DNA of 64,000 nucleotides from Blastocystis sp. Blastoise (lineage: Eukaryota; Protista; Bigyra: Opalinata). The translations under genes and the position numbers were made by a program. Shown here in pieces: positions 1-64,000 of this stretch (its first letter is position 1; every line of letters begins with the position of its first letter). The DNA lies in contig JBBPEB010000024.1 in the NCBI GenBank assembly GCA_039096225.1, forward strand, positions 186,001-250,000. Direction: 5' to 3'. Below the pieces are notes generated by a model, which made no database searches, had not been told where the DNA came from, and worked only from the letters and a program-made list of their open reading frames with translations.

Positions 1-964
1 ATCGTGTTGTTCGTTTTGTTGTTCAGCATTGTGTCTGGGTTAGTTAAAAAATGTTTATATTTGAAATCACAATAGTCTTCTATTGCATTAAAACTGCTTA
101 AAATATTCTGAATAAAGAAACAAAATTACATTATAACATTTACTTTTTTAAAAGATAGTAATAAATTTAGTAGAACTATAATAATTGTCAGTCACATTGA
201 TAAAACGTTGTATCGACACTAACGGTTATACTCATATAGATAAATATTGAAAAAAAAGTAAAAACTCAACATTGTGTGAATTATTAGAAATTTCATTAAT
301 ATAAAATATATTTTTATGACATATGTTTGTATTGAAATGACATATAATACATTAAATCAATTTAATATAAATATATAATAAAATTACAACGATATATTAA
401 AAAAAACTCTTTAAATAAAGTCGTCCCCGAATTCTTTTAGAACTTTAATAAACCGTCCACTCATTATTTTTTTTCGTCCCTTGAAGTTCAAATATTAAGC
501 AAATTTCATCAAAAATTTGCGGACGACTGTGTTTCCAGAAAAATATGGAAACTTTAAAATGAAACGAGACTACTTAGTCTCTCATTGGATTTATAAAATA
601 AAAAAATATGTTGAAAAAATGTTAAATCACAAATTTTTGGAATAACTGTGACATTACTAAAACAAAAGCAGGTCTCAGGGTAGGGACTGATTCATGTAAC
701 TAGTATTAAAAAAGCATTTTAAACAAAAAATAAAACAATATTTAAAAAAAAACAATATTCATGAAAATATTATGATGTTGAACTTTAAAAACGTAAATTC
801 TCCTGGGAATACAAGCTTTTTCAAAAAGTGTCACTTTGGTTCAGGTACTTTAATTATGAAAAAAAATAAAATAGTTTTAGAAAAAAACGAAAAATTATGA
901 AAAAATTCCAAAATTTCTGAAAAAATTACTAAAAGTTTTGAAATTTTTGTGAAAAATTATGGAA

Positions 965-2361
965 AACACAGTAGTGATTGCGACTACAGCTAGAAGTATC
1001 TGTTTTGATCACGTTATATGCGTACCATCTAGAAATATAATTGACTAATCTATCTTCTTATATAGTTCTATGTTGGATTTAAGACTCACAAAATAGTATA
1101 AGAATGATGAACTTTCTGGTTCCTTAGTAATTTCTTCGTTAGAAGTTGTTTGATTATTTTCCATGGATATACTAGAGCCCAATAAGTCCTCATCAAATTT
1201 ATCGTTAGTATCAAATGATATATTATTAGATCTATGTATATCATTATTATGTGTATCAACTATTCCATGTGGAGATTCTATTTCCTTACTAAAACTATCA
1301 AAATCAATACTATTAAATGCTTCTTCTGATTTATAAGAAATGGATGAAGGTAGAACTCCATAAGAAACATGATTTCCTTTCTTCTTTAATACTTCTAGTA
1401 TACCAAGTATAAGATTGTACTTGTTATCACTTTTGGTACCAATAGATTTTAAAGCAGAACGGCAGACACTATTGGTTATATTCATACCTTGTGTATTCAG
1501 ATATCTTTCTAATTGAACAGAAGATTTAAAATAATTAGCCAAATTCTTCTCTCTTAAGTATTCAACAACGGATGTAGATGACATTTGGCTTTTAATAAAA
1601 CGTAGATTCTTCTAATGAAAAACTATATTAATACTTAGTTTTGTACATATTTCATTAAAATGTTCTAAAGTGATTCCATTCGGAAGTTCGTCATTTGAAA
1701 ATATCCTTACAGACGGTTCATTATCGCCACTTGTAGCTATTCCAATAGATTCGTCTATTTTCAGCATTTCCTCAATAGTTATTAATTGCTGATTATCAGT
1801 ACTAGACGGATTAATATGCTTTAAAATAATATCATCTAGAACAGCTATATAAAGAAGTTATAGAAATAATATATACATAATAAATTATAATATATGGTAA
1901 AACGAATTAAAAAAATGAATAATAAGACACTATGAATATATATACCTTTTGGAATAGATTTAATATCTATTTTGTTTAGATATATATATTATTATTCTTA
2001 TTACATATCTATATATATATATAAATATATCTATATATTTATATATATTGAAAAAAATATATAGATATATATATACTTCACTTTTATGTTTTCTATATTT
2101 TTTAAATATAAATCCTCTAATATTATTTCCTCTATAGTCAAGGTGGAACCCACTATTACAAAAAGTGCAGATAATGGTTATTTCACTTTTATATGATTTC
2201 TTAATTTTATATGAATAACCTTTATCTTGAAGTTTTGTACTTATATCTTTTATCAATTCTTTTTTCGTTTGATAAATTGTTTTAATAGAGCATAAATTAT
2301 TACTCTCGAATTCTACCATATCTTCTTGACTTGTAGATTTATCAAAGCAAACTGATTTCAT
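965..2361 (-). pseudogene. Decayed Mutator/MULE transposase (N-terminal half)
   Basis: Exons at about 2361-2077, 1965-1946 and 1845-965. The N-terminal YKIKKS..CTFC..H region resembles a MuDR DNA-binding domain. Reading through the stop at 1045 gives KKID*SIIFLDGTHIT*SKQILLAVVAIT, the first MULE catalytic Asp motif. Three in-frame stops; truncated at about 970. Confidence 0.7.
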
Positions 2362-3831
2362 GTTTTCATTCTGAATACAATTTATATCATCAATGTCATT
2401 AACTTGAATTAAGCGAAATTGAGTTTAAAATATGTTATAAATACATTATTTTAAGTCTCTATGTTTTCGAAACCATTTGGTTATCAAAAAAAAACAAAAA
2501 ACGTGAATAACAAAAAAATAATCTAAAAAGAAAAATAAAATAATTCTTATGATTTTTATTAGAGAATCACTTTTATATAGTGTTTTCGTTTCTAAACAAT
2601 AACAAATCAATAGATAATTCATTCCAGCACACATTTCATTTGTAAAAAATTGTCTTCCTCAAATGGATTAGTAACAATTGTGAACAAAATATTAAAAATA
2701 AGGTTTTTTAACGTTGACTCTCTGAAGTAACTAAAGTTTAACAATAAATAATTACAAATAACTTTTTCAAACTTATAGTTATTTTTTAATTACACTATTT
2801 TTCAGCAATAAGATCTAGTTATAAAGTTTTTCAAGGTTTTTATTAAATCACAAGATGTATTTGATTTAGACTTACTATGTTGGCTGTAACTATATTTATG
2901 ACAAAGAAAATGACTCACATATATCTTTTACTTTATGCATAATAATAAAAGGAGGTGTCTATCTATAGCTAAATTTTGTAATTGAATGTCTATTTATTCA
3001 AACGTCATAGAAAAACAAACACATTATCAATAAATACTCTTTATTTTGATAAATAACGTTTTTTTTTCTTTTTATTTCTTTATTTATCGAATAAGAATTT
3101 CTTTATAGAATATTATCTAATAAAAAAAAATACTTTTTGTATTCATGGGAATTTCTTTTATAAAAAGAGGAAAAATACTATGTTTAAGAACAAATCAGAA
3201 AAAATAAGTCATAAAAGAGATATTTTTTCAGTTTTGTAAAAAAACAATATTTTGCTAAAAAAAATTTAAAGAGAGACATACTTCTCACCAAAATTGAATT
3301 TTTAGACATTTTTATCAGAACCTCATTTTCTATTATTAAAAAAAATAATTAAAAACAGAAGTTTGTGTTTTGTTTGTACTTTATATATTACAGCTATTTT
3401 CAAAATTTTGAGTAGCGTTTGAAAAATTTGAATTTACTCATGGGAAATTTGATGCTACAAAGGAAAATTTTCATGTTATTCATGAAGAAAATACATTTAA
3501 TCCAAGTAGAAATTGTAATCAACAACTACAAAAAATTGAGAATACTTTTGAATAATTCCATTCAAGCTATTTTCTTTATAATAAACATTTACAAAATAAA
3601 ACTTTGACTTTTAGACTTTGTGTGTCATGCTGAGTTGGGGAAAGGCTTTAACCTTTTGTTTAACTGAATGATGATTTGTAGTCATAAAATATTATCAAAA
3701 TTTATGCTATTATTTACATATATAAGTCATTATTAGTCATATTGACACAACCAAAGCTATATTTTATCTTTATGTTACCGTAATTTCGTCATTCAGCAAA
3801 ATTTCTTTTAAAAACATCATAACATAACTTA

Positions 3832-6505
3832 AGAATCAAAACAAATTGATCAATCATTTGTAGTTTTACTCAATAAATCGCGATTATAGTTATCATTTGT
3901 CTTAAAAATTTTAAATTTCAATGATTGGAGAGAAGCCTGGTGACCCGATCAATCGCAATAATGGATATCATTCTCAATAAGAAATATCAATTTTTTTGAT
4001 ATACTCTATTGTGTTTGATTGCTTTTTTAATATTTGATTTCACAAACAAAAATCAATAACGATTGATATAATTTTTTACAAAAAAAGGTATTTACATAGC
4101 AAGTGATATTATCAAAACATATATATTCTATCATTATTATATTACACTTATAATTGCTATTAAATATTTTTATGGAAATATATAAAATGATCCTATATTA
4201 TATGATTGATATATCTAATTTTTTATATGAAAAAAAATATCAAATTGGCCAAATACGGACATCATTAGCAATATACCATTCAATACTTTCACCACAAATG
4301 AATATTTTAATTACAATAGTTTTACATAAATAATTATTTTGTAATAGTAGTTTAATAATGGATGAAAATCCTGCTCCTATACTAGAGTTTAACTACTTTA
4401 GTCATGACTTTGAAGCCGAATTACAAGCAGAGGTTACACTTTATGAACTTGATAATACTATTGTCAACGTTGATGAAGATGAAAAAGCATTATATCCAAC
4501 TTTACTACATGCCAAATTGTCGGATACAAGTTGTGAATCTTTGGTTGGGTTTTCTCAATCTGTTGTTGAAGAAATAATACAATCAGGTATATAATTTTAT
4601 TATTTAACTAAACTAAATAGCTATGCTACACTTTAAAGGAGAAAGATCGAAGTCTTTTCCACCAAACGAATCAATATTTCTAGGTTTAGTTTACTTGAAG
4701 AGAGCAATACCTATTAATACTATTGCTTCGCAGCTGAAAGAGAAAGGATCAAAGGTAAGAACAGCTATTATTAAAGGTGTTGATGCTATATCGAAATGTT
4801 TTGTTCCGTTTGATACTACTCTTGGATGTCCAAGACTGTCTACGAAGTTGCTTCCTGTTGAGAAAGAAAGACTATCTGAACCAGCTAGAAACTCACGATT
4901 CATCATTGATGGTAGACATCAGCGTCTATCATCAATTAGCTGCTCGTTCGAACAGAGAAAGAAGTATTTCTCTCACAAGTTCAAAGGTATTGGCTTATCA
5001 GCACAATATATAGTTAATCATGAAGGACTTTGTCTTTATGTAAGCCCTTCTATGCCCTGCTCAAATGCAGATATCTCTATGTATAGACTCTTCAAACCAC
5101 AAATCATGGCAGGTATCAATGAGCTGATGACAAATATTGGAGATTCTACTAGCTACGTCTACATAATGGGTGATAAAGGCTATCGTTGTGAGGACTGTCC
5201 AGAGTTGATTACTCTTGCTACCGGTTGTAACGATATTACCTATAATAGATATAGAATATTAATAGAAAACTTCTTTGGTAGGATGATAAAAGTATTTCGT
5301 GCTGCTAAAGAACCTTTCATGCTTTCCGAAGAAAGATTTGATGCCTTTAACCTTGCCCTAGCATATCTAACTAATATGCATATAAAGTTATCACCCTTGC
5401 GTCAAGAAGAATACAAGTTACTCGTTGTGTGTTATGATAAGATCGAACAGCTCCACCGTCAAAAGGCAACAAAACACAAAGAATCACAACAGAAATATTT
5501 ACGTTCAATCAATAACAGTTAGGCCAGTATGTTTAGTTAGTTTCTATATTTATTCCTATATATTATAATTATATAGGTCTCTATTGTTATAGTAATAATA
5601 ATATTATGATAGATATAATAACATACACAAACTATTTTATTGATTGTTTGTTTGACTTAGTGATGTGTATAAAGATAAACTATCAGTTTTGTTTTGTTCT
5701 TTTCTTTGCTTTGTATTCTTTTTATTACGAATAACGATGACATAATACTATATACATATAATATAAACATGAATAAATAATATAGCAATAAGTAGATTAT
5801 AATATAGTTGACTATAAGTATATCTGTCATTATCCCTTGTTGTAGTCGTATAAGTACTTCTTAAGAAGATAGACACTGACATAACACTCTATTATTATGA
5901 CTCTTACCTTTTATATAGTATAGTGTTACTCTGCTTGCAGGATAGTATAATGTTAAAAAGAATCTACTTAAAGCACTGATAAGAACCTAACACACAACCC
6001 TATAAATAGTATAGATAGATATATATAGCATAGTATAATATAGGACATACCTTCAAACCGTCAATACACAATGAGGAATGTTGACCATATGGTCAGAACA
6101 ACTTTAAACTTTGACCAAGTATAATATAGGTCAAGTTAGGAAAATAGCCAAAAAATTGTCAAAAAATAATGAATGGCTAAGGAGAAAACGTCCTTATAAA
6201 TATGCCTCTTATATCAATCACTATTGATTTTATCATTTAGAATCTTCAAGTGTAATGCCACTGGAAGTAGTGATACGACTATTGGCTAAACAATTTATCA
6301 TTCACAAATATATTGGTCAATTTTTATTGATAATATTTTTTTCTTTTTTTATTATCAATCGCCAATGACATGATCAAAAGCGAAACACAAAGTCAATGGC
6401 TATGAAAAATACTAAAAAGATTGATTCCCGTGATTGCGTTTGACCTTAGTATATTTTGTTTGACTATAACATTTCTGTTTTGATCAGTCAGTTACGCAAG
6501 GTTCT
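3832..6505 (+). mobile_element. PIF/Harbinger-superfamily element nested in the left TIR of the Tc1 element
   Basis: Comparison with the intact right TIR (AACATAAC-TTA-AACAT) shows a 3-bp TTA duplication at 3829-3831 and 6506-6508. Ends AGAATC.../...GGTTCT form only a short, imperfect TIR. Encodes a DDE_Tnp_4-type transposase. Confidence 0.85.
4358..5522 (+). CDS. PIF/Harbinger (DDE_Tnp_4-like) transposase, 2 exons
   Basis: A 34-nt GT-AG intron at 4587-4620 joins ORFs 4358 and 4623 in frame. Motifs IIDGRH, YFSHKFK, MGDKGY, RILIENFFGRM. Confidence 0.88.
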
Positions 6506-6711
6506 TTAAACATAATAAAACTAATTAAAATAATCACGAAAATAAAAAAATATAATAAAAATAAATAAAATAATAAAAAGTAACAAAAACATAGAAATTT
6601 GACAGTATTTTGCCAAATAGAAATTTCTTTATTTTTTTCTGAGAAATTTTTCTTATTCTTTTCTTTACTAATTTCAAGTGTATTTTTTCTTTGTCTATTT
6701 TATTTTTTGTT

Positions 6712-8019
6712 ATGAATTCAAATATTCCAGAAATAACTCCTGAAATTCAAAATACAACTGCAGCTCCTGTTACTAGCTCGTATATTCTTATCATACTGCT
6801 TCTAAATTCTCTAGTCGTAGAATATCCTCACGCATTGCCGAAAGAAACAGACTCGACCAAATAGCTTCAAACAATTTGACTTTGAATAAACGTAAAGTCA
6901 CAAAGATTCCAGACTCTGAGAAAGAAAAGCTAACTGAGTTATGGGCTATTCATGGCTATAGGTGGACTCCTGAAGACTACTCTCTTGAACTTAATATAAG
7001 GCTAGATGTTGTTAAAAGATATGTTAGAAACCTAGCGAATAACATCCCGTTAATCAAAGAAAGGAAGAAACGAGGTCGTCATACTATTATTACTCCTCAG
7101 ATGTCCCGTAAGATGAAGAATATGTTTATAATAGATCCAAAGTTAACATTAGGTGATGCTTGTATGGTTATCTCTGATAGTTCCTCTACGTCTATATTTG
7201 AGCGTGATATAGATACATACAATGTTTCTCTAGAGGTTCAAACTGCTGCAATTGAAGAATTACGTAATCTAAAAGGCTCTAATACTCCTCCTGTTTGTAG
7301 TAAATCTACAATTGCTAAACATTTACACAGTAGTAAAATGGCAGATCATGTTGGTACATCATTCAACATTAAAAAACTATATAAGCGTGGCCCCAATTCT
7401 AATAATGATGAAAATAAACAAAGAAGAAAAGATGTATATGAAGAAATAGATAGAATGATAAGTAATGGTATAAGAATTATATATATTGATGAAGTACACT
7501 GGTCCTTTAATAATTATACTCAGTATGGTTGGGGTAAGACAGGAGAGAAAATATATTATCAAAATATCTCAAAACGATTATCGTTAACTGCTTTAGCTAC
7601 AATTAGTTCTAGTGGAGTTGGATATACTGAATTATTAGGGAATACTGTTACTGGTGACGTCTTTTGTAATTTTCTAACAAATGCCTTAGAACATTATGTT
7701 GCTGATGATGCTAGTACTTGTATTTATATGGATAACGCCCCCGTTCACCAAAAAGGTAGGATCAATGATATATGTAATCAATTTAATGTTAGTGTTATTT
7801 ATGGTCCTAAATATACACCTGACATGAACCCAATTGAAAACATTTTTGGTATTTGGAAACAAAGAGCAGAAGTAAAAATTAAGCAATGGAATGGATTAGA
7901 TGATTTTATAGAAAAGATAAGTGAAGAATGGAAATCTATCGACGCTGCTACTATTCGAAAGTCAATTAATCATGTTATGGGTGAAATACGTGAAATGGTC
8001 AATGCTGATAAAGATCTTT

Positions 8020-8021
<2 letters not shown>
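6712..8021 (+). CDS. Tc1/IS630-family DD34E transposase, 2 exons
   Basis: ATG at 6712; a 35-nt intron at 6780-6814 restores the frame into ORF 6876-8021. Motifs IYIDE, YMDNAPVH, YTPDMNPIENIFG; 34 residues between the second D and E. Confidence 0.9.
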
Positions 8022-8058
<37 letters not shown>

Positions 8059-10271
8059 CATTTAATATTTGATAGTTTTTATTATAATATATATAGCTAT
8101 ATAAATAATTAGCCTAATTTATTCATAGTCTAAAGTTTTGTATATTACATCAACATTTTCTACTTTATATCAAACTAAAATAACTTTATATAACTAAATA
8201 TACACTTATCTATTGTTTATAAAGCATAAATTTTATATATTGATTAATAAGATAAAAATTTGTTTAGTTAAAATTAAAGGTTGCAAAAAAAAAATAGACA
8301 AAGAAAAAATACACTTGAAATTAGTAAAGAAAAGAATAAGAAAAATTTCTCAGAAAAAAATAAAGAAATTTCTATTTGGCAAAATTCTGTCAAATTTCTA
8401 TGTTTTTGTTACTTTTTATTATTTTATTTATTTTTATTATATTTTTTTATTTTCGTGATTATTTTAATTAGTTTTATTATGTTTAAGTTATGTTATGATG
8501 TTTTTAAAAGAAATTTTGCTGAATGACGAAATTACGGTAACATAAAGATAAAATATAGCTTTGGTTGTGTCAATATGACTAATAATGACTTATATATGTA
8601 AATAATAGCATAAATTTTGATAATATTTTATGACTACAAATCATCATTCAGTTAAACAAAAGGTTAAAGCCTTTCCCCAACTCAGCATGACACACAAAGT
8701 CTAAAAGTCAAAGTTTTATTTTGTAAATGTTTATTATAAAGAAAATAGCTTGAATGGAATTATTCAAAAGTATTCTCAATTTTTAGTAGTTGTTGATTAC
8801 AATTTCTACTTGGATTAAATGTATTTTCTTCATGAATAACATGAAAATTTTCCTTTGTAGCATCAAATTTCCCATGAGTAAATTCAAATTTTTCAAACGC
8901 TACTCAAAATTTTGAAAATAGCTGTACCTTTCTATTCTTTTATTATACAACATTCTTTTTTTAATAAATATATAAATAAAATAAATATTCTTTTTTGACT
9001 ATTGAATTTTTATTTAAAACGATTTTGACAACAAATTAGTAAATTATTTAAAAAATACTTTCAATAATGACCTGAATACACATTAGTGGCCATTTTACTC
9101 ACAAAACTAACAACTGTTTAAAAAATTAAACACAACAATGTAATTCACTCATTTTTTGATACTATTCATTTTTATTTTTTTAACTACAAACATGTTTAGA
9201 ATACTTACCATTATTAGAAAAACACTTTAGTGACATATTTGCAAAACATATTACAAAGAATGGGTCAAAATATCAAACTTTTTTTATTTTTTAATTGAAT
9301 TGAATATATATATTTAATATATACGTTATTTAAAAAACATTCAGTAAAAAATATTTATTACTATTGCTTTATAACTCAACAATTAAAAAAACATTTCAAG
9401 TTGACTCTTTAAAATAATTTTTAAAACTAACTATCAACAGTTTAATGAATTATTATGGTTTTGTTTAGAATCATCCAGTTATGAAAGACTTTTGAAAGAC
9501 TTTACCATTTTGAAATGTTTTGCATCAAAATAAAATCGTCTATAATTTTGTCATTCGTTAATATGTGTCATAAACAGTTACTAATAATCAAAATTGACTT
9601 GAATCTCTACTATGTAAAATTAATTGTAAATGAATTCACTCTTTAAAACAAAATATTGAAAAATAGGTTTAATTTCTTTATTTATATTTCATTATAAAAC
9701 TAAATTTTATCATTTTTTATTGAATTTAAAAAACATAGAGTCAGAATGAAGACACATCTTCAAAATACAAAATTATTTTAAAAGTATTTTTTACTCACAT
9801 ACATCTATATAACAGTATCCAACTCATTTTTACACTTTATGTTTAAAATTAATAGTGATAAGTCACAATTATACTGTTTTCAACTTTTCAATATAAATAT
9901 AACCAACACTTGTTTAAAGTCTTATATTATACATGTATTCAGTAATTGAATGTTAATTTGTCAAACAACTCATCAAAGTATCTTTACATCAGCCAATCTG
10001 TTTGTTAATTGTCTTCTAAAAAGTCAATATTTACAAATTGTATGTCTAAAGGCTTAATATATTTGTAAATATTAGTTGTATAATTTAGAACATTCTCATT
10101 CAACTCAAAATGAATAAAAAAACAAAAACAAAAAAACTTTAAAAAAGACGTAATAATTATTTATTTAATAACTCTTTCAATTTTGACTTAATAAAAATAT
10201 TTTTCATATACTTTTAATAAGAATAGCATAATATATATAAATTCTATTATATTTTATATATATATTATAAA

Positions 10272-11240
10272 TTGATGACCGAAATCGGCCTTAGTTAAAA
10301 CAATAAAAATAAATTTTTTGAAAAACAAAGAAATTACTATTTCATTTTTGACCCCAAGATTCAGCTATGTTTTACAATTTGAGTTCATATATGTATGTAA
10401 TAGTACATTGTGTATCCATATAAGTGTTAAAAAGTGTGTTAGGAAAACATTTCTTGGCGTAAAGTCGCAATTAACTTTTTTTTAACCTTTTTTTAAAACT
10501 CGTTTAAAGAAACTAAATATGATAGTATTGTTTACAGTACATATATATGTCAAATATGAAGTCAAGAGTCAAAATTTAAAGGGTCAAAAACTGTTGATAA
10601 ACCAACATTCTTTCTTTCAAAGTGTAAGAATCACATATTTATGCATAGTTGAGGACACTGAACTGTAAACTAAAGTCAGAATTTAATTTATTGATACTTC
10701 ACTGGATACATATCCAGTCATCTTTGCTTCAGAGTTATAAAAATGTGTTGTATGAGTGGCGATTTTTATCTAAATGTAAAATATAAAGTCAGATAGTCTT
10801 TGGAAAGAGTTAAATGATTTCGATATGTTTCTGACTTCAATCATTTTGTAATTTTTTCATATATTTTGAGACGGGATATGTAGTAATAAAGATAACTGAA
10901 GTCTAATGTTTAAATAAATGAAAATTGTTGGCAGAACACGCAATTGAAGTTTTTTGTCACTTTTTCAACATGTCAAAAACAGGTTTTAATCACTTTTAGG
11001 ATGTTTTCATGACTAATAATGATGACTGGAGTTGTTTCTATAAAATTTGAAAGGGGTCAAAAGAGAATGTGTTCGATATTTCCAAACTGTGTGGATGAAA
11101 TTTTTTAAACTTCTTATATTTATTGATTACAGGACTTATTCTATGCATATAGGTTGATTATATGTCGTTAAAGTCACTTGAAAAAATGATTATTTGTTTA
11201 ATTGTCTTTTTAAAATCTAAAAGTAGTTTATTTGTTTAAC
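10272..11240. repeat. Diverged dispersed non-coding repeat (copy 1; homologous to ~50575-51540)
   Basis: Collinear shared blocks, e.g. AAAAGTGTGTTAGGA, AAAGTCGCAATTAACTTTTTTTAACC, ATGAAAATTGTTG.CAGAAC. Confidence 0.75.
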
Positions 11241-11707
11241 CTGATATTTAAAATATATAAAAATTATTTTATTCACTACCGTCGTTTTTTTTTTTTAGTG
11301 AAAAGGTAGTTTGAAGTTTTAGTGAGGTTTCCCCAATAATTGTTTCGTGAAAAAATGGGAATAGGTTTTTGTGATTTTGGCGACAGGGAAAACAGTGAAT
11401 AAGGATGACACACCCTAAAATGCCGAGAGTCCACCGAGAGCTCTATTCACCGTCAGGTATAATCGTGAATATAAAAATACCTCTAATGAGAAATTTTGCT
11501 TGTTAAAATTTAAGCATTTTTTCAGCTAGGCGAAAAGAGTAGCCAAAAAATAGGTTAATTTTGTCGGATATGGTCTTTCTTTTCATTCGTTCATTATTTT
11601 TTTCATTTATTTAATCGTTGTGTGAATGATAATAAACAATATAATAACAAAAGACGATAAATAATAAGATAAAAATTAAAACTATAAGAAAATAATAAAT
11701 ATAATGG

Positions 11708-12249
11708 TTATTTTTGTTGATTTTGAGTCAATTGAGAAGGATTTTGGATCACTATATATATATAATGATAGAAATAATAGAATAGATATAATAGATCAAT
11801 AAATACCTTCATATACCACTTGTAGAACACCCCATAATGAAGAACAAACACTATAAAAAAAGAATGTAAAAAAATAAATATAATATAGCAATATACCTTC
11901 AACCACCAAACAGACTAGACCAATAGAGACCTCATGAAGGACCTAAAACCTAAATAAAAATAAAAATAGTTAATTTCAAAAAAATAAAATATAATAAAAT
12001 ACCTTCAGAACCAGTGAGTTGCTGACTAAGGAGACAACTAACAACACCTAAACCTATAGAAGATGATAATAATAATAACAAAGAGAATGCTAAAAATATA
12101 TACCGTTTATAACACCAGATTTCTGATCACCTGGACCCCACATGTCATGAGTTAACTATAGAGAATGAAATAAATGAAAAAGAAACATACCTTTAAAGAA
12201 GAAGACCAATTAGGACCTATTTGAAATCATTTTGACACGCCAGTAAGCC
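11708..12249 (-). other. Cluster of ~45-58-nt micro-exons (possible small spliced gene, probably decayed)
   Basis: Six GC-richer segments bounded by TAG| acceptors and (five of them) G|GTAT donors, separated by AT-only introns. Some join in frame (MWGPGDQKSGVIN|GLGVVSCLLSQQLTGSE|...|VIQNPSQLTQNQQK*); others do not. Confidence 0.45.
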
Positions 12250-13091
12250 TATAGAGTATAAGATAAATAAAAAAATATATATATACATTTTATAATATAT
12301 AAAATATAGTTGTAAATTAAATAAAAATAAAAATAAATATGTGAAAAGATTGAATCTTAAAAACAAAGAGAAATTCCCCCTTACAATTTTTTTTTTATAT
12401 AATAAAAGTCTTTAGAAAATCTGGATTTTCAGGGGTTAAAACATTCAAAAATTTCCCCTTTTTCTCTTTTATAAAGTCTATTTGAATTTAAAAATGATTT
12501 TTAAATGTATTATGTGTTTATGAACCTTAATTATTTAATTTCAATATGTTTAAGACTTATTAAAAAAAGAATCGTTATTTTTAAAAGTTTTATTTTCAAT
12601 TAAATATATTTGTCTGCTAATTTTATATAATAATATTTAATTTATACTATGAAGATCCTAAAGAATCAAAATATATATTTAGTATAATTACTTATAGAGA
12701 CATGATTCACAATTCATAAACTTTTGTTTTTTATAAGTTTTATTCCAACGAATTACAGAGTATTATAAGTGACTGAATAAATGAAATATCTTTGAAAGGT
12801 CGTCAAGTTGTTTAAGACATAATAGAGAATGTAATTTATAAAAATATTAACTATACTGAAACTTACTCCTTTTTCCTATTATTCTAAAAGAATTCTATAA
12901 ATAATTTTATTACTAAATACTACAAAACAAAAAGAATAATATATACGTAATTAAAACACAAAAAAAGATAGATAAAAAAGATAATATATAGTATATATAT
13001 AGTAGTATATCATTGTAATATATATAATATAAATATATATGAAACTTCTTTCAATCATAGAGAGGTATCATTATCTTAATATCTAAATCAA

Positions 13092-13235
13092 TTATCCAAA
13101 AGTCTGGTTGATGAGTTGTTGAAGGAGGAGGAGAGAGAGATAACGAAGAGAAGATACAGATGATAGGACACAAGGGTAGAGAGAGTCAGAAATAGAATTA
13201 TATACTGAAGACAAACTGGAGTACTGCTCATCTAT

Positions 13236-13312
<77 letters not shown>

Positions 13313-13768
13313 TTCAAGAATATTATTTTGTAAGAGGTGCCATTTTGGTAAGACATCTGGTAATTCCCGCGGTTATCTCTTTTAATGTTGCTAGATAGAG
13401 AGGAGGTGAGGTAAGAGGAGAGAGATAAGGCAGAAGGAGGGAATATATGGCGGGATAGAGATTGGCGGGAGAAATAGTAGGGGGAGGAATAGAGAGAGAA
13501 TAACTAGAATTACATATTTGGAAAGGATAATACATAAGAAGTGCTCCAACAACCGTGACGCACCTCTGTTTGGTGGTAAATTGGGAGTTGAGAACTATGG
13601 CTGTTATCTCTATATTATATATATATAATATAATATAATAAAATATATATATATATATATAATGCATATAATATATAAATACTAGTTCCTTTAGGTATAC
13701 ATAATGGTTGTATATAGGCCTGGAGAAGTGTCCAGAGAGGTTTTGGAGATAAATTAAGGGTTGAGATC

Positions 13769-13864
<96 letters not shown>

Positions 13865-14519
13865 CTATATATATATACAATAGTGACCAATGCAGAGATA
13901 GTTTTATCGATTAGTTTGATTTGAGGGCACGTGCCTATAATAGAATAGAGAGAAGAGCAGATCGAGGACCAAAGGGAACTTGACCATTCCTCTTTAACTA
14001 ACTATATATATATAATATCATAAACAATATACATTTCATAATTCATATATAAATACTATACTATTCTATAGAACTATATATATATACCTTTTGTATAATA
14101 TCTAGAAGAACGTCTCGGATATTCTCTTGTTCCGCGGGGGAGACACCGATATCGTTTGTGAGATAGGAATGAAGGAGGGGGAGAGAAGGAAGAAGAGAAG
14201 AAGGAGAAGAAGGAGTAACTACTACTAATAATAATAAGCAATAACACTATATATTTAAGATGATAGAAGAATTATTACTATTAATATATATAATACTAAT
14301 TGTATTCCTTGTTCCTGTTTGTCTTCTATTTCAAGAACACATGATATCCCAGTCCCCACAACGTATGTCGCCATTTTTCCCAATGAGAGTTTCAAATCTT
14401 GATTTAGTTCACAACACAATTTAAGAATTCTGGAGAACTGGTTGAATCGTGCCTCTAGAGTGTTCTTAGAATAAATAACACCCAAATGTTTTCCTAATAA
14501 CGTGACCAACTATATAAAG

Positions 14520-14564
<45 letters not shown>

Positions 14565-14611
14565 GATAGTACATATATAGAAATAGATGGTACATATATA
14601 GAGAGATAGAA

Positions 14612-14700
<89 letters not shown>

Positions 14701-15900
14701 CAGGTTGTTCAAAAGAGTGACACATACCTCATCAGTTTCTTTATATAAACGAGAGACACATAGGGAGAATACACTATCTTTGTGTTCCATTGTTTCACAA
14801 TAGGTGAGGATTTCATTTAACATTTTGCAACTGACTTTTTGTACACTGACTCCGTCATCTTAAATAGCAGATTGAAGAATAGTCAGATAAAGAGATATAT
14901 ATTTAAGATCCTTCTTAGAGCACGTGTAGACCACATAAAGCGTTTTCTCTCGAATCATAATAGATCGACTTTTCATTCCTTTGCACAGAATATCCAGCAC
15001 AGGCTTATATCGAATAACCTGAGGATTATACTCAATAATCGTGGTTATAGCTGTATAAATGGCAGCTTGTGTTCGAATCCCGTGGGACTGTGAACATTCG
15101 ACGAGTTTATTAAGATAGAGAGGGAGTGATGTGAATAGAGGAGAAAGAAAGAGAATAGAGAGAGTGAGAGAAGACAAGGAAGGAAGAGAGGGAAGAGGCA
15201 TCTATATATATATATATATATATGAATGAAGATTTCCATAAAGATATATATAATTTACTTTATGTTTCTTAAATAACCGCGGGACTAGCTCTTGTTTCTT
15301 AACCCATGTATGTTTTTGAGAGAGCCATGTGTATATATAGAACTAGAAATAATAAGAATATAATTAATATATATATATATATATACTTGTCGAGCATGAT
15401 AAAACGTATTAAATTGATATAATGAAATATTATTGCTTTCTTCATTCCCATGGAGATTATTCATATTTAAATAAGGAAGAGTATAATTATCAAGGGAATT
15501 CGATGATTGTGGTTGTTGGGAATTCTTAGAACTTGAAAGTAATAGAAAAGTCACGTGATTGAGGAGAAGCTGTTTCTGATCACGTGATGGAGGAATATCT
15601 ATATATTATTATTATTAATAATAAATATATACCTTCCTGTTGGTTATCCGATTGATTCCATTCCACACGATTCTCCATCTATATATATATATATATACTT
15701 GTAGAGCCATCTTACAATCTTCGCAGTACCACGGCTTATCTTGAATGGACGAGTACGTGTACAGAGAGGGATCTAAACCAACGCACACACAATGAAACCA
15801 ACGATGACAACGGTCACAATCTAACATACTACCTATATATATATATATATATATACCAATTATCGTATCCAAATAAAAGAATAATAAAATGAATACTTTC
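13092..15900 (-). pseudogene. SCC2: Internal fragment of cohesin loader Nipped-B/Scc2 (PHD finger + HEAT repeats), disrupted
   Basis: Spliced translation gives a PHD half (CDRCHRWFHCVCVG..WYCEDC), then [54 protein letters not shown] and QRCVTVVGALL, in the order of the NIPBL HEAT-region motifs. In-frame TAA at 14860-14862, frame problems near 14510/14696 and 13320, and no N- or C-terminal region. Confidence 0.75.
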
Positions 15901-16196
15901 AATAATTATTTGAAGAAGTTGAATAGATATTGTAAAAGAATGAGAAGAGAAAGGAAAATTTTTGAATCAGAAAACTATAAAATACGAAAAGATTAATTAT
16001 CTAAAAAATCAATACAATAACAAAGAAATAGTGATGTATATCAATAAAACAAAATATATTACGATTAAAAAGTCTGATTATTTGGTAAAGAAGAAATACT
16101 AATAAATTGTAATATCTTGTAAACATAAATGATAGCATAATCATATAGAAAAATGTATCCCAAAATATAACATTTTTATAATAAGAAAAACATATA

Positions 16197-16335
16197 ATAG
16201 ATAAAAAAATATAAAATATAAATAAAAATGTGGTAATAGAAAAACATATCATAGATAAAAAAATATAAAATATAAATAAAAATGTAGTAATAGAAAAACA
16301 TATAATAGATAAAAAAATATAAAATATAAATAAAA
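16197..16335. repeat. 54-bp tandem repeat, ~2.5 copies
   Basis: ATAGATAAAAAAATATAAAATATAAATAAAA... starts at 16197, 16251 and 16305. Confidence 0.85.
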
Positions 16336-17721
16336 TATTGTATTTCTTTATAAATTCACAAATAAATAGTCATTTTTTGATAAATTAGAGTATGATGAAA
16401 ATAATGTTGAAATGGAAGACAATGTTTTGATTAACTAAAACTATATATATAAAGAGATTAGTAATAGGTTAAAGAAATATAACAACACTGCTAATATCTA
16501 TTATTTGACGTATATACTATTAAAAAAGGCTCAATAAAAAATAAATAAAAATAATATAATTACCAGGATATATATAAATCAGTTTAAAAGGTGATTTTCG
16601 ATTCTTGTATAATAAAAGAATAAAGAAATACGAGAAGGTGAGGCTTTAAGATTTTATACAATAATAAGACATGAAAACAAGCAACAATATCTATTAACAA
16701 AAAATAATCGCCTATATACAAACAATAATATAAGTAAATAATGATGAATAAAAATAATATTAATATATGAAAGAATAATGTTTTTTAGGATGATCAAAAC
16801 GTAAATGTCATATATCTCATATGAGCAATAGAGATATCTCATAAACGTGGGGAAAAAAATGAATAGGAATATATAAAAAGAAAGTAATAATACATTAAGA
16901 AAATTTTTGTAATAGAATAACATAAAATAAATAATGAAAAATATATAATTGAATACAATACTAATAAATACATTTGATACTATTTGATATAATTCTTTAG
17001 TCAAATATCAAGTATTATAGTATAATATAAATAAATAACATATATTTTATATATATTTACATGATTTGTAAATAACGCCATATTTGATATACAACTATTA
17101 GAAGAATTAGATCCATTTTTGGAAGAAAATTTATAAAAGAAATGAATAAAAGTATGAATAGTTAATCACTTTTGAGAATACACATAGATTTTAGATTTTT
17201 GGAGTACACTATACAATAATTATAGAATTATGATTATATATAATATGTAAGAAATACTATTTTTCTGAATGATGCAAATCTCTATTAGAGAATAATTAGA
17301 CTAGCATATGAATAGTAATATAAAATACTTGAAAAAAAATGAATGTATTAATCCTATTGAGATATAAGATAAGATAACCAAAGATGATAATTATTGCATA
17401 CAATTGTTATAAAATCATTGAATATTACAATTGTTCTACATATATAGCTTGCAGCTTCATTATCCTCCTATATATAAAAAGAAAGAAATAATTTTTTGTA
17501 TTAAAAGAAAACTATTGAAAAAAACGAACATAATATATAAATTTTAATCAATATATATATTGTAATAATACTATTTAAAAATGTATATATACAAAAATAT
17601 TTATGAATACCATAAATTTTTAATAAGATTAGAATAAATCAATAAGAGACTAAAAACTTAAATATATATATATTCATAAATATAAATAAATAATTTAATG
17701 ATATAAATATAAATAAACAAT

Positions 17722-20700
17722 TTAGTAAAGAGAATAAAAATTTTGGAAATATATAAAAATTAAGTATTCATAATATATATATACATAAACAGCATCATCA
17801 ACAACTAAAAGATTTGATTGAATGACCCATTCAATTGGTATAACATAATCTAATTCAAAATCATTCGGATTAGTTATTACTCCATATAATTTATTGCAAG
17901 AGAACATGAAATTTTTGAAGTGTTTACCTATAATAAATAAACTATCACATACCTTTATTATTTCCTGGACTTGTAAAACTGAAATTGCTTCTGAAGATCT
18001 AATATTCCCTTTTTCATAAAAACAAAGAAAACTACAGTCAATTTTCATTACTTCTGGCTTAAATGAAGATTCAATAAAAACATTTGTATTATATACATTC
18101 TTTAGCATCATAAATATTTGTTTTCTTATAAGTAGATTACTTTTTTCTTTGGTATTTATATTAAAATCGTTGTTACAAAACGGAAGATTCATTATTTGAT
18201 TCTCTAAACAAAATCCATAAATTACTTTGATATCATCTTCACTAATAACCATCGTCTTATGAAGATTATATTTCCATTCTAATGAAAAGTTTGCATTTTT
18301 ATTATTCTGATTTCGTTTTGTTAAATTGGTTACAGACTTGTGTTGGTATGCAAATTCTGAAAGAATTAATTTGTTCATTAATGATGTGCAAGTATATCTT
18401 CTATTTAAAAGAAATCTCCTCATCATAGAATATGAACGTTCATACGAGGATGTAGAATATAATCTAAGACTGCCTAAATTCTGAATATTCTGTGGAATAT
18501 GAAGTAAAGAATGCAATTGTGTATTAAAGAGTATTGAGGGAAGAGTTAACTCGAGATATAAGACTATTTTTGTTGCCTCCATTTTCAATATATTAATTTC
18601 TTCTTGTGTGTATTCTGTACGTATTGTAAGTGTTTTGTTAATAAAAGAAGCCAAAAAGAAAACAACTGGAATAAGAAGACAATCATTTTCAGAGTATCCT
18701 TCTAATAACAGAGGTATTACTTTACAGAAAAAAAATATTCTATTATAAATAGAAGATGAATAGTAATCTATTTCATTGATCATATATGAATACGATCCAA
18801 TAGGAGATTTTTTGATTCTATTTATTTTACCAATTATATTATACATCGTAGAAAGAATATTTTCATTTAGAAATAGAGGAATACTATTATATATTTCTTG
18901 TTTAGTTAAACCAGATTTAATTTTATAAAATTTAACTAATGAATCCATTATGATTTTGTTATCAACTACTTTCTTATGATGGAATAATATCTGAATTAAA
19001 GTATCACAAATATTACCATATAAATGCATCCAGTCTAACGGCATACTATTGAATATACTATAGTAGCTCAGATACTTTTCATATAATGACTCAACTGGAG
19101 ACAGACCAAAGGAACCAATGTTTCTATCTTTTTTTATGTCTATTTCATTTCTTATTTCAATATCAATTGAATCGAAAAAATCTGGTTGTACATATTCCTT
19201 TTTTATAGTAATTGGCTTATCTAATATAATCTTGATATTAGAAGATAACGATTCTTTGGAAAGTTTCTTTTCTTCTTTTGAACATGAATACATTATAGGA
19301 AGAGATTTATTAACCATAAACGATCTTTTATCTGAATTAACTGAAGAAAAACATGTTTTGATTCCATTCTTTGTTCTTGCCTCCTTTCTTACTTTACAAT
19401 ATCTGCAGAAGAAACTGCCTACTTGATTATTCATATGAATTTGTTTTGCAGCTTCAGGAAAATCGCAGCAACTACATAATAGGATGGCTTTAGCAGTGAC
19501 ATATTTATTTTGATTTTTATCATAGAATTTAATACCATTCTCGTAAAGATACTTGAATTCCTTGAGTAAATACTCCATAATAACTTCATTAATAGCTGAT
19601 TGAGTAACAGAATAAAAGTAATGACTTTTAGAATCTAAACATTGTTCTAAGGAATTATTTAACAGTAATAACGATATAGGAGTTGTGGATTTATTTTCTG
19701 GATTTTTTGAGTGATTATAGAGAGCTACACCATCAACAGACATGGTAAAAGTAAAAACATAGTCACATGTTTTTAAAATAGGTGAAACATAAGAAGAAAA
19801 AAGTTCCGAATAAAATAAGGGATTGATATGATGATTATTAGGGATTCTTTTTGTTTCTAGGTAGGACAATATTTCTGTAGATTTTATGAAAGATAATTCT
19901 TGCATTTGTTTTTCGTCTGATAATAATGAAATAATTCTATAACACAGTGGATACATAATTACTTTCTGAATAGTACTATCTATATATTGTGTTGAATATT
20001 AACTAAAGAATATAATATTGAATAATTATATATAAAAGCTAATAACAATTGCTTTATTATTTATTATATTAAAAAAATAAAAAAGATATATATTTATATA
20101 CCTGTTCCACATAAACACTTGTTGTATTCCTTAGATAAGCGCGGCTCAAGATGGCTAATATCGAATTGAATAACCTTTTGGCATTTTTGACATATAAACA
20201 GTGTAGCTCTATTTTTATAATTATCCATGTATTTTCTTTTCATTTTTCTTAACATTTTTTTACCATTTTCTTCCAAAGTAATATTATTTAAATTGATTAT
20301 ACTATCTTCTTGACATTCTTTAAGAAACAAAATCATGTTTTCTATTTGTGATTCTGTCATTGAATTCTCATGAATAAGATTCATTAATCGTATGAAAAAC
20401 CTCTTATTTTTGCTATCATTTTGAACTTCATCATTCTAAATAGTTTATTTATCAACAAATATGAATGTATATACATTTTGTTTTTGTTCAATGGAATTCA
20501 ATAAACAATTTATATAACTATCTATATAAAAAGAAGATAATCATGAGTCAATATATATATATACCTTCTGAAATCTGACAAGTTTCCGTAAATAATATAT
20601 CATCTATTTGTAATATTTCGTTATCATTTGATATCGTATCAATTCTTGTTGATCCATTTTGAATATGTTTGTGACTTTTTTTATTTGATCTTTTCTCTCT

Positions 20701-20724
20701 GATTGTTAGCTTAGAAGGACGCAT
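17722..20724 (-). CDS. EnSpm/CACTA (CMC) superfamily transposase, multi-exon; 3' end uncertain
   Basis: Likely ATG at 20724, with upstream exons (including a CxxC) spliced to the 744-aa ORF. Motifs SVDGVALY..STTPISLLLLN, CDFPEAAK..GSFFCRYC, LDWMHL, LHSLLHIPQNIQNLGSL..STSSYER. Confidence 0.8.
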
Positions 20725-20899
20725 GATTTTAATTTTCTTTTACAAACAATAGTGATCAATACCGTATATCCTAGAAAATCTAAAAATAAATATTTTAAAA
20801 ATAACCATAGAAAACAAAAATTAAGATTTTATTTGTATATACGTTTATACATACAATTCAGGATCTATATTTCGTTACTATTTCTCTATAGCCAACTCT

Positions 20900-22031
20900 A
20901 TGAGCGATATTGATTCATCATCCTCTTCTTCATCATCAGATGAATTTATTTTAAGCAAAAATACAGTGTTGAACAAAATTACATCAGCAAAAGCATCGAA
21001 GCAGAAACTAGATAAAAACAGTAATAGGAATATATTCAAAAAGATAAACGTATATTTTGTTAAAATCTATTTTATTATACCTAGAAGTATCAGAGACGAT
21101 ATCAAAAATACTCAAGCCGTTTAGACAATAATAATATCTATGATAGAAGAATACTTGAGCAACAAATTGGTCTGACAAGTGAATCGGTTCTGAATGAGAT
21201 GAAAAGAATTATCGATGTTATTTCTAATCTACATAAAAAGCAAGAATATACATGTATTTTATTTTAATACATACTACTTTTATGTGTAAATTATATTCTT
21301 TTATATTTTACGTGTTTTATATTTGTACAATTTTTTATTATTATTATATATATATTTTTTTTAAATTAATGCATTTATGTTTGTGTTGTATTTTCATGCT
21401 TTATCATATTTATGAGTGTTTCTATTTTCCACTTTCTGTTAATTTCTATAATAATACTAATAATAATACTAATAATAATACTAATGATAATAATATATAA
21501 TAATAATAATAATATATAATAATAATAATAATATATATATATATATATATATTACACTTTAGGGGATCCAACATTACCTATATCGCTTTTTCAAAAAATC
21601 AATCGTTTCTGTAATGATCAACTTGGTCTAAGGGATTTGCCAATATTAGATGGTCAACCACAAAAGAATTATATAATAGTATAATATATATAATAGTTTA
21701 TTTTTGTTTATAATTATTTTTTTGTTTTTATTTATGATTATAGAATAATTTCCTTACTTATTTATCAACAAATAAAAATAAAATGAATACATACGTATCT
21801 ATAATTAAAGGCACAGAGGATGTATTAACAATTTCTGATGATGATGAATTTAATAGCTTTTTAAATGAATTCTGTAAATCAACAGTTAAGAGCATTGATA
21901 CAATCCCTGATTACTTATATGTATCAGAAATTATATTGAATGATACAAAAACAAAAATCATTAAGTATAAAAATAATGAAGATATTTTTAGTAATGAAGA
22001 AAAATTATTTATGTTTAACCTTTTTATTTAA
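20900..22031 (+). CDS. Hypothetical spliced gene divergent from the EnSpm-like transposase (possible accessory TnpA-like ORF)
   Basis: ATG at 20900 with an S/D-rich start, several GT-AG-bounded coding-like segments, last exon ending at 22031. The two-gene layout is typical of CACTA elements. Confidence 0.45.
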
Positions 22032-23570
22032 TCGATTTGTTATGATATCTATCTGATTCATTTCTGATTAAAATCTATTATATATAAATTTATATATCAT
22101 ATTAACTCTTTTTTATTTCTATTTTGTTTTATATTTTTGTTTTATTTATAATTCTAATTTTGTGTCAATATTATTGTATCAATTTCTTTATTTCTTTATT
22201 AAATTGTATAATAGTCATAATGATCATAATAGATCTAAAAAAGCATGAAGTATAATTCAAGTACAACTAAGAATTTCAGCTAAATTAAAAAAATAATAAA
22301 GTACTTTTGTTTTATTTCCTACTACTAATGATTATTATCATATAATACTATTCAAATAACAAGAATTGTACCATAAAACAACAGAATTCAAAATGTAAAA
22401 TCATAATGTGTCTAAAAAATAATGCTATTTATAGTTCATGAGTTAGTATATACCATTTCATAAGCATATTTATAATTCTATATATGTTTTAAAAGCCACT
22501 TTTAAAATCAAGTTTTAGAAAGTGATAACTTGGATTCATAAACATTATTTCTTTCTCACAAACCATGTATTCATGTATAATAATCGACAATATGATCAAT
22601 ATCTAAGTATAAAATGAAAAAACATTTAACTTGAAGAAAATTGTACTTTAAGAACTTTTCTCAAGTTAATCAGACAACATTTAATTTTTTCAGCATTTTT
22701 TGTTTCTCGAAAAAAAACGAGAATTTCTCAGAAAAATTTTATGTAAATACCGTGAATGCCCTGTTTATGCTATTGACAGGCAAAAGAAAACAGTATATTT
22801 TGGGTCAAATACACGAATATTGCGTGTAACTTTTTCTTGTCATTTTTTAAAATATCATTTTTACTTATTTCTTTAATGTTTATATTTAAGAATACATTCT
22901 TTTTAACCATTAATAATACAGTAAAACTATCTCTAGAAAAAACTGCCTTTACTCCATTATCAGTGAATCGCGACTAGTGAGGAAATCAGTTGTTATTTGA
23001 CGTAGACATGCGTATAGAGCTTTAATATTAGATATGTGAATTAAAAGACTCATCTCTTATTATATCACGACATAATTACGATCTTTCTCAAAATTAGTTA
23101 TTTAGAGTTTTGAATATGACTTTCATGTCAAATACTATGCCCTAAACACACACATAATCTCTTATTAAAATAAAATCACATATTGATGGTAAACCATGGT
23201 CAAATATAAATGCTCTTTGTTCAAGTTTCATTTTTGAACCGAGAAATTCAGAGTCCTCAGGTTGTCTGGCAGGAAAACTGTTTACGAGTTTAGGCCTAAC
23301 CATTTTTGATAAAAAAACTTGAGTCATTTTACTCTCTCTCTCACGGGGAAATATCAAGAAAAAAAGCAAAACGACAGTAGTGATTAAAAATATATATGTT
23401 ATTATATAAACAAACAAATAAAATAAAATAAATACAAAAAATAAATAAAATTCATAATATAAAAGAAATTCCTTTTGTAAAATTATTATAAAAAAAGAAA
23501 TTTTCTATAAAATAAAATTTATAAGAAAAAGTAAATTTTTAGAAACAACTTAGAATTCTATAAAGAATTA

Positions 23571-23852
23571 AAGAATTCTATGAAGTGTACGACAGTTTTT
23601 ATTGGATAAAAATTCAAATTAGAGCCTTTTATCGCATTTTAGTGGCCCAGTCGGTTAAGTCACTTCTTTGTGGGACCGTTTTAAGCCCTTAGACGTGGAA
23701 TTTTTGAAAATTTTAAAAGCGCGTCATAATACGTTTTTGATATAGATTATAAATCTTTTGAAAGTGTAACGTAGATATGTAACACAAAAAAGTAATCGGT
23801 CCATTTATATCAGTACAATTTCGTGCGAGCTTATTCCTTTTATATATAAGAT
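23571..23852. repeat. Helentron/DINE-1-like non-autonomous element 3' portion (copies also at ~34790-34970 and ~51710-51991)
   Basis: Clear similarity to 51710-51991 (GTACGACAGTTTTTATTGG, GTAACACAAAAAAGTAATCGGTCCATTTATATCAG); all three copies end TTTATATAYAAGAT. The family assignment is inference. Confidence 0.65.
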
Positions 23853-24006
23853 ATATAGAAACAACATATGTATTGTATTATGAATAATCGAATATAATCG
23901 ATAATCGAACAATAATTTAATTATTTATTCGTTTAGTATAAAATATTCTAGATTAATCGACAAAAGTCGGAAAAAAGAATCGATTTTCTTCGATAACGAA
24001 CCCTGC

Positions 24007-24784
24007 TGAAAACTTATATATATTATACATACTGATGGATTAAAAGGTCTTAGAAAAGCTTTGAAAGAGGTTGTTCCATTGATTTCATGCTCTTTGTTTT
24101 ATCATGCCAAACAGACAATGCATAAAAATTTCCTATTAAAACAAAAAATAAGTCAGCAAATGGCCTATATCGTTCATATATTTACTCAAATTCTCTTGAA
24201 GAAGCAAAAAAACATTAGCAGAAACAATTGTATCTATTCATGAGCAATATAATGAATCTTCTATAACTAAAGAAGTGTATGGCTCCTGTAATTTAGTTGC
24301 TGAATATTTATTAAATAATGTTGATGACATTTCAAAATATGCGTATCCTATGGAAATGAAAACTCTAACAAACATCCCTACAGATCAAATACATAGTTTA
24401 TGAAGTCCTGCAATAAGAAGAAGCATAATTTCATTATTTCTTTTCTTTTATAATAAATTTTTCAGATCAATAATTGAGAAATACAATGAAAAGAATATGA
24501 TGGAAAGTAAACTAACTCCTGCCTTATAAATGAGATATCATGCTATTAATATAAATAAATAAAAACTAGAAAATTATGAACATATTATATATAAAATTTT
24601 ATATAATTATGCTATACTGAAATGGTTGGATCTATAACTCATAATGGAAGTATTTTTTCTTGTTCTTATTGCTCAACCACAGAATCGATTTGTGATCACC
24701 TGTTTTGGTATATCAAATACAGAGAAATTGAAATATACACGTTACCAAAATCATTTAAACAGAAACTATTTGAATTCAATTGTA
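24007..24784 (+). pseudogene. Decayed MULE transposase (second Asp to SWIM finger), continuing at 30290 after the Tc1 insertion
   Basis: IHTDGLKGLRKALKEVVPLISCSLFYH (second catalytic D and the CxxH region) and SWIM-like CSYCSTTESICDH. The frame FNC|TQKYSW resumes after the TA TSD at 30288-30289. Confidence 0.7.
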
Positions 24785-25378
24785 CAGTGTTTTGCAATTT
24801 ACAATTGCACTGTTTGCAAAATACTTTGGCTTCAAATTTTTAAAAAAATCGTGAAATTTTTTTTTTGCAAAATACTTTGGAAGCCAATTTTTTTTTGCAA
24901 AATACTTTGGCATCATGAAAAAATTTTGCAAAATACTTTGGATTTGACTTTTTGCAAAATACTTTGGCTTTGACTATTTGCAAAAAACAATGGATTTTTT
25001 TCAAAAAACAATGGATAATTTTGCAAAAAACAATGGATTTACATATATATATATTAATAAAAATTTTTATTGAGAGACTACTATAAGGTCAACCAAAATT
25101 GCCCTAAAAGCCGATTCAATTTTTCTTTGATTTTTTATAGTCGGCTTTTAGGGCAATTTTGGTTGACCTTATATGACTTTGGGAATATTTTTTTTTATTT
25201 TTTTATTTTACTTTTAAATGACGTTTTTAATAAGATTCGTGTTCTAAAAGAACATTATTTGTGTTTTTTATGTTACAATAAACAACTTCTAATCATTAAT
25301 TCTATTCATTGTTTAAAAGGAATTTTGTACTATATCCTATATTAACACTTCATACTATTGCTTACTTGTTTATTAAAC

Positions 25379-26656
25379 ATGTCTCTCTTTTTCGCTGACG
25401 TTACTAACCCTGATTCACGTGCTGATTACTTGCTTTCCGTTCCTCCTATTATTCCTCAGCCAATAGAATCTGTTGATTTTGAACTTGCTCCATCTGTTCC
25501 AATGATTTTTGAAGCTCTTCCTCCTATTCAAACTGCTAATAACCCTGTTGCTACAATTCCTACTGTTCCTATTGCTCCTAAACGTATTTATGTTAAAGTC
25601 ACTCAAATTCAACGTGATGCGTTAAGAAGATACTATTCTGAACATGGTGAAACATGGTCTGTTCTTACTTATTCGACTAAAACTGGTATTAAACCGAAAC
25701 AAACATCTGCTTTCATTAAGATACTTCGTGATGGTGGTTCTATTGATTTATCAAGTGTGAAGAAAGGAAGAAAGAAGTTAATTACTGTTAATGGTTCTAT
25801 AAGATTAACTGAGATGATTAGAGAAAACAATAAGATAACACTTACTGAAATGTCTACGAAATTAGCTACTCCTGAACCAATAAATGAAGAAGAAGATAAT
25901 CAAGGAGAAGAAGAAGAAGATAATGGTGTTATTGATGCTTCTATTTCTACTATTTCTAGACATCTTCGTTTTGGTATGGAAAAAGATGGTCAACCTGCTT
26001 TTACTATTAAACTTGCTTCTCATAGAGAACCTGCTAGTAATACTGCTGCTAATAAAGAAAAGAGAATAGAAGTTATTCAAAAATTGAACCTATTAGAATC
26101 TCGTGGTCATATGATAGTGTATGTTGATGAAAGTCATTGGGAAGTTGGTTTAGTTCATCGTCATTTGCGTTCTCCAAGAGGTGAAAAAGCATTTGATAAT
26201 TGTAACTCTCGTTCTTTAAGTATAACTGCTCTTACTTCTATTTCTACTTTAGGTGTTGGCTATACTGAGTTAATTCATGGATCCGTTAATGCTGAAATCT
26301 TTCAATCCTATTTAAGTGGATTGTTGAACTCCCTCAATGGTACTGGTAGTCACGTGATTTATTTGGATAATGCATCCATTCATCACGATCCTGGTGTTGC
26401 TGCTAAGGTTAGTGAAGCTGGTCATCAACTAGTTTTTGGAGCTCCTTATAGTCCTGAACTTAATCCAATAGAAAAAGTCTTTGGATTCTGGAAAACTCGT
26501 GCTGAAAATGATTTGAAGATCTTTACAAATCTTGAAGATTTGGTTAATAAGATTGGAAATCATTTTCGTTCGATTAATCCAATGGAAGTTCGTGCAACTA
26601 TCCAAGGAACTATCCGAAACGTTTGGCCTAAGGTTATGAACAGAGATGATATATAA
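25379..26656 (+). CDS. Tc1/IS630-family DD34E transposase
   Basis: First ATG at 25379. Motifs VYVDESH, YLDNASIH, YSPELNPIEKVFG; D-34-E spacing; clearly related to the 6712 transposase. Confidence 0.92.
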   Translation: MSLFFADVTNPDSRADYLLSVPPIIPQPIESVDFELAPSVPMIFEALPPIQTANNPVATIPTVPIAPKRIYVKVTQIQRDALRRYYSEHGETWSVLTYSTKTGIKPKQTSAFIKILRDGGSIDLSSVKKGRKKLITVNGSIRLTEMIRENNKITLTEMSTKLATPEPINEEEDNQGEEEEDNGVIDASISTISRHLRFGMEKDGQPAFTIKLASHREPASNTAANKEKRIEVIQKLNLLESRGHMIVYVDESHWEVGLVHRHLRSPRGEKAFDNCNSRSLSITALTSISTLGVGYTELIHGSVNAEIFQSYLSGLLNSLNGTGSHVIYLDNASIHHDPGVAAKVSEAGHQLVFGAPYSPELNPIEKVFGFWKTRAENDLKIFTNLEDLVNKIGNHFRSINPMEVRATIQGTIRNVWPKVMNRDDI

Positions 26657-27007
26657 ACAGTTATTTATATATACTTTATATATATATTATATATAAATTT
26701 GTTCAGTTTTTTAATATTTTGTTTTGTTTATTGTAACATAAAAAACACAAATAATGTTCTTTTAGAACACGAATCTCATTAAAAACGTCATTTAAAAGTA
26801 AAATAAAAAAACAAAAAAAAAATATTCCCAAAGTCATATAAAGTCAACCAAAATTGCCCTAAAAGCCGACTATAAAAAATCAAAGAAAAATTGAATCGGC
26901 TTTTAGGGCAATTTTGGTTGACCTTATAGTAGGCTCCCAATAAAAAATTTTATTAATATATATATATGTAAATCCATTGTTTTTTGCAAAATTATCCATT
27001 GTTTTTG

Positions 27008-30000
27008 TAGAGACTTCAAATTTCATTCCCGCGGGGAATTTTGAGTTATGTTTGCTCAGTTATGGCTTTTTTCTGGAAAATGGTTAAACATAACTGATTA
27101 TTTTTTATACTAAAGAACGATTATATTCAGTTTTCCTCGGTAATATAAAATGGATCAATATGATATGGCTATAATAAACGAAGTAAAAGTAATTTCAGGC
27201 AAATATTGTTGCTCATTAAGAAAGATGATTGTTCTTCTTTCAACATTTTTAGAAAATACAGTATATATTTAAATTTATAGATGATTTCATGTTGTTATTA
27301 TATAACACATTAATTGTTATAGAATGAAACAAGTATTGTTTTTCCAAAAAATCAGAATTATGGTGCTTATTTATATGGTCATAACAAATTGGCTAATATC
27401 ACGAGCTTGGCATATTTATTTGTGGTTCCAACAAACTTTGACATGTGGTTAACAAAGATTGGAAGATTATATGGAATTTGCTTATTATGTGGAAACAAAA
27501 TTAAATGTGACTGTAATGGCTGCCTTCAATCTGCTTCTATTGAAAAGCATTTAAGAGCAATGCATGGAATGAAGCTTGGTATTTTCAAACAGTATGGCAC
27601 AATTCAGGAATACTTTGATGGCTTTCACAGCGATAAGTTACCCAATGAAAATAGAAACTCTATACTAATGTACTGCAATAAGAAAAAACAGTTAGAAGAT
27701 GATGATGATGATGAAAATGAAATAGTTTGCTTGCAAACAACTACTGTTCCTCCAAAACGTCCTTTACAACTATATCCAAGTCATCCCTCTATGCAGTCAA
27801 ATAAAACTATATCTAGTACAAATGGGAAAAGAAGATGTACTATTACACTGTCTCCTCAATATTCTATTAGTGATGCTGAATGTGTATTATTTATGTGTAA
27901 GAACCGAATCTCATTTCAAATTATGAAAATACCTGATAGTACACAATACTTGAATTTTATTAGCTATTATAGAGCTACTATTGTCATTAATAGTCTTACT
28001 ATTGACTTACAAGAGTATATTAAAGAACAGCTGAAGAATGTAATCTATTATTCATTATCCTCTGACATATGGTCACGTCATAATAAGAAGATTATATCAT
28101 GGAATTATTACTATTTTGATAAAGATGGATATCATAGTGGCCTGTATTCCTTATTACCCGTTAAATCGTCTACTGCACAAGATATACTAGAATCATTAAA
28201 TAAAATTATTCCTAATAATAATTTAGTCTCCGTTACTACTGATAAAGCCCAAGGTTATAATGCTGCGTTGTCGTCGAATAACCATTTTGGTTTAATTAAA
28301 ATAGATTGCTTCTCTCACTTCTTGAATACTGTCTATACACACGCAATTGGGAAACCAAATACTAAAGAATTATTCGCTAAAATTAGATCCTTGATTCAAG
28401 AGATAAGAATAAACAAAAATTATGATGGTTTTTGCACATGTGTTCAAGCTATTACTGGAACTAAACCACGAAAACCATGTCTTGATTGTCCTACAAGATT
28501 CTACAGTATTTTGGCACCTTTACAATGGATTTATCAGTATGGAGCTTATGCTATTAGTTATCTAAATAACATTAAAAACAAATGCATATATGATAATTCG
28601 TTAATATGTGAATTCTGCTCATTTATTCCTTATTTATGTGCATTAAATAAAAGTCATTTAATGCTTAGTTGTTATTCAAAGCCTACAGCTCATTTAATTC
28701 TTCCATTCATTAATGAATTGTCTAATATGTTTAATAAAAGTCCAGCTGATGTTATTGGATATGAGTCTTCATTTATTTGTATTAATGAATTTGTTCAAAG
28801 TGTTAGATATGATTTTGGAAGAATTGGAACTGGCAATTTCTATTATAATAATAATCAACTTGATTTTTTATCATGTTCTAGTTCTCTATATCTATTTCTA
28901 TCAAACATTATGAAATGTAGTTATGATAATAATCAAAAGGAATCATCTATTTGTCCTGAGATAGAGAAATGGAGGAAGGTATTGAATGATACTTTATGTT
29001 ACGAAAAGAGTATTAATGTAGAAATCGTAATAAAAAAGATTGAGACACTTCGTAACGCATGTGTTGATAAAAATATTGTGCCAATATCAGAAATTCTATT
29101 ATGTGAATTTGATAAACGTGATGAAAAATATCTTCAACTTGTTGATAGAGGTGTTAAATTCTTCTTCTTATCAGATGCTACAAATCATAATGATTATATT
29201 AATCAATATCGTTCGAGAAGAGAAAAGTCTGTGTCGATATTAAATACAGACAAGGTAAGTCCACTTGAATCTATTAATAACAATATTACAAGCAATGATG
29301 ATATAGTTGATAACAATGATTATTGTGATGATTATGATGATCTACGATTTGAAACCTCTCTTTTTAATGCAAGAGAAAAATACTTTAACTGTTCTGTTGG
29401 TTCGAATAGTAATAATAATAGTATTCTTGATGAAGAAGAACTTAGTAGTAGTGATGAAGAATTTTATGAGTTTTATAAGAGAACAAGTGATTCTTATGAT
29501 AATGAAGACGATAATCAAATATTTACTATACCAGAATGCGAACTATTTACATCAGAAAAAAAGTTTAATATTGATTCTGATATAAAGTACTACTTCTCAT
29601 TTGATTTATATTTTAATGAGTTCTTTTATGATGAGAATGTTATACGTATATTATCAAGATTTTTATCACCTCCAGCAACTGAAATAGGAGATGAGCGTGT
29701 CTTCAGTTACAGTGGATTATTAGATAACGGTAGAAATACGAATATGAAATCTGAGAAATTTTGTGGTATAACATATATTTCTCGAAACGAAGAAATGGTA
29801 CTTAGTATGTTAAAATCTAAATAACTTTTGTTTCTTTTTCCTTTGTTAATTAATATGTAATTGTCTTTTTCTTATTGACTATTATGTTTAGATAATGATA
29901 ACTTGATTAAATATATTTTTTGGAACAAATTGTAATTTACATTGTTGTGATCTTATAATGGAATATGAGCAAAATTATTTATTGTTTCACTATATGATCG

Positions 30001-30146
30001 AAAAATATCAAACAAACATATTGAAAGTGTTTTTATTGTAAAATACTTAATTAAACAGCCCAGTTATGTAAGAAAACATATAGTTATGGGTTTTTTCAAA
30101 ATACTGTGTTCCAGTTATGGTTCCCCAGGGAAATTTGAAGTCTCTA
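27008..30146 (+). mobile_element. hAT transposon nested in the right TIR of the second Tc1 element
   Basis: Perfect 17-bp TIRs TAGAGACTTCAAATTTC (27008-27024) and GAAATTTGAAGTCTCTA (30130-30146), with subterminal AGTTATG repeats at both ends. Confidence 0.92.
27150..29824 (+). CDS. hAT (Ac-like) transposase, 2 exons
   Basis: ATG at 27150 and a phase-0 intron at 27261-27322. BED-like CLLC..HLRAMH, LSSDIWS, VTTDKA, CFSH, TRF (usually TRW), PATEIGDERVFS. Confidence 0.85.
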
Positions 30147-30397
30147 ATTTTTTCATGATGCCAAAGTATTTTGCAAAAAAAAAATTGGCTTCCAAAGTAT
30201 TTTGCAAAAAAAAATTTTCACGATTTTTTTTAAAATTTGAAGCCAAAGTATTTTGCAAACAGTGCAATTGTAAATTGCAAAGCACTGTACACAAAAATAT
30301 TCGTGGTTATTTAGGGTTTGTTTTGGAAAGATTCCCGTGGAAAATATATATATTTTAGTTACTTTTTATGCAACTCTAATAATGAGAGTGATTAGAT

Positions 30398-32931
30398 ATG
30401 AATATAACTACTTACTTTCCTGTTGATGACACTACATCAGTACTTTATATAACTATCCTTTATTATTCCATCCTTATATATAGTCAAGATGTATTAAAAA
30501 GCAGCAATTAAATATAAAAGAATGTGATAGAAATGAGATCATTCAACAAGCTAAGTCTACATGTAGTATTGTATTAAATATTGATGAATCCAACAAAAAT
30601 AAAGAAACGCCAGTGCAAATTAAAGAAAAAGAGTATATTAGTTATTATATATATATTATTCTGTTACTTAATTAATTACATTCTTTATCCATATATTAAC
30701 ATAGTATAAACGAACAAGAACAAAGTGTAGAGTCCAATGAATCACTGAAGAATGATGTAAAAAAGAAGGCACTTATCTTTGTTAATAACTGTATGAATGG
30801 TAGTTTAGATGATGATGAAAAGCACTTCCTTCGTAGAAAGAATGCAAAAGGTATTTATGAGTATAATTCTGATTATTTGGTTTATGGTTTTATTCAAAAT
30901 TATAAGTCTCAACAAGGTCAGTGTTTAATATGCAATACTATAATTAAAAGAGTTCAACCTTCTAGATTCTTCACGCATTTTTTGAACCATATTCAAACTG
31001 AAAGTCCAACTGTAATTATTAAATTTTCATATCAATACTTTGAAGAATTGTATACAAAGCTACAGAGATCTCAATTACTTCTTAAAAAGAATACAATAAG
31101 TAATGATATGTTAATAAAATTTAGTTATGGCATTAGTAATTTAGTAGCTAAAACTGGTCTTCCTTATACTACTGCTAATAAACTTATTCTTCCAGTTATT
31201 AGATTATGGGAAAATTTAAATAAAAGATCTTTTTATTCTATTATTATGTCTGCAAATACTGTGAAACGTCGAATTAATGATATTAATGATTTAGAAGAAA
31301 TTAGTACTATTAATGAATTAAATAGTAGTCCCCTTTTTTCGTTACAACTGGATGAATCAACTGATATTAGTCATTCTTCTCAATTAATTCTGTTTGTTAG
31401 ATACATGTATAATAATAAATATAAAGATTCTTTCCTATGTATTCTTCAATTACAATACAGTAAGAGTGGAAGTAGTATATTTGAAACCGTATCTAATTAC
31501 TTCAGTGATCATGATATTCAGTGGAACAAATGTTTAAGTGTTTGTACAGATGGCGCCTCAGCCATGAATGGAAATTATAACAGTTTCAAAACATGTGTTC
31601 TTAAAATACAACCTTCCTGTCTTTTTATTCATTGCTATTTACATAAGGAGGAAATATGCTCTTCTGTTCTTCCTGATTATTTTCAAAAATACTTTATAGA
31701 ATGTTCACAAATTATTAATTCTATTACTCAATCAACTAAATGTTCTGAAAAACTGCTTAATTTACAACGTAGTTTAATTGTTGGTAATGATGAATACAAA
31801 AAGAAATATAATAAAGAAACTCTTCCTGATAATATATCTAATTCTTCTGTATTAAGTTTTAATGAAGTTGATGATTTAGATTTTCAATTTGAAGAAAGTG
31901 ATGAAAACTATGAAGATGATATTATTCAATCTTATGACGAAACTACATCTAATACTGTGAAAACTAATGGCTCGAAAGTTACTAATAAAAATAATAATGA
32001 AAATACAAATTCTAAATCCTATCGTTTATTACACTATAGTTCTACCAGATGGCTGAGTAGATATCAGTCAATTAGCAGATTTAATATGTTAAAGTCTACT
32101 ATTGAAACAATTCTATTGGAAGATAAAAAGAAGGATTTATATAGTAAAATTACAGATAAGGAGTTTTCCTTATCAATGATATATATCGAAGAAATTACTG
32201 AACTGTTTTATGATGTTAACAAGAAGATGCAAGGAAAGAAAGCTATTTTTCTAGAATATATTATGTTAATAAAAGAATTATATATTAAGCTCTGTAATAA
32301 GTTTAATTCTCTCTGTGATGATAAAATATCGGTCTTTCCTACTGTTGCCTCTTTTCTTAGAAAAAATATTGATATTAGCGTTAAATTTTTTATAAATATC
32401 ATTACTGATCATATTGATACGTTATTAACAAATATTGAGAATTATTTCCCTGAAGTTATGTCCTTAATCGAGTTTGAAGTATCACTGATGAAAAGTGCTG
32501 AAAATACTTGTGACCTAACTGTTCCAATAATACATAGCATGCCTAGTGTAATAAAAAGCGTAGAAGCCTTAAGTGTAATAAGAATCCTCAAACAATGATT
32601 GAAAAGTTGTGTCGATCTGAAGAAAAACGATTATCTACTATTATTAATATGCCAACTACTTGTATATCACAAGAAAAATGTTATGGAAATATTATTTCAA
32701 AAAATTCTAAATATGAGATTATTTGCGCTATTAATAGTTATAATCATTTATTAATAACAGGAGAATTAAGAAACCAAATTATTAATGGATGTACTTATTA
32801 TGATTCGTTTTCGGGGAAATGTACAATTGAAAATGAAAACAAAAAAAAAAGAATTTGTTTTTTCTGGTATGATTGATATCAGAATTTGTGATTCTTATTT
32901 TTTTGGTTATATTTCTGGTAATTTTTCTTCA

Positions 32932-32969
<38 letters not shown>

Positions 32970-33602
32970 TTATTGTACTCTATACGTTTATACATATAAT
33001 ATCCTTTTATATTATTATAGAAACTGAAGAAGAGAAGAGTGTTGCTGATAACATGATTATAAATACTACTAAAAGAAAAAGTCCTATTAATTCTCCAATA
33101 ACAAATATGTATGATATTTCTAATTTATGGGTTATATATCCATTTGAAACGAAATATATATCAGTTACTAAATATGATATACCACTTTATGAAGAATTAC
33201 TTGTTTTATCTTGTGATGTACATGATAAAAATATGTATAATACTTTATCAATTGATTCATTTTACTGTGAATTAGCGCTACAATATCCTATTATTTATCA
33301 ACATGTTACTCCAATACTTCTTCCTTTCCCTACTTCCTATCTTTGTGAAAAAGCGTTTAGTGAAATGCTCTACCTTAAATCTAAATATCGAAATCACCTA
33401 AACATTGCTGCACCGCTTAGAATTAAGCTTTCAACAAATGAGCCTTCATTAGATACGATGACAGACTTCTTTAAAGGTATGTATAATTATATTATTAATT
33501 ATCTATATTATTTCATTATTATCATATTATTTCATTGTTATACATATTATTTCATTGTTATACATATTTATAGATAAAACCAAACGATGTAAGTTTTCCT
33601 AA
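30398..33602 (+). pseudogene. hAT Buster/Charlie (ZBED5/SCAND3-like) transposase with two frameshifts
   Basis: Motifs FSLQLDESTD, VCTDGASAM, IHCYLH, TRWLSR, LLPFPTSYLCEKAFS..KSKYRN. Upstream exons 30398-30439 and 30484-30632 splice in frame. Frameshifts near 32580 and in the A10 run at ~32841-32850; introns at 32937-33020 and 33477-33573. Confidence 0.8.
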
Positions 33603-34968
33603 ACATGCAAACTATTATGTGACTTAGTTTATCAACTATAAAAGGCCCTATATATTTAAACGATATGATTTCTTTTATATTATAATTTCTATAATGATTG
33701 AAAATGTTATATTATATGTTATAATTTACTTTTGATTATTACTAAAAATTATATTTCACAAAAACAACATTATCATAAACATGATAGAAAACGATACTGC
33801 AACAAATTATTATGATTCTAGTTAAAAGAATTATATTTAATATAGTCAATGTTTTGGTAATTATGAAAACCAAAATAAAAGTTATAATTTACAGTATTCA
33901 TAAAATATTATGCAAAAAAAACATGTTAGATATACCTTAGAATTCATTCGATTATGTTATCCTGGATCAAATACAATAATCAAAAAAAAATAAAGTAGAA
34001 TCGATTCTTTTTAATGTTTAAATAGGATTAATGGCCATATACGATATAGACAGAATAGTATTAACTGCTAGTCTGACTGATTCCTATCATGATGGTAACT
34101 TCTTGGTTTGAAATTGTCTAATTTGCTACTCAAGCATCATTAAACCAAGAACTACAGGAAGTGTAACAATAATATATAAAAAAAATTTCAACATTCTTTG
34201 AATTAGGGTGTCTTCTTTTATTCATCTATTATTGATATGCTATAGCAACCATATGCTTTAGTTTTTAGTAAAAGTGATTTCTATTTTGTTTTTACCTCAG
34301 TTTCAAGAATAGAATTTAAAAAAATAACTAAACTTGTTTTTAGTAAACTAATATTTTATTTTTATTTTTTTTGTGTAAACAGCTTTTTATGCATAATTAT
34401 TAGATATATATTAACAGTTAATCAATGATTATCTGATATTAATTAAAAAAAAATCGTTTGACTGTGAATCTCTAAAATGATCTCTTCAGATATGAGTAAA
34501 TTTTAATGACATCAAATATATAATGTATATCTACATTAACTTATGACATTTTATACAATATACAACTAAAAAACGAGTGTAGACACCAAAATGGTCAATG
34601 GCATAGTTAAAAACTTATTGTGTATTAAAAAACATATATTCTAGTGTAGAATATTGTTCTCATAAGTGTCAATTAAGATATATTTATAAATAAAGAAGTT
34701 TGAGAGAATAATAATAAAACTCTTTTTGTAGTACAAAAAAAATTTCATGGAGTACATTGCCTACTTTAAGTACAGTTTGGCGAACCCTGTCGGACTATTT
34801 TGAGGCCTTAGATATGGAATTTTTGAAAATTTAAAAAAACTAAAATAAAATTTGGAACATAATCTATAACATACTGAAAGGATATTATCATAGCCTTAAC
34901 CATCATAGAATAAACAGTCCGTGAACTTGAGACACAAATATCCAACTTCTATTGCCTTTATATATAAG

Positions 34969-35060
34969 ATGAAAGAAACTCAAATATGTCCCTGATTATT
35001 TTTACACAAGTCCTTCGACTCGTGTAAAAACAATCAGAGAAATATTTGAGTTTCTTTCAT
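34969..35060. repeat. ~92-bp near-perfect hairpin upstream of the Crypton-like recombinase
   Basis: ATGAAAGAAACTCAAATAT..CTGATTATTTTTACAC-AAGTCCTTCGACTC-GTGTAAAAACAATCAG..ATATTTGAGTTTCTTTCAT. Confidence 0.85.
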
Positions 35061-35681
35061 TTATTAAAAAAATATGCTTTTATCTGTTATCTATGAAAGA
35101 AAATATTAAAAACCATGATTATTAACAATATTTGGTTTCTTCTTTTTATGTTCAGTTATTTATGTTTCTCAAAAATAATATATACATATCATGAAATACT
35201 ATTTTTATTTATATAATCAATAAATAATAGCTAATACACATATATCTTCTTTTATTTTGTCAGATAGTACTTCTTTTTTATAATCGTATGACAACTAATA
35301 TGTTGTGCTTATTAATATAGTCTATTACCATTCCTCTTGAATTAAAATGCAATTTATTATATTTAGAAAAGCTTTAAAAATTTTATTAATCACTATACAA
35401 TAAATAATGACACACACTGCGTAAATTATATATTTTTGTTTTGTGTAATAATCGTGTTTATCAATAATTTTTAGCCTGTAATAATTGAAATAATCATCGA
35501 AAGATAACTATGTATAAGAAGATTACTATTTCTCTATTTTATGTATAATAATCTGTTTATATAATTCTCTTTATAATATATAAGCGAGTCTACAAAAACT
35601 TAACAGAATAACGATTCATTCGTCAGGATTCATATGAAAAGATTTTTTTAATATATTTTTTTATTATCAAAAATAAGATAA

Positions 35682-37116
35682 ATGAGTTCTAAACCGTCTT
35701 TGGTGTATGATTCACCAACAAAAATGATAAGTAAACCAGAAAAAGCAGAAAAAAATATGAAACAACATATAATGAATTTAAAGAATTTATAGTAGCTAAT
35801 AAATACCAATCTGAGATGGAAGCCTTAATGCCTTATATGCTTTACTTGAAACGAAGAAAAAATCTGCATCCAAGAACAATTAAAACCATGTATTCTATAT
35901 TGAAAAAATCAATTACGGATGAAAATCTTGTTAAGGCAGATGATTGTATTAATGATAAAATAAATAGATGGATTAAGAATCAAAGCAGAGTATCTTCCCC
36001 TCCAAAGCAAGCAGCTGTATTTGGATTTGATTCTATAATTCAGTTTTTGACGGAGAATAACAAGGATCTAAGTATGGTCAACTACAAGCAGCTATGAGTC
36101 TAGCCATTAGTGGAGGATGTAGATGTGAAGAACTACATGGGCTACATTATAATGATCTTCATGTATTTATATATTACTATTTTTTTTATATATAGTGGAT
36201 GCCAGATAAATTAGAGGTTTTTATTCAGCATTCCAAGGTTGACCAGGCAGGAAAAGGTTTCTCATTCTATGTGCTAAACTCAGTTGGCAACATCATTAAT
36301 CTTTATAGTATTATTAAGAAGTACCATGATCAACTTAACGATATATCACATCAAAATCCTCCGTTATTTATTTGTGTAAGAAATGGTAGATTCATTAAGC
36401 AACCAGTTGGAATTAATACCCTTTACTCCTTTCCATTGAAAATCACTAATCATCTTAATATAGAAAACAAGGAAGAATTCTCAGGACACTCATTTAGAAG
36501 AACATTTGCTACCATTCTGGCTACTAGAGGATTGAATGCTTTTGAAATAATGAAGGCTGGACGTTGGGCTTCTGCTGAAACTGCTAAGAGATACATTGAT
36601 TATAGTCAATTAACTAGGTTCAAATCAGCTGCAGCATTAGCATTTAGTAGTTCTCTTAAGCCAGTACAGTGTCTTGATAATTCAAATGGATCTAGATGTA
36701 TTACTAATAATACTAGTGATATTTATCATGTAGAAGATAAAAAAGATATTAAAGAAAGTGATGATACAATAAAATGTTTTCCAAGAAAAGAAAGAAACGA
36801 TGTAGAAGTATATTATGAAGCCAATAAAGATGAATAATGTTCCTTTACAAAAGCTGAATCTAGTGTTGAAGCTGAATCTAGAAGTAGAATGTATGATGTG
36901 TTATTCAAGAATCAAATTGATCAATTTAATATGTTAAATAAAGCCTATTTTGATCTTGCTGATAGAGTAATAACTAAATTTGCAGGAATAAGAAATGATT
37001 GCAAACAATCAACTTCTAGTATTGATGAAAATACTTCAAAAACATCTATTGCATCAAGCCAGGTTACCATCAGAAAGCTTAGTTTCTCAGAGTCAGAAGA
37101 CTCTTTCATGTGCTAA
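35682..37116 (+). pseudogene. Crypton-type tyrosine recombinase, disrupted
   Basis: GGCRCEELHGL (catalytic R), HSKVDQ (K), SGHSFRR (H-x-x-R), GRWAS, KRY. 33-nt intron at 36163-36195; frameshifts near 35750 and 36062; in-frame TAA at 36835-36837 with the frame continuing to 37116. Confidence 0.82.
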
Positions 37117-38261
37117 TTGATTGAAACCTATATAAAGTAATAATATCATGTGTTTATTAATTGACTAAGTATATTTTTATTAAATAAGTATATATATGTA
37201 TTTATCATTTTATTTCTATTATTATTATCTTTAAACTATTTAAACATTTTCTTGTTAATTTGTTTTTTGTCTTTATTTAATAATTTCCTTCATTATTATA
37301 TGAGTTTTTTGTTTCTTTCATACTGTGAAAGAAATTTTTTTTGTTTCTTTCACAGTTTTCCCCATCATTACTACCATTTTAATCATGGTTATTTTTTTTC
37401 TTTCATAGTAACAGATAAAATAAAATTTTTAAGTGCTTGAAAAATATTTTTTTAGAATTACAGTAATTTAGTCAAAAAATTCAAGTCACTTTTTATAAAA
37501 ATAATAAATAGGCTTATTATAGAATATAAAACATTAAAAATTAGTTTAATTTAATATGGTTGACTGTTTGATATGAATGTTAAAATGGGTAAAAAGATTT
37601 TAATTGTTTCTAAAACAGTATAATAAGTTTTTATGTCACTAAATACAAAAATATTATTTTTTAAAGAATGTTTTTTGTCATTCAAAAGAACTCATTTTTT
37701 GAAATTGTGACTTTAAATAAATGAAATTCAAGTTACTTTTTATAGATTAAAATACTAAATTAAATATATGTATATATTAATATAAAATTAATTTTAATAA
37801 AAGTAGATATGTGTATTTAAAAATGTTAAAGTCTTTTAGAGTTTTTCATGATAACTTATTTGTTGTATAAACTATATTTTATGTACAATTATAAAATTTT
37901 CAAAGTATTTAAATATATTTATTTATAAAATAGTGTGTAATCTTTGTTTTCTTTTTTTTTTAGTTTAGTTTTTAGTTTTTCTTTATAAAGTGATTATTGT
38001 AAACATTAAAAAAATTATTAGAATTAATTATTCTTAACAAATGAAAATATTATTTGTCAAAAAAATGTTTCGTTTATTTTGTAAAAATTCAAGCGTAGGC
38101 TGGCGTAGCCAGTCGTGAAACGCTTGTTATATATTAATATAAGCTTAGTCAATAACAAAATAATAAATAAAACAAGATTGTTTTTCTCAGTCATTTTTTA
38201 GGAAAAACGTGTTTTTTCCCTAAAACCGAGTTTTCCCCATGAGTGTTAAAGTAGAAATAGT

Positions 38262-38838
38262 ATCAAAAATTATTAGATTTTTAAATAGATACAGTCTTAT
38301 CATTAGATTTCTTAATAGAATCAATTTCAGCTACATATTTTAATTCTATAGCAGAAGTATCATCAATATAAGATTTCTTAAGAAAATCAATTTCAATGGC
38401 ATGCTTAGATTCTAAAATAGATATCTTATTTTCATAAGATTTCTTAATAGTATCAATTTCAACAGCATGTTTTGATTCTAATATAGAAATATTATTATAA
38501 TGACTTTCATTTATAGTATTAATTTCAATAACTTTCTTAGATTCTAATTCAGAAATATTAATTTCGTTAGATTTTTTAATAGTATCAACTTCATTATTAT
38601 ATTTTGATTATAATTCAGAAATAGTATGAATATTTGATTTCTTCATAGAATTAAGTTCAGAAATATATTTTAATTCTAATGTAGAAATCTTTTTTTTATA
38701 AAATCTCTTTATAGTTTCAAGTTCAGAATCATATTTATATTTTAAATTAGATACAACTTCATTATTAGATTTCTTCAAAGTATCAATATCATTATTATAT
38801 TTAGATTCTAATTCAGAAATATTATTATTATTATTATT
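38262..38838 (-). pseudogene. Fragment of a coiled-coil protein with 11/22-aa repeats (33/66-bp degenerate tandem repeat)
   Basis: Minus-strand translation repeats ISELESKxxxEIDTIKKSxxxx about 8 times, with in-frame TAA stops and no start; absent from the ORF track. Confidence 0.7.
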
Positions 38839-39052
38839 AGGGTCACGCCGCAGGTCCGGGGCCTAACGGCACCGGACTGCAGCTGCAATGAATAATAAGT
38901 GTTTGGCTTTTATTCACTTTCTTTCCTTATTATCTATTATCTATTATCAATTATCAATTATATAATATAAATTATGTAATATGTATTATTTATAAAATAT
39001 TATCTATTAGGTGTTACTTATTATATATATTATAAATTATTTTAAAAACACT

Positions 39053-39121
39053 TCTTATACTCTATATGGAGAGTTACAATCATTTATTGATTGTAATCAG
39101 GTTCAATTCCTAATATAAGAA
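39053..39121 (+). ncRNA. tRNA-like cloverleaf (atypical; nominal anticodon TTA)
   Basis: Perfect 7-bp acceptor TCTTATA/TATAAGA, T-arm TCAGG-TTCAATT-CCTAA, central stem TTACAATC/GATTGTAA with loop ATTTATT. Short D region, U37 and no oligo-T terminator. Confidence 0.4.
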
Positions 39122-40499
39122 TAAAATAGATTCTTCGAATAGTATCTGAAAAACTAAAAACAATGAAAAAAATATATAAATTCTTGTTTGATTCATTATA
39201 TTTGTTATTTATTATTTTTTAAATATATTTTGTATTTATAAATAGTTAAGTTACTGTTTTAATCATTATAGAATTTTTAAAGGTAATAAATCTCGAAATG
39301 GGTCACAATGTGAAGTATTGAAAAATATTTTTATGTTGTAAAATCATTTTAAATACATTATGATAAAATAGCTTTAACTTATTTTAACCATTTCATAAAA
39401 CTGAAACAAATTTAACACAACAAAGTCAACATCTATTTTCACTTTAGCAACTTAAACACATAGTTTTACAATTAATATTAATAAAGTCACTCTAAATAGA
39501 ATTTTATACACAAAAGTGTCAACAATATTACTTTTAGAGAGACTTTATCATTTCAATATCCACTGTATCAAAATAGTTTTGGACATAACTTTCATACAGT
39601 ATAGATCTCATTGAATTATTTAATAATTAAAGTTTAATGTCTTGAATCTCTGACCCAAATACTCTGTTTGACACATTTTGAAAAGTTGACACACTTATAG
39701 TTAATTTAAAAAGCTAACATTGAAACACTATACTCATCATAACTCTATCAACATAAGAGTCACCATTTTAAAACTCTTTATCAACCTTTTTCATTTGGTC
39801 ATACACTTTGTCAAGAGTATTTTTGTCCCTCCTTTTAATATAATTCAGACTATAAATAATAGTTTGATAAATAAAATGTTTTATATTGAATCTCGTCCTT
39901 TGGATAATTCATTTCTACATTTTTAAAAATTAATCCCTTTAAACTTGTTTTTAAAAGTCAAAATTTTCATAGTATAACAAAAACACAATTTTGAAAGAAT
40001 AGACTAACTCTTTAAAATTTCTGAACCACTCAAACACATTGTTAATTCACTTGTGAAAAATGAAATTCTCTTATTTTTTAATATGTTGTAGAGTACATAT
40101 TGTTCTATATTAAACAATTTTTAGAATTTTAAATCTCTTAATTTAATAACCTATTTTTTCACATTTCGTAATGCTTACAATTTTACACATAATTAAATAT
40201 ATAAATGAAAGTGGAGAATACACAACTTAATAATAACTCAATCATTGATATAATTACTTCTGCTAGATTATATCGAATTAAATGCGATCAAAAAATGTTT
40301 TACTTAGATTTATACAAAGATTAAAAGACCACATACTATTAATATTTAACAATTCCATTATTATCTTAATATTCGACAACCTTACCTTATCTCGACACAA
40401 TAAAATTTAAAATAAGAAAACGAACAAAACAAAAGTGATAAAATAAATAATATTAAGAAAGCAGATAACAGAAAGCTATTATCTTTGAAAGAAAATAAT

Positions 40500-40832
40500 A
40501 ATAAAAAAAACAAAAGAAAAAGAAACTAAAATAATAAATAATATTTATCCATCACTTTATTTGAACCTATATAAGTATAGGATATGATATATGTATATAT
40601 ATACCTTCAATGACTGAAGAACTGTTGACACCATCAATGACTCACAAACTACTAACACCATCACCTATATAAATATATTTAATAGTATAAGTATAAATAA
40701 ATAAAAAATATTATATATATATAAGCATACCTTTAGATATATTAGCAGTAACTGTATCATCACCAACATCAGGGTGATACGATACCAAATTAAAAGACAC
40801 ACCTATATAGAAATATATAATAAGTATAAACA

Positions 40833-40868
<36 letters not shown>

Positions 40869-41606
40869 TACAGAATGAATAGAAGAATATCCATGTACTA
40901 ACTGCGTTGTAGAGCCTATATAAGAACAAATAAGAAAGAATAAAAATAAAAATAAAAATATATATATGATATATCTATATACCTTTAGCCTCAGAAGGAT
41001 GACGATCATCAGTAGAAGACTCAATAACACCATAAGAACCTATATATATAATAAGTCAAATAAAAGAAAATATACGATATATACCTTCATTAATATTGCC
41101 ATTAGCACCAATCATTTCATTAGAACCTATAGAGAAATAGTAATAGGAAATTAAAAGAAAAGTAAAAATAAATGAATGGCAACATACCTTCAAGACGATT
41201 AACACATCTTTCATCACCATCAATAGCATCAGTAACATCATCAAGAACAATAGAAGAACCTATAGATAAATATAAATATAAAATAAAAATAAATGAATGA
41301 CAGGATACCTTCAAGACCACATGATAACCTTACACCATCATCAGTAAACGATACCAAACACACAGAAGAACCTAAGATAATATAAAATAATAAAACAAAA
41401 AGAAATGTATAAATATATACCTTCAAGACCATATTGATAAGCACCATCACCATCAACGACATCCATACTTGTATTCATTTGAGTAAAAGAACCTATATAT
41501 GAATAATAAAAAAATAAATACAATACATACTTGACCTTCTCCGAGAAAGGTAATTTTTTTTGTTCAAGGACCTCCGCCTTGATGACAATCAGCCTTTTCT
41601 AGGCAT
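40500..41606 (-). pseudogene. Ten-exon micro-exon gene in which every intron is phase 1 (two in-frame TGA codons); 3' end approximate
   Basis: Exon 1 is 41606-41531 (MPRKG*LSSRRRSLNKKNYLSRRRS). Internal exons are 72, 63, 72, 42, 57, 51, 72 and 60 nt, mostly beginning (G)S and ending E/K. The last exon starts at 40566. Confidence 0.75.
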
Positions 41607-42354
41607 CTTATTTAATAATTTAATAAAAAATAAGTATTTTTATATAGAAAACGAAAACACATTCATATTTGAACTTTTTAAAAATAGGGTCAATATTTAA
41701 AATATGAATCTTTAGAAAATAATAGGAATCATAATTAACCTTTAATTTTTATTAATTTTATTACTAAACTTATATTTGGGTCATTTTTTGTTAAAAACAT
41801 TTTAGGTACCCAAAAACTATAGTTTTTTACATTTTTTAATTATTTGTTTATACTAATTGACTGAGTATGTTTTATTCATTAATTTGATGTTGCTTAGTTA
41901 TTATTTTTATATTTATTTATATATATTTATTTATTTATTGAAAATAATACACTTTTCTATAGGATTCTTTGTCTTTTTCTTGGTTGTGGAGATAGAAGCT
42001 TCTTGAAGTGGTCCTGGTTGTGTCAAATGGATTATTTCGTGTCAGGTATATAAATATATTTTTTATTTCTTACCTCTGCTTATTTTTTACTAATTGCTTT
42101 TTATTATTATTTAATTTTATTATCTATTTTATTTATTTATGTATTTATATCATTTATTAAATTATTTATTATCTATTTTTATTCTATAGGAAAAAGAAAA
42201 GTAATGGATGTGTAGTGGTCTTCATTTCTTGATGTTTTATCTCTTTACTCTGTGGTCTCAAGTTTATCTATTAGATATATATATTTATTTATCTATTTAT
42301 TTATTTACTTATTTATATATATATATATATATATATTTATTTATCTATTTATTC

Positions 42355-42386
<32 letters not shown>

Positions 42387-42459
42387 TTATTTATCTATTT
42401 ATTCATTTATTTATTTATTTATTTTCTATTTTATATAGGTTTAATAGTCTTCTTATTTT

Positions 42460-42826
42460 TCTTCCTTCTTTCTTTTTCCTTCTTCCTTCATCCTTCCTAC
42501 TTCCTACTTCATTCTTCATTCTTCCTTCTTCTTCATTTTTCCTGCTTCCTACTTCATCCTTCTTTCTTCTTCTTCCTACTTCCTACTTCCTACTTCATTC
42601 TTCATTCTTCCTACTTCATTCTTCCTTCTTCTTCCTTCTTCCTTCTTCCTTCTTCCTTCTTCCTTCTTCCTTCTTCCTTCTTCCTTATCCTTGATTCTTC
42701 CTTCTTCCTTCTTCCTTCTTCTTCCTTCTTCCTTCTTCCTTCTTCCTCCTTCATTCTTCCTTCTTCATTCTTTCTCATGCTTCATTCTTCTTTTTTCTTC
42801 TTCCTTCTTCTTCATCCTTCATTCCT
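42460..42826. repeat. Polypyrimidine (TTC/TTCC)n low-complexity tract
   Basis: About 360 bp almost exclusively T/C on the + strand. Confidence 0.9.
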
Positions 42827-45029
42827 AATATATATATATATATATATATAATAATAATTATTATTCTTTAAATTCCCTTTATGCTCTAGAAGGAGAGAAG
42901 CAATCATTATAGATTGTTTTCAGGTTCAATTTCTGACATGAAGTTTTATTTTTCTTTTTTTTAATAATTTATTTACATATTATATATATATATATTATCT
43001 TTTTGACTTTATTTTCTTTTTTTTTTAAATTAAAATTTTTAATTATCAATAATATATACATATATCTAACTTTACATAGTTTTTTTAACAACTTGTCCCA
43101 ACAATCTTCAGAATGAGTAACAATCCATTCAAACATAAAGTATTACTCATCATCAAGACTGCTTGTATCAATCAAAATACATGTGTAAAACTTGATTTAT
43201 TGATTTAAACTCAATTTTAACTATTAAAAGTAAACAAACCAAACACACATGTTGACTTTAAAACGTTAAACACAGTATTAAAAGGTTATTTATTTAGAGT
43301 AGACATAAGACACCAATTTAAACAAAAATGTATGAAAACGATCAACTCTTGATTCAACTTTACCATTTAACAAGACACTCATCCACAATACTTTCCAAAG
43401 TTCTTTTAGTAAAGTGTTTATATACACATGTTATGTAAAAAATAAAAGTCAACTTCTTGAATCCCTTTATTTAAGACAGTCTTTAAAACATTTTGACAAA
43501 TTAACAATCTTTAACTTGTTAGTTAAAGCTAATATTTTAAGAGTAGACTTGACTTGGATCAATAAAAACAACGGCCAACACTTTAAACATTTTAAGACAT
43601 ACTTTACATTTTGCCCATACACTTTGACCTTCATAATTTTGACTCTCCTTTTAACATAGTATGGAGTTATAAGTTTAGTTTATTAAATAAAAGTCATTAT
43701 ATTGAATCTCTCACTCTAAGACCACTTAATTCACATTTTTCAAAATTGTCACTGTTAAACTTGTTATTTTAAAACTTTGTTTTAACTATAGTAGTTTGAT
43801 GACCTATTGATTACAATACTACAATATTAGTCAATTATAAGAAGATCGAAGAAAATATCGATCACTCAAAAATAGTCCTCAGGAGCTGAAAATTGGTACA
43901 CCTAGGTTTTCTGACCTCCTGAATCAGAATATCATGTCAAAATAAGAATCTAAATTTGACCGTTAAGGCCTCACGTGTTCAATATGAAAAAGTATTAAAA
44001 AATAGATAAATATAAAGAATAAACATGGATAACGTATATTGTGGGATTGAGAAAAAATCAAGTTTACCCCATGTTTATTTTTCAATTGTCTGGTCAACAA
44101 TTTTTATCTTTATGATCCCAAAGAGCCAATCAAAAACGACTCAAAAATCATGTTTTCTGTTCTTTTATTAATATCTTTTTAATTATTAACAATATCGCTT
44201 ATCCAAATATATGTTGCAAATCTACATGTTATATCGTATTGAACTGTGTTTCAACCAAAAGTTAACTCCCCGTAAGTTTAGAGGAGTTGCGGCGACAAAC
44301 TATAGTATACATTAGCCAATCAAATGGTTTTACAAAAAACTGACCAATGAGAATTTTTTTGCATATTTGCTTTATAATAGTAATGATTAATATTTTTCTG
44401 GAATAATTTTTAGAATTTCTTTCTATTTTTGGTTCATTATATCACTTTATGCTGTGTTTCTATTGCATTCTATTTTTTTTCTTTTTGGATGCTATAAATA
44501 ATTATGTGTAGTTTATAAAAATGTAAGTGCAAAAATAATATACATTGTTTTTGTTGTTGATTTATAATGAAAATTCTTATTTAAAAGTCTATTTCGTTAT
44601 AAAAATGGTAAAAGAAAAATATGTTAAAATTATTGTTTAAATCTAAATTGATATGACTGTTTTTCTTTGTTATTCATAAAAAATTCAGGCTATTAGTGGT
44701 ATTTTATTTCAAGAAAAATTTTTTTTGAATGATATTTTAAAAAATATGAAACGTTATATCTTTAAAAAAGTAGTGAATATAAAATAATTCTTTATAAAAG
44801 AAATATTTAGAATTTCTTAAATATATAATTGATATTGAAATAATAAAATGTATAAATAAATATTCATTATAATCAACAAAAATAAAAAAACAAATAATCC
44901 ATGTTTTATAAATATTATTATAAATATATATAAATAACAATAAATATGACCAAATGAAACATTTAAATCTCATTTTTAAATTATCTTTTGCATGTTTTTG
45001 AATATATAAAATCCAAAACTAGAAGACTA

Positions 45030-45900
45030 AATTCATAAATTTTACAATCCCTAGTGTTGATCAATATTATCTTTTGTCATTCAATTAATATGAGAAGCAA
45101 AAATGTCATTAATCTAATCAATAAGAAGAGAAGATGTTATCCATCCAGATTTGAAATGGAAGCATTTTAATCGATTCATATTATGTTTTGTCACTTCTTC
45201 ATTACTATATGTTTGTTGTTCACATATATAAGAAGCCTCTATTACTATCAGCACTTATAAAACCTATAATGGGTAAATAACTAAGAGAAAACCTTGTTCT
45301 GACATTGTTATATAACCATCAGGAACAACAACACAAAATAATTTACAAAAAGAATTGTCCAACTTTCATCCATATTGAAGATAAACGAATTATGATAATT
45401 TCTTATTGCTTTTAAATGAAGTATATTACGTATAAGTGTTTTTGCAAACTTCTTGATACATATAGCTTTGAATAGATATACAATAATTGGTTTTTTTAAT
45501 GATATTTTATACTTCTTCAAAATTTCTGACGAAGTTCTCTGAAACATCTACTGTATCTTTTGATATATCACATAGTAGAGTAGTAGAAATGTGTTCAATA
45601 ATATCTTTTTTAGTTACACAATATCTATCAATTTCTTTTTGACTAATCAAATTAATAATATTATTTTCTTAAACTACAGAAAGAATAAAAGGATGTCAAG
45701 CTTTGTAAACAGTACCATTCTTTTCAATAGATTCTTTTGCTCTTATTTCTGATATTTTAGATGCTTTAATAGACTTAGCTACTCTCTTAGATGATAGATT
45801 TCTTTAGAATTCATATTCAAGACATACTTCTTTCATTTTCAAATATTTTTTTCCAGGACTAACAACATTTTTAATATCTGGATGATTAAATATCTTTAAT
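45030..45900 (-). pseudogene. Heavily decayed pogo/Tigger-like (DDE_1) transposase remnant
   Basis: IFNMDESW motif near 45355-45385, with fragmentary downstream motifs and many frameshifts. Confidence 0.5.
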
Positions 45901-46130
45901 TCATTATATGAAGCATTAGACTGATTTTTAAACATTTTCAATAAGTAAATTTTTTATATCTAATATCAAATATAAATAGTTTTGAAAACAAAACTATGCA
46001 TAAAATGAATATGTTTTTAAAATAGTATTTATAGTATTTTTTTTTTAAAATCATTAATTTATACGAAAACGACATTTAACAAAAAATTGACCTATTATTT
46101 TAAGAAAAGGGTTTTTTTCCATAATCTTTA

Positions 46131-48780
46131 TTATTTTTCTATATCCTCTATATAATAATTATTATTGATAGAATTCACTGGATATATAAATGCATCATTT
46201 AGTGAAGTGACTCTATTCTGGTATTGAACAATTTTGATATCAAACTCAAATCCAAACGTATTGGAGCATTCTTGTGTTATTCTACTTATTGTATTAATAT
46301 AACGATATTCTTGGATACATAAAGATACAGTATCTGATAAAAACATTTCTTTAGTTACAACTGTAAATAAATATTTTCTATTTGTTACTCTTTTCTTTGA
46401 CATAGGCTTTTTCCAAATTAATAATTTACGTTCATTATTATAAAAGTCTTTAATATAGGTATATAATGTTGATTCAGATATTAACTAGGGAACATAAAAA
46501 TAGTATATGATAATTACTTTCAATACTATCTTTATCATAATCTATTTGAAGTTCTTTTGAAACAAATAATTTGAATTTCCATAACACGCATTCTTGTATC
46601 TTACTTTCTTGAAATGAAATTATTATTTTGTCAATACTAATAAATAGTTTCTACATATATTTTTTTTTGTTCTGATAATTGTCTACATGTGAATGATGTT
46701 GTTGTTGAACATCTTTATCATAGAGATAAAGTTTTGGTATTTTATCTTTGTTAGCAAAGAATATTCGTAAATATATTTATAGTTTTCATGGTACTGAAAT
46801 AATATATATATATTCATTATTATTTAGAATCTTTTTCTCATCTTGAAAATCATTATATAGAAAATTCAGTTTTCCTGAAGTTTATGTCTCATTCTCCAAA
46901 AGCAATTATTTCCATAAATTTATTATACATCATTAAATAATATATATCTCCTTATATATTTCTTAGTCCCAATTTTTTAATATCATTTTTATAGTTCCAT
47001 ATAGGTCAAATATTTCCATTTTCATTTATAATACCTTATACCTGATAATATGGAGATATCATATCATAAGTAAATGAAGAAATTGAATATTTATTGAATA
47101 AAGATCTATTTATTAATTCTAATACCAAATCATTGATATATCTTTGCTATTTTTCTATTATATCTGCTTGTGAAGAAGTATTGTCTATATCTTTTGTATC
47201 TAATTATATGAGGCTTCTTCATGTCTATCAATGGTTTCTGAGATAAATATCTGAGCATTAATATTAGTTGCATCTTCTTTATTTGTTGTTTTAACATCAA
47301 TTGAATAAAAAGTAATTGAATAAATACTAGTACATCTCTTGCATAATATATGTATACAAGATGAATTGAATTCATCAATTAAATAATGAGTATATATATA
47401 CTTAATACAGCTTATTTCATAGAACCCAGTCATACTACACTTCTTGATATCATATAAGGATAATGATAAAAATTTTGATATTTCTACTGATAGTTTTTCG
47501 TAAGCAATTCTTCCAATATCAGGACCATTGTATAAAAGATCTTCAAGTTGTACTCGTAATAAGTGACAGTGTTTTGATATTTGTGATTCTTGTATATAAT
47601 AAGGTCTTCTATTACTTCCATCATTGGGACACATTTATGGTCAAAATAATTTTTCAGCGTTCCAAAAAAGTTCTTCAATTCTATTAGACTTATAATTCGT
47701 ACATACATATAGACTATTAGTAAAAGAAAAGAGATAACGATGGGTATCTTCAAGAAGTGATTGAAATACTATATTATTTGTGTTGTTCTGTGTTTTAATA
47801 GATGTTTCTAGATAGTTTATATAGTTTGATTTGTTGCTATATATTTCTTCTCGATTTAAGTATATACACATTTTATATATTATTAATAATTATGTATCTC
47901 TATAGGATTCGATGTTTCTTTCTATATGTTTTATGCAATATCTAATGTTTGAATTAGGAAAGATTGACTCACAGGCTATTAACTAAGCTTGGTATCTATC
48001 CATTATAAATGCTATTGGGTCTTAAAGATATTGCATTCGTCAGACATGTAAAAAACAGCTCTAATGATGAGATTTTCTTATAATTGATAAAAGCAAATGC
48101 TTTGATTTGCGTGCTACCATTTTGTCAATAAGAGTTGTTACAATTAGAAGAATTTGAATTTTATTGGTACATACAGTACCATCAATAAAAACTATGTACG
48201 AAAATATATCAGATTTAGAGATTATTGTATTTATTACTCCAAGAAAGCGCAAAATTATTGTCATCATTATAATCTTCTATTAAATAATATCCTTTTTTAA
48301 AAATACTTTGCTACTTTTGCTATTTGATCATCTTCTCTTTTCTTTACAATTTTCCTTTTATATTATATATGAATTGATTATCTGGATTAAAATTTATACT
48401 AGTTTATATCTATTATTAATACATCAAAACTCGATTATTGAATTAAGTGATTTTTTTATTTAAATATAGCCTTTTATTGTGTAATTTTATAAATGTGGAA
48501 TAAATTGAGTGATTATGATATATATTGAATGAATAGCAGGTTCCTTGACCATAGTTATTAATGGAATACTTAATATATGAGTTGAATATCTGACACTATT
48601 GACAATTAACATCTTGTTTTCTTTTTGCTTAATTGGGCAACACAATATATAACACTACCTGATATCGGACTTCTTTATTGTATACTACAGTTCTTTTTCC
48701 TCCATGTAATACATTATAAAGTCCTTGAATAAGTTGCATTTCTATGTGGTCTGTTCTGTATTACTTTCACTAATACTTTG
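46131..48780 (-). pseudogene. Decayed MULE transposase
   Basis: IVFIDGTVCTNK..LLIVTTLID (first D), IAFIMDRYQA*LIACESIFPNSNIRYCIKHIERNI (second D plus CxxH), and a degenerate SWIM region; many stops and frameshifts. Confidence 0.72.
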
Positions 48781-49245
48781 TATAATCTTCATTTATGATA
48801 ATGAAACCTGTTTTTGAAGATAATCAGAATTTATCTTATTCAAATATGTTTTTTTTTTAATTTTGCTATTTTTATTATTAAATTGTATAGCTAATGATCC
48901 AAGAATAACTAAATAACTTAAAATATAAAATACACATAATTCATCTTTATCATTATGATTTATTTATTTTTTACTTTATTCATTGTTCGTATTGGGTTAT
49001 TTGACGTAAAAATGTTTTTTTAAAGTTGCAGCTAAAAGTCAATAAGTTCATATTAAGTTTAAAGTTACCGTTTTTGTTAAAACCTAAAAGGATATTATCT
49101 CGAAACAAAAAGGAAATATCATTTCCTCATGAATTTTTTAAATAGAAACATTGATAAATGCTTATTTTTAGAAATATGTGGTGAAAAAACAATTGCTTAT
49201 TTTTATCGGACAGAAATCCAAAATTTGGCCTTTAGGCGTATTTTA

Positions 49246-49604
49246 GGGGTTAAATCCCGATAGTCAAGTTTTCAAAAAAATTTTTATGAGTTGACATTTT
49301 TGGCTTTATTCTTTACGAGTTGACAATTATAATTTATTTTTTTACGAGTTGACAATAATGATTTAATTATTTACGAGTTTACAACTAATATTTTATTTTT
49401 TACAAGTGAAAACTTGTAATTTAATTATTTCTGATGTTTCTAAAGAAAATATTTTTTTTCAATTTTCTTCGTTTTAAATAGTCATGAAAATATTTAAAAA
49501 AACATAAATAATTAAATCATAATTGTCAACTCGTAAGAAATTAAGGCACAATTGTCAACTCGTAATATGAATGTCTGAGAATTTGACTATTGGGATTTAA
49601 CCCC
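49246..49604. mobile_element. MITE (359 bp) with 22-bp TIRs and 29-bp-spaced subterminal repeats
   Basis: TIRs GGGGTTAAATCCCGATAGTCAA and TTGACTATTGGGATTTAACCCC (1 mismatch); TTTA on both flanks; TTACGAGTTGACA repeats (5 left, 2 inverted right). Confidence 0.88.
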
Positions 49605-49804
49605 TTTATTTATTATCTCATATATATTTTTTTTATCCGTTTTATATGAAAGAAATATTTTTTAAATTTTATGCTATCAGTTACTAAATCATAATATTTA
49701 TAAATATTCTTTGTTCTATTTATTTATTTTATTGAATCATGCATATATTCTATCTAAATAGATCTCATTTATTCTATTTTATTTTTTAATAATAAATATG
49801 TTTC

Positions 49805-49955
49805 GTGATATGAAATAGTAGTAGTTGAACTTTTGAATTTTTAAAATATTAATTTAATTTCTTTTTAACTATAAAAAGCAACTTGTTGTTTTTTATATGA
49901 AAAAAAAATAAAATTTTAAAAATTCAAAAGTTCAACTACTACTATTTCATATCAC
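49805..49955. repeat. 151-bp foldback with perfect 43-bp inverted arms (MITE-like)
   Basis: 49805-49847 is the exact inverse of 49913-49955; no clear TSD. Confidence 0.85.
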
Positions 49956-50574
49956 TAATATCTACTTACAATATATAATAAAAATATATTATAGTTTATG
50001 AATAAGAATTTGTATTAATATTTTCTTTTTTAATAACAAATAATAATTCATTTCATAATAAGGATATCTAAAAGTAATGGAACCAAAATTATGTCTGTTT
50101 ATATTTTTAAAAATTTATAAATTATGTTATTAAATTCTTTTATTCTCATATATAGTATAAATATATAAGCATTTATTTAAAGACATTTTGAAGAGAACAA
50201 AAATGAACACAAATAAATATATTATCGTTTTTTTTAAATGAATTCTTATGATATAAAAATATATGTCATACTTATATATGACATATACTAAAAATAATTA
50301 TCTGTATGACAATAACCTTTTCACTATTATAAATAAATATATATAATTCTTATAATTATAGAATAATTTTTTTCAGTCAATTAATAGTGTTTATAGGGAT
50401 ACAATAATCAATCAACAGTATTAAAAAAAATATTTTTTTTTTTTTGAGAGACGTATCACTTTGAAATTTCATTTCTCAGTCAATTTTTAGTTTTTAAGAA
50501 TTTATTTTTTATATATTATAATTAGAAAATATTAAATTATATGTTATAAAAATATTGACTTTATTTAAATAAAA

Positions 50575-51991
50575 ATGATGGTTAAAATTGATCTTATTCG
50601 AAACAATAAAAACAAAAATTTTTGAAAAATAACGAAATTTCTTTTTCATTTTTGAACCCGAGATTCAACGATATTTTATATTTTAACTTTATATATATAT
50701 GCAATATTATATTAACTATTAATATGACTTTTAAAAAGTGTGTTAGGAGGACTTATTTTGGTACAAAGTCGCAATTAACTTTTTTTAACCCTTTTTAAAA
50801 AGTCGTTTGAAGACATAAGAAATCATAATGCTGTATATGAGACATCTATACACCAAATATAAATTCAAAAATTTGAAATGAAGGTGGTCAAGATTTGTTG
50901 ATATACCAACATTCCCTTTTAAAAAGTACACTTATAACATATATATGTATAGTCAAGGTCTGTGTATTTATAAATAAAATCCATAGTTGATTCTATGAGG
51001 CTTAATCAAAAAGATATCGACTAATTCTTGTTTTAAATTAAAACTAACTTGCTATATGAGTGGTGTTTTTTGTGGAAATATCAAATATTAAGTCCATAAA
51101 TCTTTATTAATAGCTAAAAAATTTCAATATTTTTTCGACCATTTTATGTTTTAAATTTATTCATATATTTAGAAAGTGTAAAATTGTAAGATTAAAAAAT
51201 GTAAAGTTTAGAATTTAATAAAATGAAAATTGTTGACAGAACGAGTAATTGAAGTTTTTTAGTCAATTTTTCGATTATTTAAAAACAAATTTTAATAACT
51301 ATTTGGATTGTTTTATGAATATATATGTTGATTCAGATAGTATTGATTAGAATCAAAGGATGTTAAAAATGAATATGTACAATATCTCAATACTTTGTGG
51401 ACCAATATTTTTAAAGGTTTCATATATTATAATAAAATGAGTAATTCTATGTATATAGTAATGAATTTAATCTATTGGATTATTTTGAATACTGATTGCT
51501 TAACTAGATTGTCTTTTATGTTTAAAAGTTGTTTTTATGTGTGGTGAAAAATGTTATAAACTAAAAAATAAAATTATAAATTATAAATATAAAATAATGA
51601 ATAAACAATATAAAATTATAGAATAAAAAATATAAATAATTTCCTGAAATTTCTTAAAAAATATAAGAGAAAAATAAATATTAAGTTTATATAATTTTGA
51701 TGGAAACAAAAGAATTCTATAAAATGTACGACAGTTTTTATTGGTTAAAAATACAAATTTGATCCTTTTAGCATATTTTAGTGGCCTAGTCGATTAAGTA
51801 TTTTTTTGTGGGACTGTTTTAGGCCTTTAGACATGAAATTTTTGAAAATTAAAAAAAAGTATCATAATAGATTTTTTATATAGTATCTTAATATATTATC
51901 AGTTTAACTTAGATACGTAACACAAAAAAGTAATCGGTCCATTTATATCAGTTCAATTTGTGTGCTATCAATCTTTCTTTATATACAAGAT
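50575..51991. repeat. Longer copy of the non-coding repeat family joining the 10272-type body and the 23571-type end
   Basis: 5' part aligns by eye to 10272-11240 and 3' part to 23571-23852. Confidence 0.7.
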
Positions 51992-52357
51992 TTTAATTAT
52001 CATTAAAATAACGATTAAATAAATGAGAAAATGATGTTTTAAAAGGTAATGAACAAATAAAAACCCCAAAACATATCAGACACAAAACCATTTTTTTTTT
52101 TTTTTAAATTTTATTTTTTGTATCTAAAAAGGTCTGACTAAAAAATAAAAACTACTCATTAATGAAAATTATTAATCCAGTGAAAATGTATATTAGTGCA
52201 GCTATTTTTATTTTTGAATAGAAAATTGATATATTTATATAAAATAATAATAAATTATATTTAATAAGTGATAAGTGAATAAGAAAAGAGAAATAAATTA
52301 ACAAATAGAAGTGATATAAGTTAATAGTATATGTAAATAGGATACAACGAAATATAA

Positions 52358-52430
52358 GCCTCGATAGCTCAGTCGGGAGAGCGTATGACTGAAGATCATA
52401 AGGTCCCTGGTTCGATCCCGGGTCAAGGCG
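52358..52430 (+). tRNA. tRNA-Phe(GAA)
   Basis: GCCTCGA TA GCTC AGTCGGGA GAGC G TATGA CTGAAGA TCATA AGGTC CCTGG TTCGATC CCGGG TCAAGGC G; one acceptor mismatch; downstream T-runs. Confidence 0.95.
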
Positions 52431-52462
52431 TAATTTTATTTTTGTTTATTTTTATATAGTCT

Positions 52463-54360
52463 ATGATCGATAAGGATCACTTTGGAAGTGGTTTGGAGTT
52501 CAAACTCTACACCAAAAATATTTTTCCTAAATGGGAAAAATATCTTTATAGATTTCAAATTTGGAAATCTCAGTTCAGAGATGATGGTCTACAACAGCTG
52601 TATCAAAAGTCGTTGTCAAACTATCATTCTTCTTCACTGAGAAAACTGAGTTTAAAGAGATCTACTCATGTATTCAGCTGGAAGTTTACTCAAAATAAAA
52701 AGTTTCAAATTTACAGTCAAAATTCAAAAATAATTAGAAAAATGAAAAATTCAAATTTTTCATGTTCTTCTTCTACCCCTTTTTATTTCTCTAATAGAGA
52801 AATTAAGAATTTCAAAGCTTCTAATAATGGAATCTACACGTCTTCCGCCATTGAATCTCAAGATCCAAACCACAAAAATTTTGCTCATTTACTTAATCGG
52901 CGAAGTGAAGTGGTTCGAAAATTGGCTTCTAAGGTTCCATCTACTACTGATAAGGGTCCTCATTACAAAAAACCATGTTTTAGCTCAAAAGCTCAGAAAC
53001 AAGAGAGAATGGTGAAATACATTATGAAAAAGGTCCTTTCCAAAAATATCAAAATTGGTATCCGTGATGGTTCTTCTTACTCTACATCAGATAATGGTCT
53101 TCGTTTAGATTCTTCTATGGTTTCCAAAAACAGAGAGAATGGTGACTTTAAAGAAGTTTCAAAAAATGATGAAAATGGTGTGGAAAGCAAGATAATGATG
53201 AATACGAATGGCTGTGATGATATTAATACTTCAATGGTTCCTAATGAGAGAAAAGAAGCCAAGAATGATGATGAAAATAATATATATATAGATGTTATTA
53301 ATGAGAATACTAATATGAATAATAATATAATAGATATCAATAATGATGAAAATAATATAAATATTAATTATATAGATAATAATAATGACGAAAATAATAT
53401 AGTCCATAATTATGTAAAGAATAATAAGAATATAGATAATAAGAATATGGATAAGAATACTAATGAAATTGGTACTAATATGGAAGATAATGATAATAAT
53501 TATATAGAAAGTGATGATTCTTCATATGTTCCAGATTCTGAAATGGATGATGTTGATAGTTATACCTCTTCTAGTTATTATACATCAGATATGGATGAAA
53601 GTGAAGATATGAATGAATTAGAAAAACATGAAATAGTGAAGATAGATGATATAAGTAATGAAAATAATAATATAAATAATCCTCTAAATATACTTATGAA
53701 TGATCTTCTTAATGATGTTAATAATTATATAGATAAAAATGAATATATAGATAAATATAAATATGAAAATGAAATATCAAATGATATAGATAATAAAAAT
53801 ATGAATAATATTTCTAATACTCCTATTACTCCTAATAACACTATAACTCCTATAACTCCTATAACTCCTTCTATTCCTATAACTCCTTCTACTCCTAATA
53901 CTTCTATAACTCCTTCTACTACTATATCTCCTAATACTCCTATAATTCCTTCTACTCTTATAACTCTTATAACTCCTTCTACTGCTAATACTTCTATAAC
54001 TCCTAATACTCCTATAAATGTTTCTACTCCTATAACTTCTTCTACCCCTATAACTTCTGGTACTTCAATAACTCCTATAACCCATATTACTTCTATAACT
54101 CCTATTACTCCTATAACTCCTCTTGATCCTATAACTCCTATAACTCCTTCTACTCCTATAACTCCTATTAACCCAATAACTCCTATTACTCCTATAACTC
54201 CTATTACTCCTATAATTCCAATAACTACAATAACTCCTATAAATCCTATTACTCCTATAACTCCTATAACTCCTTCTACTCCTATAACTCCTATAACTCC
54301 TATTACACCTGTAACTACTATTAACCATTTATATATTAATTCTCATCTAAATGTTAATAC

Positions 54361-54397
<37 letters not shown>

Positions 54398-54695
54398 ATT
54401 AACAGAGATACTGACATAAATAGATTTAATAATATTAATAAATTGTCTAATAATAATAATAATAATAATAATTCTTTAGATATTAATTCCTCAACTAATA
54501 TAAATGAATCTACTAATATTAATAATAATATGATAATAGATTCTTCTTCTTCTGATAATAATAATAATAATTCTACAGATATCGATATTAATAATACTAG
54601 TATATATGATAATGATATTGATTCTACTGATATTAATATTATAGATATTACAGAAGATGAAACAGATGCTATGAATACCTTTGATGATCATGAAG

Positions 54696-54770
<75 letters not shown>

Positions 54771-55465
54771 GAAGAAATAGATCTGATTCAATTTCTTCTT
54801 CTTCCTCTTCCTCTTCCTCCTCCTCTTCCTCTTCCTCTTCATCTTCTTCTTCATCTGGAATGGATATAGAAGAATCAAATATTAATAATAATAATAATGA
54901 TATTGATATAGATAATATGCCTTCTATTATTCCTTCTATTATCAGAAATTTAAATAGAAATACAAATCCTCTTCAACAAATTAATAATAATAATAATAAT
55001 AATATTTCTCCTCCAAATAATAATCAAACTATAAATCAATCAATTCCTAATAATAATATTAATAATACTATAAATGATATTGATTTATATTTATCTCTTA
55101 ATAATCATATTAATAATCCTATTATTCCTAATTATCTTCATATTCCTATTCAAGATAGAATATATCCTTATAATTTAGATAATCTTGATTTACCTACTGG
55201 AATAATAGAAAACAATATGATGAATACATTATTTAATTCTAATAGAAGAGTATTAACATTAGATTCTTCTATTTATTCTATAAATTCTATTCCTAATAAT
55301 ATTCCTAATTTTCCTACAGAATGTAATTGGATATTTCCTTGTAAACCAGATTTCTTTATTGGTTATAATGAAATACGAAATCATGAGAAAGGAAAAGTAT
55401 GGAAATATTTAAATGAAATACGTGAATGTTTTAATCATATAATATTAAGGGTTAAATCCCGATAG
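52463..55465 (+). CDS. Large intronless low-complexity protein (N/D/S runs, TPI tripeptide repeats), truncated by the insertion at 55448
   Basis: 1000-aa ORF with ACTCCTATA-type 9-bp repeats at ~53815-54320. Its stop codon lies inside the TIR starting at 55448; the true start is uncertain. Confidence 0.6.
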
Positions 55466-55590
55466 TCAAGTTTTCAGAAATTTATTTACGAGTTGACATT
55501 TGTGTCCTAATTTTTTACGAGTTGACATTTGTGCCTTAATTATTTACAAGTTGACATTTGTGTCCTAATTTTTTACGAGTTGACATTTGA
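55448..55590. repeat. TIR of the 49246 MITE family followed by four 29-bp direct repeats
   Basis: AGGGTTAAATCCCGATAGTCAAGTTTTCA, then ACRAGTTGACATTTG at 55488, 55517, 55546 and 55575. Confidence 0.9.
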
Positions 55591-56447
55591 TTCTTCCGTT
55601 CTTCGAACTGCAGAAGGGGGTATGCAAACCCCGCATAGAGTCTGCGCGACGCGCGCAGCCATAAGCGGGGAAGTCATCCCCCCTTTTTGTTCTCGACGGA
55701 AGAATTAATAACATTTCTGAAGTAAAATAACCATGGGAGTGTAGGGTAGTGTGTGTGTGTATTTATTTTTTCCCATGTTTATTTATTTTTAATTTATTTG
55801 TGTTCCGATTCCAACGTGAAACGTAAAGTGATCAAGGAGAAACTCATAGTAATCATAAAAGAAATAAAATACACACTCACACCCTCCCCTTTACAGGGAA
55901 TATTCATAGGAAATGACTCCATCGTTGGTAAAGTGAGTAAAATAATCACGGGAATACAGAAAGAAATACGAAAAGAAGCACAGAATGTGCTAAATAAACA
56001 CACACCCCGACCCTCCCTTTATATAGAGAAAAGATGAAATGGATGGTTCTATCTAAAAAGAAATAATAAAAATAATCACGGGAATATATAAAAATAAAAA
56101 TGTATGTATAGTGATCAATAAATAATATAAAAAGTCATGATAATCATAAAAAATTTATATAAAAAAGAGTAAAGTGATCAAGGTATGTATTTATAGTGGG
56201 TGAAAGAAAAGCTGGTGGTGGTGTGGTCTTGTAAAAAGATGTACCCACCACCACGATTATAACGAGAGACTTTTGGAAACAAGGGTGACCGTTATGGAAA
56301 TAGGATGCGTCATCGTGAATTGTCCAATCAAATTGCTTAAAAATGTAAAAATGAGGGATTTTGGAACACAAAAACACAATTATATTGGGGAAACTGGGGA
56401 AACTAATTGTGTTCCAGTGGTTTTAGGTGGCGGCATGTATATCAATT

Positions 56448-56495
56448 TTCTAGAATATTCTAGAACATTCTCGAAACTTCTAGAACATTCTAGAA
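56448..56495. promoter_or_regulatory. Heat-shock-element-like array (10 alternating nTTCn/nGAAn units) upstream of the recombinase
   Basis: TTCtaGAAtaTTCtaGAAcaTTCtcGAAacTTCtaGAAcaTTCtaGAA. Confidence 0.75.
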
Positions 56496-56583
56496 CATGA
56501 GAATCTTAGATATTTTATTTTGATTTTCTTATGTATTATTCTTTTGAAAATAGAAGTTTTAGAGATTCTACTTGAGAAAATCA

Positions 56584-57519
56584 ATGAAAAATACAAATTA
56601 TGACAAGTATCTTTTGGTTATACAGAATTCAAATTATTCTGATATTTGGAAAAAACGTTTAACCAATTATTTCAATTTATATATTTTCCCATTACCATTT
56701 AAAAAGTTCTCAGAATTCTTAAAGAATCCTTATTCATTCATGGATTATATGGTAAATGAACGTAAAATCAAAATTAGTCCAATGAAATCGTTATGTGAAT
56801 TGATTTTATTTATTATACGTAATGTTTCTTCATTAAATAAAGAAGGTATTTTAAATAAATGGTGTGAATTTTATGTGATTATCAATTCAATGTATGAAAA
56901 ATATCTGGATAATAAGAAACGCACTTTGATTCAAGATCTTATTAAAGATGGTATTACGACTCCTTATTTACATGAATATCACGATAAATTAGAAAATTAT
57001 AATCCATTACGATTAATATTAGATTTTTACTCCTATCTTCCTCCTGCTCGTGCTGATTATGCTCAATTATTCATTCTATCACCAGAAGATACTATTGATC
57101 CAACTATTCATAAGAATTATATTGTTTATGATAAAGAGAAACACACTGGTTCTATTCTATTAAATGATTATAAAACTGCTGGTAAATACTCTACAATTCA
57201 ATTAGATGCACCAAAAGAATTGATTGAAGATCTAGAATTACTCTTAAAAAGAAATCCAAATCGTAAATTTATATTTGAATCTTCTGTAAGAACTGGATTT
57301 ACTACTAAAGCATTTGATTGGTTTGTGAATAAGCATTTAAAACAAATCCATCCAAAATTGACCATTAATGCATTAAGAAAATTATATGCTACAACTACAA
57401 CCAATACATTCCAAGATATAGAAAATTCTGCTTCTGCTTTATGTCATAATGATTATACACATATTAATTCTTATGTATCTTTAGAAAATAATAATTTATT
57501 TAAAAAATTAATTGAATAA
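56584..57519 (+). CDS. Tyrosine recombinase of the virophage/PLV type
   Basis: YLPPARADY (R), NYIV, LLNDYKTAGKY (K), NALRK (R), ALCHN (H), NSY (Y); first ATG at 56584. Confidence 0.85.
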   Translation: MKNTNYDKYLLVIQNSNYSDIWKKRLTNYFNLYIFPLPFKKFSEFLKNPYSFMDYMVNERKIKISPMKSLCELILFIIRNVSSLNKEGILNKWCEFYVIINSMYEKYLDNKKRTLIQDLIKDGITTPYLHEYHDKLENYNPLRLILDFYSYLPPARADYAQLFILSPEDTIDPTIHKNYIVYDKEKHTGSILLNDYKTAGKYSTIQLDAPKELIEDLELLLKRNPNRKFIFESSVRTGFTTKAFDWFVNKHLKQIHPKLTINALRKLYATTTTNTFQDIENSASALCHNDYTHINSYVSLENNNLFKKLIE

Positions 57520-57592
57520 TTTTATGTTTTTATGTTTGTTTTGTTTTAATTTTGAATATAACTAAACAACTAGTAATAAAAGGATATAAAAA

Positions 57593-57967
57593 TTAATTAA
57601 AAGGTAAGAAAGATAGATTATTATTATTATTTTGATATTGATTTTGTTGTTGATTACTTTTCATAGTTGGCATAAACATATTATTGGGTTGAATAAGATT
57701 CTTATCATCTTGATATTGATTCTCATTCTTCATATATTGTTTATCCAATAGCATTTCAAGACGTTGATGAATCACAGGATCATCTATATAAAGTAACATG
57801 TTTCTACAGTAACTCAATTGCAAATCACTAAGATTCTTGTTGTTATTATTATTTAAAAATTGTTCTAATAGATTTGCTATTTCATTCTTTTTGGATTTAA
57901 TTCCTTCTTCTTTTAGATTCTTCATCACACGACAAAAATAAGAATAACTAAGATATTTCTTGTTCAT
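57593..57967 (-). CDS. Hypothetical viral protein
   Basis: 124-aa ATG ORF in the compact viral array. Confidence 0.6.
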   Translation of the reverse strand: MNKKYLSYSYFCRVMKNLKEEGIKSKKNEIANLLEQFLNNNNNKNLSDLQLSYCRNMLLYIDDPVIHQRLEMLLDKQYMKNENQYQDDKNLIQPNNMFMPTMKSNQQQNQYQNNNNNLSFLPFN

Positions 57968-58069
57968 TATTTAAATTAACCAATGATTAAACAAAACAAA
58001 TTAATTATATAAAACACTAATATAATAAATTAAAGATTCTACAAATAGAGCCAGTTCAAAATGAATGTT

Positions 58070-58225
58070 CTAGAATGTTCTAGAACGTTTCTTGGACATA
58101 TAAAAGTAAAGTAAAATATATATAATAATAAGAACAATTTCAATAACTGACAATATTTCATTTACATTCTCTAAAGTTTCTGCACTACGATCTAAGTAGT
58201 AATTGCCAAATCGTTTCTTTGTCAT
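58070..58225 (-). CDS. Small single-pass membrane protein (viral, hypothetical)
   Basis: ATG at 58225; hydrophobic ILSVIEIVLIIIYILLYFYM followed by SKKR. Confidence 0.5.
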   Translation of the reverse strand: MTKKRFGNYYLDRSAETLENVNEILSVIEIVLIIIYILLYFYMSKKRSRTF

Positions 58226-58311
58226 TATAGTATTAAATAATAAACAAAACAAATTAATTATATAAAATATTAATATAATAAATTAAAGATTCTAGAATAT
58301 TCTAGAATGTT

Positions 58312-58932
58312 TTAACAAGGCATAAGATTTCCATTAGAAAGTAAATAAAGTAAAGAATAATAAAAGCAACCATTTGCATTACTTGTAGTTTTTTGGTGTT
58401 GAATAGGATTATATTGAATATTATGATTTTGAATAAATGATTTTGAAAAAGTAGGTTCATTTCCTAATGATGAATAGTGTTCTATGTTTTTATTACCATT
58501 ATAAATAACAGCTTCAAAATGACCATTATAAGGATCACTAGGACTTTCATGAAAGATCATATTAAATTTAGTTTGATCTTGATCTATATTTTGTTCAAAA
58601 TCATCATAACTATTATAATAATTATAAGATTGAGAATTCGTTTTATTTAATTGTTTCATAACATTTTCAGCACGATCACAAGCAACAGAAGAGGTAGGTT
58701 TATTTAAATAAGCATAATTATATAATTGAGATATTAAAGAATTTGGTATATTACAATATTGAGATAGAGTTTGTTTGAAATTATCAGGGGATCTAGGAGT
58801 AACATGACGAGTTTTATCAGATATAATAGGATTATCGCAATTCATTGAATTTTGAATTAATTTCTCATCTTTACTCTTTACCAGATCCCCTCCCCTGAGT
58901 TTTTTGATAACATATATTTCTTTTTTTTCCAA
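58312..58932 (-). CDS. Adenain-like (clan CE) cysteine maturation protease, probably made by -1 frameshift from the upstream ORF
   Basis: GHFEAV (H), EHYSSLG (cf. YFDSFG), IQHQ (oxyanion Q), NGCFYYS (C). The ORF-track start is TTG inside the upstream ORF; the first ATG is at 58845. Confidence 0.75.
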   Translation of the reverse strand: MEKKEIYVIKKLRGGDLVKSKDEKLIQNSMNCDNPIISDKTRHVTPRSPDNFKQTLSQYCNIPNSLISQLYNYAYLNKPTSSVACDRAENVMKQLNKTNSQSYNYYNSYDDFEQNIDQDQTKFNMIFHESPSDPYNGHFEAVIYNGNKNIEHYSSLGNEPTFSKSFIQNHNIQYNPIQHQKTTSNANGCFYYSLLYLLSNGNLMPC

Positions 58933-60524
58933 AACAATTCGTCACCTGTATTTAATGTTTCATTATTATCTATTTTCTGTTTTATAATTTGTAATTGTTT
59001 TAAATCAGCCTCTTGTATTTTACGTTTTTTTCGTGCCACTCCTGCAGGTATTATAAAATCTGTATAAAATGATACTAATGGATTCAAATCACCACCTCTT
59101 TTCTTTTTAGCTTCTTTTCCTCTTCTCATTCGTTCTAAGAATTCTGCTTTACTTAATTTAACTCGACCACCATAACCTCTACGTTTAGCTCTTCTTGCAG
59201 CTATTCGTTTATCCCTTTCATCTTCTTTCCATTTTCTATCGACTTTCTCTTTATCATTTTGAGGGAAACCATAAATCTTATAAGGATAACTTTGTTCATC
59301 ACGAGGCATAGGTTTATAAGGTTGAGGAGGTTGCGAATGTTGAGGAGGTCGAGGTTGAGTAGGTCGATCAACTTGTTGTTGTGGAGGTGGTGGAGGTTGA
59401 ACAACGGGTTGTGGATGTAGTCTATCATCTTCATCAAGAGCATCTTGCATTTCATCAGCTACATCATAATATCCTTCAAACATTTTATTTATTGTATTTC
59501 CTGAACCTATTTGTTTTTTCATTTCATTTAATGCTTGTTGACGTTTTAATTTTTCCATTTCAAATTCCATATCATTTAATTCACTTGATTGTTGTGCCAA
59601 ATGTGTATCATAATAAGCTTTTCTACCTTTAGCAAAAGAATCCATACCTTTATCAACTACACCTAATAGAGCTGGTGCATAATCCATCAATCCGCTCCAG
59701 AATCCACCACCTCTTTTTACTCTTAATATACCATCACCACTTTGAGCTGAATCTAAATCTATATATTTTGGTATAATTGAAGGTCTTAACATTCTTCTTA
59801 ATTTTGGATTATTAATTATTTTCTTATTTTTAATTGCATTCATAATTGCTGAAGCAACTGATATAGGAATCTTTCCACCACGTTTAATTTTATGTTCATA
59901 GAATCTTTTGAATTCATCATCAAGATCATGATGACCGTCACCAACATATTGAGCTAAAATAGCTAATGCATCACGAGCTTTTCTATTAGCTTTTTTATCT
60001 ACAATAGCATCTCTTATATCTAATACATTTCGTTGATACATATCTTTTACTTTATTTTTAATTGCATCACCAATACCAGAACCTTGATTATTCTCTAATT
60101 TATTGATTTCTGATTTATTTGGAATAATACCTCTACCAGATTTACGTCTTGGTTTACATGGATTTAATACCTTATATTGACGATCTTCACCATCTATTTT
60201 ATCTTCTTCTGGACCAGCTGCTTTCATTACACCTTTACCTGCTGCTCTAGCACGAATTAAAGCACCATTTCCTTGTGGAACAGCATCTTTACCAAATGTT
60301 TTAGAGCGATCTACATAATCATCTTCTTTACCATCATGTATTTCTTTACTTTCTAAAGTAGACACAGGCATAGATGAATTTGGACCTATTTCATGAAATA
60401 TTGGATTATATTGATCCATTTTATGTAATGGTTGTGTATTATATCGCCTATATTCTTTTCCAGTTGAAATTAAATTCATACCAAAAGTACCAGGACTTGG
60501 CATTCCTAATATACAACTTTGCAT
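58878..60524 (-). CDS. Putative virion core/polyprotein with multiple GG/GxG protease sites, basic segments and an amphipathic helix
   Basis: About 12 sites (QGNG, AGKG, SGRG, QGSG, VGDG, KRGG, SGDG, KRGGG, IGSG, YGGR, KRGG, SGEG); GGGFWSGLMDYAPALLGVV; R/K-rich C-terminal part. Confidence 0.7.
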   Translation of the reverse strand: MQSCILGMPSPGTFGMNLISTGKEYRRYNTQPLHKMDQYNPIFHEIGPNSSMPVSTLESKEIHDGKEDDYVDRSKTFGKDAVPQGNGALIRARAAGKGVMKAAGPEEDKIDGEDRQYKVLNPCKPRRKSGRGIIPNKSEINKLENNQGSGIGDAIKNKVKDMYQRNVLDIRDAIVDKKANRKARDALAILAQYVGDGHHDLDDEFKRFYEHKIKRGGKIPISVASAIMNAIKNKKIINNPKLRRMLRPSIIPKYIDLDSAQSGDGILRVKRGGGFWSGLMDYAPALLGVVDKGMDSFAKGRKAYYDTHLAQQSSELNDMEFEMEKLKRQQALNEMKKQIGSGNTINKMFEGYYDVADEMQDALDEDDRLHPQPVVQPPPPPQQQVDRPTQPRPPQHSQPPQPYKPMPRDEQSYPYKIYGFPQNDKEKVDRKWKEDERDKRIAARRAKRRGYGGRVKLSKAEFLERMRRGKEAKKKRGGDLNPLVSFYTDFIIPAGVARKKRKIQEADLKQLQIIKQKIDNNETLNTGDELFWKKKKYMLSKNSGEGIW

Positions 60525-60599
60525 TTTTTTATTTCAATTATAAAATTATTTATAAACAAAACAAATATATTAATAAAAAATAAATTTAACATTAAAAAT

Positions 60600-61193
60600 T
60601 TATAAATTAGTTAAATCAATAATAGTATCATTACTATTAGTATTCTTCGTAGATTTATCGATGACTTTAATAGAACGAGCATATAAACCAATATAATACT
60701 TGTTATTATAACGATGAATACCATGTATTGTAAATAATACTTTACATAACGTATTTGGTGGAATATACTTTTCACGTATTTCTTCGTAAGTTAACTTAGG
60801 ATCTTTACCGATATTAATCTTCTTATCTCTTTTATCAGTAATATCAATAGTAACATTCTTCGATGCATTAATAGGTACTTTAATTGTAATCTTATACTTA
60901 CCATTATCCATACGTACAAAATTAACAATATCACCATCAGGACATAATTCACATAATTTACGATAAAGTTCTTTATAAGCAGTTAAGAATACTTGATTAT
61001 CATCTTCAATTGTTAATAAAGTCCATTTATCACGTGTAACAATATAACCAAATAAACATGGTGTAGCATCAGTAGAAATACATACACGATGATTATTATT
61101 TAAAAGAACAGCATTTTCTTTGGTGTCATCCCATTGTAAATTAAAGTTAGAAGTATCAAGAATAGTAGGTTTTTTAAATTCAGTTGTAGACAT
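60600..61193 (-). CDS. Probable OB-fold single-stranded DNA-binding protein (T7 gp2.5/NCLDV-like)
   Basis: 197 aa with a beta-strand pattern and C-terminal CKVLFTIHGIHRYNNKYYIGLYARSIKV; recognised by pattern only. Confidence 0.55.
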   Translation of the reverse strand: MSTTEFKKPTILDTSNFNLQWDDTKENAVLLNNNHRVCISTDATPCLFGYIVTRDKWTLLTIEDDNQVFLTAYKELYRKLCELCPDGDIVNFVRMDNGKYKITIKVPINASKNVTIDITDKRDKKINIGKDPKLTYEEIREKYIPPNTLCKVLFTIHGIHRYNNKYYIGLYARSIKVIDKSTKNTNSNDTIIDLTNL

Positions 61194-61270
61194 TTTTAGT
61201 TAAGTATTTAGTAAAAATATAAGTATTTTAATACTAATATTTTACGATATTCTTTTCAAATGAATCAATT

Positions 61271-61318
61271 TTCGAGAAGGTTCTAGAAGGTTCTAGAAGG
61301 TTCGAGAAGGTTCTAGAA
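61271..61318. promoter_or_regulatory. HSE-like array (10 units) upstream of the SSB gene
   Basis: TTCgaGAAggTTCtaGAAggTTCtaGAAggTTCgaGAAggTTCtaGAA. Confidence 0.75.
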
Positions 61319-61511
61319 AAAAAGAACACTTGAATAATCTAATGGAAACATTTTAACGGAATCGAACCATGATACTGTGGTTACATATTTCTTTAATAGA
61401 TCCATTAGACCATTCAAGAATTCTATTTGAAACTATTCTATTCTCCATTTAAACTTTGTGTAATTAATTTAAAAAATAAACAAAACAAAATAATTAATTA
61501 AATAAAAATAA

Positions 61512-62039
61512 TTAATGATCAAATATTTCAGACATAGAAGGAATAGAATATTCGGATAATAATGAAACAATTTCTTTAGAATCATCATGAATCTGTTTCA
61601 AATCTTGTTTCTGACTTTCAATCTTTGTTTTTAAATGATCAACAGTACAATAAATACCATTTAATATATTATCAGCTGTTTCAATAGTTTGAAATAAAGA
61701 TTCGAATTGACTGGATATATTTGTTAACTCCTCATTTGTAAATAATAATGCTTGCTTATCAGGATTTGTATTTACTTGATCTTGAAATTGTATTGGTTGA
61801 TTGTTAACCGAATGATATCTATCTGGATTTTTAGATACGTAAACATCATTGATTGGATGAATTTCTTGAGGTGGATCTTCAAACATGATTTCGTCACGCG
61901 AATTAAAACAGAAATCATTATCATTGGGTAAAGCCATAGGATTTGCAGAAACACTATTTTCAAATGGATTCAACAAGGGGGATATCATGGCTTGACCGAA
62001 AGGGGATAAACTGGCAGAAAGACTATCAGGAATTTCCAT
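61512..62039 (-). CDS. Hypothetical acidic protein with a C-terminal coiled coil
   Basis: 175-aa ATG ORF with a heptad-like C-terminal half. Confidence 0.65.
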   Translation of the reverse strand: MEIPDSLSASLSPFGQAMISPLLNPFENSVSANPMALPNDNDFCFNSRDEIMFEDPPQEIHPINDVYVSKNPDRYHSVNNQPIQFQDQVNTNPDKQALLFTNEELTNISSQFESLFQTIETADNILNGIYCTVDHLKTKIESQKQDLKQIHDDSKEIVSLLSEYSIPSMSEIFDH

Positions 62040-62437
62040 GATTATTTAAACCTTCAAAAGTATTTTTATACAATATATTAAATATACTATTTTTAGTGTA
62101 CAGTTCTTCATTTCAGTTGCTAACAAAAGCCTATTGCTTCCAGCTGGAAAATAAGCCAATAAAATAGCTTATTTCGTATGACAAGTCGTCGTCATCGTCT
62201 AATTGTGTTTTACTAATTTTTTTATCCAATCAGATTACAGATGCCGACTATACTCGTCATCGAAACACAAATAAAAAATGCTAAGTCGACAAAATTAGCC
62301 AATCAAATGAACCTTCTAGAACATTCCATAGAGATTCTACACTGTCTCCTAGAATATTTAATATTCCATTTAAATGTATTATTTATTTCATTTTGATAAA
62401 TACAAATTTTCTCTCTGTAACGATATTCGCGATTATA

Positions 62438-63061
62438 ATGCAATTTAATCTTTCTGCTGATTCCCGTAAATGTCTTCAAACTGTTCGTATGGAACTTCTA
62501 AAGAATTCTAAGAAGGCTGTTGAAGTTCATAAGAATGTTCTTCGTGATATTGATTTACATCAGTCTCAATTGAATAGAGAAAAGAATCTATTGGGTATTG
62601 CAAAATCTAAAGAACGTCTTGCTTCTTTCGAAGTCGAAAACTATAGATCAGCTTTAAAACGTATAAACGCGGTTATTAAAGGTCTTGAAGATTATGAAGA
62701 ATTCGCTGCTGATATTTATACTCAACAACTTAATGAAGAACAAGATATTCAAGATATTATCAATACTGAAGATCTTTTAGAAAGTGATAGAACTACTATT
62801 TTATGTTCTGAAGATTCTAAAGAACATTCGAATTCTCAAGATGATGATTTTGATATTATGAAATTCCATATGGAAGATGGATTCCTCTATGATGAAAAAG
62901 GTAAAGTTTATTCTTATGAAGTTGTTCATGCTAAGAGTATTAACAAGATTAAAAGAGATCCTTCAAAACAAATGTATTTCTGGGATGGTATTTTATATGA
63001 TAAGAATGGATGGCCTCATTCATGTACATATATTAATAGTCAAGAACCAATTGAAATTTAA
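62438..63061 (+). CDS. Hypothetical protein with an N-terminal coiled coil
   Basis: First ATG at 62438; two similar C-terminal units (DGFLYDEKG and DGILYDKNG). Confidence 0.7.
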   Translation: MQFNLSADSRKCLQTVRMELLKNSKKAVEVHKNVLRDIDLHQSQLNREKNLLGIAKSKERLASFEVENYRSALKRINAVIKGLEDYEEFAADIYTQQLNEEQDIQDIINTEDLLESDRTTILCSEDSKEHSNSQDDDFDIMKFHMEDGFLYDEKGKVYSYEVVHAKSINKIKRDPSKQMYFWDGILYDKNGWPHSCTYINSQEPIEI

Positions 63062-63171
63062 TTATTTTTCTTGTTTATTTTTCTATTTTTACTTATAAAC
63101 TTGTAAAAAATCATTGAAAATTGTTTTGTTTATTGTATATACATTTAAAACACTAAAGTATAAAAAGGATG

Positions 63172-63301
63172 TTCTAGAAGGTTCTAGAAGGTTCTAGAAT
63201 GTTCTCGAAGGTTCTAGAACATTTAAAAATATAAAGTAATATTTACTATTATAGAATGTTCTAGAAGGTTCTAGAAGGTTCTTGAATGTTCTAGAAGCTT
63301 C
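63172..63301. promoter_or_regulatory. Two HSE-like arrays (10 units each) upstream of the primase
   Basis: 63172-63219 and 63254-63301, both with strict 5-bp alternation of TTC and GAA. Confidence 0.75.
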
Positions 63302-63387
63302 CAAAACTGACTTCTAGAATCTTTAATATATTATTTGTTTTAAATGTTGTATTATAATTATTTTCATTATTTATAAGTCAAATAATC

Positions 63388-64000
63388 ATGGAAAATTCAC
63401 AAATTCATTTTGTTTATACTTTTGGTTCCTTTAATCATGATAATTCAAAAGATAATCATAGTGAAATTATTATACCAAATCCATTACCATTTTATAAAAG
63501 TCTATTTACTAATTATCAAAATCCAAAAGAATTATTACATTATATTGATTGTACTCCTTGTAATACATCAACTAATTATAGAAGATTATGGTTTGATTTA
63601 GATTATCACCAAATATCTGATGATTTTTCTTTTCTAACAGATTCTTTTATTCATGAATTTATTGAAGAAATATGTAATCATTGTATTCATTATTATAATC
63701 AAGAATTTATTTCGCTTGTGTATACAAAGAAAGAAGTGAATAAGAAGACAGTTCATAATGAAATACATTATTCATGGGGAATTCATATATATACGAATTG
63801 GTTTGTAAATGGTGATTATTTATTTTTCTTATATAATAGTATGATTCTGAATACCAAATTGGTTGATTTATGTAAAACATATAATTTAGATATAAAAGAA
63901 TTCATTGATTATAATGTTATTGGTAAACCCAGAAAGAATAATGGTTGTATGTTTCTTGGTTGTAGTAAAGATAATTCTCCATCTACTTATAAATTATATG
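63388..64000 (+). CDS. AEP-superfamily primase (probable D5-like primase-helicase N-terminus), partial
   Basis: Open frame from ATG 63388 to the window end (missing from the ORF track). RLWFDLD (motif I), WGIHIY (motif II), FIDYNV (motif III), MFLGCSK..Y. Confidence 0.82.
   Translation, partial: MENSQIHFVYTFGSFNHDNSKDNHSEIIIPNPLPFYKSLFTNYQNPKELLHYIDCTPCNTSTNYRRLWFDLDYHQISDDFSFLTDSFIHEFIEEICNHCIHYYNQEFISLVYTKKEVNKKTVHNEIHYSWGIHIYTNWFVNGDYLFFLYNSMILNTKLVDLCKTYNLDIKEFIDYNVIGKPRKNNGCMFLGCSKDNSPSTYKLY

Follow-up and report, generated by a model that had tools for sequence, protein, structure and literature searches.

The locus described here raises the question of how a protease is translated when its reading frame overlaps the end of the preceding gene and has no ATG in the overlap. 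It lies on the minus strand of a 64,000-nucleotide stretch of DNA from Blastocystis sp. Blastoise (contig JBBPEB010000024.1), which is called the window below and in which positions are counted from its first letter. An earlier note, made from the letters alone, had proposed that a viral core polyprotein is joined here to its maturation protease by a programmed -1 ribosomal frameshift.

A multicopy virus-like element

The two overlapping frames belong to a virus-like element that is present in about 20 repeats in the genome of this gut protist. It seems to begin near 55.5 kb and runs past the window end at 64000; the part inside the window includes no capsid or ATPase genes. At 55453-55700, probably the left end of the element, a GC-rich hairpin (-54 kcal/mol per 110 nt) comes after five tandem copies of a 29-bp unit. 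Distinct database copies number 21 for the 548-aa ORF, 16 for a 175-aa ORF, and 10 for the recombinase-like ORF; the proteins of the element match only hypothetical proteins of Blastocystis sp. Blastoise and metagenome proteins. The element is integrated and multicopy and carries both a recombinase-like gene (weak Pfam match only) and a predicted maturation protease gene; by resemblance, it is Polinton-like. The following features frame the junction:

56584..57519, plus strand: tyrosine-recombinase-like ORF of the same element (weak match to Pfam PF00589, E 0.085)
60600..61193, minus strand: ORF like viral DUF5871/DUF2738 clusters (ESM Atlas 0.94-0.95)
60554..60565, minus strand: boundary motif TTTGTTTTGTTT before the core ORF
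60524-58878, minus strand: 548-aa basic ORF, likely a core or virion polyprotein (pI 9.6, K+R 19 %)
58312..58899, minus strand: protease in the -1 frame, with 195 aa past the shift and a clan CE fold (His109, Ser125, Gln151, Cys160; protease residues are numbered from ATG 58845)
58242..58253, minus strand: boundary motif TTTGTTTTGTTT after the protease stop

The clusters resembled by the DUF5871/DUF2738-like ORF are 93-100 % viral and carry these families on 10-18 % of their members, with a recognition score below the usual bar. Sites of TTTGTTTTGTTT are present at 61489, 60565, 58253, and 58000 on the minus strand and at 57535 and 26718 on the plus strand. An identification of the motif with the downstream gene element of the host was dropped since, according to the accessible text of PMC10690189, tortoise isolates show no enrichment of that element; TTTGTTTTGTTT is treated here as an element-specific gene boundary. 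Between the core and protease ORFs, the motif is absent, as had been noted earlier: no match with two or fewer mismatches was present from 60553 to 58254. Its occurrence on both sides of the pair and its absence in between fit a single transcript, whether the motif marks starts or ends. The motif is part of a 57-nt duplication (95 %; 57988-58044 and 58241-58297), the two copies of which enclose a short ORF.

A canonical signal at the junction

On the minus strand, the 548-aa ORF ends with ...TCA AAA AAC TCA GGG GAG GGG ATC TGG TAA, and the junction is made up as follows:

58899..58905, minus strand: slippery site A_AAA_AAC, a heptamer in phase with the 548-aa ORF, the stop of which comes six codons later
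58892..58898, minus strand: 7-nt spacer between the heptamer and the stem start at 58891
58786..58891, minus strand: predicted stimulatory stem of 11 + 6 + 6 bp around a 52-nt AU-rich interior
58891-58881/58796-58786, 58876-58871/58802-58797, and 58869-58864/58811-58806, minus strand: the three helices of the stem (RNAfold)
58878..58880, minus strand: 0-frame UAA within a 4-nt bulge
58888..58899, minus strand: LRGG directly past the shift, a likely release site (GG|D; predicted)
58882..58884, minus strand: CTG overlapping the stop (CUGGUAA), a rival start, aligned with the Met of the P0002 family
58843..58845, minus strand: first ATG of the protease frame, a rival start

The in-phase heptamer, the 7-nt gap, the ATG-free overlap in the -1 frame, and the LRGG|DL that follows the shift, all reported in the earlier note, were borne out by the sequence, and RNAfold returned its three helices with the UAA in the bulge as drawn. 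The predicted stem has a free energy of -33.8 kcal/mol (z -3.71), which none of 200 shuffles equaled, and all 23 of its pairs have a probability of 0.73-1.0 in a 301-nt context. No stop interrupts the -1 frame between 58941 and 58312, where it terminates; its earliest ATG is at 58845, and a slip would give a predicted product of 737 aa (542 + 195 residues). The arrangement has the parts of a canonical eukaryotic -1 programmed ribosomal frameshift (PRF) signal, namely an in-phase X_XXY_YYZ, a predicted stable structure after a 7-nt spacer, and a long conserved -1 frame (195 codons) that lacks an upstream AUG of its own. Spacers of about 6-9 nt are given for such signals in the accessible text of PMC3835772. 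Against Rfam, nothing came near the gathering score, the single miRNA match being at chance level (19 bits versus 72), and no strong pseudoknot partner was found for the interior loop (best duplex -5.5 kcal/mol).

The junction signal is real and beyond chance. Twenty ORFs of the window, with 6912 codon positions, contain 32 in-phase X_XXY_YYZ heptamers, which were compared using z scores from 30 shuffles each. The most stable downstream fold among them is that of the junction, at -33.8 versus -22.5 for the runner-up, and only at the junction is the -1 frame open for at least 100 codons (195, the next longest being 32). One other heptamer reached a z of -4.8, yet its -1 frame is shut after 3 codons. 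Upon synonymous recoding with the codon usage of the element and the peptide kept fixed, 0 of 2000 sequences folded as well as the junction stem (z -5.0), while 14 of 2000 did so when codons were used uniformly; the lowest z among 45 control blocks was -2.89. Of 5112 segments of 110 nt taken across the 64 kb, the 15 most stable do not include the stem, and third-position G/C in its arms (5/16) is not clearly higher than in the rest of the junction segment (4/23). From the rate of 32 heptamers in 6912 codons, it is estimated that a heptamer would stand 5-9 nt before a given stem by chance in about 1 of 100 cases.

The break is shared by all copies

In the database, the 548-aa protein has 21 copies (542-583 aa), all of which end in KKYMLSKNSGEGIW at the same stop. 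Their last 14 residues contain no variable column, as against 23 in the preceding 56. The fused 737-aa form, the length of which is within the range searched, was not present among the 21 copies. As the stop is the same in all of them, the break is not a one-off error; with a mutual similarity of 83-100 % and a single organism name, the copies are not independent of a systematic one.

The earlier note had itself named the possibility that the two frames are a single fused ORF misread at a homopolymer. Such a homopolymer would have to be one base short in every copy, or an ancestral indel would have to have been copied together with a dead protease. A relative in which core and protease share one frame does exist, the overlap holds four homopolymers (A8, A6, G4, and G4), and the acid of the catalytic triad seems to be replaced. 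In the one sequencing run of three that matched (0.29 of words), contigs agree with 58670-58822, on the side of the 3' arm, with 0 differences and none covers 58897-59277. A 72-nt skip at 58624-58697 in a single contig of depth 2 was set aside. Against an artefact or decay stands the sequence WKEKK in 9 of the 21 copies, in which the A8 run is broken and the C-terminal end is unchanged; it is unlikely that the A6 or G4 runs are systematically called too short, and the 11 other homopolymers of like length in the eight ORFs of the element show no break. In a metagenome family, the core ORF stops at the matching place in 14 of the 15 listed members (of 20). Under the artefact or decay reading, but not under frameshifting, it would also have to be explained why a stem is present and why the 195-codon frame is intact and 52-64 % identical to relatives. 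Of the readings considered, this one is the least probable.

Relatives with one frame and with two

Proteins with the C-terminal part of the core and the protease in one frame were found in P0023 (ENA, 391 aa) and P0003 (Logan, 248 aa), which are two of the three members of their cluster, the third being a fragment. Their core part is 42 % identical over 79 aa (E 4e-11). P0042, P0044, and P0045 (533 aa) also consist of core plus protease, but as NCBI models that may hold introns they were left out of the natural fusions. The stop of the metagenome core proteins, together with the P0002 protease, which is called as a stand-alone ORF in 15/15 members, indicates that split forms occur elsewhere too. 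The core tail TLK of P0056 would be compatible with U_UUA_AAR five codons before the stop, a weak back-translation given that 21 of its 278 tripeptides are compatible with a heptamer. DNA of related loci was not found in viral contigs, metagenomes, or prokaryote genomes, nor by tblastn of phage records.

A similar fusion could also arise if a short intron in the overlap were removed from part of the mRNA. Fifteen GT-AG pairs of 26-176 nt would give an open fusion, and in a second family, core and protease are joined in the NCBI models P0041 and P0043, though not at the same point in each, which implies introns, whether real or predicted; introns of tortoise Blastocystis are described as longer and more variable than 30 nt in the accessible text of PMC10690189. 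The best donor (CAG|GTGAC, 58945) and the best acceptor (CTCAG|, 58895) are, however, not paired with each other among the 15, and none of the 21 models in the family of the window is spliced to the protease. P0041 and P0043, although 95 % alike, are joined differently and extend into a homologue of the next ORF, as would be expected of over-merged predictions. Splicing would also have no need of the heptamer, and it is considered improbable, if slightly less so than an artefact. A GT-AG pair at 58881-58793, the top of the first helix, was discarded, as its removal would make a stop; it is not one of the 15 open joins.

Conservation of the -1 frame upstream of its first ATG bears on the question of initiation. 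Over the 13 residues that precede M/L-N/D-C-D, the -1 frame of the window is matched at 5-8 of 13 positions by P0002, P0013, P0003, P0023, and P0041, which are five relatives belonging to three families (p at most 0.0006 by shuffling). Just before this block, a GG is present in P0003/P0023 and in P0041, and in P0041 a Leu replaces the Met of ATG 58845. P0041 also keeps the peptides encoded by the two stem arms, GG and VTPRSP. The conservation of the 13 residues shows that translation of the frame extends upstream of ATG 58845, so that a protease starting at that codon drops out as the main route; the earlier note had listed such a start against its own proposal. In favor of that ATG is its A-rich context, which is like that of the recombinase start.

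The strongest rival is a stop followed by a restart at CUG 58884, in which the stem would aid coupling or have another job. This codon, with G at -3 and +4, aligns with the Met from which 5 of the 15 stand-alone P0002 members are called, and a start there would also account for the 13 conserved residues. It would leave without explanation both the in-phase heptamer at 7 nt, with its chance of about 1 in 100, and the GG that is conserved ahead of the CUG. In addition, the fused relative has Thr at the CUG position, and no boundary motif precedes the protease. Separate initiation, at the CUG or at ATG 58845, is unlikely, if less so than splicing.

The break in 21 of 21 copies, the relative fused in frame, and the conservation upstream of the ATG make a -1 programmed frameshift, as in retroviral gag-pro, the best reading of the locus and uphold in this respect the proposal from which the analysis started. 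Its probability is estimated at roughly 70 %.

A predicted clan CE protease in the -1 frame

The protease was modeled from an alignment of 11 rows with a pLDDT of 80, four other models giving 46-58. In three fold searches with this model, every top row belonged to clan CE. Matches were obtained with Ulp1 (E 7.6e-4), with the protease of a MELD virus as the top viral one (E 6.6e-6, TM 0.68 by target), and with the adenain of an adintovirus (E 8.7e-4). VIA gave Z 9.4 for OtDUB (rmsd 3.0, 120 aligned), 8.2-9.4 for CE-clan enzymes, and 7.3 for the adenovirus protease. For pS273R of ASFV, the values were E 5.7e-3 in Foldseek and Z 8.2 in VIA (rmsd 3.7, 128 aligned). No Pfam match to the adenain family C5 profile was present at E 0.1, the resemblance to adenain being one of fold.

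The catalytic His and Cys and the oxyanion Gln are present in the protease frame in the CE order His-...-Gln-Cys. H109 and Q149/Q151 are invariant and C160 is found in at least 90 % of the 11 aligned rows, one of which is truncated. Ser125 is invariant in 11/11 aligned rows and seems to occupy the place of the CE triad acid (Asp/Glu/Asn). Because of this Ser, protease activity is not assured; the invariant E111 could act as a stand-in acid, and Ser125 might possibly be part of a variant active site. From the model, activity as a clan CE protease is predicted and likely.

The likely core protein and its Gly-Gly sites

For the 548-aa protein, Pfam and PHROGs gave no match and the Atlas, which contains the sequence, no usable one; its likely core role is suggested by its composition, its GG sites, and its linkage to the protease. 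Its N-terminal 100 residues (60524-60225) are kept in P0043 and P0042 and are missing from the P0056 and P0023 proteins as called. GG sites are located at positions 216, 272, 452, and 477; the dipeptide is not enriched (5 observed versus 3.7 expected). A (V/L)(K/R)RGG site is kept in 5/5 families.

(M/L/I)xGG|X is the cleavage consensus of adenain. LRGG|D fits this consensus, but the sites in the core protein, three KRGG with Lys and not M/L/I at P4 and one GYGG, do not. A looser, ASFV-like Gly-Gly-X rule would fit the GG sites better than the adenain consensus. The kept (V/L)(K/R)RGG site and the LRGG|D past the shift make it likely that the enzyme cuts at Gly-Gly-X. Of the core polyprotein, its packaging, and its self-cleavage as pictured earlier, the basic composition and the conserved GG sites are observed, and the three roles would build on these.

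Proposed mechanism

The 548-aa gene and the protease gene would be transcribed together. Most ribosomes would read through the heptamer and stop at the UAA six codons on, which would yield the basic 548-aa protein, whereas a minority would pause at the stem and slip one base back on A_AAA_AAC to make the predicted 737-aa core-protease fusion. The 548-aa protein may be a DNA-condensing core precursor that is cut at Gly-Gly-X. By analogy with retroviral Gag-Pro, the fusion would carry the protease into the particle, and the protease would free itself by a cut at LRGG|D.

Comparison with known systems

The original comparison was with Gag-Pol. The retroviral frameshift is a proper analogue, although a closer one than Gag-Pol is gag-pro of the beta- and deltaretroviruses. 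The accessible texts describe A_AAA_AAC with a spacer of apparently 6-7 nt at gag-pro of MMTV, BLV, and HTLV (PMC3835772) and the joining of a structural polyprotein to a maturation protease by the gag-pro frameshift (PMC3835772, PMC2657110). The junction shares with MMTV, BLV, and HTLV-1/2 the heptamer, a 6-7-nt spacer, a downstream structure, and the fusion of a structural polyprotein with a protease. It differs in that it is part of a dsDNA virus-like element and encodes a clan CE cysteine protease instead of an aspartic protease, in its long irregular stem with a 52-nt interior where gag-pro has a compact pseudoknot or hairpin, and in the absence of a second shift into pol.

The earlier note knew of no such case in Polinton-like viruses or virophages. 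In the literature on frameshifting in Polintons and virophages and on core-protease pairs, with subscription papers scarcely covered, one relevant source was found. Using KnotInFrame, Penton extensions and Hexon-Adenain ("Hexain") fusions have been predicted in adintoviruses and related meldviruses (Buck et al. 2024 preprint, PMC11071296), and the accessible supplement has 12 "Hexain" entries, some of which are named Adabsco. In the accessible text, the Hexain claim takes up two hedged sentences, with no signal anatomy or tests (PMC11071296). Adenain frameshifts have thus been predicted before in adintovirus-like viruses, while a core-protease case was not found in this literature. A core-protease frameshift is, then, an idea with precedent in the Hexon-Adenain predictions. 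As far as that text goes, both systems have a predicted -1 frameshift from a virion protein to an adenain-like enzyme in Polinton-related viruses; the Hexain fusions involve the major capsid protein of viruses with animal hosts, whereas the partner here is a basic polyprotein in a protist element, with conservation among copies and a fused relative.

pS273R of ASFV is a SUMO-protease-like enzyme that cuts the core polyproteins pp220 and pp62 at Gly-Gly-Xaa, according to the accessible text of PMC8619059. It is similar to the protease of the window in its clan, in the likely cleavage at Gly-Gly-Xaa, and in fold, but it is encoded by a separate gene, where a fusion is predicted here. A Blastocystis MELD virus with PolB and an rve integrase has been described (Starrett et al., PMC8502044, accessible text). 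Like the present element, it is a mid-size dsDNA virus-like element, and a MELD-virus protease is the top viral fold match; it has the rve integrase where this element has a tyrosine-recombinase-like gene, and the accessible text of PMC8502044 mentions no frameshift. Few eukaryotic DNA viruses are known to frameshift, the herpesviruses being named in the accessible part of a 2021 recoding review (PMC8310308); that of PMC5009743 adds nothing further on DNA viruses.

Implications

Frameshifting has so far only been hinted at in Polinton-related DNA viruses. If the proposed reading is true, this would be the first well-supported case of a maturation protease dosed by frameshifting in a eukaryotic dsDNA virus, with intermediate states side by side. 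It would represent convergence on the retroviral Gag-Pro solution in a different viral realm and would offer a testable answer to the questions of how the small fixed dose of protease in Polinton-like particles is obtained and what the protease cuts. We would tentatively suggest, with somewhat less than even confidence, that Blastocystis Polinton-like viruses evolved the Gag-Pro solution independently, as an in-frame fusion in P0023/P0003 and as a frameshift at the present junction and probably in two further lineages. Such proteases are overlooked or wrongly spliced by gene callers: the 177-aa protease had no match by exact look-up in a 15-billion collection in which 21 copies of its partner are present.

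Other features of the window

In the P0041 and P0043 models, the protease is followed without a break by a homologue of the 124-aa ORF at 57593-57967 (25 % over 75 aa, E 2e-8), which reflects a conserved gene order together with either a real fusion or over-merging. The ORF at 63388-63999, cut by the window end, has the motifs FDLD and GIHIY, which we take to be primase-like; it has no Pfam or PHROG support. ORFs at 4623-5522, 7101-8021, 17722-19956, 25379-26656, 27443-29824, and 30793-32598 are presumably DNA-transposase-like and one at 36199-36837 presumably recombinase-like. Arrays of TTCTAGAA with a 10-bp period, which in our view resemble heat-shock elements, are located at 56431-56513, 58053-58089, 58275-58311, 61256-61336, and 63155-63314, none of them before the core ORF.
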